Below, one piece after another: positions 1-64,000 of a stretch of DNA of 64,000 nt (position 1 is the first letter of the stretch; every line of letters starts with the position of its first letter). This DNA is from Pseudomonadota bacterium (GTDB lineage: Bacteria > Pseudomonadota > Gammaproteobacteria > Burkholderiales > Sulfuricellaceae), in assembly GCA_040752115.1 (NCBI GenBank), contig JBFMFB010000003.1, forward strand, positions 39,266 through 103,265, read 5' to 3'. The translations under genes and the position numbers were made by a program. The notes under the pieces are model-generated. The model did no database searches. It was not told where the DNA came from and was given only the letters and a program-made list of their open reading frames with translations.

Positions 1-1731
1 GGCGGCGCGACCTTCGACGCCTGCGTGCGCTTCCTGCGTGAAGACCCGTGGGAGCGCCTGAAAAAGCTGCGCAAGGCGCTGCCCAACAGCCGCATCCAGA
101 TGCTGCTGCGCGGCCAGAACCTGCTCGGTTACCGCAACTACCCCGACGACGTGGTGCGCGCCTTCGTGCAGAAATCCGCCGACAACGGCGTAGACGTGTT
201 CCGCATTTTTGACGCCATGAATGACGTGCGCAACATGCGCGTCTCGATCGAAGCGGTGAAGGCCGTCGGCAAGCACGCCGAAGGCGCCATCAGCTACACC
301 ACCAGCCCGGTGCACGACGTTCCGCACTTCGTCGCGCTCGCCAAGGAACTGGAATCGATGGGCTGCGACACCCTCGCCATCAAAGACATGGCCGGCCTGC
401 TCACCCCCTACACCACGGGCGAACTGGTCAAGGCGCTGAAAGCGGCGATATCCATTCCGATTCATCTCCACAGCCACGCCACCTCGGGACTGTCGGCGAT
501 GAGCCTGCTGAAGGGGGCGGAAAACGGCGCCACTCATCTCGACACCTGCATCTCCTCATTCGGCGAAGGGGCGAGCCACTCCTCCACCGAAAGCATTGTG
601 GCGGCACTGGCCGGCACCGAACACGATACCGGCCTCAGCTTGCCGCTGCTGCAGGAAATCGCCGCCTATTTCCGCGAAGTGCGCAAGAAATACTGGCAGT
701 TCGAAAGCGCCTTCACCGGCGTGGACAGCCGCGTGCTGGTCAATCAGGTGCCGGGCGGTATGATCTCGAATCTCTCCAACCAGCTCAAGGACCAGGGTGC
801 GCTCGACCGCATGGACGAAGTGCTGGCCGAGATTCCACGCGTGCGCGAAGACCTCGGCTATCCGCCGCTGGTCACGCCCACTTCGCAGATCGTCGGCACC
901 CAGGCGGTGCTCAATGTGCTCACTGGCCAGCGCTACAAATCGGTCACCACCGAAGTCAAAAACTACCTCCAGGGCCGCTACGGCAGGGCGCCGGGGCCGA
1001 TCAATGCCCAAGTGCGCAGCATGGCCATCGGCAATGTTGAGGTCGTCACCTGTCGTCCGGCCGATTTGCTGGAAGACGAGATGGAAAAACTGCGCATGGA
1101 GATCGAGAATCTGGCGAAGAGCGAAGAAGACGTGCTCACCTACGCCATGTTCCCCGAGCTTGCCCGCACCTTCCTGCAGGAGCGCGCCGCCGGCACGCTG
1201 AAACCAGAACAGTTGCTGCCCGCCGGCGCAAACCTGAGCTGCGGGCCGTTCTTCGCCCCCAACGAATTCAACGTCACGCTGCACGGCGAGACCTACCATA
1301 TCCACATCACCGGTTCCGGCCGGCCGGGCGAGGAGCATCGCCCGTTCTTCGTCTCCGTCGATGGCGTGCCGGAAGAAGTGGTTGTCGAAACCCTGAGCGA
1401 AATCGAAGTGTTCGCCGGCGGCGGCGGCATCGTCGCAAACGGCGCCAAGAAAGCCGCCGCAGGCGGTGCCGCCAAACCCGCCGCCGCAGGCAAGCGGCCG
1501 CGCCCGTCACACCAAGGGCACGTCACCACCGCCATGCCCGGCACCATCGTGGATGTGCTGGTGGAACCCGGCAAGAAGGTCAGCGCCGGCGACCCGGTCC
1601 TGGTGATCGAGGCCATGAAGATGGAAAACGAGATACAGGCGCCGGTCTCCGGCATGGTGATCGCGGTGCACGTCAAGAAGGGGGACAGCGTCACCCCTGA
1701 CGAATCACTGCTCGAAATTCAGCCGGAATAG
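1..1731 (+). CDS. Oxaloacetate decarboxylase alpha / pyruvate carboxylase B-type subunit (carboxyltransferase plus biotinyl domain), 5' end outside window
   Basis: Frame 1 is open from nt 1 ([20 protein letters not shown]...). Track ORF 25..1731 starts at an internal GTG. C-terminal biotinylation motif EAMKMENEI follows an Ala/Gly/Pro/Lys linker. Confidence 0.9.
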
Positions 1732-1808
1732 GAAGATGCCGAGCCCCCGGTAGAAAACCTTGGGCAGCACCCCGGCAGGATCGGCAGCCGGAACCCGGAG
1801 TTCGCGCA

Positions 1809-2384
1809 TTGAAACTCGTCCTCGCCTCCACCTCCCCCTACCGCCGCGAGCTGCTGGCGCGGCTGCAACTGCCGTTCGAGGTATTTGCGCCCGAGGTGGA
1901 CGAGACTCCGCTGCCGGACGAACAGCCCGAGCACACCGCCGCGCGCCTCGCCGAGGCAAAAGCGCGGGCTGCCGGGCAGCGCTTTCCCACCGCCCTCATC
2001 ATCGGCTCCGACCAGGTCGCCGTCCTCGACGGCATGCCGCTCGGCAAACCCCATACCCACGACAATGCAGTCAGGCAGTTGCGCATGATGCGCGGCCGGC
2101 AGGTCATCTTCCATACCGCCCTGTGCCTGTTCAACAGCCGCACCGGCCGGGCGCAAACGCGAGTCGTCCCCTTCACCGTGCACTTCCGCGACCTGGGCGA
2201 CGAACAGATCGAGCATTACCTGCGGAAAGAGCAGCCCTACAACTGCGCCGGCAGCGCCAAATCGGAGGGGCTCGGCATCGCCCTGATCGAGAAAATGGAA
2301 GGCGACGACCCCAATGCCCTGATCGGCCTGCCGCTGATCGCGCTGGTGGACATGCTGCGGAACGAAGGGGTGGAAGTCGTCTGA
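1809..2384 (+). CDS. maf: Maf-like nucleoside triphosphate pyrophosphatase
   Basis: 191 aa, [16 protein letters not shown]... with [12 protein letters not shown] and [15 protein letters not shown] segments typical of the Maf/YceF family. Confidence 0.9.
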
Positions 2385-2401
2385 TCCGAAAAACGGCATT
2401 T

Positions 2402-2525
2402 GGCCACGAATGACACGAATAAGCACGAATAAGGACAATGAAGTGCGACCGATTTACAGCACACCATCCAGGTGAGCGCAGCCCCATGAGTAACATCATG
2501 ATGATTCGTGAACATTCGTGGCTAG
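2402..2525. repeat. CACGAAT heptad palindromic element, copy 1
   Basis: Three direct CACGAAT heptads (2405-2430) at 9-10 bp spacing, answered by inverted ATTCGTG heptads (2504-2520). Termini GGCCACGAATG / CATTCGTGGCTAGG. Lies between maf and the next gene. Confidence 0.7.
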
Positions 2526-2545
2526 GACGCTTTTTCTAAGTTGAT

Positions 2546-3262
2546 ATGGCGCAGCCCGGCACTCTCTACCTCATTCCCGCGCCGCTCGGGGAACAAGGCG
2601 ATATTTCCTCGGTCATTCCGGAACGAGTCAGACGGATCGCCGCCGTGCTTGATACCTTCGTCGTCGAGCATCCGAAAACCGCGCGCCAAGTATTGAAGCG
2701 CCTTGGCACGCAAATCCCGCTGCAGCAAATCCAGCTTGTCGTCCTCGACAAGGACACGCCTCCAGAACAGCTTGCGCGACTGCTCCAGCCGCTGTTGGCG
2801 GGGAAGAACGTGGGACTGATGTCCGAAGCAGGCTGCCCCGCGGTGGCCGATCCCGGCGCCCTGCTGGTGCGCCTCGCCCATGACAAGGGTATCCCGGTCG
2901 CGCCCCTGGTCGGCCCCTCTTCCATCCTGCTTGCGCTCATGGCCTCCGGCCTCAATGGCCAGCGTTTCGCCTTCCACGGCTACCTGCCGGTCGACAAGAC
3001 CGAACGCAGGAAAAAACTCGCCGAACTCGAACAGGAATCCCGCACCCGCGACCAGACCCAGATCTTCATCGAAACGCCCTACCGCAACCGGCAGATGGCG
3101 GAAGACATCCTCGCCGCCTGCGGCAGGAACACCAGCGTATGCATCGCCGCCGATCTGACCCAGCCGGGCGAATTCGTCAAAACCAGGAAAGTGGGAGAGT
3201 GGGGAAAGAACCTGCCCGACCTCAACAAACGGCCGGCAATTTTTTTGATTTACGCCGCATGA
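2546..3262 (+). CDS. RsmI-like (tetrapyrrole-methylase fold) SAM-dependent methyltransferase
   Basis: 238 aa, MAQPGTLYLIPAPLGE..., SEAGCPAVADPG and ETPYRN motifs as in the RsmI-like family. Confidence 0.75.
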   Translation: MAQPGTLYLIPAPLGEQGDISSVIPERVRRIAAVLDTFVVEHPKTARQVLKRLGTQIPLQQIQLVVLDKDTPPEQLARLLQPLLAGKNVGLMSEAGCPAVADPGALLVRLAHDKGIPVAPLVGPSSILLALMASGLNGQRFAFHGYLPVDKTERRKKLAELEQESRTRDQTQIFIETPYRNRQMAEDILAACGRNTSVCIAADLTQPGEFVKTRKVGEWGKNLPDLNKRPAIFLIYAA

Positions 3263-3264
3263 TT

Positions 3265-3346
3265 TCGAGTGAGGCGTGAGGGGTGAGGCGTAATGGGGGT
3301 GGTTATGTTCTTCTCACTCCTCACGCCTCGCTTGAATACACCTCAC
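3265..3346. repeat. GTGAGGS heptad repeat with inverted CCTCAC copies
   Basis: GAGTGAGGCGTGAGGGGTGAGGCG (3267-3290) followed by CTCACTCCTCACGCCTCGC (3313-3331) and CCTCAC (3341-3346). Sits between the convergent methyltransferase and thrC ends. Confidence 0.6.
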
Positions 3347-4737
3347 ATCCCCGCATGCGTCACGATGAAACGCTTGACGGCTTCCGCGTCGGCGGGGATC
3401 ACTTCGAAGCGCTGCGGCAGGGATTCGATGTTCTCGTAGCCGGCCGGGCGCTCAGGCGCGCGCCCCAAAGCTTCGCGGATAGTTTCCTCGAACTTGGCCG
3501 GCAGCGCGGTTTCCAGGCATACCAGCGGAATGCCCGCCTCGCGGTGCTCCAGCCCAACCTTCACGCCGTCGGCGGTGTGGGTGTCGATCATCGTTCCGTA
3601 TTTTTCGTAAATGAGGCGGATGGTTTCCAGCCGGTTGCGATGGTTGCTTGAACCAGAGGTGAAGCCGAAATCCTGCACCCTGGCAAAGTACGGCGTCTTC
3701 GCCAGATCGAAGCTGCCGTTCGCATAAAGGCTCTTCACCACCGCGGCATCGCGCCCGACCAGATCATAGACGAAGCGCTCGAAGTTGGAGGCCTTGGAGA
3801 TATCCATCGACGGGCTGCTGGTATGCCGGGTTTCCGCGCGCGGACGGTAGGCGCCGGTGCGGAAGAATTCGTCCAGCACGTCGTTCTCGTTGGTGGCGAC
3901 GATCAGGCGATGAATGGGCAGGCCCATCTGGCGCGCGATGTGGCCGGCGCACACGTTGCCGAAGTTGCCCGAAGGGACGGAAAAGGAGACTTCCTCGTCG
4001 TTGCTCCGGGTGACCGCGAAATAGGCCTTGAAGTAATAAACGATCTGCGCCGTCACCCGCGCCCAGTTGATCGAATTGACCGCGCCGATCCGGTATTTTT
4101 CTTTGAAGGCGAGGTCGTTCGATACCGCCTTGACGATGTCCTGGCAATCGTCGAACACCCCTTCCACCGCCAGGTTGAAGATGTTCGGATCCTGCAGGGA
4201 ATACATCTGGGCGGTCTGGAACGGGCTCATCTTGCCTAGCGGCGAAAGCATGAACACGCGGATGCCCTTCTTGCCGCACATGGCGTATTCGGCCGCCGAG
4301 CCGGTGTCGCCGGAAGTGGCGCCGAGAATGTTGAGTACCGTATTCTCCTTCGCCAGCACGTACTCGAACAGGTTGCCCAGCAACTGCATCGCCACGTCCT
4401 TGAACGCCAGCGTCGGGCCGTTGGACAGCCCCAGGATATGCAGCCCCGGCTCCAGCGTCCGCACCGGCGTGATGTCCTCGCTGTGGAAAATTTCGGCGGT
4501 GTAGGTCTTGTCGACGACCGCTTTGAGGTCGGCGGCCGGGATGTCGTCGGCGAAGCGGCGGATCACCTCGAACGCCAGATCGCGGTAATCGAGACTGCGC
4601 CATGCGGCAAGCTCTTCCCGGTCGATCCTGGGATAGACTTCGGGAACGGTCAGGCCGCCGTCCGGCGCAAGCCCGCCGAGCAGGATTTCGGTAAAGGTCT
4701 TGGGCGGCATGCCGCCGCGGGTGCTGAGATATTTCAT
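3343..4737 (-). CDS. thrC: Threonine synthase
   Basis: Start chosen at MKYLSTRGG (codon 11 of track ORF 3343..4767). Family-wide conserved N-terminus and PLP-enzyme body (GPTLAFKD, SGNFGN). Confidence 0.95.
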   Translation of the reverse strand: MKYLSTRGGMPPKTFTEILLGGLAPDGGLTVPEVYPRIDREELAAWRSLDYRDLAFEVIRRFADDIPAADLKAVVDKTYTAEIFHSEDITPVRTLEPGLHILGLSNGPTLAFKDVAMQLLGNLFEYVLAKENTVLNILGATSGDTGSAAEYAMCGKKGIRVFMLSPLGKMSPFQTAQMYSLQDPNIFNLAVEGVFDDCQDIVKAVSNDLAFKEKYRIGAVNSINWARVTAQIVYYFKAYFAVTRSNDEEVSFSVPSGNFGNVCAGHIARQMGLPIHRLIVATNENDVLDEFFRTGAYRPRAETRHTSSPSMDISKASNFERFVYDLVGRDAAVVKSLYANGSFDLAKTPYFARVQDFGFTSGSSNHRNRLETIRLIYEKYGTMIDTHTADGVKVGLEHREAGIPLVCLETALPAKFEETIREALGRAPERPAGYENIESLPQRFEVIPADAEAVKRFIVTHAGM

Positions 4738-4747
4738 GATGGATCCC

Positions 4748-4820
4748 GTAGGGCGGGTTAGGCGCAAAGCGCCGCAACCCGCCGGATGATGGCGGGTTAC
4801 GCTGCGCTAACCCGCCCTAC
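4748..4820. repeat. REP-like double-hairpin element (GTAGGGCGGG ... CCCGCCCTAC)
   Basis: GTAGGGCGGGTTAG (4748-4761) and CTAACCCGCCCTAC (4807-4820) enclose two internal hairpins (GGCGGGTT..AACCCGCC twice). Located in the hom-thrC spacer. Confidence 0.7.
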
Positions 4821-4829
4821 ATTTCGAGT

Positions 4830-6143
4830 TTACGCGCCGAGTTCTTCCAGACGAATCTTGGTCACCTTGCCGGAGATCGACGGCAGCGCCTCGATCTTTG
4901 CGATGGCCTGGTTGATGTTCTTCTCCACCGTCACATGGGTCAGGATGATGATATCTACCAGCTCCTCTCCCTCCGCCGGCTCTTTCTGGATCATGGCGTC
5001 GATGGAGATTTCCAGGTCGGCCAGGATGCGCGTCACGTCCGCCAGCACGCCGGGCTTGTCGAAAGCCTTGAGGCGCAGGTAGTAGCCGGTGCGGACCTCC
5101 TCCATCGGCAGGATCGGCGCGTCGGACAGGGCGTCCGGCTGGAAGGCCAGGTGCGGCACGCGATGCTCGGGGTCGGCGGTGTGCATGCGCGTCACGTCCA
5201 CCAGGTCGGCCACCACTGCGGAAGCCGTCGGCTCGGAACCTGCGCCGCGGCCGTAGTACATGGTCGCGCCGACGGCGTCGCCCTTCACCAGCACCGCGTT
5301 CATCACCCCCTCGACATTGGCGATCAGGCGCCGGGCGGGAATCAGCGTCGGATGCACCCGCAGCTCGATGCCCTTGCCGGTGCGCTTGGTGATGCCGAGC
5401 AGCTTGATGCGGTAGCCCAGTTCCTCGGCGTAGGCGATATCCTCCTTGGTCAGCTTCGAGATGCCCTCGGTATAGGCCTTGTCGAACTGCATCGGAATAC
5501 CGAAACCGATTGCCGCCATGATGGTGAGCTTGTGGGCGGCGTCGATGCCTTCGATGTCGAAGGTTGGATCAGCCTCGGCATAGCCCAGCCGCTGCGCCTC
5601 CGCCAGCACGGTGTCGAACGCCAGGCCCTTGTCGCGCATCTCGGTCAGGATGAAGTTGGTGGTGCCGTTGATGATGCCCGCAATCCATTCGATGCGGTTG
5701 GCGGTGAGGCCCTCGCGCAGCGCCTTGATGATCGGGATGCCGCCGGCGACGGCGGCTTCGAACGCCACCATCACGCCCTTGTCCTGCGCCGCCTTGAAGA
5801 TTTCGTTGCCGTGCTTGGCAAGCAGCGCCTTGTTGGCGGTCACCACGTGCTTGCCGTTGGCAATGGCCTGGAGCACCAGTTCGCGCGCCGGCGAATAGCC
5901 GCCGATCAGCTCCACCACGATGTCGATGTCGGGGTTGTTGACCACCTCGTAAGGGTCAGCCGTCAGCGCCAGGCCTTCCCCGGCGAACTGGCGTGCCTTT
6001 TCGACATTGCGCACCGCCGCCATCGCGACGCGAATCTCGCGCCCGGCGCGGCGGGTGATTTCCTCGCGGTTGCGCCGCAGCACCGTGAGCGTGCCGCCGC
6101 CGACCGTGCCCAAGCCCAGCAAGCCTACGTTGATTGGTTTCAT
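4830..6143 (-). CDS. hom: Homoserine dehydrogenase
   Basis: Start chosen at MKPINVGLLGLGTVGGG (Rossmann motif). C-terminal ACT-like domain. Track ORF 4830..6170. Confidence 0.95.
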   Translation of the reverse strand: MKPINVGLLGLGTVGGGTLTVLRRNREEITRRAGREIRVAMAAVRNVEKARQFAGEGLALTADPYEVVNNPDIDIVVELIGGYSPARELVLQAIANGKHVVTANKALLAKHGNEIFKAAQDKGVMVAFEAAVAGGIPIIKALREGLTANRIEWIAGIINGTTNFILTEMRDKGLAFDTVLAEAQRLGYAEADPTFDIEGIDAAHKLTIMAAIGFGIPMQFDKAYTEGISKLTKEDIAYAEELGYRIKLLGITKRTGKGIELRVHPTLIPARRLIANVEGVMNAVLVKGDAVGATMYYGRGAGSEPTASAVVADLVDVTRMHTADPEHRVPHLAFQPDALSDAPILPMEEVRTGYYLRLKAFDKPGVLADVTRILADLEISIDAMIQKEPAEGEELVDIIILTHVTVEKNINQAIAKIEALPSISGKVTKIRLEELGA

Positions 6144-6168
6144 ATTGTTTTCCTGGATTCTAAACATC

Positions 6169-6256
6169 AACCACGAATGGCACGAATCAACACGAATGAA
6201 AACAACCCATTGCTATTCGCGCACATTCGTGGTCATTCGTGAAAATTCGTGGTTAG
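6169..6256. repeat. CACGAAT heptad palindromic element, copy 2
   Basis: CACGAAT at 6172, 6181 and 6191. Inverted ATTCG(C/T)G at 6215, 6225, 6235 and 6245. Termini AACCACGAATGG / AATTCGTGGTTAGG. Located in the alaA-hom spacer. Confidence 0.7.
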
Positions 6257-6274
6257 GTTGTTTTCTTGTACCTT

Positions 6275-7528
6275 TCAAGAACCATGCCGCTTGCGATAAT
6301 TGTCGAGAAAGCGTGCGATGCGCCCGATCGCCTCGGTGAGGTCATCCACGTTGGGCAGGAACACCACCCGGAAATGGTCGGGATGCGGCCAGTTGAAGCC
6401 GCTGCCCTGCACCGCCAGCACCTTTTCTTCGAGCAGCAGATCGAGAATGAACTGCTGGTCGTCGGCGATGGGATAAAGCTTGGGATCGAGCCGCGGAAAC
6501 AGGTACATCGCGCCCTGCGGCTTGACGCAGGAAACGCCGGGTATCTGGGTGAGCAGTTCCCATGCGCGGTCGCGCTGGCGGCACAGGCGGCCGGCCGGAG
6601 CGACCAGGTCGTTGATGCTCTGGTAGCCGCCGAGCGCCGTCTGGATCGCGTATTGCGACGGCACGTTGGCGCATAGCCGCATCGAAGCCAGCATGGTCAG
6701 CCCCTCGATGTAATCCCGCGCGTGGCGCTTCTCGCCCGAAACCACCAGCCAGCCGGCGCGGTAGCCGGCGGCACGGTAGTTCTTCGACAGGCCGTTGAAG
6801 GTGACGAACAGCACGTCGTCCGCCAGCGATGCGATCGAAGTGTGCGTCGCTCCGTCGTACAGCACCTTGTCGTAGATTTCGTCCGAATAGACGATGAGAT
6901 TGTGCTGGCGCGCAATCTCCACGACCTCCCGCAGCAGTTCGACCGGATACAGCGCGCCGGTCGGATTGTTCGGGTTGATGAGGACGATGGCGCGAGTGTT
7001 CGGCGTGATCTTGGCGCGGATGTCGTCGAGATCGGGCAGCCAGCCGGCCCCTTCGTCGCAGACATAATGGCGCGGAGTGCCGCCGGCCAGCGTCACCGCC
7101 GCCGTCCACAAAGGATAATCGGGGGCCGGCACCAGCACTTCGTCGCCGTTGTTGAGCAGCGCCTGCATCGACATCACGATCAGCTCGGACACGCCGTTGC
7201 CGATGTAGATATCCTCCAGGCGCACATCGGCGATCTTCTTTTCCTGGGTGTAATGCATGATCGCCTTGCGCGCGGCGAACAATCCCTTGGAGTCGGAATA
7301 ACCCGAGGCCTCGGGCAGGTTATGGATGACGTCCTGGATAAGCTCTTCCGGCGCCTCGAAGCCGAACGGCGCAGGATTGCCGATGTTGAGCTTGATGATG
7401 CGGTGCCCGTCTTCCTCCATCTGCCGGGCGCGCGCCAGCACCGGCCCGCGGATGTCGTAGCAGACATTGGCGAGTTTGGCGGATTTGAGCACGGGGCGCA
7501 CGGCCGGGGCGTTCCTGGGAGTCTTCAT
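6275..7528 (-). CDS. alaA: Alanine (glutamate-pyruvate) aminotransferase, PLP-dependent
   Basis: Start chosen at MKTPRN. Long collinear similarity to E. coli AlaA as I remember it (KLANVCYDIRGPVL, KLNIGNPAPFGF, LVPAPDYPLWTAA, FNGLSKNYRAAGYR, MRLCANVPSQYAIQTALGGYQSI). Confidence 0.93.
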   Translation of the reverse strand: MKTPRNAPAVRPVLKSAKLANVCYDIRGPVLARARQMEEDGHRIIKLNIGNPAPFGFEAPEELIQDVIHNLPEASGYSDSKGLFAARKAIMHYTQEKKIADVRLEDIYIGNGVSELIVMSMQALLNNGDEVLVPAPDYPLWTAAVTLAGGTPRHYVCDEGAGWLPDLDDIRAKITPNTRAIVLINPNNPTGALYPVELLREVVEIARQHNLIVYSDEIYDKVLYDGATHTSIASLADDVLFVTFNGLSKNYRAAGYRAGWLVVSGEKRHARDYIEGLTMLASMRLCANVPSQYAIQTALGGYQSINDLVAPAGRLCRQRDRAWELLTQIPGVSCVKPQGAMYLFPRLDPKLYPIADDQQFILDLLLEEKVLAVQGSGFNWPHPDHFRVVFLPNVDDLTEAIGRIARFLDNYRKRHGS

Positions 7529-7596
7529 CGAAAAATCGTGCAAAATGTATAATGTTACTTGAGCAAGCAACGACTCGCAAATTGAGAAGCCCCCTC

Positions 7597-7968
7597 ATGA
7601 AGCTCCACCTCACTACTGCCACCAACCAGAACATCATCACCGGCTACGGCAACGACCACGTGATGATCAACCGGGAACGCCACGAACGCAGCCTGATTCT
7701 GCTGCCCGACCGCATGGTGGAGAACTGGGAAGCCGAGGATTTCGCCGCGCTCACCGCCGCCCACTTCGAAGCGATCGCCAGCCTCGCGCCGGAACTGGTC
7801 CTGCTCGGCACCGGCCCAACCCTGCGTTTCCCCTCCCCCGCGCTTTCGCAGGCGCTCGCCCGTGCAAACATCGGACTGGAAGCCATGGACACCCCCGCGG
7901 CGTGCCGCACCTACAACATCCTCATGGCGGAAGGCCGGAAGGTCGCAGCGGCGCTGATTATCGGCTAG
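7597..7968 (+). CDS. Mth938-like (DUF498) domain protein
   Basis: Start chosen at MKLHLT. ITGYG...I.INRERHERSLILLPD and LLGTG motifs typical of the Mth938/NDUFAF3-like family. Confidence 0.75.
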   Translation: MKLHLTTATNQNIITGYGNDHVMINRERHERSLILLPDRMVENWEAEDFAALTAAHFEAIASLAPELVLLGTGPTLRFPSPALSQALARANIGLEAMDTPAACRTYNILMAEGRKVAAALIIG

Positions 7969-8089
7969 CGCAGGGCTTTCCGAGCCGGAATACGCGCCCT
8001 CTCCGACAGCTTCTCCGGCAGCCCCTGAACTTCCGCGATACGCGGTGTCAGAAAATCATGCTGCGATCTTATGCGAGAGGAGAATCCGG

Positions 8090-8572
8090 ATGCCCCCAAA
8101 ATCGATCATGAAAACCGTGGTTGCGGGACTGGCGGGCGGAATGGCGATGAGCCTGGCGATGTTGCTGACTTTCCGGGTGATCGGCTTCGGTTGGAACGGT
8201 GAGGGTATTCTGCTTACGTCCCCAATGCAAAGCAGGAAACTCATTGCAGTCTGGACGCAGCTGGAACCCCTTCCCCTCATCATCGCCAATCCGGCGCCGA
8301 TTATTGTTGGGCTGGTACTTTTCGGCATTGGCCATGCCTTCGTTTACCGGTGGCTCGCTGCTGCATGGCCCCGCGGGATTGCCGCGCGAGCGTTGAGGCT
8401 GGCGGGCGTGCTGTTCTTTATTGCATTTTTGTTTTGGGAATTTTTTACGCCATTCAACCAGTTTGGAGAACCGCTGCCCCTTGTCGCGCTGGAACTGTCC
8501 TTCTGGGCGCTCGTCGCCCTCGCTGAGGCATTCGCCATCGCTTCCGTCATGGAGTACAAGAGCGCTCGCTAG
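8090..8572 (+). CDS. Hypothetical integral membrane protein (about four predicted TM segments)
   Basis: ATG at 8090 preceded by GAGAGGAGAA. Hydrophobic segments throughout. No family recognised. The 3' end overlaps the rimO 3' end. Confidence 0.55.
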
Positions 8573-9905
8573 TTTTGGTGACCGCAAGCCCGATGCACCT
8601 TCCCCACAGGTCGTGCTCGTCCGAACCGGTAATTTCGACCTCGGCGAAATCCCCCGCTTTGAGGCCATCCGCGTCGTCGACGTACACCAGCCCGTCCACG
8701 CTCGGCGCATCCGCCTGGCTGCGGGCGATGGCGCCTTCTTCGTCCACCTCGTCCACCAGCACGGTGAGGCGCTTGCCGACTTTTCTTGCCAGCTTGGCGG
8801 CGCTGATTTCTTCCTGCACTTCCATCAGGCGCGCCAGGCGGTCTTCCTTCACTTCTTCCGGCACCTGGCCCGGTAGTTCATTGGCCGCCGCGCCTTCCAC
8901 CGGCGAATAGGCGAAACAACCCACCCGGTCGAGTTGCGCCTCTTCGAGGAAAGCCAACAGCGTTTCAAAATCCTTTTCGGTTTCGCCGGGAAAGCCGACG
9001 ATGAAGGTGCTGCGCAGCGTGATCTCCGGGCAGATTTCTCGCCAGCGCCGGATGCGCGCCAGGTTGTTTTCGCTGCTGGCGGGTCGCTTCATGGCCTTGA
9101 GGATTTTCGGGCTGGCATGCTGAAACGGGACGTCCAGGTAAGGGAGTATCCTGCCCTCGGTCATCAGCGGGATGATGTCGTCCACCGCGGGATAGGGATA
9201 AACATAGTGCAGCCTCACCCAGACGCCGAGATCGCCCAGCAGGCGCGCCAGCTCCAGAAGGCGGGTCTTGACCGGCCTGCCCTGCCAGAAGCCGGTGCGG
9301 TATTTCACGTCCACGCCGTAGGCGCTGGTGTCCTGCGACACCACCAGCAGTTCCTTCACCCCGGCCTTGACAAGATTTTCCGCCTCCTGCATCACTTCCC
9401 CCAGCGGGCGGCTGACCAGATCGCCGCGCAGCGACGGAATGATGCAGAAACTGCAGCGATGGTTGCAGCCTTCGGATATCTTCAGATAGGCATAGTGCTT
9501 CGGCGTCAGCTTGATGCCGTGCGGCGGCACCAGGCTCAGGAACGGATCGTGCGGCTGCGGCAGATGGGCGTGCACCGCCGACATCACTTCGGCCGTCGCG
9601 TGCGGCCCGGTCACTGCCAGCACCTGCGGATGCGCCGCGCGCACCACGTCTTCCTTCGCGCCCAGACAGCCGGTGACGATCACCTTGCCGTTCTCGGCCA
9701 GCGCCTCGCCGATGGCATCGAGCGATTCCTCGACCGCGGCATCGATGAAACCGCAGGTATTGACCACCACCAGATCGGCGTTCTCGTAGCTCGGAGAAAT
9801 TTCGTAGCCCTCGACGCGCAGGCGCGTCAGGATTTGCTCCGAATCCACCAGCGCCTTGGCGCAGCCGAGGGAGACGAAGCCGATTTTTGGAGCGGAGCGG
9901 GGCAT
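8547..9905 (-). CDS. rimO: Ribosomal protein S12 methylthiotransferase
   Basis: Start chosen at [15 protein letters not shown]. Radical-SAM CNHRCSFC motif. TRAM-like C-terminus. Confidence 0.93.
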
Positions 9906-10005
9906 TTTATGTTGTCGCAGATTCAAATTGGGTTGACGGGATCCAGCGGATCAATGGCGTTCATTTTTTTAGCGCGGCGTTGGAATGCCGCAACGCAGGT
10001 AGAAA

Positions 10006-18349: not shown

Positions 18350-18383
18350 CGGGCAGACACCGGCAATCCGGCTCGTCTGCCCG
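18350..18383 (-). promoter_or_regulatory. Intercistronic hairpin between nosR and nosD
   Basis: CGGGCAGAC (18350-18358) pairs with GTCTGCCCG (18375-18383). The 16-nt loop contains CCGG..CCGG. No U-tract follows. Confidence 0.4.
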
Positions 18384-18414
18384 ACATGATTTCTCCTGCC
18401 CCGTGTGTTTTCGC

Positions 18415-20577
18415 TTACTTGATTTCCTTCAGCGGAATAAAGTAACCGTTTCCGTCAATGGGCGTAAGCGGGAGCCCGGCTCTCTGCCGGCTTCTCCGCT
18501 CCGTGGACAGCGGCGGGCAGGCGTGATCGTCATAATACAGTATCATGCAGTCGAGGCACAGGAGGCATTCGCGCTGGTCGATCTTGCCCTTGTTGTCGAT
18601 GGCAAGCGATCCGCAGCCATGCGCGCAGGCATGGCAGGGATTTCCGCATTCTGCCTTCCGTTTCAACCCAAAAAACCGGAATGTGGAAGGAATGGCGAGG
18701 CCGGCCCCGAGCGGGCACAGATACTTGCAGAACGGGCGCTCCATCAGGAGCGAAAGCCCGAACACCACAAACCAGAACAGCGCAAACGGCCAGGACCGGT
18801 TCAGCACGCCAACCAGGAAGGTGGTTTTGAACGGCTCCACTTCGGCCATTTTTTCCGCGAGCCCCATCGAATAGAAGGAAACCACCACCAGCGTCGCAAA
18901 AACGGCATATTTGACCCATTTGAGCTTGTCGTGAAGCGGTTTCGGCAATCTGAACTGAAAGCGCTTCAGACCCAATTTCCCGGCAATCTTGTAAGCGAGT
19001 TCGGTCATGGAGCCATAAGGACACAGCCAACCGCAGAACAGGCCACGGCCCCAGACAAACAGGGTGATGATGATGAACCACCAGAAAATGAAGATGAAAG
19101 GATCGGACAGGAACAGCTCCCACTTCCACTGCGTCAGCGAATGGAACCAGGTCATCACGTGCGTGATGCTGGGCTGCGCCATGGCATAAAAGCCGACAAA
19201 CCCGACGGAAATCGCCCAGATCAGATACTTGGGAATGTTCACCCAGCGCTTGTCCTTATGATTGGCGCGGCGCACGAATTGATAGCGCAACGCGGCGTAG
19301 GATGCGGCCGCCGAAATCAGCAACAGTACGAAAGCGACGATCTCCCATTTCTTGTCCTTCCACACGCGCAACCAGATCGGATCGGGACGTTCGTATTTCG
19401 GCCTCCCCCCTTCCAGATATCGCGCCGGCAACCAGTATTCCTGCTCGAAGTTGGCAAAAGTCTTGGCGCCGGTTTCCCTGTCGATCTTGTTGCCCAGGAA
19501 GGCGAGACTCCAGGGGTAGGCTGCGCTGAAATTGGCGCTGCGCAAGATGAAAAGCCCGGATTCCTTGTATTGCGGCGCGCCGGCAGCGAGCAGCGCGTAC
19601 AGATTCCGGTAGTCGGTGTCGCGGAAGGTAAACGAATCCGCCAATTGCTTGATCTGGATCCGGTCGTAAATCCCCCCGCGCACGAAGCCCGAACCTTTGA
19701 ACGACGCCGCGCCATTGGCGATGATGAAAATGACATGTTCGTTCGGTTTGAGATCGGCCATCAGGCGCTGGTAGGCATCGTCGCCGAGGATGCTGCGGCC
19801 GATGCTGGGGGCGTTGAGGTAGCCGAAGTACATGTCGATATACGGCTGCCCCGTGTCCGGCAACCCGACTTCCCTCGGCTGAACGGTAAGCCGCTGGACG
19901 CCGCCCTCTTTAACCAGCGCGTCCCAGTCAAGGGTTTCGGAGATGTTCGCGAATTTCGCCTGGGGCTTGGGGGTGGACTTGATGATGCCCACCTGCTTGC
20001 CAATCTCGGAAGCACAACGAGAAACGACCTGGTTTTCGGCGATGACGGTCACGGTCGCGCCGCTAATGGCGTCAAGCGGCACATACTGATCCGCGCTGCT
20101 GACCTTTCCAAGCTCGAACCGGCTGCCGGCGAATTTCCCGACATACTGCTTGATGTAATCCATCAGCTTGCTTTCCGGGATCCCGACCAGCAAGATCGGC
20201 TCGCTGTGCTTGAGAATCCGCACACCGGTGATGATGCCTTTGGCATCCATCCCGATCAGGGTCACCATAGGCTTGCCGGAGTATGCGGGAATATCCACGA
20301 TATCGGTGGAAAGGAAAACGTAGCCCAGCAGTTTCCTCTGCCCTCCCTCGGTCTTGTAACCCTCCACATACGGCGGCTGCCCTTTGCGCGGCGAAAAACT
20401 GTCCGCACCTGGCAACACATCCTTGCAGGCGACGTAGGCGCACATGTTGGCATCTGTATAGAGCTTTTCGGGCAACTGCGCTTCGTAGGAAGTGGCGTAG
20501 CTGTTCGCGCCCGGCAAAAAAGCCAGCAATACGAGAATCAGGCGAAAGGCAAGTGTCATCATCGTTGACCTGTGCAT
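18415..20577 (-). CDS. nosR: NosR, membrane-bound FMN-binding / iron-sulfur protein required for NosZ activity
   Basis: 720 aa. N-terminal periplasmic FMN-binding domain (SGATVT), multiple TM segments, CX3CP motifs (CGWLCPYG, CKYLCPLG) and C-terminal Cys clusters. The start could also be ATG 20562 or 20559. Confidence 0.92.
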   Translation of the reverse strand: MHRSTMMTLAFRLILVLLAFLPGANSYATSYEAQLPEKLYTDANMCAYVACKDVLPGADSFSPRKGQPPYVEGYKTEGGQRKLLGYVFLSTDIVDIPAYSGKPMVTLIGMDAKGIITGVRILKHSEPILLVGIPESKLMDYIKQYVGKFAGSRFELGKVSSADQYVPLDAISGATVTVIAENQVVSRCASEIGKQVGIIKSTPKPQAKFANISETLDWDALVKEGGVQRLTVQPREVGLPDTGQPYIDMYFGYLNAPSIGRSILGDDAYQRLMADLKPNEHVIFIIANGAASFKGSGFVRGGIYDRIQIKQLADSFTFRDTDYRNLYALLAAGAPQYKESGLFILRSANFSAAYPWSLAFLGNKIDRETGAKTFANFEQEYWLPARYLEGGRPKYERPDPIWLRVWKDKKWEIVAFVLLLISAAASYAALRYQFVRRANHKDKRWVNIPKYLIWAISVGFVGFYAMAQPSITHVMTWFHSLTQWKWELFLSDPFIFIFWWFIIITLFVWGRGLFCGWLCPYGSMTELAYKIAGKLGLKRFQFRLPKPLHDKLKWVKYAVFATLVVVSFYSMGLAEKMAEVEPFKTTFLVGVLNRSWPFALFWFVVFGLSLLMERPFCKYLCPLGAGLAIPSTFRFFGLKRKAECGNPCHACAHGCGSLAIDNKGKIDQRECLLCLDCMILYYDDHACPPLSTERRSRQRAGLPLTPIDGNGYFIPLKEIK

Positions 20578-20618
20578 GACAAAAAAAGAAATTTAAGCGT
20601 ATTAGAATGCACTAATCA

Positions 20619-20632
20619 TTGATCTGCGTCAA
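20619..20632. promoter_or_regulatory. FNR/DNR/NNR-type box upstream of nosR
   Basis: TTGATCTGCGTCAA matches TTGAT-N4-ATCAA in 9 of 10 specified positions. Located 42-55 nt upstream of the first nosR ATG. Confidence 0.65.
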
Positions 20633-20720
20633 TAAACAATAACCTTTCGGAAATCCGCAACGGTAATGAGCATGGTAGGCGAGATGTATTTTTAGGTGAG
20701 GAAACCCACCCAAGAAAAGG

Positions 20721-20752
20721 ACAAACAAAAAACGGGAGGGCGAACCCTCCCG
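20721..20752 (-). terminator. Intrinsic terminator of nosZ
   Basis: On the minus strand, CGGGAGGG-TTCG-CCCTCCCG is followed by TTTTTTGTTTGT. It starts 24 nt after the nosZ stop. Confidence 0.85.
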
Positions 20753-20775
20753 CAAATCCCGCTCGCAACTAATGC

Positions 20776-22743
20776 TTACTTCTTGACGAACATCCGGCTG
20801 CGCATTTCCAAATGCAGCGCATGGCAGAAGTGGGTGCAATAGATCCAGAACATACCCGGTTTGTCGGCCTTGAAGGTAACGGACTTCGTTTCCTGCGGAT
20901 TGACGATGAAGTTGACGTTATAGTTCTCGATGCCGAAGCCGTGCGCCAGATCTTCCACCTTGTCGTGGTTGGTCAGGGTGATGGTCACTTCGTCACCGAG
21001 CTTCACTTCGAAATCGCGCATGCTGTACGCGGGAGCAACGGAGGTGAGGTAAACGAAAACCTTGTTGCCCTTGCGCTCGATGCGGCTGTCCTTCGGATCC
21101 TTGACCGCATTGGGGTACTCATCCATGGTGGCGACCTGACGGGTCTTGATCCGGTCGCGGCGCACGATGATGGCGTCATGCGGTTCCGGCCACGCGGTGT
21201 GGTCGTGCAGGAGCTTCATCTTGTCGCCGCTGATGTCGATCAACTGCTCGGTCTCGACGTGCAGCGGGCCAACCGGCAGGAAACGGTCCTTGGAGAACTT
21301 GTTGCCGGAGTTGAAGTATTTGCCGTCGGCTTCCTTGGTTTCGCCCATGGAGGTATAGCCATGGCCGGGCTGGTAGTGAACGTCGAGGCGGTCCAGCACC
21401 ACCTTGGCGTTCTTATCGCCCTTGAATTGGGCGATCGCCGCCGCCACGTTCCATTTGACGATCTGGCTGTCGAGGAACAGGGTGGTGTAGGCATTGCCCT
21501 TGTTGTCGAAGCCGGTGTGCAACGGCCCCAGACCGATTTCCGGCTCGCCCACCACGGCATCGCGCGGCTCTTTCAGGCCGCCGTCGAACCACTTGTTCAC
21601 CAGATCGAGTTCGATCACGGTGGCGGTCGGGGACAGCTTGCCGGAGCAAACGAAATACTTGCCGTCCGGGCTGGCGTTGATGCCGTGCGGGTTCTTCGGA
21701 ACCGGCACGTAGCAGGTCAACGCGGTCTTGGGATCCTTGTTGGCTTCCTTGGTGCCATCCACTACCGGAACCTTGTTGTTGCCGATGGTGAACGACTTGC
21801 CGGCCTTGATCGCCGCCTCGATGCGCGCCACGTTGAAAAATACAGCCGAATCGCGCTCGGCGGTCATCATGTCTTCGTACTTGACGCCCATTTCGGTGTT
21901 GTACTGGTTGGTCGCGACCAGTTTGCCGTCGTAGGAAGTCGCCACCAGATCGCAGTTGCCGTCGATCTTGACCTGCCACCGCACGGCCATGGTTTCGGCA
22001 TCGACGCAGGTAAACAGGGACGCGTACTTCTTGCCGTCAGTCAAATCGCGCCCGTCATTAGGCAGCGGCTGGGAAAACTCGGAGCCGCAGAACACGCGAG
22101 TGGTGTGATTGATCTTCTCGTCAACCGGGTCGCGCTTGTCGGGGAAAATCCCGTGGAAACCCTGGACATTCGGAATGTCGGTGATCTTGTCCACTTCCAT
22201 CAGATCGCCGCGGACCCGGGCCAGGCGGTTGTTCAGTTTGTCGTTCACCCAGAAATACTTGCCGTCGTAGGTGCCGTCGGTATAGGAGCCGTGCACGTGG
22301 TGGGTATCACCCGTAGTGTACTTGAGGCTGCCGTCCGCCTTGGTGCCAAGAATCTTCTTCGATTCGTTGGTGATTCCCCAGCCGGTCATGGGGTCGATGT
22401 TGAAGGTAGCAATCCGCTTGAGGGTGCGGCCGGAGGGCACGCCATAAATACGGACTTCGCCGGAATGGCCGCCGCTGGACATCATGTAATAATCATCCAG
22501 CTCGCCCGGCTTGACATCATGCTTGACCCCTCCCGGCGCTGCAGAAGCTGCCTTTTCCGCAGTCTTCTCTGGAGCTTTGGCGCCGCCAGCGGGAGCCGGT
22601 GCTTCCTCTTTTTTGCAGGATGCCAGCCCAACCGACAAGCCGGCACCCGCCAAGCCGGCGATGGCGGCGGTGTTCAGAAACTTGCGGCGACTCAGATCCT
22701 GCGGCGCTTCCACGGCGTCAATTTTTTGCTTCTCAGTGCCCAT
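20776..22743 (-). CDS. nosZ: Nitrous-oxide reductase NosZ (Tat signal, clade I-like)
   Basis: Start chosen at MGTEKQK (GGAGA upstream). SRRKFL twin-arginine motif. GELDDYY..SGGHSGE, DTHHVHGS and C-terminal CuA motif CTHFCHALHLEM. Confidence 0.95.
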   Translation of the reverse strand: MGTEKQKIDAVEAPQDLSRRKFLNTAAIAGLAGAGLSVGLASCKKEEAPAPAGGAKAPEKTAEKAASAAPGGVKHDVKPGELDDYYMMSSGGHSGEVRIYGVPSGRTLKRIATFNIDPMTGWGITNESKKILGTKADGSLKYTTGDTHHVHGSYTDGTYDGKYFWVNDKLNNRLARVRGDLMEVDKITDIPNVQGFHGIFPDKRDPVDEKINHTTRVFCGSEFSQPLPNDGRDLTDGKKYASLFTCVDAETMAVRWQVKIDGNCDLVATSYDGKLVATNQYNTEMGVKYEDMMTAERDSAVFFNVARIEAAIKAGKSFTIGNNKVPVVDGTKEANKDPKTALTCYVPVPKNPHGINASPDGKYFVCSGKLSPTATVIELDLVNKWFDGGLKEPRDAVVGEPEIGLGPLHTGFDNKGNAYTTLFLDSQIVKWNVAAAIAQFKGDKNAKVVLDRLDVHYQPGHGYTSMGETKEADGKYFNSGNKFSKDRFLPVGPLHVETEQLIDISGDKMKLLHDHTAWPEPHDAIIVRRDRIKTRQVATMDEYPNAVKDPKDSRIERKGNKVFVYLTSVAPAYSMRDFEVKLGDEVTITLTNHDKVEDLAHGFGIENYNVNFIVNPQETKSVTFKADKPGMFWIYCTHFCHALHLEMRSRMFVKK

Positions 22744-22879
22744 TTTTTTCTCCTTGAACAAACAAAAATTAACCTTCAAGAACCAAACTTGCCGCCGCGC
22801 AACTCCTCGAACCACGGCATTTTCGACATTCACACCCTTAATTCTTCGATGCGACGCTGCTGCCATGGTAAGTGATTAG

Positions 22880-22893
22880 TTGAGCTGCGTCAA
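22880..22893. promoter_or_regulatory. FNR/DNR/NNR-type box upstream of nosZ
   Basis: TTGAGCTGCGTCAA has the same N4 and right half (CTGCGTCAA) as the nosR box. About 140 nt upstream of the nosZ ATG. Overlaps the 21-bp palindrome 22884-22904. Confidence 0.6.
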
Positions 22894-22996
22894 TATGACG
22901 CAGCCCGCAAATTTCAAAAATCTGCTGCGCAAACCGATTCGGTTCAACGCCTTGTCGACCATCGCCCATTGTTGGCGCCCAACCCGTTGAGATGAC

Positions 22997-23722
22997 TCAG
23001 TTTACGGCCCGCCCCCTCCACAGGCACGCGCCGCGGCTGGCTTTATCGATTTCTTCCAGTACCTCCTGATGCGCCGCCAATTCATCTTCCGCCGCTTCCA
23101 GCACAAATATCGGCGGACGCGATCTATCCTCGGTATCTTCGGCTTCCCCTGGCTTGGCTTCCTCTGCTTCCATGATCAGGCTTTCCTGGCCCCGTGTCAT
23201 GGCGAGATATATCTCCGCCAGCAACTCCGCATCGAGCAAGGCCCCGTGGAGAGTGCGCCCGGAATTATCGATCTGGTATCGCTTGCACAAGGCATCCAGA
23301 TTGTTGCGCTGCCCCGGGTGCAGTTCCTTCGCCATTTTCAGGGTATCCGTAATGGCCAGGCAATGCTGCACGATCGGCTTCATCTGGAGCATGCCCAACT
23401 CGCTGTTGAGAAAGCCGACATCAAACGGCGCGTTGTGGATGATCAGCTCGGCGCCGCGAACGTAATCCAGCAAATCGGCGACAATTTCCCGAAAGCGGGG
23501 CTTGTCCTGCAAGAAGTCAAGAGTAATGCCGTGAACCTGCTGGGCGCCCGGATCAATCTCGCGCTCCGGATTGAGATAGTGATGGAAATAGTTCCCGGTC
23601 GGTCGACGGTTGATGATTTCGACCGCCCCGATTTCGATCACCCGGTGCCCGAGATTCGGATCAAGGCCCGTTGTTTCCGTATCCAGCACGATTTGTCGCA
23701 TTCCGCAATTTTCCTCGGTCAA
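22997..23722 (-). CDS. dnaQ: DNA polymerase III epsilon subunit (3'-5' proofreading exonuclease)
   Basis: Exo motifs VLDTETTGL, HNAPFDVGFL and HGALLDAELLAEIY. The start may be the internal MRQIVLD (23701). Confidence 0.92.
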   Translation of the reverse strand: MTEENCGMRQIVLDTETTGLDPNLGHRVIEIGAVEIINRRPTGNYFHHYLNPEREIDPGAQQVHGITLDFLQDKPRFREIVADLLDYVRGAELIIHNAPFDVGFLNSELGMLQMKPIVQHCLAITDTLKMAKELHPGQRNNLDALCKRYQIDNSGRTLHGALLDAELLAEIYLAMTRGQESLIMEAEEAKPGEAEDTEDRSRPPIFVLEAAEDELAAHQEVLEEIDKASRGACLWRGRAVN

Positions 23723-23726
23723 TGTC

Positions 23727-24188
23727 TCACTTCAGCACCGACTCGACGCCCTTGTTCGCGAGCATGTCGGCGCGCTCATTTTCGTCATGGCCGGAATGCC
23801 CCTTCACCCAAAGCCATTCGACCTGATGCCGCGAAGCCAGTTCATCCAGCCGCAACCACAAATCCGCATTCTTCACCGGCTTGTTGTCGCTGGTGCGCCA
23901 GCCGCGCTGCTTCCAGTTATGAATCCAACTGCTGATGCCTTTCTGCACGTATTGCGAATCGGTGTGAAGTCGCACCCGGCAAGGCCGTTTCAGCGCCTCC
24001 AGCGCCCGGATCACCGCCAGCAGTTCCATGCGGTTGTTGGTGGTGGGATTCTCGCCGCCAAACAACTCTTTCTCGTGCCCGGAAAAACGCAACAGCACCC
24101 CCCATCCTCCGGCGCCGGGATTGCCTTTGCAGGCACCGTCGGTAAAGATTTCCACCAGATCATGGCGGCTCGCGGTCATTCCTTGCAT
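23727..24188 (-). CDS. rnhA: Ribonuclease HI
   Basis: [27 protein letters not shown] and [14 protein letters not shown] are collinear with E. coli RNase HI. Confidence 0.95.
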
Positions 24189-24231
24189 CCATCCTCTTTC
24201 AGAAACTGATCACGATATTTTCCAAAGAACA

Positions 24232-24951
24232 TCAGCCTTTGCCGATTGTTTTCTGGGCCGCCGGCGCCAGCATTTTCTGGGTGGCCGCGGCTTCGCTCCA
24301 ACTCGGCATGATCAACCGCATGCCGGGGACCCGCTTCTTGGCCAAGACGAAATACACGCCGCCGGCCAATGCCCACCACCGGTCACCTACCGCTTCCATG
24401 CACTGGAACCGGCGCAACAGCCTTTCCCGCCGGAAGGGTGGCTCGTAGCAGCAAAGGCGGCCTGCAATGACCTCGAACCCGAGCAACGCCAGCCAATCCT
24501 TGATGCGCGGCAAGCTGATAAAATTGCCGTTCCACGGATATTCTTCCCTGCTGCGCGGGAGCATTCGCCGCAGCCCCCACAGGCTAAAGGGATTGAACCC
24601 GCTGATGACCACCTGCCCTTCCGGCATCATCACCCGCTCGACTTCGCGCAATATCTGATGCGGATTCGCGCTAAACTCGAGCACGTGCGGCAACAACAGC
24701 AGGTCGATGGCCTGGCTGGCCAAGGGAAGCTGAGCTGAATCGGCATGCAGCTCCGCTCGGCCCGATACGGCAGCCCGAAAACGGAACGGGATGCGGCTGG
24801 CACGCAGCAAGTCGCACTTGGTCAGACCGAGCTGCAACGCATTGAAGCCGAAGATGTCGGCAACCACCTGGTCGAAATAAGCCTGCTCGCGCTGCAGCAG
24901 ATATTGCCCCAGCGGCGTTTCAAACCATTCGTCCGCGCTTAACCTTGACAT
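24232..24951 (-). CDS. Class I SAM-dependent methyltransferase (YafS-like)
   Basis: Start chosen at MSRLSADEWF, which avoids overlapping gloB. Conserved position between rnhA and gloB. Confidence 0.65.
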   Translation of the reverse strand: MSRLSADEWFETPLGQYLLQREQAYFDQVVADIFGFNALQLGLTKCDLLRASRIPFRFRAAVSGRAELHADSAQLPLASQAIDLLLLPHVLEFSANPHQILREVERVMMPEGQVVISGFNPFSLWGLRRMLPRSREEYPWNGNFISLPRIKDWLALLGFEVIAGRLCCYEPPFRRERLLRRFQCMEAVGDRWWALAGGVYFVLAKKRVPGMRLIMPSWSEAAATQKMLAPAAQKTIGKG

Positions 24952-24979
24952 CGGCTCCATTTCACCCAACCATGCCCAC

Positions 24980-25744
24980 ATGGTGGAAATCGTCCCGATC
25001 CCGGCACTCGACGACAACTATGTCTGGCTGATCCGCAACGATCGCGCCGCCGCCGCGGTGGACCCCGGCGAGGCCGCGCCGGTGCTCCATTACCTGAAAC
25101 GGCATAGCCTCGAACTCACCGCCATTCTCATTACCCACCATCACCACGACCATACTGGAGGAAACGCGGAGCTGCTCGCGTGCTTTCACGTGCCGGTTTA
25201 CGGACCGCGCGGCGAACTTGTCGCAACTGTCAACCGCCCGCTCGGGGAAGGCTGCAAGGCAGTGATTGCTGAGCCCGCCGTGCAGCTTGAAGTACTGGAC
25301 ACCCCGGGTCATACCCCAGGGCATTTGAGTTATTATGGCTTAAATTCCCTGTTTTGTGGCGACACCCTGTTCGCCTGCGGTTGCGGTCGCCTGCTCGGAG
25401 GAACCGCTGCGCAAATGACCGCCTCCCTGCAAAGGCTGGCTGGCCTGCCAGACACAACCCGGATCTTTTGCGCGCATGAATACACTCTGGCAAACATTCG
25501 CTTTGCCTTGTCCGTAGAGCCCGACAACCCCGCCTTGCAGCAGCGCGAAGCAACAGAACGCGACAAAAGGGCACTCGGCCTTCCCACCCTGCCCTCGACT
25601 ATCGGACTGGAAAAGCAGACCAACCCTTTCCTCCGCTTGGGCGAACCCGCCGTAATCCAGGCCGCAAGCCGGTTTGCCGGCCAGTCTTTGAGCGATCCGG
25701 TCAGCGTTTTCGCCGCCCTTAGGGAGTGGAAGAACCGGCATTGA
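24980..25744 (+). CDS. gloB: Hydroxyacylglutathione hydrolase (glyoxalase II)
   Basis: Metallo-beta-lactamase motif THHHHDHTGG. DTPGHTPGH. C-terminal NPFLR. Confidence 0.93.
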   Translation: MVEIVPIPALDDNYVWLIRNDRAAAAVDPGEAAPVLHYLKRHSLELTAILITHHHHDHTGGNAELLACFHVPVYGPRGELVATVNRPLGEGCKAVIAEPAVQLEVLDTPGHTPGHLSYYGLNSLFCGDTLFACGCGRLLGGTAAQMTASLQRLAGLPDTTRIFCAHEYTLANIRFALSVEPDNPALQQREATERDKRALGLPTLPSTIGLEKQTNPFLRLGEPAVIQAASRFAGQSLSDPVSVFAALREWKNRH

Positions 25745-25860
25745 CCCCGGCACACCGGCTCTAAAGTAATCCATTTGCTAACCGATAATTAACTTGACGC
25801 CGGCAAGCCCTCCTGCGTACCATCGCGGCATTCCCTGTCGTCACAAAAACCAAAACAATC

Positions 25861-27480
25861 ATGCATTTCAGACCAACCATCATCTTTGTCTGGGCGGCTT
25901 CCTGCCTGTGGTATGCGCCTCTTGCGCCCGCAGCCGAAGATGTCCTCCAGCAACTTTCCGCGCCGACAGAAGCGGCGGACAGCGCCCAGACGGCTTTTCC
26001 AAACCTCCCTTTGAGCTTGCCCCCCGCGGAACAAAGCACCACCCCTTCCGTACCTCAGCCGGTCGCCCCCAACACCGCTGCGCAGCCCGCCGATCTCTGG
26101 GAACGCATCCGCAACGGCTTCGCCCTTCAGGAATTGGACAGCACGCTCGTGCACGAGCACGAAGCTTGGTATGCCGGCCGGCCGGATTACGTGCGCCGCA
26201 TGGTGGAACGCAGTCAGCGCTATTTGTTCCACATCGTGGAAGAGGTCGAGAAACGGGGGATGCCGACGGAAATCGCGCTGCTCCCCATGATCGAAAGCGC
26301 CTACAACCCCAAGGCCTATTCCCGTAGCCGCGCATCCGGCATCTGGCAGTTCATCCCCTCGACCGGCAAGAATTTTGGCCTGGAACAGAATTCCATGTAC
26401 GACGGCCGACGGGACATCCTGGCAGCAACCGATGCGGCGCTGGATTACCTGCAAAAACTGCACGACATGTTCGGCAACTGGGAGCTTGCACTCGCCGCAT
26501 ACAACTGGGGCGAAGGATCGATCAGCCGGGCGATCGCCCGCAATCAGGCCAAAGGGCTGCCCACCGATTACCTCAGCCTGCGAATGCCCCCGGAAACACG
26601 TAACTACGTGCCGAAACTGATTGCCGTAAAAAACATCGTGACCAACCCATCTGCCTTCGGCCTGGAGCTCAGTTCCATTCCGAACCAGCCTTACTTCGGC
26701 ATGGTCGCGGCGGACCGCCGCATGGATCTGTCCGTAGCCGCCCGCCTGGCGGAGATACCTCTTGACGAGCTTACCGCCCTCAATCCCGCATACAACCGCC
26801 CGTTGATCGCAGGAGGAAAAAACCGCACGCTTCTGCTTCCGGTCGACAAGCTTGACAATTTCACCGCCAACCTGGCTAACCATCCCGGCGCGCTTGCTTC
26901 TTGGCAGTTCTATCCCGCCCGCCGGGGAGAAAGGCTGGATCGTATCGCTCGCAAATTCGGCATTGCGACCGCCAGGCTCAAGGCGATCAACGGCATCCAG
27001 AGCCGCCAAAAAACAGCCGCAGGACAAACTCTGCTGGTGCCGATCGGCAAGCACGCCCACTCATCCGACCTGATTCTCGCCCAGGCACCGGCAACCGCCG
27101 CGGATGAGCCTGCCGGAGGGAGCGGCAGGCGCGTTCACGTTGCGACAAAAGGAGATACCCTGGCCGGCGTGGCGAAGCGCTACGCCGTGTCCACAGCGCA
27201 GCTCAAGGCGTGGAACCGCCTGAAATCGAACCGACTCGCGCCGGGCCAGAAGCTGGCCGTTTCAGGCGAGCGCTCAGTCAAGCGCGTAGCGGTGACGAAG
27301 AATTCGGCCGAACCCGGCAGGCGTACCCAGTACACCGTGCGCCGCGGCGACACCCTCTCCAGCATCGCCCGCCGCTTCAAGGTCGCAGTCAACGACATTC
27401 AGCGCTGGAACAGCTTTTCCGGCAAGCGCGCCCTGACTCCGGGCAACAAGGTCACGCTGTATATCTCCAGGCGGAGCTGA
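25861..27480 (+). CDS. mltD: Lytic murein transglycosylase D-like, with LysM repeats
   Basis: Signal peptide. SLT catalytic region (ESAYNP, GIWQF, AAYNWGEG). Three LysM-like repeats (GDTL..IA..Y). Confidence 0.88.
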   Translation: MHFRPTIIFVWAASCLWYAPLAPAAEDVLQQLSAPTEAADSAQTAFPNLPLSLPPAEQSTTPSVPQPVAPNTAAQPADLWERIRNGFALQELDSTLVHEHEAWYAGRPDYVRRMVERSQRYLFHIVEEVEKRGMPTEIALLPMIESAYNPKAYSRSRASGIWQFIPSTGKNFGLEQNSMYDGRRDILAATDAALDYLQKLHDMFGNWELALAAYNWGEGSISRAIARNQAKGLPTDYLSLRMPPETRNYVPKLIAVKNIVTNPSAFGLELSSIPNQPYFGMVAADRRMDLSVAARLAEIPLDELTALNPAYNRPLIAGGKNRTLLLPVDKLDNFTANLANHPGALASWQFYPARRGERLDRIARKFGIATARLKAINGIQSRQKTAAGQTLLVPIGKHAHSSDLILAQAPATAADEPAGGSGRRVHVATKGDTLAGVAKRYAVSTAQLKAWNRLKSNRLAPGQKLAVSGERSVKRVAVTKNSAEPGRRTQYTVRRGDTLSSIARRFKVAVNDIQRWNSFSGKRALTPGNKVTLYISRRS

Positions 27481-27488
27481 GCCCCAAG

Positions 27489-29111
27489 CTACTTCAGCAG
27501 GGAGGCATTCAGCAGCGTACTGGTGTACTCCTCGCACGGCGCCGCGAACAGCGCTTCGGTTTCTCCCGCTTCCACCACCCGCCCCCCTCGCATGACTATC
27601 ATCCGGTGCGCCATGGCACGGATCACCCGCAGATCGTGGGTAATGAACAGATAGCTCATGCCGTGCCTGAGCTGGAGCCGCCTAAGCAGTTCCAGAACCT
27701 GCTTCTGCACCGAAACATCGAGCGCGCTGGTCGGCTCGTCGAGCAGAATCAGCTTGGGCTCCAGCACTGCCACCCGGGCAATGGCAATGCGCTGGCGCTG
27801 CCCGCCGGAGAATTCGTGGGGATAACGCCACAGCATTTCCTCCTGCAAGCCGACTTCTTCCATAATCTTCAGGATGCGGTCGCGGCGCTGCACCCGGGTC
27901 AGCTCTAGGAAATGGATGCGCAGCCCTTCGCCGATGATCTGCTCTACCGTCATGCGCGGCGACAGCGAGGAATAAGGATCCTGGAATACCACCTGAAAAT
28001 CGCGCCGCAGCGGCCGCAGTTGCCGCGCCGAAAGGCCGGAAATGTCGCGGCCACCGAAGCGGATCGTGCCCCCGCATTCCTGCAGGCGCAGCAGGCACAT
28101 GCCGAGCGTGGTCTTGCCCGAGCCGGATTCGCCCACGATGCCGAGCGTCTCGCCCTGATGCAGGACGACGTCCACTTCATCCACTGCACGCACTTCGCCT
28201 ACGGTGCGCCGGAAGAACCCGGCCTTGATCGGAAAATGGCAGCGCATGCCTTTCGCTTCGAGCAGCGCCGGCTGCCCCCCTAGCCGCTCGCCTTCCTCAG
28301 CCTCGATCAATCGCTGCGGCTCGCTCGCCAACAGGTGGCGGGTATAGGCATGCTGCGGCTGTTCGAACAGCTCTTTGACCGTCGCCTGCTCGACGACCCG
28401 GCCTGCCTGCATGACGCAGATGCGGTCGGCGAAACGCCGCACCATGTTGAGGTCATGGGTGATCATCAATACTGCCATGGAAAACTCTTTTTGCAGCGAT
28501 TCCATGAGGTCCAGAATCTGCGCCTGCACCGTCACGTCCAGCGCAGTGGTGGGTTCGTCGGCGATCAGCAGCTTCGGGCTGCACGCCAGCGCCATGGCGA
28601 TCATCACCCGCTGGCGCTGGCCGCCCGACAGCATATGGGGATAAGCCTCGAAACGCTTGGCCGGTTCCGGGATGCCGGTGCGATCCAGCAGCTCGATCAT
28701 GCGTCGGCGCGCCGCGTCCCTGTTCAGCCCCTCGTGCACCAGCAGGGGCTCGATCAATTGATCGCCGATGGTGTAGAGGGGATTCAGCGAGGTCATGGGC
28801 TCCTGGAACACCATCGCGATATGCCTGCCGCGCACCTGCCGCAACTCGTCTTCGGACAGGCGCATCAGATCCCGGCCCTGAAAGCGGATGACACCCCCCG
28901 GATAGGATACCTGGCTACGGTCGTGCAACTGCAGGATCGAGAGCGCCGTCACGGATTTGCCCGAACCGGATTCTCCCACCAGCGCAAGCTTTTCCCCTTG
29001 GCGCACCTGGAAGCCGACGTCGTGCACGACCTCGGTTTGCCGGCCATGCCGGCCAAACGCCACCGACAACCCTTCAAGCGAAAGCAGGACGGAATCACCG
29101 TTTGTCGTCAT
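27489..29111 (-). CDS. yejF: Peptide/microcin-type ABC transporter, fused double ATPase
   Basis: Two Walker A motifs (GESGSGKS twice) and two LSGGQRQR signatures. Confidence 0.88.
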
Positions 29112-29114
29112 CGC

Positions 29115-30164
29115 TCAGCTCCGCCGGGTATCCATGGCTTCGCGCAAGGCTTCGCCGATGAAAATCAGTAGCACCAGCGTCCCCACCAGCACCAGAAAAG
29201 TCGTCACCGACAGCCACCACGCTTCGATATTGTCCTTCCCCTGCGCCAGCAATTCGCCCAGGCTCGGCGTCGAAGGCGGCACTCCGAGGCCGAGGAAATC
29301 CAGGCTGGTGAGCGCGAGAATCGCCCCGCTGACGCGAAACGGCAGGAAGGTGATGACCGGCGTCATGCTGTTGGGCAGCAGGTGGCGCAGCATGATCGAG
29401 CGATTCGAGGCGCCCAGCGCCCGCGCCGCTTTGACATAGTCCATGTTGCGGCCGCGCAGGAACTCGGCCCGCACGTAATCCGCCAGGCCCATCCAGCCGA
29501 ACAGCGAGAGCAGGATCAGCAGCAGCGCAATGCTGGGCTGGAAGATCGCGGCGAAAATGATCAGCAGGTAAAGCTCCGGCATCGAGCCCCATACCTCGAT
29601 GAAACGCTGGAAATACAGGTCGAAGCGACCGCCAAAATAGCCCTGCAGGGCGCCGGCAAGAATGCCGATCAGTGTGCCGATGGCGGTCAGCGCCAGCCCG
29701 AACAGCACCGAGATGCGAAAGCCGTAGATCAGCCGCGCCAGCACGTCCCGCCCGCGGTCGTCGGTACCGAGCCAGTTCTGGCGCGAGGGGGGCGCGGGAT
29801 TGGGATGTTCGGCGTAGTAGTTGATGGTGTTGTAGCTGTAGCGGTTGAGCGGGTACCAGGCCCAGTTGCCGTTGCCGCTCAATTTCTCGCGCACGAAAGG
29901 ATCGTTGTAGTCGGCCTCGGTTACGAAATCGCCGCCGAAGGTCGTTTCCGCATATTCCTTGACGATCGGAAAATAGAATTGGCCCTGGTAATGAACCACA
30001 AGCGGCCTGTCGTTGGAGAGCACCTCCGCAAACAGGCTGAGCGCGAACAGCAGCCCGAACACCCACAGGGCGACATAGCCGCGCCGGTTGGCCCTGAAGC
30101 GCAGCCAGCCGCGCCGCATTGGCGACAATGCTGAGGATTTGGCGGGCCCGGAAGCAACACTCAT
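29115..30164 (-). CDS. yejE: ABC transporter permease (YejE-like)
   Basis: Polytopic protein with a binding-protein-dependent transport EAA-type loop. ATGA-type overlap with yejB. Confidence 0.85.
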   Translation of the reverse strand: MSVASGPAKSSALSPMRRGWLRFRANRRGYVALWVFGLLFALSLFAEVLSNDRPLVVHYQGQFYFPIVKEYAETTFGGDFVTEADYNDPFVREKLSGNGNWAWYPLNRYSYNTINYYAEHPNPAPPSRQNWLGTDDRGRDVLARLIYGFRISVLFGLALTAIGTLIGILAGALQGYFGGRFDLYFQRFIEVWGSMPELYLLIIFAAIFQPSIALLLILLSLFGWMGLADYVRAEFLRGRNMDYVKAARALGASNRSIMLRHLLPNSMTPVITFLPFRVSGAILALTSLDFLGLGVPPSTPSLGELLAQGKDNIEAWWLSVTTFLVLVGTLVLLIFIGEALREAMDTRRS

Positions 30165-31213
30165 TTTGATAGCGACTCGAACTGGATGCGCGGATCGATC
30201 AGCACGTAGCTCAAATCGGACAGGAGCTTCGCAACCAGCCCGAGCAGGGTGTAGAGGTAGAGCGTGCCCAGCACCACCGGATAATCGCGCTTCAGCACCG
30301 ATTCATAGGACAGCAAACCCAGCCCGTCGAGCGAGAAAATGGTCTCGATCAGCAGGCTGCCGGTGAAGAAGGCGCCGATGAAAGCAGACGGGAAGCCGGT
30401 CACCAGCGGAATCATGGCATTGCGGAACACGTGCTTGTACAGCACCGCGTTTTCCGTCAGCCCCTTCGCCCGCGCCGTCAGCACGTATTGCTTGCGGATT
30501 TCCTCGATGAAGCTGTTCTTGGTCAGCATGGTCATCACGGCGAAGCTGCCCACCACCGAAGCGATGATCGGCAGGGTCATGTGCCACAGATAATCCGTGA
30601 CTCTGTGAAACCAGGACAGCTCGCGCCAGTTGTCCGACACCAGGCCGCGCAGCGGGAACACGTCCCAGAAGCTGCCGCCGCCGAACAGCACCAGCAGCAG
30701 GATGCCAAGGACAAAACCGGGGATGGCGTAGCCCACCAGAATGACGGTGCTGGTGGCAATATCGAAGGTCGAGCCATCGCGCACCGCCTTGGCAATGCCG
30801 AGCGGAATGCACGTCAGATAGACGATGAAAAACGTCCACAGCCCCAGACTCACGGATACCGGCAGCTTGGATATGATGAGTTGCGTCACCGATTTGTGGT
30901 GGAAATAGCTCTCCCCCAGATCGAAGGTGAGATAACTCTTCATCATCTCGAAGAAACGCACGTGGGCGGGCTTGTCGAAACCGTACAGCGCCTTGAGCTT
31001 CTCGATGCGCTCCTTATCCATGCCGGTATCGCCGCGATAGATCTGCACCGTGCCGCCGCCCGCTTCCCCCCCCGGCCCGCGCTGCTGGAGTTGATGGACC
31101 AGTTGCTCCACCGGCCCGCCGGGGACGAACTGGGTCACCACGAAAGTGATCAGCATCACCCCGAACAAGGTGGGGATCATCAGCAGCAGGCGTTTGAGGA
31201 TGTAGGCGAACAT
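30161..31213 (-). CDS. yejB: ABC transporter permease (YejB-like)
   Basis: MFAYILKRLLLMIPTLFGV is an N-terminus typical of OppB/DppB/YejB permeases. Confidence 0.85.
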   Translation of the reverse strand: MFAYILKRLLLMIPTLFGVMLITFVVTQFVPGGPVEQLVHQLQQRGPGGEAGGGTVQIYRGDTGMDKERIEKLKALYGFDKPAHVRFFEMMKSYLTFDLGESYFHHKSVTQLIISKLPVSVSLGLWTFFIVYLTCIPLGIAKAVRDGSTFDIATSTVILVGYAIPGFVLGILLLVLFGGGSFWDVFPLRGLVSDNWRELSWFHRVTDYLWHMTLPIIASVVGSFAVMTMLTKNSFIEEIRKQYVLTARAKGLTENAVLYKHVFRNAMIPLVTGFPSAFIGAFFTGSLLIETIFSLDGLGLLSYESVLKRDYPVVLGTLYLYTLLGLVAKLLSDLSYVLIDPRIQFESLSK

Positions 31214-31228
31214 GTCAGACCGTCCCTG

Positions 31229-33046
31229 TCATTTCCGGCTCCAGCCATACCGTATCATCCAATCTGCAGCAGCGTAATAAAGCGGCAGCTTTTCCGGAAA
31301 GCCGAATTTGTCCCAATAAGCAACCCGGTGGTTCGCCACAAACCAGTTGGGTACCAGGTATTCGCCGTGCAGCAGAACCCGATCGAGCGCGTGCACGGCC
31401 GTCACCAGGGATTTGCGGTCGGGGGCATAGATCACTTTCTCCACCAGCGCGTCCATTACCGGGTCCTTGATGCCGATGACGTTGTTCGAGCCTTCCTTGT
31501 CCGCTGCGGAGGAGTGCCACAGGTTCATCTGCTCGTTGCCGGGCGACTGCGACTGGCCGAAGGAATGCACCATCATGTCGAAATCGAAGGTGTCGGCGCG
31601 GCGCTGATAGAGCGCGACGTCAATGGTCCGGTAATTGACCTTGACCCCCAGCTTGGCGAGATTGCGCGCAAACGGCCCGAGGATGCGCTCGAAGCCTTTC
31701 TGCGCCAGCATGACCTCGAATTCGAACGGCTGGCCTTTGTCGTTGCGCAACGCACCGTCGCGGTATTTCCAGCCGGCTTGCTCCAGCAAGACCTTGGCCT
31801 GGCGCAGGTTGGCGCGTAGCGACCCGGGCGGTGTCGTGGTCGGCGGCTGCCAGGGCCGGGTGAACACTTCGGGCGGCAACTGTTTGCGGAACGGCTCCAG
31901 CAGCGCGAGTTCGTCGCCTTGCGGCAGGCCGAAAGACGCCAGTTCGCTGTTGCTGAAATAGCTGTAGCAGCGCTGATATTGGCCATAGAACAGATTCCTG
32001 TTCGACCACTCGAAATCGAAGGCGAGCGCGATGGCGCGGCGCACCCGCTTATCCTTGAACGGGTCGCGCCTGATGTTGAACACGAATCCCTGCATGCCGG
32101 CGTTGTTGCTGTGCTTGAGCGCAGCCTTTTTGATCAGTCCCTGGTCGAATTTCGGGCCGACGTAATCCCGTGCCCACTGCTTGGAGTTGAGCACCGAAAC
32201 GAAATCGAATTCCCCCGCCTTGAACGCCTCGAGCTGCACGGTCTCGTCTTTGTAATAGATGTAATGGATGCGGTCGAAGTTGAACAGGCCGCGCCGCACG
32301 TTGAGATCCTTCGCCCAATAGTCTGGCCGGCGCTCGTAGTTGATGCGCTTGCCGAGCTGATACTCGCCGACTTTGTAGGGCCCGCTGCCGAGAGGCGGAT
32401 CACTGATCACCTTGTCGAACGGCTTGCCGCCGCCCCATTTGCGCGAAAATATCGGAATCTGGCCGGCCAGCAGGTGCAGCTCCGGGTTTTTACGCGCGAA
32501 CTCGAAGCGCACGGTGCGGCCATCAAGGACCACGGCCCGAGTGATGTCCGCCCAGTAAAAACGGTATTGCGGATGGGCGAGCTTGCTCTTCAGGGTATCG
32601 AAGGAAAACTTCACATCCTCCGCCGTCACCGGCGAGCCGTCTGAAAATTTCGCCCGTGGATTGAGGCGGAACGTCACCGACAACCCGTCCGGCGCCAGGC
32701 TGATGTCCTCAGCCAGCAAACCGTACAAGCTGTAAGGTTCGTCCTGGCTTTGTTCCATCAGGGATTCGAACACCAGTTCGGTCAGGCCTACAGCAGCCAC
32801 CCCTTTGAGCAGAAAAGGATTGAGGCTGTCGAAATTGCCGATCGCGGACAAGGTGAGCACGCCGCGCTTGGGCGCATCGGGGTTGACGTAATCGAAATGG
32901 GAAAAGCCGGGCCGGTACTTCGGCGCATAGCCCAGCGCCATGGAAGGCGCCGCCACGCCCTGCGCTGCGATGCACATCAAAAGAAAAGCGCCCGCGACAA
33001 GGCGAAACGCCCGGCGGGCAAGCCGTGCTGGCAAGAAGAATTTCAT
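31229..33046 (-). CDS. yejA: Family 5 extracellular solute-binding protein (YejA-like)
   Basis: Start chosen at MKFFLPARLARR (signal peptide). About 600 aa periplasmic binding protein upstream of yejBEF. Confidence 0.82.
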   Translation of the reverse strand: MKFFLPARLARRAFRLVAGAFLLMCIAAQGVAAPSMALGYAPKYRPGFSHFDYVNPDAPKRGVLTLSAIGNFDSLNPFLLKGVAAVGLTELVFESLMEQSQDEPYSLYGLLAEDISLAPDGLSVTFRLNPRAKFSDGSPVTAEDVKFSFDTLKSKLAHPQYRFYWADITRAVVLDGRTVRFEFARKNPELHLLAGQIPIFSRKWGGGKPFDKVISDPPLGSGPYKVGEYQLGKRINYERRPDYWAKDLNVRRGLFNFDRIHYIYYKDETVQLEAFKAGEFDFVSVLNSKQWARDYVGPKFDQGLIKKAALKHSNNAGMQGFVFNIRRDPFKDKRVRRAIALAFDFEWSNRNLFYGQYQRCYSYFSNSELASFGLPQGDELALLEPFRKQLPPEVFTRPWQPPTTTPPGSLRANLRQAKVLLEQAGWKYRDGALRNDKGQPFEFEVMLAQKGFERILGPFARNLAKLGVKVNYRTIDVALYQRRADTFDFDMMVHSFGQSQSPGNEQMNLWHSSAADKEGSNNVIGIKDPVMDALVEKVIYAPDRKSLVTAVHALDRVLLHGEYLVPNWFVANHRVAYWDKFGFPEKLPLYYAAADWMIRYGWSRK

Positions 33047-33174
33047 CACCCGGAAGTGTATCGCAAACCGGGAAATCCGGCCAACGGCTTGCTTCGGCGC
33101 GCAAATGCAGCGAGAAAATTGGGTTATAATGACGCGCTCGATAGCTTTCCTGAAACCTAACCCAAGGACAAAAC

Positions 33175-33978
33175 ATGGGATTTCTGGCAAACAAACGAAT
33201 CCTGATTACGGGCCTGATCAGCAACCGCTCCATCGCCTACGGCATCGCTGCGGCAATGAAGCGCGAAGGCGCAGAACTGGCGTTTACCTATCAGGGTGAA
33301 AAAGTCAAAGACCGGGTGACCGAACTGGCAAAGGAATTCGGCAGCGACCTCGTTTTCTCTTGCGACGTGTCGAGCGACGAGGAAATCGAACAGGTATTTT
33401 CTTCCCTCGGCAAGCAGTGGGACGGCCTCGACGGGCTGGTGCATTCCATCGCCTTCGTGCCCAAAGCCGCGCTCGCCGGCGATTACTTGAGCTCGGTCAC
33501 GCGCGAATACTTCCGGATTGCCCACGACATCAGCTCCTACAGCTTTTCCGCCCTGGCGAAGGCTGCGCTTCCCCTGATGCAGGGGCGGAACGCATCTCTG
33601 CTGACCCTGTCCTATCTGGGCGCCGAACGCGCAGTGCCGCACTACAACGTCATGGGCCTGGCCAAGGCGAGCCTCGAAGCCAACGTGCGCTACATGGCCA
33701 CCAGCCTCGGCCCGATCGGCATCCGCGTCAACGGCATCTCCGCCGGCCCGATCAAGACCCTGGCGGCGAGCGGCATCGCCGATTTCAACAAGCTGCTGAG
33801 CTACAACGAAAAACACGCCCCGCTGCGGCGTAACGTGACGATCGAGGAAGTGGGCAATGTCGCCGCTTTCCTATGCAGCGATCTCGCCAGCGGCATGACC
33901 GGGGAAATCACCTATGTGGATGGCGGCTTCAACATCACCGCCCTCGGCAATGCGGACGAGGTAGCGGCAGGAAACTGA
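33175..33978 (+). CDS. fabI: Enoyl-ACP reductase (NADH)
   Basis: [21 protein letters not shown]-x6-K active-site region ([23 protein letters not shown]). Confidence 0.95.
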
Positions 33979-33989
33979 CCGGGCCAGAC

Positions 33990-34033
33990 GCGTAAAAAAA
34001 CCGCGGTGGAATCCTACCGCGGTTTTTTTACGC
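33990..34033. terminator. Bidirectional intrinsic terminator
   Basis: GCGTAAAAAAACCGCGGT-GGAATCCT-ACCGCGGTTTTTTTACGC. Lies between convergent fabI and ppiD. Confidence 0.9.
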
Positions 34034-34054
34034 TGCAATGCAGCCGATTGAAAA

Positions 34055-35965
34055 TCAGCGTTCGCTCTTCTCCAGGGCTTCCCGCTTGATTTCGATTTTG
34101 GTTCTCTGCTTCAGGCCGGCCAACTGCGCGGCAGCATATTCCTGCCCCAGGATGCTCTGCAGCCGGGCAGCGTAAGCCTGTTTCTTGCTGGCTTCGACAT
34201 CACCCGCCTCGATCACGCGGACGACCTTCAACAGCGTAAAACCACCTTGGGGGCTTTCGAGGCCGGCATAGGCCGGCAATTTACCCGCATCCGCCCTGAA
34301 CACCTGCTTGAGCGCAGCCTCCGTAAGTCCCTGCGGGTTTTGCCTGGTCACCGCCAGCACCCCCCCCCATGCCAAGTTCGTGACTTCCTTGCCCTGCTGC
34401 AGCTGCGCCAGCGCCTCCCTGCCTTGCTTGATCGCCAAGGCGGAAGCCTGTTCGCGTTGCAGGCGCTGAGTGATCGCCGCCGCCACCTCCTCGAACGGCC
34501 TGACGCTGGCCGGTTTAAATTCCAGCACCCGGGCCGCAACCAGGGTATTCGGTGCGACTTCGACGGCTTCGGTATTGCGCTTGTTCTTCACCGCCTCTTC
34601 CGAAAAAACTGCCTGCAGCAGCCTATCGTTGTTCAGGAGGGGTACCTCGCCGCCGCTCCGGCTGATCCAGGAACTTGTCTGAAGCGTCAGGCCCAGCGCC
34701 TCCGCCGCCGGCTTGAGGCTGTCGGCCTGCTCATATACCAGATTGCTGAAGGTTTCCGCGCTCTCGACGAACTTCTTGGCAGCTTTCTGTTTCCTCAGCT
34801 CGGTGGAGATTTCATCTTTCACTTCCGCCAGCGCGCGGGTCGTTTTCGCCGGTTTGATCGCGGTCAATTTGATGATGTGAAACCCGAATTCTGTCTGCAC
34901 CAAATCGCTCACTTCACCCACCGCTATCTTGAAAACCGCATCTTCGAACGGTTTTGCCATCGCGCCCCGGGCAAAATAGCCAAGATCGCCGCCCTGCCCC
35001 GCCGAACCGGGATCTTGCGAATGCTGCTTGGCGAGCTGCGCGAAATTCGCCGGCGACTGCTTTACCTGCTTCAGAATCTGCAAAGCCTTCTCCTGCGCTG
35101 CTGCCTTGTCCGCGGCGCTGGCGCCTGGCGGCACCGCAATCAGGATGTGGCTGGCCTGCCGTTCTTCGGGCTGCTGATACTGGGCAGCATGTTCGTCATA
35201 GTATTTCTTGATCTCGTCTTCGGCGACGTTCATCTTCGGCGCCAAGGCGTCGGCCGACAACACCGCGTACTCCACCCGAACCTGTTCGGCAACGCGAAAA
35301 TCGCTCTGATGCTGGTTGTAGAAGGTCCTGGCCGCAGCCGGATCAATTTTGACCTGTGGCAGAAACTGATCCACGCCAATCGTCGCCACGCTTACCTCGC
35401 GTTGTTGCTCGCCAAGCCTGATCAGGTTGTCAATTGTCGTGCGCGGCAGGAACGCAGTTCCGCTCAGCCCATCCGCAACCATCTGCGTCAGCACATCCTG
35501 CCGCAGGCGGGATTCGAACGCCGCCGGCGTCATGTTCTGCTGCCGCAGGACGAATTCATAGCGGGCTTGGGAAAATTTTCCATCCTGCCAGAACCCCTCG
35601 ACCCCGGCGATGATTTTCGCCAACTGGGCATCGGATACGGCCAAGCCCTCATCCTTTGCCGCGATGGCAAGCAGATGCCTGCTGATCAGTCCGTCGAGAA
35701 CAGAGCGCTTGATTTCCGGCCGGTCCATCATAGCCGGGTCGAAATTTCGCCCCAATGCGCTACGCATGCGCTCCTGCTGGTCTTTTAGCGTTTGACTGAA
35801 TTCCTGAAGGGTGATCTTGTCGTCCCCGACTCTTGCAACCAGTGGCGACTCGCCGCCGGAATGGATGTAGGAGTCGATCCCCCACAGTGCGAAAGGGATG
35901 GTAATCAGCGCCAGGATCAGTTTGGCCAACCACCCCTGCGCGCGCTCGCGAATGGCTTCAAGCAT
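34055..35965 (-). CDS. ppiD: Periplasmic chaperone / peptidyl-prolyl isomerase PpiD
   Basis: Start chosen at MLEAIRERAQGWLAKLIL (N-terminal TM anchor). Parvulin segment (ASHILI..., FGFHIIKL). Confidence 0.88.
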   Translation of the reverse strand: MLEAIRERAQGWLAKLILALITIPFALWGIDSYIHSGGESPLVARVGDDKITLQEFSQTLKDQQERMRSALGRNFDPAMMDRPEIKRSVLDGLISRHLLAIAAKDEGLAVSDAQLAKIIAGVEGFWQDGKFSQARYEFVLRQQNMTPAAFESRLRQDVLTQMVADGLSGTAFLPRTTIDNLIRLGEQQREVSVATIGVDQFLPQVKIDPAAARTFYNQHQSDFRVAEQVRVEYAVLSADALAPKMNVAEDEIKKYYDEHAAQYQQPEERQASHILIAVPPGASAADKAAAQEKALQILKQVKQSPANFAQLAKQHSQDPGSAGQGGDLGYFARGAMAKPFEDAVFKIAVGEVSDLVQTEFGFHIIKLTAIKPAKTTRALAEVKDEISTELRKQKAAKKFVESAETFSNLVYEQADSLKPAAEALGLTLQTSSWISRSGGEVPLLNNDRLLQAVFSEEAVKNKRNTEAVEVAPNTLVAARVLEFKPASVRPFEEVAAAITQRLQREQASALAIKQGREALAQLQQGKEVTNLAWGGVLAVTRQNPQGLTEAALKQVFRADAGKLPAYAGLESPQGGFTLLKVVRVIEAGDVEASKKQAYAARLQSILGQEYAAAQLAGLKQRTKIEIKREALEKSER

Positions 35966-36063
35966 AATATTCTCTGGCCGTGTGCAGAACGAATCGAGAC
36001 CAAGCCCGGTTACTGGGCTTGGCGGCAAAAAGAAAAAGGGCGAAACCGATGTTCGCCCTTGTA

Positions 36064-36140
36064 TGGCGGAGTGGACGGGACTCGAACCCGCGACCCCCGG
36101 CGTGACAGGCCGGTATTCTAACCGACTGAACTACCACTCC
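36064..36140 (-). tRNA. tRNA-Asp (GTC)
   Basis: Reverse complement GGAGTGGTAGTTCAGTCGGTTAGAATACCGGCCTGTCACGCCGGGGGTCGCGGGTTCGAGTCCCGTCCACTCCGCCA is close to E. coli tRNA-Asp. Confidence 0.95.
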
Positions 36141-36155
36141 AAAAACCTTTGCTGC

Positions 36156-36231
36156 TGGTGGGTGCTGAGGGGATCGAACCCCCGACATTCGCCTTGTAAG
36201 GGCGACGCTCTACCAGCTGAGCTAAGCACCC
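36156..36231 (-). tRNA. tRNA-Val (TAC)
   Basis: Reverse complement GGGTGCTTAGCTCAGCTGGTAGAGCGTCGCCCTTACAAGGCGAATGTCGGGGGTTCGATCCCCTCAGCACCCACCA. Confidence 0.95.
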
Positions 36232-36295
36232 GCTAAGCCCGGCGCATGCTCAAGTTACATTGACCGAGCATCCCTTCACGCCGAACCAAAGCGCG

Positions 36296-36568
36296 CTAGT
36301 TTACAGCATCTTTAAGCGCTTTGCCAGCCCGAAATTTAGGAGTTTTTGCTGCCTTGATTTTGATGGTGGCGCCGGTGCGCGGATTACGACCATTGCGCGC
36401 AGCACGCTTGCCCACGTAGAACGTACCGAAACCTACCAAGGTAACCATGTCGCCTTTCTTCATGGCAGTCTTGACAGCGCCAATCGTTGCATCCAGAGCG
36501 CGACCTGCTGCAGCCTTGGACATATCGGCGGATTTGGCAATTTGATCAATCAACTCTGATTTGTTCAC
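36296..36568 (-). CDS. hupB: DNA-binding protein HU
   Basis: GTG start ([11 protein letters not shown]) preceded by AAAGGGGA. GFGTF..R.AR.GRNPRTG arm motif. Confidence 0.93.
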
Positions 36569-36620
36569 GTGTAGTCCCCTTTCAGTTCGGTTGAGATAAC
36601 AGGCAAAACCCTGCACGAGC

Positions 36621-36650
36621 TTTATATCAAGCCGAAAAAGCCCGTGTCAA
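36621..36650 (-). promoter_or_regulatory. Sigma70-type promoter for hupB
   Basis: Minus strand TTGACA (36650-36645), 18-nt spacer, TATAAA (36626-36621). About 50 nt upstream of the hupB start. Confidence 0.5.
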
Positions 36651-36677
36651 GCGGTTTCGGGAAAAATTTAATGATTG

Positions 36678-39104
36678 TTAATGCTTGATGACGGGTGCCA
36701 CGGCCTTCTCTTCGCCTGCGGCAGGCAAAGGAGCCCCCTCGGCCGCACCCTCGGGAAGCGCTTCCGGCTTACGCTCCAACGCGAATTGAAGCACTTCGTC
36801 GATCCACTTGACCGGATGAATATCCAGCTTGCCCTTGATGTTGTCGGGGATATCGGTCAAGTCCTTGGTATTTTCCTGCGGGATCAGGACAGTCTTGATG
36901 CCGCCGCGATGCGCCGCCAGCAGTTTTTCCTTCAGCCCGCCGATCGGCAGTACCTCGCCACGCAGAGTGATCTCCCCCGTCATTGCCACATCCGCACGCA
37001 CCGGGATGCCGGTCAGGACCGACACCATCGCGGTGGCGATCGCGATCCCGGCGCTGGGACCGTCTTTCGGCGTTGCCCCTTCCGGCAGATGGATATGGAT
37101 GTCGTTCTTCTGGTAGAAATCTTCCGGGATGCCCAACACGCGGGAGCGCGAGCGCACTACGGTGAGCGCCGCCTGGATGGACTCCTGCATCACTTCGCCG
37201 AGCTTCCCGGTGGTGATCATCTTGCCTTTGCCGGGAAGCACCGCGCTTTCGATAGTGAGTAGCTCTCCGCCAACCTCGGTCCACGCCAGGCCGGTCACCT
37301 GGCCGACCTGGTTGGTTTTCTCCGCCATGCCGAAGGTATAGCGCCGCACGCCGAGATACTTGTCCAGGTTGCGCGAAGTCACCATCACCTTGCCGCGGCT
37401 CTTCTTGAGCAGCAGCGCCTTGACGATCTTGCGGCAGATCTTGGCGATTTCGCGCTCCAGCGAACGGACGCCGGCCTCACGGGTGTAATACCGGACAATG
37501 TCGCGCACCGCGCTTTCGGCGATGCTGGCCTCGTCTTCCTTCAGCCCGTGCACTTTCATCTGCTTGGGCACCAGGTAGCGCATCGCGATGTTGATTTTCT
37601 CGTCCTCGGTGTAGCCGGAAAGCCGGATCACCTCCATGCGGTCCAGCAGCGGCGCGGGGATATTCATGGTGTTGGCGGTCGCCACGAACATCACATCGGA
37701 CAGATCGTATTCCACCTCGACATAGTGATCGACAAAGGTATGATTCTGTTCGGGGTCCAACACCTCGAGCAACGCGGAAGAAGGGTCGCCGCGGAAATCC
37801 ATGCCCATCTTGTCCACTTCATCCAGCAGGAACAGCGGATTGCGCACCGCAACCTTGGACATGCTTTGCAGCACTTTACCCGGCATGGAGCCGATATAGG
37901 TACGGCGGTGGCCGCGAATCTCGGCCTCGTCGCGCACGCCGCCCAGCGCCATGCGCACGAATTTGCGGTTGGTTGCGCGCGCAATGGACTGGCCGAGTGA
38001 GGTCTTGCCTACCCCAGGGGGGCCGACAAGACACAGTATCGGCGCTTTCAGCTTGTCCACCCGTTGCTGCACCGCGAGATACTCCACGATGCGTTCCTTG
38101 ACCTTCTCAAGGCCGTAGTGATCCTCTTCCAATACTGCTTCGGCCTTGGCCAAGTCTTTGCTGATCTTGGTTTTTTTCTTCCACGGCAGGCCAACCAGGA
38201 TTTCGATATAGTTGCGCACCACCGTCGCCTCCGCCGACATGGGCGACATCATGCGCAGCTTTTTCAACTCGGCCTCGGCCTTGGCCTGCGCATCCTTGGG
38301 CATGTGCGCCGCTTTGATGCTCTTTTCCAACTCATCCAGGTCCGCGCCTTCTTCGGCCTCGCCCAGTTCTTTCTGGATCGCCTTTACCTGCTCGTTCAGG
38401 TAATACTCGCGCTGGCTCTTCTCCATCTGGCGCTTGACGCGGCCGCGAATGCGCTTTTCCACCTGCAGGATGTCGATTTCGGCATCCAGCAGGCCGAGTA
38501 GATGTTCCAGGCGATTGCGCACCGGAAACATTTCCAGAACCTGCTGCTTTTGTTCGAGCTTGAGCGGAAGGTGGGCGGCGATGGTGTCTGCTAGGCGACC
38601 GGCCTCGTCAATGCTGGCGAGCGAAGTCAGGATCTCCGGAGGAATCTTTTTGTTCAGTTTGACGTACTGGTCAAACTGGGCAAAAACGCTGCGCATCAGG
38701 GCTTCAATTTCGTGGTCTTCCTCCGCCCCGGCAGGCGCCCCTACTGTGGCTTCAGCGGAAAAATGAGTCTTCTCGTCGATGAACTGCGTGATGGTGGCGC
38801 GTTGATTGCCTTCCACCAACACCTTGACCGTCCCATCCGGCAGTTTCAGCATCTGCAGGATACTGGCCACACTGCCGACGGTATACAAGTCGTCCAGAGC
38901 AGGTTCGTCCTTGGCCGCGGATTTCTGGGCCACCAGGAGGATGTGTTTGCCGAAATCCATGGCCGCCTCCAGCGCCTTAATGGATTTCGGGCGCCCCACA
39001 AAGAGCGGGATCACCATGTGCGGAAACACCACGACGTCGCGCAATGGCAGAAGCGGCAGTTTCACTTTGTCGGCTGGCAAGCCTGGGGCATTTTCTAACG
39101 GCAT
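36678..39104 (-). CDS. lon: ATP-dependent Lon protease
   Basis: 808 aa. Walker [10 protein letters not shown]. Catalytic PKDGPSAG. Confidence 0.97.
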
Positions 39105-39141
39105 GGGATTGGTACCTTAAAAAGGGTCGAAACAGTTTTTA

Positions 39142-39170
39142 AGATGGGGAACCACCCCGGGAGTTTCAAG
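39142..39170 (-). promoter_or_regulatory. Sigma32 (RpoH) heat-shock promoter for lon
   Basis: Minus strand CTTGAAA-N14-CCCCATCT matches the sigma32 consensus CTTGAAA-N13-15-CCCCATnT. It ends about 40 nt upstream of the lon ATG. Confidence 0.7.
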
Positions 39171-39286
39171 CGGGTGCGTGCAAATTCATAGCGCAAGCCG
39201 GCGGGCCGGCACAACAAGGGATACCGGGCAAACCCCGCAGCCAGACAGCTACTCCTGCTGCCGGGAAGGCTCGCTAAAAAGCCCCC

Positions 39287-40543
39287 TTATGCCACCCGCG
39301 GCTGGTCAGCGTAGATCAGCAGCGGCTTGCTTTCGCCGTTGATCACGCCATCGTCGATCACAACCTTGACGACATCGTGCAGCGACGGCAGGTCGAACAT
39401 GGTATCAAGCAAGGCATGTTCCAGGATGGAACGCAGGCCCCGTGCGCCGGTTTTTCGAGCCAGTGCTTTTTTCGCGATCGCGGAGAGGGCCTGCTCGCGA
39501 TACTCGAGCTCGACCCCTTCCATCTCGAACAATTTCTGGTACTGCTTGGTCAGCGCATTCTTGGGCTCGGTCAGAATGCGAATCAGGGATGGCTCATCCA
39601 GCTCTTCCAGCGTCGCAACCACCGGCAGCCGGCCGACGAATTCCGGAATCAGGCCATACTTGATCAGATCCTCCGGCTCCACCTCGCGCAGCACCTCGCC
39701 GATATCCTTGCTGCTGTCGCGGCTTTTTACCTCGGCGCCGAAACCGATGCCGCCCTTCTCCGAACGCGCGCGGATGACCTTGTCCAGCCCGCCGAATGCT
39801 CCGCCGCAGATGAACAGGATATTGGTGGTATCCACCTGGACGAATTCCTGGTTCGGATGCTTGCGGCCGCCTTGCGGCGGCACCGAGGCCACCGTGCCTT
39901 CGATCAGCTTGAGCAGCGCCTGTTGCACGCCCTCGCCCGACACGTCGCGGGTAATCGAGGGGTTATCGGATTTGCGGGAAATCTTGTCAATCTCGTCGAT
40001 ATACACAATCCCGCGCTGCGCCTTCTCGATATCGTAATCGCACTTCTGCAGCAGCTTCTGGATGATGTTCTCCACATCCTCGCCGACATACCCTGCCTCA
40101 GTCAACGTGGTGGCATCAGCAATCACGAACGGCACGTTCAGTAGCCGCGCCAGTGTCTGCGCCAGCAGCGTCTTGCCCGAGCCGGTCGGCCCGATCAGCA
40201 GGATGTTGCTTTTGGCCAGCTCGACGTCCTCATTTTTGTTCTGATTCCTGAGCCGCTTGTAATGGTTGTAAACCGCCACGGAGAGGATTTTTTTCGCCTG
40301 GGTCTGGCCGATGACATATTCATCGAGAATCTGGCAGATTTCCTGCGGCACCGGCAGGTCGTTCCCGCCCCCTTTGCCTGCCTGCTCGCCCCGGATTTCC
40401 TCACGGATGATATCGTTGCACAAATCCACGCATTCATCGCAGATAAAGACGGACGGCCCGGCAATCAGCTTGCGCACTTCGTGCTGGCTCTTGCCGCAAA
40501 ATGAGCAATACAGCAATTTATCGCCGCCGGATTTATCAGTCAT
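39287..40543 (-). CDS. clpX: ATP-dependent Clp protease ATP-binding subunit ClpX
   Basis: Zinc-binding N-terminus (CSFCGK...CDEC). Walker A GPTGSGKT. Confidence 0.97.
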
Positions 40544-40597
40544 GTACAGTTTTCCTCAAAAACAAACAGTTGCAAATTTGGGACATTAAGCCGCAAT

Positions 40598-41215
40598 TCA
40601 GGTTCGGTTGACAAGCACTTTATCCACCAGGCCGTACTTAACGGATTCTTCAGCGCTCATGAAGTTGTCGCGATCGGTGTCTTTCTGGATCGTTTCGACC
40701 GGCTGCCCGGTATGCTTTGCCAACAACTCGTTCAATTGCTGGCGCAGGTAGAGAATTTCCCTGGCGTGGATTTCGATATCCGATGCCTGCCCCTGGAACC
40801 CGCCCAGCGGCTGGTGAATCATCACCCTCGAATTGGGCAGGCAGTAACGCTTGTCTTTCGCGCCCGCGGCCAGCAGCATGGCGCCCATGCTGGCAGCCTG
40901 GCCGATGCACAAGGTGCTCACATCCGGCTTGATGAACTGCATGGTGTCGTAGATCGCCAATCCGGCGGAAACGGAGCCGCCCGGAGAGTTGATGTACAGC
41001 GAAATATCCTTGTCCGGGTTTTCCGATTCCAGGAACAGCAGTTGCGCCACGACCAGGTTTGCGGTGACCTCATTCACCGGCCCGACCAGAAACACCACTC
41101 TTTCCTTGAGCAGGCGCGAATAGATGTCGTAAGCGCGCTCGCCGCGGCCGCTCTGCTCGATCACCATCGGGATATACCCGAGGCCCTGCGGTTCCCAGTT
41201 GTGATTGTTCATCAT
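40598..41215 (-). CDS. clpP: ATP-dependent Clp protease proteolytic subunit
   Basis: Catalytic GQAASMGA and RVMIHQP motifs. The start overlaps the tig stop. Confidence 0.97.
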
Positions 41216-42522
41216 GCCCTTGCATTCCCCATCAGCTCGTCGAACGCGGTGGGTTTATCCACCACTTTTGCCTGCGTCAGCACCCACGCCACCACCTTGC
41301 CTTCCAGCACCAGCGATTCCGCTTCGGCCAGCCGCTCCGGGTTTGAATAATACCACCTTACCATTTCTTCCGGCTGCTCGTAGGCTTGCGCGTATTCTTC
41401 CACCAGTTCGCGCACCTGTTCCGGCTCCGCGTGGAGCTGCTGCGCTTTCACCACCTCCGCCAGAATCAGGCCAAGCGCCACCCGGCGCCGCGCGGTCTCC
41501 ATATGCGTTTCGGGCGAAAACGGAATGTCCTGTACCTGAAGGCCCCGCGCCGCCAGATCCTGTTGCATGCGTTGCATCAGGCGGTTGGCCTCCATTTCGA
41601 CCAGCGCTTTGGGCAACTCGAGCTTGGTCGTCTCCAGCAGGGCTTTCATCGCCTGCTCCTTGACGCTGTCCTGAACGCGCCTTTTCACTTCGCGCTCCAG
41701 GCTTTCCTTGATCTCCTTGCGCATGGTTTCCAAGCTGCCGTCTTTCACGCCCAAGCTGTTCGCGAAATCCGCGTTCACCTCCGGCAACTTCTGCTCTTCC
41801 ACGCGGTTCAGCGTCACCTCGAACTTGACCGTTTTCCCGGCCAACTCCTTGCCATGATAATCTTCGGGGAAGGTTGCTTCAAACGTCTTGCTTTCGCCCG
41901 CCTTCATGCCGACCAGCTGCCTTTCGAAATCCGGCAAAGCATGGCCTTTCCCCACGATCAACTGAAACCCTTTATCCTGCCCGCCCTGAAAATCCGCGCC
42001 TTCGAGCAAACCGCGGTAATCGATATCCACCTTGTCGCCGTCCGCGGCAGCACGGTCTACCGGCTCGTAGCGAGCCTGCTGCTTGCGCAGCACCTCGATG
42101 GTCTTGTCAATCGCCTCCTCGCTCACCTCGACCTGCGGGCGGGTGATTTCGACCGCGCCAAGATCGCCCACCGCCACCTCCGGGTAAACCTCAAAGGTAG
42201 CGGTAAATTCAAAATGCGCCGCATTTTCCTGCGACGGCTTGGCTTCAATACGCGGATAGCCCGCAACTTTCAGTTGCTGCTCCTGCACCGCATCCTCGAA
42301 CAGCTTTTGCACCTTTTCGCCCAGCACCTCCTGGCGCACCTGGCCACCGTACTGCTGCGCCACCATTTTCAACGGCACCTTGCCGGGGCGGAATCCCTGC
42401 ATTTTGACGGTGCGGGACAGTTTTTTCAGCCGGATGTCGACCTCGGCATCGATGTCCTGCAGCGGCACCGCCAGATCCAGGCGTTTTTCCAGTTGGCTCG
42501 CGTTTTCCTGAGTAGTTTGCAT
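41212..42522 (-). CDS. tig: Trigger factor
   Basis: 436 aa. GFRPGKVP ribosome-binding signature. Conserved position upstream of clpP. Confidence 0.96.
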
Positions 42523-42551
42523 TGCAATTCCTTAAAATTCGTTTGAGTACC

Positions 42552-42636
42552 TGGTGCGAAAGGCGAGACTCGAACTCGCACGCCGCAAGGCGCTGGAACC
42601 TAAATCCAGTGCGTCTACCAATTCCGCCACTTTCGC
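42552..42636 (-). tRNA. tRNA-Leu (TAG)
   Basis: Reverse complement GCGAAAGTGGCGGAATTGGTAGACGCACTGGATTTAGGTTCCAGCGCCTTGCGGCGTGCGAGTTCGAGTCTCGCCTTTCGCACCA. Long variable arm. Confidence 0.93.
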
Positions 42637-42736
42637 AAAAACGGATAGTGTAATATATTCGGCCCTCTACTGTCAGCTTCGAGCACAACGCCGGCCAGGC
42701 GCCCGTTGTCATGTCAAAAAAACAGGCATCCGCTCC

Positions 42737-43549
42737 ATGCCCCGGAAACATTACGAAAATTTCCCAGTCGCATCCGTTTTGTTGCCCCGCCACCTGCGCC
42801 GCCCGGTTGGACTGATCTATACGTTCGCGAGACAAGCCGACGACTTCGCCGACGAAGGCGAACTGGATAGCTCGGCGCGGCTGGAATTGCTTGCCGGCTT
42901 CCGCGAAGAGCTGGGCAGGATGGGCGCCGGCTCGGCGCCGGCTACACTCCTGTTTCAAGAGCTGGCGGCGATGGTCGCCGAACGCCGCCTGCCGCTTCAA
43001 CCGTTCCACGATCTGCTCGACGCATTTTCCCAGGATGTGGTGAAAAACCGCTATGCCGATTTCGGCGAAGTAATGGACTATTGCCGCCGCTCCGCCAATC
43101 CGGTCGGGCTGTTGCTGCTCTACCTTTACGGCGCCGCCACGCCGCGCAACGTGGCCTATTCCAATGCGATCTGTTCCAGCCTCCAGCTCATTAACTTCCT
43201 CCAGGATATCGCCGTCGACTACCAGAAGGGACGGATTTATCTGCCGCTGGACGAACTGGAAAAATACCGGATCGACGAAACGCAAATCGCACGCGGCGAC
43301 ACCGGCGGGCAATGGTCCGCCTTCATGCACTTCCAGATCGCCCGCGCCCGCGATCTCCTGCAGGCGGGCGCCCCGCTGGGAAAGGTCCTGAAAGGGCGCA
43401 TTGGGCTGGAAATGCGCATGATCATCATGGGCGGCGAAGCCATCCTGCGCAAACTGCACCAGGGCCAAGGCGACGTGTTTCGCTCCCGCCCCATCCTCGA
43501 ACCGCTCGACTGGGCGTATATGTTTTACCGCGCAATCCGCGCCGGGTAA
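42737..43549 (+). CDS. hpnC: Hydroxysqualene synthase HpnC (squalene/phytoene synthase family)
   Basis: Start chosen at MPRKHYENFPVAS, because the upstream part of the track ORF overlaps tRNA-Leu. ARQADDFADE motif. Confidence 0.85.
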   Translation: MPRKHYENFPVASVLLPRHLRRPVGLIYTFARQADDFADEGELDSSARLELLAGFREELGRMGAGSAPATLLFQELAAMVAERRLPLQPFHDLLDAFSQDVVKNRYADFGEVMDYCRRSANPVGLLLLYLYGAATPRNVAYSNAICSSLQLINFLQDIAVDYQKGRIYLPLDELEKYRIDETQIARGDTGGQWSAFMHFQIARARDLLQAGAPLGKVLKGRIGLEMRMIIMGGEAILRKLHQGQGDVFRSRPILEPLDWAYMFYRAIRAG

Positions 43550-43561
43550 GGAAAAGAATCC

Positions 43562-44395
43562 GTGTCGCCCGACCAATACTGCCAGGACAAGGCTGCCAAA
43601 AGCGGCTCCAGCTTCTACTACAGCTTTCTCTTTCTGCCCCCGCCCAAGCGCCAGGCCATTACAGCGCTTTACGCCTTTTGCCGCGAAGTGGACGATATCG
43701 CCGACGAGTGCCGCGATTTGGTGGTGGCCAGCGCCAAGCTCGCGTGGTGGCGTGGCGAAATCGCCGCCGCCTTCGCCGGCAGACCGCAGCACCCGGTGGG
43801 AAGAGCGCTGCTGCCCGCGATCCGCGATTACGGCGTTGCGGCGGAACAGTTTTACGAGATCATCGACGGCATGGAAATGGACTTGACCCAGGACCGTTAC
43901 GCCGACTTCAAATCGCTGCATCTCTATTGCTACCGCGTGGCAAGCGTAGTCGGGCAGCTTTCCGCCTGTATTTTCGGCTACCGGGAGCGCCAGACCCTGA
44001 AATACGCCCATGACCTGGGGCTGGCGTTCCAGCTCACCAATATCATCCGCGATGTGGGTGAAGACGCGCGGCGCGGCCGCATTTACCTGCCGCTGGACGA
44101 ACTGCGGCAGTTCGGCGTGAGCGAGGAAGACATCCTGCACGGGCGCGAAACGGACAATTTCAAACGCCTGATGGCATTCCAGCTCGAACGGGCGCAAGGC
44201 TATTACACGCAGGCGTTCGCCGAACTGCCGGCAACCGACCGCAGGACGCAGCGTCCGGGTCTGGTGATGGCGGCAATCTATCAAACCCTGCTGCGGGAAA
44301 TCCAGGCCGACAACTACCGGGTGCTGAACCAGCGCATCGCCCTGACACCGCTGCGCAAGCTGTGGATAGCCTGGAAAACATGGCTGAAAGGATGA
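43562..44395 (+). CDS. hpnD: Presqualene diphosphate synthase HpnD
   Basis: GTG start. SSFYYSF, FCREVDDIAD and NIIRDVGEDARRGRIYLP motifs. Confidence 0.88.
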   Translation: MSPDQYCQDKAAKSGSSFYYSFLFLPPPKRQAITALYAFCREVDDIADECRDLVVASAKLAWWRGEIAAAFAGRPQHPVGRALLPAIRDYGVAAEQFYEIIDGMEMDLTQDRYADFKSLHLYCYRVASVVGQLSACIFGYRERQTLKYAHDLGLAFQLTNIIRDVGEDARRGRIYLPLDELRQFGVSEEDILHGRETDNFKRLMAFQLERAQGYYTQAFAELPATDRRTQRPGLVMAAIYQTLLREIQADNYRVLNQRIALTPLRKLWIAWKTWLKG

Positions 44396-45747
44396 AGGCG
44401 GAAGACGGAAGGCGAAAGGAAACACCCGCCTCATCCTCCAGCACTCATCCTTCAGCCTTGCGCGTAGCGATCGTCGGCGGCGGCTGGGCCGGACTGGCCG
44501 CTGCGGTCACGCTGGCGCAACGCGGCGTCCCGCTCACCTTGTTCGAGGCGGCGCGCCAGTTGGGCGGGCGCGCGCGCCGGGTGGATTGCTGCGGCCTGCC
44601 GCTGGACAACGGCCAGCATATCCTGCTTGGCGCCTACCACCAGACCCTGCGCCTGATCGGGCTGGCCGGCGGCGCGCCGGCCGATGCGCTCCTCCTGCGG
44701 CTGCCGCTCAGGCTCGCCGTCCCCGGCCGCTTCGAGCTACGCACTCCGCCGCTGCCTGCCCCTCTCCATCTTCTCGCGGGGCTGCTCACCGCCCGCGGGT
44801 TAAGCCTCTCCGAACGGTTCGGGGCCTTGCGCTTCATGCACGCGCTGCAGCGGCAGAATTTCCGCCTGGAGCAGGATGGCAGCGTTGCCGCGCTCCTGGC
44901 GCGGCACGACCAAAACGGAAATCTGGTCCGTCTACTTTGGGAACCGCTGTGCCTGGCCGCGCTCAACACTCCGATCGAGGCCGCCTCGGCTGCCGTATTC
45001 CTGAATGTGCTGCGCGACAGCTTCAGCCGCAGTCGTGCCGACAGCGACCTGCTGCTGCCGCAAGCCGATCTTTCGGCTGTTTTTCCCGATCTGGCGGCCG
45101 CATTCGTTGAAAACCGCGGCGGCCGCATTCGCCTCGGTGAACCGGTACGCTCGCTGCGGCTGGGAGAGCGCGGCATTTTCGTCACTTCCGCTTCCAGCGG
45201 CGAAAGCTTCAGCCACGCCATCATTGCGGTTCCGCCCCAGCGCCTTCCCGGCCTGCTCGGCGAATTGCCGCTGCTGGCGGAAGCTGCCCGCCTTGCATCC
45301 GGCTTGACCTGCCAGCCCATTTACACCGTTTACCTGCAATATCCCGCATCCGCCTGCCTCCCGTGCCCGATGCTCGGATTGGCCGGTGGATTTGCGCAGT
45401 GGGCCTTCGATCGCGGCCGGACTCACGGCACTCCCGGACTCCTCGCCGCCGTCATCAGCGCCGAAGGAAACCACCAGCGCCTGAGCCATGAGGAGCTGGC
45501 GCTGCAGATCGAACGGGAGCTGCGCGAAACCTTCAACCTGCCACCCCCACTGTGGCACAAGGTGATCGCCGAAAAACGCGCCACCTTCTCCTGCCTTGCC
45601 GGATTGGAACGACCGGGGCAGACCACCCCGGCGAAAAATCTCTACCTCGCCGGCGACTACACCGCGGGCGATTATCCCGCCACGCTCGAAGGCGCGGTAC
45701 AAAGTGGGATAAAATGCGCAAACTTGATTCTGGACGGCATTCAATGA
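44392..45747 (+). CDS. hpnE: Hydroxysqualene dehydroxylase HpnE (FAD-dependent amine-oxidase fold)
   Basis: Start chosen at the ATG overlapping the hpnD stop (ATGA). Dinucleotide-binding motif VAIVGGGWAGLAAA. Confidence 0.82.
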   Translation: MKAEDGRRKETPASSSSTHPSALRVAIVGGGWAGLAAAVTLAQRGVPLTLFEAARQLGGRARRVDCCGLPLDNGQHILLGAYHQTLRLIGLAGGAPADALLLRLPLRLAVPGRFELRTPPLPAPLHLLAGLLTARGLSLSERFGALRFMHALQRQNFRLEQDGSVAALLARHDQNGNLVRLLWEPLCLAALNTPIEAASAAVFLNVLRDSFSRSRADSDLLLPQADLSAVFPDLAAAFVENRGGRIRLGEPVRSLRLGERGIFVTSASSGESFSHAIIAVPPQRLPGLLGELPLLAEAARLASGLTCQPIYTVYLQYPASACLPCPMLGLAGGFAQWAFDRGRTHGTPGLLAAVISAEGNHQRLSHEELALQIERELRETFNLPPPLWHKVIAEKRATFSCLAGLERPGQTTPAKNLYLAGDYTAGDYPATLEGAVQSGIKCANLILDGIQ

Positions 45748-46481
45748 AAAACTACCAAGCTCCCCAGGAACTGCTCAAAGACCGCGTCATCCTGGTTACC
45801 GGCGCAGGGCAGGGCATCGGCCGAACCGCGGCGCTCGCCTATGCCGCGCACGGCGCGACCGTGATCCTGCACGGGCGGAAAACGGAAAAACTGGAGAAGG
45901 TTTACGACGAGATCGAAGCGGCCGGATATCCGCAGCCGGCCATCCTGCCGCTCGACTTGGGAAAGGCCGGAGACCGGGATTTCGAAGCATTCACCAACGC
46001 CATCAAAATCCAGCTGGGCAGGCTGGACGGCATCCTGCACAACGCCGCGCATCTGGATGGATTGCGGCAACTGGAGCTGGAAACCCTGGAACAGTGGATG
46101 TCGGCGCTGCGGATCAATCTGGCGGCGCCCTTCGCCTTGACCCGCGCCTGCCTGCCGCTGCTGAAAGCGGCGCCGGACGCTTCCGTGATCATGACTTCGG
46201 ACAGCCATGGCCACAACCCGGCCGCCTATTGGGGCAGCTTTGCCGTGGCCAAGGCCGGACTGGAAGCGCTGGTCAAGATCTGGACACAGGAGCTGGAAGT
46301 CCACCCTGATCTGCGGATCAACACCCTGATCCCTCATCCGGTGCAATCACCGCAACGCGCCAGGACCCATCCTGGCGAATTGCGTGACAGCCTGCCCCTG
46401 CCGGAAAGCCTCATGCCGTGCTACCTTTATCTGATGGGGCCGGACAGCGGGAAAGTGAAAGGGCAGACCATCGAGTGCTAG
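45744..46481 (+). CDS. SDR-family oxidoreductase (YciK-like)
   Basis: Start chosen at MKNYQAP (ATGA overlap with the hpnE stop). TGAGQGIG cofactor motif. Confidence 0.8.
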   Translation: MKNYQAPQELLKDRVILVTGAGQGIGRTAALAYAAHGATVILHGRKTEKLEKVYDEIEAAGYPQPAILPLDLGKAGDRDFEAFTNAIKIQLGRLDGILHNAAHLDGLRQLELETLEQWMSALRINLAAPFALTRACLPLLKAAPDASVIMTSDSHGHNPAAYWGSFAVAKAGLEALVKIWTQELEVHPDLRINTLIPHPVQSPQRARTHPGELRDSLPLPESLMPCYLYLMGPDSGKVKGQTIEC

Positions 46482-46548
46482 GAGGGTGTTGAGAAAGGCT
46501 GTTGGAAGACACTCTCCCTTGAAAGGAGAGGGAGGGGGTTCAACCCTG

Positions 46549-47238
46549 CTAGGGTTTTAATGAAAATTCGAGCATCTCCTCGCCCACCTCGATTACATCC
46601 CCGTTCTGCAAAAGATGAGGTTCGGTGCCGACCGAGCGGCCGTTCACGATGGGGTGCGAGTTCCCTTCGACATGGGTAATGAAATAACCGTGCGGGCGGC
46701 GGGCGATCATCGCCACTTGCGCGCCGGGCTTGCCGAACGTCGCCAGCGGTCGCTTGAGCTCGATTTCCCGCCCGGCATACGTTCCCTTGATCCTCTTCAC
46801 CGCCCCCAGGGGAAAATTGACGGTGGCCGCCCGCGCGGTCGAAGCCGCCGTTGCAATCCGGCCGGCCGCGCTGCCCTCCGCTATCGCGCCTTCGCCCCCC
46901 GCCAGCGCCGGGATCATCATGGTGCGATCGAAATCCATGCCAGACATCGCTTTCTGGTTGACATACTTCAGCTGGTAACGGCTGACCTGGATCACGTCGC
47001 CATTCTGGAGGATGCGCCGGGTAGTGCGTTCGCCGTTCACCAGCGTGCCGTTGGTGCTGGCATTGTCTTCCAGTATCTGATCGTTGCCGACGGTAGTAAC
47101 CACGGCGTGCTCCTTGCTCACGCCCGCGTCGTCGATCTGGATATCGTTACTCGGCTTGCGGCCGATGGTGAAGCGATCCTTGTCCAGGAAGTAATTCCCC
47201 AGCACCGCACCATCCAGGCTCAAAATCAGTTTTGCCAT
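46549..47238 (-). CDS. Dual FHA-domain protein, copy A
   Basis: N-terminal canonical FHA (FTIGR...VSKEHA...STNGT). C-terminal FHA-like domain lacks the S-x-x-H signature (FGKPGAQVAMIARR...NG...GDVIEV). Confidence 0.85.
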   Translation of the reverse strand: MAKLILSLDGAVLGNYFLDKDRFTIGRKPSNDIQIDDAGVSKEHAVVTTVGNDQILEDNASTNGTLVNGERTTRRILQNGDVIQVSRYQLKYVNQKAMSGMDFDRTMMIPALAGGEGAIAEGSAAGRIATAASTARAATVNFPLGAVKRIKGTYAGREIELKRPLATFGKPGAQVAMIARRPHGYFITHVEGNSHPIVNGRSVGTEPHLLQNGDVIEVGEEMLEFSLKP

Positions 47239-47254
47239 GCTCCTACCCAGCCCT

Positions 47255-48091
47255 CTATTTCATCCATCCGAACAAGCTGCCGAACAGCCCGCGCGACTCG
47301 GCAGGAAACGGCTTCAGCACTTTGACCAATACGACCGAAACATTGTCATGGCCGCCGTTGTCGTTTGCCATCGCCACCAACTGCTTCGCAGCCAGCGGAA
47401 GATTGGCTTGGAGCGCACTCATGGCCAGCTCGATATCGGCATCGTCCACCATGTCGTTCAGCCCGTCCGAGCAAAGGAGATACATATCGCCCGGCTGCAC
47501 GCCTTCCTCGCGCACCTCCGGATCGAGTGCCGCATCAACGCCGAGCGCACAGGTAATGAGATTGCGGTTGTGGGAAATCTTGGCATCGTCGGAGGAAATC
47601 ATGCCCAGCTCGACCTGCTCCCGCAGCAGTGAATGGTCTTGTGTCAGTTGCACAAGCTGGTTCTGGCGCAACCGATAGAGACGAGAGTCGCCGCTGTGCA
47701 CCATGATCAGGCGGTTGTTGCAAAACAGCGCCAGCGCCAGTGTGGTTCCCATCCCGCGGTATTGCGGATTGGCTTCGGCCGCTTTCAAGATGGCCTGGTT
47801 CGCATGCATCACTGCTTTTCTGACGACATCGGATTCGGCAGAGCGCCCGCTTGCCGGACCCGGTTCGCCCGGCTTCAAGCCGCGCAGCGTCTGTCGCAAT
47901 TCGTTCACGATCATGGTCGTCGCCATGCCGCTCGCCACGTCGCCGGCCTTGTACCCACCCATGCCGTCGGCAAGCACGAACAGGCCGAGCGACGCATCCG
48001 TGGCAATGCTGTCCTCATTGAACGACCGCACCAGCCCGGCATCGGTCAGGGCGGCGACTTCCAGGGCGTTGCGTAAGGTCATGCTTTCCAT
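47255..48091 (-). CDS. PP2C-family Ser/Thr phosphatase, copy A
   Basis: TDAGLVRSFNEDS, VLADGMGG and LCSDGL motifs. Confidence 0.9.
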   Translation of the reverse strand: MESMTLRNALEVAALTDAGLVRSFNEDSIATDASLGLFVLADGMGGYKAGDVASGMATTMIVNELRQTLRGLKPGEPGPASGRSAESDVVRKAVMHANQAILKAAEANPQYRGMGTTLALALFCNNRLIMVHSGDSRLYRLRQNQLVQLTQDHSLLREQVELGMISSDDAKISHNRNLITCALGVDAALDPEVREEGVQPGDMYLLCSDGLNDMVDDADIELAMSALQANLPLAAKQLVAMANDNGGHDNVSVVLVKVLKPFPAESRGLFGSLFGWMK

Positions 48092-48280
48092 CCCTCCGGC
48101 GAGCGTACCGGCGTGGCTGTTGATTTACCGCGCATTCTCTCACCACCCCAAGCTCGCAGGCAAGCATGAGGCAGCGCCTGGAAGCCCGCTGCAGCCAGCC
48201 TGTCTTGACATGCTGGCGTGAAAAAACTACTGTTACAGCCCGTCCGTCCCGGATATTCGCCACCACTTGAGCCGCTTTCC

Positions 48281-49711
48281 ATGGCAATCGAAAAATTAGG
48301 CCGCTATGAAATTACCGCCGAACTCGGCCAGGGCGCCATGGGCGTGGTGTACCAGGCCGCCGATCCTCTCCTGGACCGCACCGTGGCGATCAAGACCATC
48401 AACCTCGACTTGTCCAGGGACGAGCTCGAGGATTTCGAAAGGCGCTTCTACCGGGAGGCAAAATCCGCCGGCCGGCTCAACCATCCCAACATCGTCACCA
48501 TCTACGATGTCGGCAAGGCCGACAACGTCGCCTACATGGCAATGGAATTCCTGCAAGGCGAAGAGCTGCGGGACGTGCTGGATGCGAGCGGCCCCCTGCC
48601 GATCGACAAAATTGCCGACATCGCAACCCAGGTCGCGGAAGGCCTGGCTTTCGCACACGAGCACGGCGTCGTGCATCGCGACATCAAGCCCACCAACATC
48701 ATGATCCTGCGCAACGGGCTCGCCAAGATCACGGATTTCGGCATCGCTTTGATGCCTTCGGCTTCGAGAACGATGGTGGGGATGGTGCTGGGCTCCCCCA
48801 AATACATGTCGCCGGAACAGGTCGTGGGGCAGGAGGTGGATGGCCGCTCGGACATTTTTTCGTTAGGCGTGGTGCTGTACGAGATGCTAGCGGGTGTGCC
48901 GCCCTTCACCGGGGAAAACATCAGCGCCATCATGTATCGCATCCTCAACGAGATGCCGCTTGCGCCGAAAACGATCAACCCGGATATTCCGGAAGCCTTC
49001 AATTACATCGTTGCCAAGGCTCTGGCCAAGCATCCGGGCGACCGCTACCAAACCGCACGAGAAATGGCGCATGATTTGCGAAACTACAAAGCGCTCGAGG
49101 TACCGGATTCCATCTACCCCTCCGGCCCGGCGGGCAAGCTGAGAACGCTGGAAAGGCGGGCAAGACCCAGGCCCATTGAAGAAGAAACGGCTGTCTTGTC
49201 CAGTGGATCCGCCTCTCCGACACTGATTGACATGCTCGAAACGTGCGAGGAAGACGACCGCCCCCAGAACGTTGCAGCGGCAAGCCCCGCCCTGCCGCAA
49301 CCCAGCAAGAAGCGCATCGCGATCATGGCCGTGGCCGCAGCAGCGGGCATATTCCTCGCGGCCTCCCTGCTGTTGCGCAACAAGGGGGACACACCCGCCC
49401 CCGAGGCGGGAAAACCCGCGGTGGCTGCCGGCTCGCCGACATCCGCCGCAAAAACCGCTCCTGCCGAACCTGCGGCAAAGATCGCCAGCTTGCCGCCCGT
49501 GACCGAAGCCTCGCTGGTATTTGCGATCACCCCATGGGGCGAAATATTCGTTGACGGCAAGAGCCACGGCGTTTCACCCCCACTCAAGGATCTCAAGATT
49601 CCGGCGGGGAAACACACCATCGAAGTCAGGAATGCGTCATTTGCCCCCTATTCCGAAACGCTGGACATCAAGCCCGCAACAACGAAAAAGATCAAGCACA
49701 AATTCAAATAG
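48281..49711 (+). CDS. Hanks-type Ser/Thr protein kinase with TM segment and C-terminal PEGA-like domain
   Basis: Start chosen at MAIEKLGRY. GQGAMGVVY, VAIK, HRDIKPTN, DFG and SPEQ motifs. TM IAIMAVAAAAGIFLAASLLL. C-terminal ITPWGEIFVDGK... Confidence 0.92.
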   Translation: MAIEKLGRYEITAELGQGAMGVVYQAADPLLDRTVAIKTINLDLSRDELEDFERRFYREAKSAGRLNHPNIVTIYDVGKADNVAYMAMEFLQGEELRDVLDASGPLPIDKIADIATQVAEGLAFAHEHGVVHRDIKPTNIMILRNGLAKITDFGIALMPSASRTMVGMVLGSPKYMSPEQVVGQEVDGRSDIFSLGVVLYEMLAGVPPFTGENISAIMYRILNEMPLAPKTINPDIPEAFNYIVAKALAKHPGDRYQTAREMAHDLRNYKALEVPDSIYPSGPAGKLRTLERRARPRPIEEETAVLSSGSASPTLIDMLETCEEDDRPQNVAAASPALPQPSKKRIAIMAVAAAAGIFLAASLLLRNKGDTPAPEAGKPAVAAGSPTSAAKTAPAEPAAKIASLPPVTEASLVFAITPWGEIFVDGKSHGVSPPLKDLKIPAGKHTIEVRNASFAPYSETLDIKPATTKKIKHKFK

Positions 49712-49722
49712 GAAGTACCACG

Positions 49723-50244
49723 ATGAACCGCCGTCTTCGCCTGCTGCGCGCACTATTGCCGATGTTGCTGCTGGCCGCGGCCGCCTGCACGCATGCACCG
49801 GCCAAAAAGAGCCCGCCCGAGAAGCCCCAGCCAAAAAAAATGGAAGAAGCACCCGCCAGAAAACCCGAAGAACCCGCTCCAAAAGCGGAGCCGGATGCCG
49901 GCAAGCAGCCGCCTGGCGCTGCGCGCAAGGCGGAACAGGAATTCATCTGGGGCAAGAACAACTACGAAGACGGGGATTACAAAAGCGCTGCCAAGAATTT
50001 TCAGAACGCACTGGATCTGGGGCTAGCCTCGAAGAACGACCAGGCCACGGCGCACAAATACCTGGCCTTCATCAGCTGTACGTCGCAGCAAAAAAAACAG
50101 TGCCGGGCGGAATTCAGGAAGGCGCTGGAGCTGAATCCGAAATTTCAACTGGAAACGGCGGAGGCAGGCCATCCCATCTGGGGGCCGGTATTCCGGGAAG
50201 TCAAGGCGGAAATGGCCAAGACGAAAAAGCCGCAGGCGAAGTAG
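49723..50244 (+). CDS. Probable lipoprotein with Pro/Lys/Glu-rich linker and TPR-like C-terminal domain
   Basis: Signal peptide ending LLAAAAC. Lies 11 nt after the kinase stop. C-terminal AHKYLAFISC...C..EF..ALELNP...GHPIWGPVF. Confidence 0.75.
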   Translation: MNRRLRLLRALLPMLLLAAAACTHAPAKKSPPEKPQPKKMEEAPARKPEEPAPKAEPDAGKQPPGAARKAEQEFIWGKNNYEDGDYKSAAKNFQNALDLGLASKNDQATAHKYLAFISCTSQQKKQCRAEFRKALELNPKFQLETAEAGHPIWGPVFREVKAEMAKTKKPQAK

Positions 50245-50247
50245 CGC

Positions 50248-50976
50248 TTATTTCAGGAAAAATCCCAGGCTTGTTCCTGCCACTTCGATGATGTCGCCAT
50301 CCCTGAGGGGAGCAGGAGGAACGCCAGCCGGTATGCCGTTGACAAGCGGGAGCTCCGTGCCCTCCACAAAGCTGAAGTAATACCCTCCCCCCCGACGGCT
50401 AATGGCGGCAACTTGAACCCCGGGCTTGCCCAGCGTTGTTATCGGCTTTGTCAACTCCAACGATCTTCCGCTTCCCGGACCGATCAGTATCTGGATCGCG
50501 CCGGTCCGGGTGGGTGCGGTTACCGCTTCCGGGACGGGTTTTACCGCCTCCGTGGGGAGCTGGCCGAGCATGGTGGTAAACGGCTGCAGTTCCGTCACAT
50601 CCTGCATCTCGGTCGTTTCCCGCGCGGCCGGAGCCGCCGGCGCGGCGCGAAAATCCCGCACAGTATCGTCGGGCGCGTTTTGCGGCTTTGCTTCCTGCGA
50701 GAACACCAGCACATGCCTCGCGATCCTGATTTCATCCCCGTCCCGCAGCAAGCATTTCTTGACAGGCTTGCGGTTGACCCGGGTGCCGTTGGTACTGTCC
50801 AGGTCTTCCAGAAAAAAATCGTTGCCGATAGCGATGATCGCCGCATGATCGCCGCTCACCGAGGAATCGCTGAGCCGGATGTCGTTGTGCGCCTTGCGGC
50901 CGATGGTAATGCGCTCCCGGTCGAGCAGATATTCCGCCGTTATGCCATTGGCATTGCGTATCAGCACTTTTGACAT
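50248..50976 (-). CDS. Dual FHA-domain protein, copy B
   Basis: Same architecture as 46549..47238: ITIGR...VSGDHA...STNGT, then LGKPGVQVAAISRR...NG...GDIIEV. Confidence 0.85.
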   Translation of the reverse strand: MSKVLIRNANGITAEYLLDRERITIGRKAHNDIRLSDSSVSGDHAAIIAIGNDFFLEDLDSTNGTRVNRKPVKKCLLRDGDEIRIARHVLVFSQEAKPQNAPDDTVRDFRAAPAAPAARETTEMQDVTELQPFTTMLGQLPTEAVKPVPEAVTAPTRTGAIQILIGPGSGRSLELTKPITTLGKPGVQVAAISRRGGGYYFSFVEGTELPLVNGIPAGVPPAPLRDGDIIEVAGTSLGFFLK

Positions 50977-50990
50977 GACCGCCCCTTCGG

Positions 50991-51821
50991 TTAAGTCCGG
51001 CCCCCGGCGACGCCGGCACCCCTCGCCCGGTTGGCCGGAAAAGGTTTGTCGATGCGCGCCAGGGCAACCGAAATATTGTCGTACCCGCCGCTTGCGTTCG
51101 CCTGCTGCACCAGACGCTCGGCCGCCGCCTGCAGATCGCCGGAATGCAGGCTCAAGGTGATGAGGAGTTCGCGCTCGCCCAACATCTCATATAGTCCGTC
51201 CGAGCATAACAGGTACACGTCCCCCGGCAGAACGGGCACCTCCCGGACATCCACCTCCGCCACAGGATCCACCCCCAGCGCACGCGTCAGCAAGCCCCGC
51301 TGAGGGGAATAGCGTGCCTCCTCCGGCGATAGCTCCCCTCTTCCGAGCTGCTCCTGCACCACTGTATGGTCTACCGTCAGTTGAGCAAGATCGCCGGCGC
51401 GCAGCCGATATACGCGCGAATCGCCGATGCTGGCGATTGTTGCCCGGTTGTCGCAAAAATAAACCAGCGCCACGGTGGTGCCCATCCCCTGATACTGCGG
51501 CTGCTGCTGTGCGGCCTCGAATATCTTCTGGTTTGCGCGGCTGACGGCGGTGTATGCCAGCAGGGGAGCGACAGGGCCGGGTGCGCCTTTTGCCGCGCGG
51601 AACGCCTGCATGATGGTGTCGACGGCCAAGGCACTGGCGATCTCGCCCCCCCGGCACCCTCCCATGCCGTCCGCCAACACCAGCAGCCCGGTTTTCTCGT
51701 CCCAGGCGAGACTGTCCTCATTATGCAGGCGAATCTGCCCGGTGTCGGTCGCACCGGCGAACTGCCAGGTATCAGCGGATTTCACGGCTTCGCTTATCGT
51801 TTCTTGAAAACATGGTCGCAT
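50991..51821 (-). CDS. PP2C-family Ser/Thr phosphatase, copy B
   Basis: Start chosen at MRPCFQ, which avoids overlap with radA. TDTGQIRLHNEDS, VLADGMGG and LCSDGL motifs. Confidence 0.88.
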   Translation of the reverse strand: MRPCFQETISEAVKSADTWQFAGATDTGQIRLHNEDSLAWDEKTGLLVLADGMGGCRGGEIASALAVDTIMQAFRAAKGAPGPVAPLLAYTAVSRANQKIFEAAQQQPQYQGMGTTVALVYFCDNRATIASIGDSRVYRLRAGDLAQLTVDHTVVQEQLGRGELSPEEARYSPQRGLLTRALGVDPVAEVDVREVPVLPGDVYLLCSDGLYEMLGERELLITLSLHSGDLQAAAERLVQQANASGGYDNISVALARIDKPFPANRARGAGVAGGRT

Positions 51822-51849
51822 ACCAAGGATCGCCCTCAGGCCGGCCGGA

Positions 51850-53205
51850 TCAGCCGCGGCAAAAAGCCACCGCTTCCTCCAGCCGCTCGACCGCAATCAC
51901 TTCCATGCCGGCCACGCCCGTCTTCGGCTTGTTCGCCCTGGGAATCACCGCCTGGGTAAAACCCAGCTTTGCCGCCTCCTTCAGCCGCTCCTGGCCGCGC
52001 TGCACCGGCCGCACTTCGCCGGCCAACCCGACTTCGCCGAACACCACCAGCTTCTGCGGCAGGGGACGGTTGCGCAGGCTGGAGACGATCGCCAGCAGCA
52101 CTGCCAGATCCGCCGCCGGTTCGGTGATCTTCACCCCGGCCACCGCATTGACGAACACGTCCTGGTCGAAGCAGGCGATCCCGGCGTGACGGTGCAGCAC
52201 CGCCAGCAGCATCGCCAGCCGGTTCTGCTCGACGCCGACCGACAGCCGCCGCGGATTCGGGGCGTGCGCCTCGTCCACCAGCGCCTGGATTTCCACCAGC
52301 AGCGGCCGGCTGCCCTCCTGGGTCACCATCACGCACGACCCGGCCACTTCCTGACCGTGATGCGACAGGAACAGCGCCGACGGGTTGCTCACCTCGCGCA
52401 ATCCCTTGTCGGTCATGGCAAACACGCCCAGTTCGTTGACCGCGCCGAAGCGGTTCTTGAAGGCACGAATGAGGCGGAAACTGGAACTGCTGTCGCCCTC
52501 GAAATACAGCACCGTGTCCACGATGTGCTCCAGCACGCGCGGTCCGGCCAGCGCACCTTCCTTGGTGACGTGCCCGACCAGGATGACGGCCGTCCCGGCC
52601 TGCTTGGCGAAGCGCGTCAGCTGCGCCGCGCACTCGCGCACCTGCGCCACGCTGCCGGGCGCGGACTGCAGCGCTTCGGAATAAACGGTCTGGATCGAAT
52701 CGATCACCGCCACATCGGGCTTTTGCGACGCCAGGGCGGAGAGAATCTTCTCCAGCTGGATTTCCGCAAACAGCTGCACCCCGCTCGCATCCAATGCCAG
52801 ACGGCGCGCCCGCAGCGCGATCTGCTGCGCCGATTCCTCGCCGCTGACGTACAGAACGCGGCGCTGGGCGGCGATATGGCTCAGCGCCTGCAACAACAAA
52901 GTGGATTTGCCGATACCCGGATCGCCGCCGATCAGCACCACGGCGCCGTCCACCAGCCCCCCGCCCAGCACCCGGTCGAATTCCGCGATTCCGGTCGCCT
53001 GCCGCGGCGCCTCCTGCGCCTCCACCTCGCCCAGCGGCTGCAACTTGCTGGTTTCCGCAAGCGCGCTATAGCGGTTTGCGGTCGCGGATTCGGCAACAGC
53101 TTCCACCAGCGTGTTCCACGCCATGCAGTGCGGGCATTGGCCCTGCCACTTGGGCGCCTGCCCGCCGCATTCGGTGCAACTGTAAACGGTTTTGGATTTG
53201 GCCAT
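51850..53205 (-). CDS. radA: DNA repair protein RadA (Sms)
   Basis: Start chosen at MAKSKTVYSCTECG (zinc finger). Walker A GGDPGIGKST. KNRFG motif. Lon-like C-terminal domain. Confidence 0.95.
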   Translation of the reverse strand: MAKSKTVYSCTECGGQAPKWQGQCPHCMAWNTLVEAVAESATANRYSALAETSKLQPLGEVEAQEAPRQATGIAEFDRVLGGGLVDGAVVLIGGDPGIGKSTLLLQALSHIAAQRRVLYVSGEESAQQIALRARRLALDASGVQLFAEIQLEKILSALASQKPDVAVIDSIQTVYSEALQSAPGSVAQVRECAAQLTRFAKQAGTAVILVGHVTKEGALAGPRVLEHIVDTVLYFEGDSSSSFRLIRAFKNRFGAVNELGVFAMTDKGLREVSNPSALFLSHHGQEVAGSCVMVTQEGSRPLLVEIQALVDEAHAPNPRRLSVGVEQNRLAMLLAVLHRHAGIACFDQDVFVNAVAGVKITEPAADLAVLLAIVSSLRNRPLPQKLVVFGEVGLAGEVRPVQRGQERLKEAAKLGFTQAVIPRANKPKTGVAGMEVIAVERLEEAVAFCRG

Positions 53206-53207
53206 GA

Positions 53208-54275
53208 TCAGCTTTCCGCTATCGGCACCCTGGGTGCCAGCGCGCACAGCAGCTCATAACTGATAGTGCCGGCGGCATGCGCCACCTCCTCCACTGGCAT
53301 CCCCTTCCCCCATAATGTGACCGGGCTGCCGATGCCGGCGGCGGGAAGACCGGTGATGTCCACGAACAACATGTCCATCGAAACCCGACCCAGCGTCCGG
53401 GTTCGCGCGCCGTCCACCAGGATCGGCGTTCCGGTCGGCGCGTGGCGTGGGTAGCCGTCGGCATAGCCGCAGGCGACGATGCCAGCGCGTACCGGCGCCT
53501 CCGCCCGGAACGCTCCGCCATAGCCCAGCATTTCGCCCGGAGCGAGATGCTGCACTGCGATGATCTCGCTGGTCAGGGTCATCGCCGGCTCGAGCCCGAA
53601 ATCCGCCGCACTCCGGTTGGCAAAGGGGGAGGCGCCGTACAGCATGATGCCGGGACGCGCCCAATCCGCATGGGTTTCCGGATACCGCAGAATTGCGGCG
53701 GAGTTGGCGAGGCTGACCGGCAACTCAAGCCCGGCAACAGCCTCCCGGAACCGGGAAAGCTGCTCCGCCACCCCCTGCGCCTCGTCGGCGGCGGCGAAAT
53801 GGGTCATCAGAGTAATCTTGCCGACACCCTGACACGAACGCAGCCGCCGCAGCGCGGCGGGGAATGCCTCGGCTGCGAAACCAAGGCGGTTCATGCCGGT
53901 ATTGAGCTTGAGGAATACCTCCACCCTGGACGGCAGACCGGCGCGGACCAGCATGTCGAGCTGCTCGTCGCAATGGATCAGCGTGGCGAGACCATATTCG
54001 GCGATTGCCGGCAATTCGTCCGGGCTGAAAAAACCCTCAAGCAGCAGGATGGTCTGCCGGAAGCCCGCCTCCCGCAGCGCCAGTGCCTCATCCAGGCTTA
54101 GCACCGCAAACCCCTCTGCGTCCCGAAGGGCCTTCGCCGTCCGCAGCATGCCGTGGCCGTAGCCGCTGGCCTTGATCACGGCCATCAGGCGCGAATTCGG
54201 CGCATGGCGGCGCGCCACGCCCAGGTTATGGGTAAGCGCGGAAAGGTTAATACGGGCTTGGATGGGGCGGGACAT
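53208..54275 (-). CDS. alr: Alanine racemase
   Basis: Start chosen at [14 protein letters not shown]-lysine motif [11 protein letters not shown]. An alternative TTG start lies at 54305. Confidence 0.92.
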
Positions 54276-54309
54276 AAATGCAGAGGCTGAGTCCTGAGTT
54301 CGCAATTTC

Positions 54310-54382
54310 GTAGGCTGGGCTGAGCTTGCGAAGCCCAGCGGGCTTAACTTTGCTGGGGTTCACTTTGTTCACCCCAGCCTAC
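54310..54382. repeat. REP-like double-hairpin element (GTAGGCTGGG ... CCCAGCCTAC)
   Basis: Same layout as 4748..4820. Outer inverted repeat GTAGGCTGGG/CCCAGCCTAC. Inner hairpins GCTGGGC..GCCCAGC and GCTGGGGT..ACCCCAGC. Both copies are followed by ATTTC. Confidence 0.65.
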
Positions 54383-54388
54383 ATTTCT

Positions 54389-54601
54389 GCACATGCAGGT
54401 CAGTACTGACCTGCCAAGTTGTCGTTTTAGTTCCGGCATAACCTGCTGCGCAGGTTAGCCTCCACTGAAACTATGCTCATGCCGGTCAGTACTGGCCTGC
54501 CAAATTGTCGTTTTAGTTCCGGCATAACCTGCTGCGCAGGTTAGCCTTCACTGAAATTACGCACATGCAGGTCAGTACTGACCTGCATGTGCGTAATTTT
54601 C
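54389..54601. repeat. 86-bp tandem repeat (about 2.5 copies) carrying two palindromes per unit
   Basis: Units start at 54389, 54475 and 54561. Each has GCAGGTCAGTACTGACCTGC (GCCGGTCAGTACTGGCCTGC in the middle unit) and TAACCTGCTGCGCAGGTTA. The last unit extends to a 46-bp perfect palindrome (54554-54599). Confidence 0.85.
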
Positions 54602-55939
54602 AAACCTCGTGTATTCGCCCAGGAAGGTAAGTTTCACCGTGCCGATCGGGCCGTTGCGCTGTTTGCCGATGATGATTTCGGCGATGCCTTTGTCCGGGGT
54701 GTCCGGGTTGTATACTTCGTCGCGGTAAATGAACAGGATCACGTCGGCGTCCTGTTCGATGGCGCCGGATTCGCGCAGGTCGGACATCACCGGGCGCTTG
54801 TTGGGCCGCTGCTCCAGGCTGCGGTTGAGCTGGGACAAGGCGATCACCGGCACGTCCAGCTCCTTTGCCAGCGCCTTGAGCGAGCGCGAGATTTCCGAGA
54901 TTTCGGTGGCGCGGTTTTCCGATCCGCCGCTGCTGCCGGACATCAGCTGCAGGTAGTCGATCACGATCAGTCCCAGTTTGCCGCACTGGCGGTGCAGCCG
55001 CCGCGCCCGCGCCCGCAGCTCGAGCGCCGTCAGCGCGGCGCTTTCGTCGATGAAGATCGGCGCATCGTTGAGCTTGCCCACCGCGTAGGTCAGCTTCGAC
55101 CAGTCTTCGTCCTGCAAGCGGCCGGTGCGCACCTTGTGCTGGTCCAGCTTGCCGATCGAGCCCATCATCCGCATCGCCAGCTGGGTGCCCGCCATTTCCA
55201 TGCTGAACACCGCCACCGGCAGACCGGTGTCGAGCGCGACGTTTTCGCCAATGTTGAGGGAAAAAGCCGTTTTCCCCATGCTGGGGCGGCCGGCAACGAT
55301 GATCAGGTCGCCCGGCTGCAGCCCCGAGGTTTTCTGGTCGAGGTCGTGGTAGCCAGTGGGAATGCCGGTCACGTCGTTGGGATTGTCGCGCTGGAACAGC
55401 TCGTCGATACGCTCCACCACCTGGGTCAGCAGGGGCTGGATGCCGACGAAACCCTGCTGGCCGCGGGCGCTTGCTTCGGCGATTTCGAACACCTTGGCTT
55501 CAGCTTCGTCGAGCAGCTGGCTGGCATTGCGGCCGGTCGGGTTGTAGGCGCTGTCGGCGATCATCGTGCCGACTTCCGCCAGCTTGCGCATCACGGCGCG
55601 CTCCCGCACGATTTCCGCATAGCGGCGGATGTTCGCGGCAGACGGCGTGTTCTGCGCCAGCGCCCCGAGATATGCCAGCCCCCCGGCGTTAGCCAGCGCT
55701 CCGCCGGTTTCCAGCGCCTCGGACACGGTGATGACATCGGCCGGTTTGTTTTGCTCGAGCAGCTTGCAGATGTGGCGGTAGATCAGGCGGTGATCCTGGC
55801 GATAAAAATCCCCTTCGGCGATCAGATCGGCAATGCGCTCCCAGGCACCGTTCTCCAGCAACAGGCCGCCTAAAACCGACTGTTCGGCCTCGACCGAATG
55901 CGGCGGCAGCTTGATGGAATCGAGTTGTATGTCGTTCAT
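54572..55939 (-). CDS. dnaB: Replicative DNA helicase DnaB
   Basis: Start chosen at MNDIQLDSIKLPPHSVEAEQSVLG. Walker A AGRPSMGKTA. The C-terminus RFENYAHAGQY is encoded inside the palindrome. Confidence 0.95.
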   Translation of the reverse strand: MNDIQLDSIKLPPHSVEAEQSVLGGLLLENGAWERIADLIAEGDFYRQDHRLIYRHICKLLEQNKPADVITVSEALETGGALANAGGLAYLGALAQNTPSAANIRRYAEIVRERAVMRKLAEVGTMIADSAYNPTGRNASQLLDEAEAKVFEIAEASARGQQGFVGIQPLLTQVVERIDELFQRDNPNDVTGIPTGYHDLDQKTSGLQPGDLIIVAGRPSMGKTAFSLNIGENVALDTGLPVAVFSMEMAGTQLAMRMMGSIGKLDQHKVRTGRLQDEDWSKLTYAVGKLNDAPIFIDESAALTALELRARARRLHRQCGKLGLIVIDYLQLMSGSSGGSENRATEISEISRSLKALAKELDVPVIALSQLNRSLEQRPNKRPVMSDLRESGAIEQDADVILFIYRDEVYNPDTPDKGIAEIIIGKQRNGPIGTVKLTFLGEYTRFENYAHAGQY

Positions 55940-56002
55940 GGATACCGCTGTCGGAGTCCGTGGAAAGAGTGAAGTTTCGGCTTTTGCCAGGAATTTGGCA
56001 AC

Positions 56003-56041
56003 CAACAAAAAAGGGCTGGTCACCCGCGGTCACCAGCCCTT
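56003..56041 (-). terminator. Intrinsic terminator after rplI
   Basis: On the minus strand, AAGGGCTGG and CCAGCCCTT form a 9-bp stem with a 13-nt loop, followed by TTTTTTGTTG. It starts 23 nt after the rplI stop. Confidence 0.7.
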
Positions 56042-56064
56042 GCACCGTTCCGCAGTTCGAGCTG

Positions 56065-56517
56065 CTAGGCGGCGGCTCCGAGCACCGAGACGGTGATCGT
56101 CGCGCTCACATCGCTGTGGAGGGCAACGGTAATCGGGTAATCCCCCACCTGCTTGAGCGGCCCGTGCGGAAGCCGCACCTCGGATTTCGCGACGTCGAAC
56201 CCCTGGGCTTTCAGCGCTTCCGAAATATCCGAGGTCGTCACCGAACCGAACAGCCTGCCGTCCACGCCGGCCTTCTGGGTGATCTGCACCATCAAGCCTT
56301 CCAGCTTCTCCGCGCGGGCTTGCGCCTTGGCCAGTATCTCGGCCTGGGCTTTTTCCAGCTCCGCACGACGCGCCTGGAACTCGGCCAAGTTCGCTTCCGT
56401 CGCGCGCTTCGCCTTGCCTTGCGGGATCAGGAAATTACGGCCGTAGCCGTCCCTGACTTTGACGACATCCCCGAGATGGCCCAGGTTCGTCACTTTTTCC
56501 AACAAAATAACTTGCAT
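56065..56517 (-). CDS. rplI: 50S ribosomal protein L9
   Basis: [36 protein letters not shown]. Confidence 0.97.
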
Positions 56518-56529
56518 TCTGACACTCCT

Positions 56530-56757
56530 TTAGTGCTGATCGGTGTAAGGAAGGAGCGCCAGAAAACGGGCGCGCTTGATCGCGGTGCCGAGCTGGCGCT
56601 GGAAGCGAGCCTTGGTGCCGGTGATGCGCGCCGGAATGATCTTGCCGTTTTCAGAAATGAAATCGCGCAGCAGATCCGTATCCTTGTAATCCACTTCCTT
56701 GATGCCTTCCGCGGTGAAGCGGCAGTATTTCTTACGTCTGAACATTTGACGTGCCAT
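56530..56757 (-). CDS. rpsR: 30S ribosomal protein S18
   Basis: Start chosen at [18 protein letters not shown], as in E. coli S18. AAGAGG upstream. Confidence 0.96.
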
Positions 56758-56759
56758 GA

Positions 56760-57050
56760 TCAACCTCTTTCATTTAACAATTCGATTAAATTCGCGTGCA
56801 GTACCAGTTGCGTGCTGTTGCGGCTCTTGCGTGCCAGGAACCCTTCCAGCCTGACAGCGTCGCCCACCTTGAAGCGCGCGGCTTTTACGGCATTTTCCGC
56901 CAACGCCATGGCCGCCACTTCGCAGTGGACATCCCGCTCGACGCCAGCCTCAACCTGCCGCGACTCGTGCCCGATTCTAAAACCCAGCAGCGGCACCCCG
57001 GCCGGGGTATGACGCAAGGCGTCCAATGCGGTGATCCGGCCGCTCAGCAC
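56760..57050 (-). CDS. priB: Primosomal replication protein N (PriB)
   Basis: OB-fold single-strand-binding-like protein in the conserved rpsF-priB-rpsR slot. GTG start as in the track. The frame stays open upstream, so the exact start is uncertain. Confidence 0.8.
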
Positions 57051-57057
57051 AAACCGG

Positions 57058-57447
57058 TTAAGCAGCGGCTCCTCCGGCAGATGCCTCGGCGGCGGGAGCT
57101 TCAGCTTGCGACAGCACGGATTTGGACTTCTCTTCCTTCATCATGACCGAAGGCGTGACGACGGCTTCCTTCATGCTCACCACAAGGTGGCGGATCACCG
57201 CATCGTTGAAGCGGAAAGCATGATCCAGCTCATCCAGTGTCTCCTGGTCGCACTCGATGTTCATCAGCACATAGTGCGCTTTATGGATCTTCTGGATCGG
57301 ATAGGCCAGCTGGCGCCGCCCCCAGTCTTCAAGGCGATGCACCCGACCGCCCTTGGAGCTGACAAGGCCGCGATAGCGCTCGATCATGCCCGGAACCTGT
57401 TCGCTTTGATCGGGATGGACAACAAACACGATTTCATAATGTCGCAT
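57058..57447 (-). CDS. rpsF: 30S ribosomal protein S6
   Basis: [18 protein letters not shown]... with an acidic/Ala-rich tail. Confidence 0.96.
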
Positions 57448-57598
57448 GTATACTCCTTCTGGATTGGCAGCCTTCCGCCATGCGGGAGCGGTAAGGCAAG
57501 GTTGAAATCCGCCATTTTACCAAATTTCCAATAACAATCAAACGCTATGTATCGGCGGTCTGGTTGCTTTCTCTTTATGCCGAGCCTAGAATCCCCCC

Positions 57599-57991
57599 AT
57601 GTCAAAAGAAAACAAAAGCTTCTTCCTCGCGCTGCTGCTGACATTCCTGCAATGCTTAGCGCCGTTGCTGCACGCCCATCCCATGGGAACCCAGATTGCC
57701 GCGGGAATTCACCTCCACGAAGACATCGAATTCGGCCGCACGAAAGCCGCCCAGCCCTTCGCTTTTTCGGAAATCGGAGCGGCAACATCGCATGAGCTGC
57801 CCGCCATCGGCATGGCAAAGGAGCACAAGCTGGACAGCACGACAACTATTGCCGCCCCCGCCGGCGTGGAATACCGCTATGCAGCGGAAGCGACGCAACC
57901 CTCTCCCGGATTTTCCGCCACCCTCCCCTTTCAAAGCCATCCCAGTTTCTCCTCCCCGCTTTCCCAAGCCCCCCCGCAGACACCCGCTTAA
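57599..57991 (+). CDS. Hypothetical exported His-containing protein upstream of the RND metal efflux genes
   Basis: Signal-like N-terminus (FFLALLLTFLQCLAPLLHA). HAHPMG and IHLHEDIE segments. Pro/Ser-rich tail. No strong SD sequence. Confidence 0.45.
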   Translation: MSKENKSFFLALLLTFLQCLAPLLHAHPMGTQIAAGIHLHEDIEFGRTKAAQPFAFSEIGAATSHELPAIGMAKEHKLDSTTTIAAPAGVEYRYAAEATQPSPGFSATLPFQSHPSFSSPLSQAPPQTPA

Positions 57992-58124
57992 TCCTCTCTT
58001 AATGTTCGGGGAATTAAACTTTAGTTTTCCAGCCGAATTCAGAGAAGCCAGGTAATTTTTGCACCTCTATCCTTACAATCCAGATTCCGTCGCCCTCTAA
58101 GCCCGGAGTCCGGGAGAGTCTGAA

Positions 58125-59249
58125 ATGAAAATCGACATCTCGACAATCCGCCTGGCGCTTGCCCTCGCTTGCGCATACTGGCTGGCCGGCAGTGGTATCG
58201 CTCGCGCCGCAAACGACATCCATATTTCGACAAAGCAAGCCCAGGCGCTGGGCATCGAAACCACTTCGCTTGCGGCGCAATCCGGCAGCACCGGCAGCGG
58301 TTTGCCCGCCCAGGTCACGATCCCTCCCGCGCAAGTGCGAATTGTCAGCGCACCCCTGGCGGGCCTGCTGGAGAGCATCGCCGTGGCAACCAATCAATCG
58401 GTTCGAAGAGGCCAGGCGCTGGCGCGCATGCAAAGCACCGGCCTGATCGAGCTGCAACGCGAATATCTGCAGGCGGCAACCCAGACGCACTTGGCGCACG
58501 AAACCCTGAGCCGCGACGAAAAACTGTTCAAGGAAGGCATCATTGCGGAAAGCCGTTATCTGGCCGCCAAAGGCAACGCCGCTGCCGCAGCGGCCGCTTT
58601 CTCCGAACGGCGCCAGGCGCTGCGGCTGGCCGGAATGTCTGATGCCGCGATCGAGAAACTGCGGGCAAGCCACGCCATCAACAGCGTGCTGGAAATCGTT
58701 TCACCGCTGGATGGGGTGGTGTTGGAACAGATGGCGACACTCGGGCAGCGCGCCGAAGCCGCCACTCCGCTCTTCAAAATCGCAAACCTGACGCCATTAT
58801 GGCTCGAGATCCAGGTACCGATCTCTCAGGCCGCTGCGCTGCGGCCAGGCGCAGCGGTGGACGTTCCGGCCTATCAGGCGCGCGGAAAAATCCTGTCGGT
58901 CGGACGCAGCGTGCTCGACGCCAACCAGACCGTCCCGGTGCGGGCGGAAATCCGCGAGAACGCGGAAAACATGCGCCCCGGCCAGTTCGTGGAAGTCCTC
59001 ATCACGACCGCAACCGGCAACGACAAGCAGTGGCTGGTGCCCAACAGCGCCCTGATTCGCCATCAGGGTCAGGCGCATGTTTTCGTGCAAACCGCAAAAG
59101 GCTTCCGCGCCCAGCCGGTCAGACTGGTCAGCGAAATGAGCGGCGGCAGCATCATCGCCAGCGCCGGCTTGCGGGGCGACGAGCGCGTCGTGGTGCGCGG
59201 CGCGGCGGCTCTCAAGGCAGCCTGGCAGGGCGTGGGCGAGGGCGAATAG
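58125..59249 (+). CDS. RND efflux periplasmic adaptor (CzcB/CusB family)
   Basis: Signal peptide. Biotinyl-lipoyl-like and beta-barrel segments (RIVSAPLAGLL, VSPLDGVV). Immediately upstream of the CzcA-type pump. Confidence 0.88.
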   Translation: MKIDISTIRLALALACAYWLAGSGIARAANDIHISTKQAQALGIETTSLAAQSGSTGSGLPAQVTIPPAQVRIVSAPLAGLLESIAVATNQSVRRGQALARMQSTGLIELQREYLQAATQTHLAHETLSRDEKLFKEGIIAESRYLAAKGNAAAAAAAFSERRQALRLAGMSDAAIEKLRASHAINSVLEIVSPLDGVVLEQMATLGQRAEAATPLFKIANLTPLWLEIQVPISQAAALRPGAAVDVPAYQARGKILSVGRSVLDANQTVPVRAEIRENAENMRPGQFVEVLITTATGNDKQWLVPNSALIRHQGQAHVFVQTAKGFRAQPVRLVSEMSGGSIIASAGLRGDERVVVRGAAALKAAWQGVGEGE

Positions 59250-59256
59250 CCGGGCA

Positions 59257-59388
59257 CCTCTGAAAATCGTAGCGAGCAACCCGAATGCAAGGAGCCGCGC
59301 AGTGAGCGACGAGACATATCACATGGATAGACGAGGAACGAACGAGCACGCGACGCCGCAATCGGGCTGCGCAGTAGATTTGCAGAGG
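59257..59388. repeat. 132-bp imperfect palindromic (MITE/REP-like) element in the adaptor-pump spacer
   Basis: CCTCTGAAAATC (59257-59268) versus GATTTGCAGAGG (59377-59388), 11/12 complementary. The adjacent about 19 nt are also partly complementary (14/19). Confidence 0.55.
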
Positions 59389-59396
59389 CGTCTGTA

Positions 59397-62300
59397 ATGT
59401 TGGCGCGCATCGTCGAATTTGCCCTCACCCAGCGCCTGCTGGTGCTACTCGCCACCCTGCTGCTGGTCGGCGCGGGCGCCTACGCCTTCAGGAATCTGCC
59501 GATCGACGCCTTTCCCGACGTTTCCTCCACCCAGGTCAAAATCATCCTCAAGGCCCCCGGCATGACGCCGGAGGAAGTCGAGGCGCGCATCGCCGCGCCG
59601 GTCGAAGTCGAAATGCTCGGCATCCCCAACAAGAAGATACTGCGCTCGGTTTCCAAGTACGCGCTGACCGACATCACCATCGACTTCGAAGAAGGAACGG
59701 ATATCTACTGGGCGCGCAACCAGGTGGCCGAGCGCCTCAACAACATCGCCAAGGACCTGCCGTCCGGCATCAGCGGCGGCCTTGCCCCGATCACCACGCC
59801 GCTGGGCGAAATGCTGATGTTCACGATCGAGGGCGGCAGCCTGTCGCTGATGGAAAGGCGCAGCCTGCTCGACTGGGTGATCCGGCCGGCCCTGCGCACC
59901 CTGCCCGGCGTGGCGGACGTCAACTCCCTGGGGGGGCTGGCGCGCAGCTTCGAGGTGGTGCCGGACAATACCGCACTCGATGCGCGCGGCATCGCGCTGG
60001 AGCAGTTGCGAAAAGCGCTGGAAACCAACAATCGCAACGACGGCGCCGGCCGCCTGGGCGACGGCGAAGAAACCCTGCTGGTGCGCAGCGAAGGGCGGAT
60101 CAAGACCCTGGACGACGTGCGCAACATCGTGATCGCCAGCCGCGAAGGCAAGCCGGTCAGGGTAGGCGATATCGCCGCGGTGCGGATCGGCAGTCTGACG
60201 CGCTACGGCGCGGTGACCAAGGACGGCCGGGCCGAAGCAGTGGAAGGATTGGTGCTCGGTCTCAGGGGCGCCAATGCGCAGCAGGTGGTGGAAGGCGTGC
60301 ACCGAAAACTGAAGGAATTGGCGCCCTCCCTGCCCAAGGGCGTGACCGCCCAGATCTTCTACGACCGCGGCAACCTGGTGGAGCGGGCGGTCGGCACGGT
60401 TTCCAAGGCACTGCTCGAAGCCATCGTGCTGGTGGTGATCCTGCTGCTGCTGTTCCTGGGCAACCTGCGCGCCGCGCTGGTGGTGGCGGCGACCCTGCCG
60501 CTGGCGGCGCTGGTCACTTTCATCCTGATGCGGCAGTTCGGCATGTCGGCCAACCTGATGAGCCTGGGCGGCCTGGCGATCGCCATCGGTATGCTGGTGG
60601 ATGCCGCCGTGGTCGTGGTGGAAAACATCGTGTCACACCTTGCGCACGACACCAACTCCGCCAGGAAATTGCCGCATCTGCACATCATGTACAAGGCGGT
60701 GCGCGAAGTATCCGCACCAGTGCTGTCGGGCATCGTGATCATCATCGTGGTGTTCCTGCCGCTGCTCACCCTGCAGGGACTGGAGGGCAAGCTGTTCATC
60801 CCGGTAGCGCTCACCATCGTGTTCGCGCTGGGCGGCTCCCTGTTGCTGTCTCTGACCGTCATCCCGGTGTTGGCCTCATTCCTCCTGAAAAAAGCGCAGC
60901 ATGGCGATCCCTGGCTGGTGCGCAAGGCGATGGCCGCTTACGTTCCCGCCCTGTCCTGGTCTCTCGCGCACGGCCGCACAGTGATCGCCGCCGCGCTGGT
61001 AGCCATGGGGCTGACAGCCGCGGTATATCCCATGATCGGCAAGACCTTCATGCCGGAAATGGACGAAGGCGACATCATCATCGGCGTGGAAAAGCTGCCC
61101 TCCATCGGACTGGAACAGTCCACCGCCCTGGACATGCGCCTGCAGCACGCGATCATGGAGCGCGTTCCCGAGGTGAAGGGGGTGGTGGCACGTGTCGGCT
61201 CGGACGAGCTGGGGCTGGACCCGATGGGGCTCAACCAGACCGACACCTTCCTGGTGCTGAAGCCGCGCGACCAGTGGCGCAAGCCCGACAAGGAATGGCT
61301 GGTCGGAGAGCTGCGCAAGGTGCTGGCGGATTTCCCCGGCGCTTCCTACAGCTTTACCCAGCCGATCGACATGCGCGTGTCCGAAATGCTCACCGGCGTA
61401 CGCGGCGACGTAGCGGTCAAGGTGTACGGCCCGGATCTGCCCACCCTCAACCAGCTTGCCGCCCGGATCGAGGCCGCATTGAGAACCGTCAAAGGCAGCG
61501 AGGATGTCTACACGACGAAAAACGAAGGCGTGCAATACCTCAGGCTGGAGGTTGACCGGCTTGCCGCAGGCCGTCTCGGCTTCCCGGTGGACGAGATCGA
61601 AAACATCCTGCGCGCGCAGCTGGAAGGGGTTGTCACGGGCGTCGTACAGGAAGGCAACCGCCGCACCCCCCTGCTGCTGCGTGGCGACGACGCCCTGCGC
61701 GCCTCGCCGTCGCGCTTTGCCGCGCTGCGTCTTACCTTGCCCGATGGCCAGAGCGTGCCGCTGTCCGCGGTGGCCAGGCTGGCGCGGGTGGACGGCCCGG
61801 TCAAGATCGACCGCGAAAACGCCCAGCGCTACGTGGTCGTCCGCGCCAACGTGCGTGGACGCGACCTGGTCAGCTTCGTGGAAGAGGCGAAACAGACAGT
61901 GGCAAAGCAGGTGCCGCTGGCAGCCGACTACTCCACGGTATGGGGCGGACAGTTCGAAAACCAGCAGCGCGCTGCGGCGCGGCTTGCGGTGGTGGTGCCG
62001 ATCGCACTGGGTCTGATTTTCCTGCTGCTGTTTTCCACCTTCGGCTCGGTGCGACAGGCGGTGCTGGTGTTCACCAATATCCCGTTCGCCATGATCGGCG
62101 GCGTCATGGCGTTATGGATTTCGGGTGAGTATCTGTCCGTGCCTGCGTCGGTCGGCTTCATCGCCCTGCTCGGCATCGCCGTGCTCAATGGCGTGGTAAT
62201 GGTGAGCTACTTCAACCAGCTGCGCGCCCAGGGCGTGGCGCTGGCCGATGTGGTGGTGGAAGGCGCGAAACGGCGGCTGCGCCCGGTGCTGATGACAGCG

Positions 62301-62480
62301 AGCATCGCCGCCTTCGGCCTGGTACCGCTGCTGTTCGCCACCGGCCCCGGCTCGGAAATCCAGAAACCGCTTGCGATCGTGGTAATCGGTGGGCTGGTGA
62401 CCTCGACGCTGCTGACCCTGATCCTGCTGCCGCTGCTGTACAAGCGCTACGGTTTTAGCGCTAAGGAGACAAGAGCATGA
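59397..62480 (+). CDS. CusA/CzcA-family heavy-metal RND efflux pump
   Basis: 1027 aa. N-terminus MLARIVEFALTQRLLVLL...IDAFPDVSSTQV is typical of the HME-RND family. 12-TM layout. Confidence 0.93.
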   Translation: MLARIVEFALTQRLLVLLATLLLVGAGAYAFRNLPIDAFPDVSSTQVKIILKAPGMTPEEVEARIAAPVEVEMLGIPNKKILRSVSKYALTDITIDFEEGTDIYWARNQVAERLNNIAKDLPSGISGGLAPITTPLGEMLMFTIEGGSLSLMERRSLLDWVIRPALRTLPGVADVNSLGGLARSFEVVPDNTALDARGIALEQLRKALETNNRNDGAGRLGDGEETLLVRSEGRIKTLDDVRNIVIASREGKPVRVGDIAAVRIGSLTRYGAVTKDGRAEAVEGLVLGLRGANAQQVVEGVHRKLKELAPSLPKGVTAQIFYDRGNLVERAVGTVSKALLEAIVLVVILLLLFLGNLRAALVVAATLPLAALVTFILMRQFGMSANLMSLGGLAIAIGMLVDAAVVVVENIVSHLAHDTNSARKLPHLHIMYKAVREVSAPVLSGIVIIIVVFLPLLTLQGLEGKLFIPVALTIVFALGGSLLLSLTVIPVLASFLLKKAQHGDPWLVRKAMAAYVPALSWSLAHGRTVIAAALVAMGLTAAVYPMIGKTFMPEMDEGDIIIGVEKLPSIGLEQSTALDMRLQHAIMERVPEVKGVVARVGSDELGLDPMGLNQTDTFLVLKPRDQWRKPDKEWLVGELRKVLADFPGASYSFTQPIDMRVSEMLTGVRGDVAVKVYGPDLPTLNQLAARIEAALRTVKGSEDVYTTKNEGVQYLRLEVDRLAAGRLGFPVDEIENILRAQLEGVVTGVVQEGNRRTPLLLRGDDALRASPSRFAALRLTLPDGQSVPLSAVARLARVDGPVKIDRENAQRYVVVRANVRGRDLVSFVEEAKQTVAKQVPLAADYSTVWGGQFENQQRAAARLAVVVPIALGLIFLLLFSTFGSVRQAVLVFTNIPFAMIGGVMALWISGEYLSVPASVGFIALLGIAVLNGVVMVSYFNQLRAQGVALADVVVEGAKRRLRPVLMTASIAAFGLVPLLFATGPGSEIQKPLAIVVIGGLVTSTLLTLILLPLLYKRYGFSAKETRA

Positions 62481-62788
62481 ACCGACCCGACTGCTGCCTG
62501 ACCATGGTTTTCCCCAAGGGGATGGAGGAGAACCTGGTGGACCACTTGCTCGAGCATCACGAAATTGCCAGCGGTTTCACCACCATTGAAGTCGAAGGGC
62601 ACGGCCAGGGGGCGATTTTCCAGAGCATAGGCGAGCGGGTGCGCGGACGCGCCCGCCGGGTCCAGATGCAGGCCGTTCTGAACCGGGCGGATGCGCAGAC
62701 GCTGGTACAGCATTTGAAAGAAACCCTGCCCAGCCCGGAAGTCGCCTACTGGATCACCCCCATTGAGGAATTCGGGAGACTCGCATGA
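62477..62788 (+). CDS. DUF3240-family small protein (PII-like fold) associated with HME-RND pumps
   Basis: 103 aa with ATGA overlaps on both sides. ENLVDHLLEH...GFT...V.GHG motif as remembered for DUF3240. Confidence 0.7.
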   Translation: MNRPDCCLTMVFPKGMEENLVDHLLEHHEIASGFTTIEVEGHGQGAIFQSIGERVRGRARRVQMQAVLNRADAQTLVQHLKETLPSPEVAYWITPIEEFGRLA

Positions 62789-64000
62789 AAACCGGCGCAT
62801 CATTCCCCTTCCTGCTCCTGGTTTCCGCCCTGGCCCCGTGGCCGGCGCAGGGGGAACCCTTCAGAGATTATCCCGACCTGCCGCCGCTGAAAACGGTGAT
62901 GGCGGTCATGGCGAACAATCCGGTGGTGCAGGCGGCAAAGGCCGGCGTCGCACTCGGAGAAGCCAGCCAGGCAAGACTGCAGGCGGGCCCGTACGAATAC
63001 AATGTCAGGCTTGGGACGGCACGGCGCACCATAGACCAGTCCGGGCGTTTCCGGGAATGGGACGTCGCCCTTGAGCGCCCCATCCGCCTGCCCGGCAAGC
63101 TCGCCGCGGACGAGGATCTGGGGCGGGAAGGCGTAATCCAGGCCAGGGCCGCCTACGGGGACGCCCTGCATGAGGAGGAACGCAAGCTCCTCAAGATGTG
63201 GTTCACCTGGGCGCGCGAAAATGCCCAGGCGCAGCAATGGCAAGCCCAGGCCGCCACGCTGCGGGAACAGCTGGCAATTGTGAACAAGCGGGTGCGGGCC
63301 GGAGACGCGCCCAGGCTGGAAGCGGAGATGGCCGAGGCGGCGGCGGCCTCGGCAGACGCTTCCCTGCACCAGGCGCGGCTGCGCGAAACCATCGCCGCGA
63401 CCGAATTGACGAAACATTTTTCCGGCATCGCGCTACCGGAAAAACTGGCGCAGCCCCCGCTCGAACCGCTGCGCCAGGAGCTGGATTACTGGCGCAGCCA
63501 GATCCTGCAGCACAACCACGAACTGGCGGTGGCGCGCAGCGAGGCAAGAATGGCACAGCTCGTTGCCACCCGAACATCCGCGGAGCGCGCGCCGGATCCC
63601 TCGCTGGGGGTGCGCTACTCCTCCGAAATCGGCGGCACCGAACGGGTCGTCGGCCTGAGCGTGGCCATCCCCTTGCCGGGGGCGGCGCGCACGGCAAGAA
63701 CGCAGGAATCGCAGGCCTCCGCCGAAATGGCGGCGCGCCGGGAAGCCATGGTGTTGCGCAAGCTGGAGGCCGAAACGGAGAATATTTTCACCAGCGCACG
63801 GGCAAGCCATACCAGCTGGCTGAGCGCGCAAGCTGCAGCCGAGCGGATGCAGCGCAACGCGGAACTGGTCGCGCGCGCCTATGCGCTGGGCGAGATGAGC
63901 CTGACTGAGGTGCTGAACGCCAGAAGGCTCGCGATCGAAGCGAATCTGGCCGCCGCCCTGGCCCGCTTCGACGCTGCGGAAGCGCGCTACCGCCTGATGC
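62785..64000 (+). CDS. TolC-family outer membrane efflux protein (CzcC-like), 3' end outside window
   Basis: Not in the ORF track because it has no stop. I translated frame 1 from ATG 62785 to 64000 by hand and found no stop (MKTGASFPFLLLVSALAPWPAQG...SLTEVLNARRLAIEANLAAALARFDAAEARYRLM). Confidence 0.85.
   Translation, partial: MKTGASFPFLLLVSALAPWPAQGEPFRDYPDLPPLKTVMAVMANNPVVQAAKAGVALGEASQARLQAGPYEYNVRLGTARRTIDQSGRFREWDVALERPIRLPGKLAADEDLGREGVIQARAAYGDALHEEERKLLKMWFTWARENAQAQQWQAQAATLREQLAIVNKRVRAGDAPRLEAEMAEAAAASADASLHQARLRETIAATELTKHFSGIALPEKLAQPPLEPLRQELDYWRSQILQHNHELAVARSEARMAQLVATRTSAERAPDPSLGVRYSSEIGGTERVVGLSVAIPLPGAARTARTQESQASAEMAARREAMVLRKLEAETENIFTSARASHTSWLSAQAAAERMQRNAELVARAYALGEMSLTEVLNARRLAIEANLAAALARFDAAEARYRLM

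Follow-up and report, generated by a model that had tools for sequence, protein, structure and literature searches.

Six genes between radA and an SDR gene

Within the window, i.e. the whole 64-kb stretch of DNA that was analysed, two PP2C/FHA gene pairs (arms A and B) flank an operon that encodes a Hanks-type kinase and a lipoprotein. The features of this block are as follows.

46549-47238, minus strand: FHA-A, 229-aa dual-FHA adaptor (ORF coordinates, Pfam FHA)
46552-46818, minus strand: FHA-A residues 141-229, predicted C-terminal degenerate FHA-like domain (hhalign, Foldseek)
FHA-A residues 97-140, minus strand: disordered linker (AF2 pLDDT below 50)
46921-46923, minus strand: codon of T106 in the FHA-A linker (conserved motif)
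46951-47238, minus strand: FHA-A residues 1-96, canonical N-terminal FHA domain (Pfam FHA)
47255-48091, minus strand: PP2C-A, 278-aa Stp1/IreP-type PP2C Ser/Thr phosphatase (NF033484, PF13672)
48092-48280, no strand: divergent intergenic region between PP2C-A and the kinase gene, 189 nt (from ORF coordinates)
48281-49711, plus strand: Hanks-type Ser/Thr kinase (STK), 476 aa from the ATG at 48281 (Pkinase, PEGA)
STK residues about 9-264, plus strand: kinase domain (Pkinase)
49316-49375, plus strand: STK residues 346-365, TM helix (predicted segment)
about 49541-49705, plus strand: C-terminal PEGA-like domain of the STK (PF08308)
49723-50244, plus strand: TssQ-family lipoprotein, 173 aa (NF038027, TPR_2)
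49786-49788, plus strand: lipobox Cys22, LAAAAC22 (sequence motif)
49921-50211, plus strand: lipoprotein residues 67-163, single TPR-like unit of about 95 aa (NF038027/TPR_2)
50248-50976, minus strand: FHA-B, 242 aa, paralog of FHA-A and likewise a dual-FHA protein (Pfam FHA)
50991-51821, minus strand: PP2C-B, 276-aa paralog of PP2C-A (NF033484)
51850-53247, minus strand: radA (context), co-oriented with and immediately upstream of arm B (ORF coordinates)

The six open reading frames lie where the earlier note had placed them, and their coordinates also bear out the similar spacers that it described in the two PP2C/FHA pairs (16 nt between PP2C-A and FHA-A, 14 nt between PP2C-B and FHA-B); 28 nt separate the radA stop from PP2C-B. 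Arm A is oriented head-to-head with the kinase operon and arm B tail-to-tail, the convergent FHA-B and lipoprotein genes leaving 3 nt between their stop codons. Because both arms are on the minus strand, they are direct copies and not the mirror duplication that had been proposed. Likewise, the block is not an island, but a syntenic chromosomal block found between radA and the SDR gene in several families, and it shows no composition anomaly. The STK frame is already open from a GTG at 48218, upstream of the ATG at 48281. Since no consensus sigma-70 site was found in the 189-nt intergenic region, we can only infer that it acts as a bidirectional promoter region.

Paralogous arms around a PEGA-type kinase and a TssQ-family lipoprotein

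Both phosphatases exceed the 230-bit cut-off of the Stp1-type PP2C model NF033484 (PP2C-A 231 bits, PP2C-B 234.8 bits); both also match PP2C_2 (PF13672; 57.3 bits for PP2C-A), and PP2C-A contains the motifs DGMGG, GDSR, SDG and DN. With 46% identity (E 5e-78) and agreeing domain HMMs, the two PP2C genes are paralogs, as had been suspected. The same is true for FHA-A and FHA-B, which are 37% identical over their full length (E 1e-46) and have the dual-FHA architecture in common. The identity between A and B types amounts to 34-41%, compared with 48-54% inside each type across species, and the two types fall into separate clades of an NJ tree; the duplication is thus indeed old.

The N-terminal domain of both FHA proteins is a canonical FHA domain above the Pfam cut-off (PF00498; FHA-A 85.9 bits, FHA-B 76.9 bits), and that of FHA-A matches the GarA/OdhI FHA domain structurally (Foldseek, E 8e-9). 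Its residues G26, R27, S41, H44 and N63, which include the pThr-binding Arg, Ser/His and Asn, are invariant in 42 sequences, as is the linker residue T106, which in FHA-A is part of a conserved D-x-D-[KR]-T106-M-M-I motif; in B-type proteins the linker Thr motif is less regular. The AF2 model of FHA-A has a pLDDT of 77, with values below 50 for residues 97-140.

The C-terminal domain stays just under the Pfam FHA gathering score in FHA-A (19.9 bits, cut-off 20.7) and has no Pfam FHA match in FHA-B; Pfam Yop-YscD_cpl matches the FHA proteins weakly. Aligned to the N-terminal FHA profile, it gives an hhalign probability of 93.7% (E 2e-7), its AF2 model has a pLDDT of 89.6, and its top 50 Foldseek matches are FHA or FHA-like domains, with FHA domains at TM 0.78-0.82 (best 0.82); among the matches are 4d9v, 4a0e and 6uid, which represent the T3SS YscD/PscD/PrgH type. 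The equivalents of R27, S41 and N63 are not conserved in the hhalign alignment, in agreement with the earlier claim that this domain lacks the pThr-binding signature. Judged from the profile alignment and the predicted model, the C-terminal domain is a degenerate FHA fold without pThr-binding residues. Defined by this domain, the dual-FHA family comprises 1033 representatives at E<=1e-10.

The kinase scores 195.6 bits on Pfam Pkinase and has intact catalytic motifs (VAIK, HRDIKPTN and DFG). A Pro/Ala-rich linker, predicted to be periplasmic, connects its TM helix to the PEGA-like domain, whose PF08308 match is marginal at 22.5 bits against a gathering cut-off of 20.8; the corresponding domain of a triad-type protein (see below) reaches 25.1 bits. 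One TM helix followed by a PEGA-like domain is hence the topology we also arrive at.

The lipoprotein matches NF038027, the TssQ family of T6SS-associated lipoproteins, with 114 bits over residues 67-163 (cut-off 65), where a Burkholderia T6SS member scores 125 bits. Cys22, a TPR_2 match of 32.9 bits and the GHPIWGP motif confirm the description as a lipoprotein with a TPR-like domain. C119, C127 and G149-H-P-x-W-G-P (here GHPIWGP) are invariant in the family alignment, and the tether between Cys22 and the TPR-like unit is rich in Pro, Lys and Glu. More than 576 stretches in a species-representative genome collection match this TPR-like unit.

Related loci and the connection to type VI secretion

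Is the six-gene arrangement a common one? We examined 80 related loci, each with ±10 kb of surrounding sequence; the cassette is conserved in at least 80 species. The commonest form that carries FHA and PP2C genes is a four-gene cassette (21 of 80 loci), in which an FHA/PP2C pair diverges from the kinase and lipoprotein genes. A triad of kinase, PEGA and lipoprotein without FHA or PP2C is as common (24/80). The second arm beside radA occurs in a single lineage and does not always include a PP2C; some Sulfuricella MAGs have five-gene loci in which arm B lacks the phosphatase. Two arms, suggested earlier to be parallel outputs, are not the general design: among the forms with FHA and PP2C genes, the cassette with one arm occurs most often.

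In 71 of the 72 loci that could be tested, PEGA-like coding sequence precedes the lipoprotein gene by no more than 500 nt, and the sole exception is a 2-nt overlap. This linkage is kept irrespective of whether PEGA is fused to the kinase or resides on a separate cyclase-like protein, which argues for a partnership between PEGA and the lipoprotein. The pairing of PEGA with TssQ is not universal, because the Variovorax T6SS kinase has no PEGA-like domain.

Members of the NF038027 family also occur inside complete T6SS clusters of Burkholderia and Variovorax, directly upstream of fha/tagH. The order is hcp-tssC-tssB-tssA-STK-tssM-tssL-tssK-tssJ, then tssQ-tagH in B. arboris, and tssJ, then tssQ-fha-PP2C in Variovorax. 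In the PEGA-like C-terminus, our kinase has 38% identity with the kinase of the Burkholderia T6SS cluster (E 1e-12), while the kinase domain shows just 27-28% identity to T6SS kinases. The resemblance to the T6SS threonine phosphorylation pathway that had been noticed is thus true homology, given the NF038027 match and the shared PEGA-like kinase C-terminus.

Tblastn searches with Burkholderia queries returned no homolog of Hcp, TssA/B/C/J/K/M or TagH, neither from the 64 kb of the window nor from the 80 related loci with their ±10-kb surroundings (L001-L087), which extends the earlier statement that no T6SS core gene lies in the window; the single TssL match is a generic OmpA-like domain. On TIGR03354 (cut-off 120.25), FHA-A and FHA-B reach only 46.7 and 55.2 bits, covering the FHA part, and neither matches T6SS_FHA_C (PF20232), a domain present in Burkholderia TagH (162 bits) and in Variovorax Fha.

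The component list had been said to recall a TagQ-type pathway. The Burkholderiales-type PpkA-TssW/TssQ-Fha-PppA module (PMC12607579) appears to be the better T6SS counterpart than TagQRST of P. aeruginosa. The outer-membrane protein TssW of A. citrulli, whose gene occupies the same position between ppkA and fha, binds the periplasmic domain of PpkA, and PpkA phosphorylates Fha (PMC12607579). Going by gene position and one shared species, Trinickia fusca, TssW may belong to the TssQ family; its termini as given by the primers (MASKT...LPGKKAP) matched no retrieved protein.

A candidate envelope-sensing switch

In our view, the block is probably an "orphan" form of the T6SS threonine-phosphorylation module of Burkholderiales type (PpkA, TssQ/TssW, Fha and PppA) that works independently of T6SS. 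The block would act as an envelope-sensing switch. In such a switch, the lipoprotein would be tethered to the outer membrane through its long Pro/Lys/Glu linker and present a single TPR-like unit, stabilised by a disulfide, to the PEGA-like domain in the periplasm. We speculate that a change in the state of the envelope alters this contact and thereby switches or relocates the inner-membrane kinase, which could then phosphorylate threonines on itself and/or on the D-x-D-K/R-T-M-M-I motif of the FHA linker, with Thr106 as the putative acceptor. FHA-A and FHA-B would bind these phosphothreonines through their canonical N-terminal FHA domains, and the degenerate C-terminal domains, standing in place of the T6SS_FHA_C domain of T6SS Fha/TagH, may relay the signal to some unlinked target or drive oligomerisation. 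Both PP2C phosphatases would reset the switch.

Alternatively, the cassette could regulate in trans a T6SS encoded elsewhere in the same genome. The lipoprotein does belong to a family that NCBI names T6SS-associated and whose relatives are embedded in T6SS clusters, and the kinase shares its periplasmic domain with a T6SS kinase. We nevertheless regard this as unlikely: FHA-A and FHA-B lack the T6SS_FHA_C domain and remain at 46-55 bits against the TIGR03354 cut-off of 120, core genes are absent from the window and from the ±10-kb surroundings of the 80 related loci, and in all three T6SS-type loci examined (3/3) the module sits within the cluster. Even less credence can be given to an anti-phage role, in which the kinase would be of the PD-T4-6 type and its neighbours accessory genes; this is the least probable of the readings we weighed. 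In PADLOC, the kinase is hit by many PD-T4-6 models (best 372.8 bits) and by mad6; it also matches NF047741, and both PP2Cs weakly match PDC-M21C. Yet the PD-T4-6 models cover the generic Hanks kinase fold, and PADLOC finds nothing in the FHA proteins or the lipoprotein. Moreover, the neighbourhood is a conserved housekeeping one across families, the composition is unremarkable, and a periplasmic sensor paired with an outer-membrane lipoprotein is ill-suited to sensing phage in the cytoplasm.

Two further readings arise from the neighbours. Arm B might functionally be part of the radA operon and link Thr phosphorylation to DNA repair or recombination, with arm A left to serve the envelope sensor. 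The radA gene is the conserved left-hand neighbour in relatives and, with 75-92% identity, adjoins PP2C-B/FHA-B in every six- and five-gene locus; wherever the junction is visible, the B-type FHA gene is co-oriented directly downstream of radA, even where PP2C-B is missing. Gaps range from 0 to 77 nt across loci (0-62 nt in two relatives), and the 28 nt in the window contain no terminator-like site, so that the co-transcription considered earlier is plausible; some triad-type loci (L041, L059 and L067) also adjoin radA. However, all B-type loci derive from one syntenic lineage (dnaB-alr-radA...SDR-hpnEDC), and the linkage may for this reason be nothing but inherited position. Four-gene cassettes occur away from radA and have no conserved neighbour outside the four genes among the related loci, FHA-B has the same architecture as FHA-A, and a DNA-repair domain is absent, which together make this reading improbable. 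Control of the hopanoid genes, i.e. membrane lipid remodelling, is very improbable: on the right-hand side of six- and five-gene loci, the SDR gene and hpnE/D/C are conserved, but this adjacency is limited to the same lineage, hpn genes do not adjoin four-gene and triad loci, and the SDR and hpn genes converge on arm A from the opposite strand.

The orphan module that we favour has parallels among T6SS regulators. The A. citrulli TssW-PpkA-Fha-PppA module (PMC12607579) and the Burkholderia and Variovorax T6SS genes likewise combine a Hanks kinase of the inner membrane, its C-terminal domain periplasmic, with a small outer-membrane protein or lipoprotein whose gene lies beside that of the kinase or of the FHA protein, and with an FHA protein and a PP2C. 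The Burkholderia and Variovorax lipoproteins belong to the same NF038027 family as ours, TssW being likened by gene position. The block differs in having no T6SS genes nearby, in carrying the PP2C/FHA pair twice, and in FHA proteins of about 230 aa with a degenerate FHA end, where the Fha/TagH proteins have 476-688 aa and T6SS_FHA_C. The H1-T6SS of P. aeruginosa follows the same logic in its TagQRST-PpkA-Fha1-PppA pathway, where an outer-membrane lipoprotein acts ahead of a membrane-bound Hanks kinase, an FHA protein is the substrate and a PP2C resets the system (PMC13584744). It also has TagR, TagS and TagT, which are missing from the block, bounded directly as it is by SDR and radA. The periplasmic domain of P. 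aeruginosa PpkA is of the vWA type and not PEGA.

The post-translational regulation of T6SS through PpkA, Fha and PppA has been studied in depth, and to our knowledge P. aeruginosa and, since 2025, A. citrulli are the only species in which its input sensor is understood. Here, we find the TssQ-family lipoprotein and the PEGA-type kinase also as a self-contained cassette without nearby T6SS genes, by sequence a widespread, uncharacterised relative of the T6SS-activating module of Burkholderia-like bacteria. Annotation pipelines will consequently tag such genes as "T6SS-associated" with no T6SS gene in the vicinity, the sensor module probably serves functions beyond T6SS, and the four-gene cassettes are a simple system in which to study the stimulus of the lipoprotein/PEGA pair and the role of a pThr-blind FHA domain. 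A broader, more tentative proposal, to which we give somewhat less than an even chance, is that PEGA sensor, TssQ-type outer-membrane lipoprotein and Hanks kinase together make up a sensor of envelope state that is ancient and general in Betaproteobacteria, with T6SS as only one of several outputs. At least four wirings would then exist: to T6SS Fha, to one dual-FHA protein plus PP2C, to two dual-FHA proteins, and, without FHA, to a separate cyclase-like PEGA protein. If so, dual-FHA proteins, with one canonical and one pThr-blind domain, would represent a new class of phospho-dependent adaptors connecting outer-membrane status to a cytoplasmic process new to Gram-negative Ser/Thr signalling.

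Outside T6SS, the closest solved structures to both FHA domains are the actinobacterial GarA and OdhI, which resemble our proteins in their small size and in carrying a phospho-acceptor Thr motif on a flexible stretch beside the FHA domain, a layout that allows an intramolecular pThr-FHA switch. In GarA and OdhI there is only one FHA domain, the motif is an N-terminal ETTS and the binding partners are metabolic enzymes, whereas the proteins of the block have a second, pThr-blind FHA domain and their candidate Thr in the inter-domain linker. An FHA fold that has lost its pThr-binding residues and acts as a protein-protein interaction module is known from the cytoplasmic FHA-like domains of the T3SS proteins YscD, PscD and PrgH; those domains belong to membrane ring proteins of the injectisome, while the ones described here form the C-terminus of a small soluble protein.

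Gene block and its dual-FHA proteins

The open reading frame map reproduces exactly the six genes described in the earlier note, which are followed by radA:

46549-47238, minus strand: FHA-A (ORF map), with a canonical N-terminal FHA domain
47255-48091, minus strand: PP2C-A, matching the Stp1/IreP-type PP2C profile
48281-49711 (likely ATG; frame open from GTG 48218), plus strand: Ser/Thr kinase, Pkinase and PEGA
49723-50244, plus strand: lipoprotein, TPR_2 and NF038027
50248-50976, minus strand: FHA-B (ORF map), with a canonical N-terminal FHA domain
50991-51821, minus strand: PP2C-B, matching the Stp1/IreP-type PP2C profile
51850-53247, minus strand: radA, the next gene after PP2C-B

The spacers of 16 and 14 nt within the two FHA/PP2C arms, and of 28 nt between PP2C-B and radA, follow from these coordinates. 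The base composition of the block is not unusual, and a promoter and terminator scan returned fewer matches than in shuffled sequence and was uninformative.

Domain HMM searches assigned FHA, PP2C, Pkinase/PEGA and TPR_2/TssQ across the six proteins. PP2C-A and PP2C-B reach 231 and 234.8 bits against a cut-off of 230 and retain the catalytic and metal-binding motifs DGMGG, GDSR, SDG and DN. The kinase scores 195.6 bits on Pkinase with its catalytic motifs intact (VAIK, HRDIKPTN, DFG), and the transmembrane helix and PEGA-like domain noticed earlier are borne out by a single hydrophobic helix at residues 346-365, just preceded by KKR, and by a marginal PEGA match (22.5 bits against a cut-off of 20.8); the PEGA domain covers roughly residues 400-476. 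In the lipoprotein, Cys22 directly follows LAAAA.

The earlier description of the FHA proteins as a canonical plus a degenerate FHA domain is correct according to profile alignment, Pfam, AF2 and Foldseek. Aligned with hhalign to the N-terminal FHA profile, the C-terminal 89-residue profile gave a probability of 93.7 % (E 2e-7, 69 columns), and the pThr-binding Arg, Ser and Asn positions are not conserved in it. The Pfam FHA model scores 19.9 bits on the C-domain of FHA-A, slightly below the cut-off, and does not match that of FHA-B; a PDB sequence search with the C-terminal domain found nothing significant. In the AF2 model of the full protein, a disordered linker (residues 97-140) connects two beta-sandwiches, and the C-domain modelled alone has a pLDDT of 89.6. 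The top Foldseek matches of the C-domain are without exception FHA domains, with OdhI/GarA at TM 0.78-0.82 and including the pThr-blind YscD/PscD domains; for the N-domain, GarA/OdhI are matched with E 8e-9.

A search of 1.84 billion representative proteins with the C-domain profile gave 1777 matches at E<=0.001, of which 1033 reach E<=1e-10. In nearly all matches listed the domain lies at the extreme C-terminus, and most of these proteins are 200-300 aa long with a second, weaker match upstream. The dual-FHA architecture thus forms a large family, unnamed as far as we found.

Within the otherwise disordered linker, the motif D-x-D-[KR]-T-M-M-I is conserved (window 46921-46935, FHA-A residues 102-106), with T106 invariant in a 42-sequence alignment and DDT at the corresponding position of FHA-B. 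A Thr with Ile at +3 is the type of site bound by many FHA domains. T106 and its motif are therefore a candidate phospho-acceptor for the kinase and a candidate FHA ligand.

Lipoprotein family and type VI secretion

Every component family of the block is already known, the lipoprotein family has been named by NCBI, and the version embedded in type VI secretion systems (T6SS) has recent experimental support. New here are a large T6SS-free clade of the PEGA-kinase/TssQ-lipoprotein module, adaptors of dual-FHA architecture in which the second FHA domain is degenerate, a sensor core re-wired in at least four ways, and the window form with two paralogous output arms. Literature searches found nothing relevant on PEGA kinases, on orphan FHA/PP2C/lipoprotein cassettes or on T6SS in Sulfuricella.

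The lipoprotein reaches 114 bits, against a cut-off of 65, on NF038027, 'TssQ family T6SS-associated lipoprotein', whose unit of about 95 residues carries a pair of invariant cysteines and the motif GHPxWGP. In the window protein a single such unit (residues 67-163) follows a long Pro/Lys/Glu tether; some members have two or three. Exact-sequence look-up matched neither this lipoprotein nor Trinickia fusca TssQ, and a PDB sequence search with the unit gave generic TPR matches only.

For some members the family name is justified. On unannotated PLSDB replicons, for which we called and scanned ORFs afresh, tssQ of Burkholderia arboris (125 bits) lies inside a full T6SS cluster, hcp-tssC-tssB-tssA-(Ser/Thr kinase)-tssM-tssL-tssK-tssJ / tssQ-tagH. 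The Variovorax order is tssJ / tssQ-fha-PP2C, with a kinase beyond tssM. NCBI has given the TssQ name to proteins of Burkholderia, Paraburkholderia, Trinickia, Caballeronia, Ralstonia, Variovorax, Pigmentiphaga and Andreprevotia. The window kinase has its PEGA-like C-terminus in common with the T6SS kinase of Burkholderia (38 % identity across 69 residues, E 1e-12) but not with that of Variovorax. The 'TssQ' of Bacteroidota T6SSiii has the name in common with the NF038027 family.

In Acidovorax citrulli, the gene for the outer-membrane protein TssW sits between ppkA and fha. TssW contacts PpkA at its periplasmic domain and determines where the T6SS is placed, while Fha is phosphorylated by PpkA, a modification that promotes Fha polymerisation (PMC12607579, 2025). 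The tssW gene position is that of tssQ, and Trinickia fusca, among the species listed in that study, has an NCBI-named TssQ. On gene position and this one common species, TssW may be a putative member of the TssQ family; its primer-derived ends MASKT...LPGKKAP were matched by 0 of 348 retrieved proteins.

Is there a T6SS beside the window block? Using tblastn with Burkholderia Hcp, TssA/B/C/J/K/L/M and TagH, we found no match within the 64 kb, as the earlier note had stated, and none in 87 related loci, the majority of which included ±10 kb on either side, except for an OmpA-domain match in a single locus. Other window genes are housekeeping or respiratory: the thrC/hom region, nosZRDF, lon-clpX-clpP-tig, hpnCDE, a YciK-type SDR gene, alr, dnaB, ribosomal protein genes and czcA.

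Variants of the module and origin of the two arms

Scanning one genome per species for the lipoprotein unit confirmed more than 576 stretches, the best 80 of which we classified by mapping the window proteins onto them.

Variant classes among the best 80 stretches
Four-gene: PP2C then FHA, divergent from PEGA kinase then lipoprotein; 21 loci and 2 probable
Six-gene: the window arrangement, always between an SDR gene and radA; 6 loci, and the B side on a further 5 cut contigs
Five-gene: like six-gene without PP2C-B, FHA-B directly after radA; 7 loci
Triad: separate cyclase-like/TM/PEGA protein, lipoprotein, then kinase without PEGA; no FHA or PP2C; 24 loci
PEGA kinase and lipoprotein only: 3 loci
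Incomplete: 12 loci

These 80 are mostly Betaproteobacteria (Sulfuricella, Sulfurirhabdus, Sulfuriferula, Thiobacillus, Gallionellaceae, Casimicrobiaceae, Uliginosibacterium), with many Burkholderiales/Nitrosomonadales MAGs and a few MAGs labelled Deltaproteobacteria. Loci with a TssQ-type lipoprotein and PEGA in MAGs that bear a Deltaproteobacteria or Syntrophus label (L018, L027, L029, L035, L044, L061) mean either that the family extends beyond Betaproteobacteria or that the bins are mislabelled.

The lipoprotein gene follows the end of a PEGA-like coding region by no more than 500 nt in 71 of the 72 testable loci; in the sole exception the two overlap by 2 nt. Together with the class counts, this linkage defines the constant core as PEGA domain, TssQ-type lipoprotein and Hanks kinase. 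In the triad (L005 8884-11895, L007, L016, L017, L019, L028 and about 18 more), the PEGA protein has a weak adenylate/guanylate-cyclase-like domain (22.1 bits) and a TM helix, the lipoprotein has two units, and the kinase has only a C-terminal TM anchor. The triad adjoins metG in L005 and one other locus.

The check for co-occurrence suggested by the earlier note finds all six genes together in 6 loci, with the B side visible on 5 cut contigs, and Sulfuricella denitrificans GCA_019911945.1 and Thiobacter aerophilum GCA_039822265.1 also have this form; the four-gene and triad forms are commoner. Sulfuriferula multivorans TTN is another organism that bears the cassette. The one-arm form is the commonest among loci with FHA and PP2C genes, and the two-arm form is a lineage-specific elaboration. 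Nor is the block an island: it is syntenic and chromosomal, the six-gene form always lying between SDR and radA. In the five-gene loci, from Sulfuricella-like MAGs (L011, L013, L014, L022, L024, L037, L071), PP2C-B is cleanly absent and FHA-B kept (radA/FHA-B gap about 77 nt in L011), so a single phosphatase may act for both FHA proteins.

The arms are paralogous, as had been proposed: FHA-A and FHA-B share 37 % identity end to end (E 1e-46), PP2C-A and PP2C-B 46 % (E 5e-78). Both lie on the minus strand, with arm A head-to-head and arm B tail-to-tail with the kinase operon, and they are thus direct copies, not the mirror images first described. Across related genomes, identity is 48-54 % within a type and 34-41 % between A and B types. 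In a neighbour-joining tree, B-type FHA proteins form one clade and A-type another, the latter holding all one-arm cassette copies; for PP2C, A is monophyletic and B a basal grade. By these identities and topologies, and in line with the earlier reading, the duplication is old relative to the sampled lineages.

Neighbour-family enrichment around the four-gene cassettes found no further conserved neighbour and no pointer to an output. In MAG MFD02159.bin.2.77, two contigs (L010 6829-10451 and L033 6768-10451) share about 3.6 kb, mostly 93 % identical, which is exactly the four-gene cassette between unrelated flanks; either the cassette as a whole was duplicated or transferred, or the bin contains two strains. 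A cytochrome c' gene (Cytochrom_C_2) lies between FHA-B and the lipoprotein gene in L001 6733-7191 (Sulfuricella denitrificans MAG), and a DDE_3 transposase fragment between hpnC and tig in L004 14825-15388 (Thiobacter aerophilum) makes a small break in the conserved synteny.

Proposed signalling and alternatives

The analysis shows the parts of the block, their motifs, their homology and their linkage. Based on the homology with T6SS modules and the strict PEGA-lipoprotein linkage, we propose that the outer-membrane-anchored lipoprotein contacts the periplasmic PEGA-like domain of the kinase, and that this contact would set kinase activity or location by envelope state; this signal, like every interaction in the scheme, we infer. 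The kinase would autophosphorylate and/or phosphorylate the Thr in the linker of each FHA protein, these pThr sites would be bound by the canonical N-terminal FHA domains, and the PP2Cs would reverse the phosphorylation. FHA-A and FHA-B contain no T6SS_FHA_C domain, which is present in Burkholderia TagH and Variovorax Fha; the pThr-blind C-terminal FHA domain may replace it as an output or oligomerisation module.

That the cassette instead regulates a distant T6SS in trans is unlikely, given that this TagH C-domain is missing from both proteins and that 80 related loci are free of T6SS genes. The perfect linkage of arm B to radA could point to a functional tie between them, a reading we hold to be quite improbable since the linkage is confined to one syntenic lineage; the same confinement applies to the adjacency of the hopanoid genes, whose regulation by the cassette seems very unlikely indeed. 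Anti-phage defence came into question through matches of the kinase to the PADLOC PD-T4-6 models (as high as 372.8 bits), but these are generic Hanks-kinase models; we judged defence unlikely, the least probable of these alternatives. The models evidently capture ordinary Hanks kinases and hence carry a risk of false 'defence system' calls.

Elsewhere in the window, a nitrous-oxide reductase cluster (15307-22866, minus strand) comprises a TAT-dependent clade I nosZ (985 bits), nosR, nosD, an ABC ATPase gene (probable nosF) and what is probably nosY; the organism from which the DNA comes probably denitrifies. An RND pump for heavy-metal efflux, of the CusA/CzcA family (59397-62480, plus strand, 1069 bits), is preceded by a probable membrane-fusion gene at 58125-59249.
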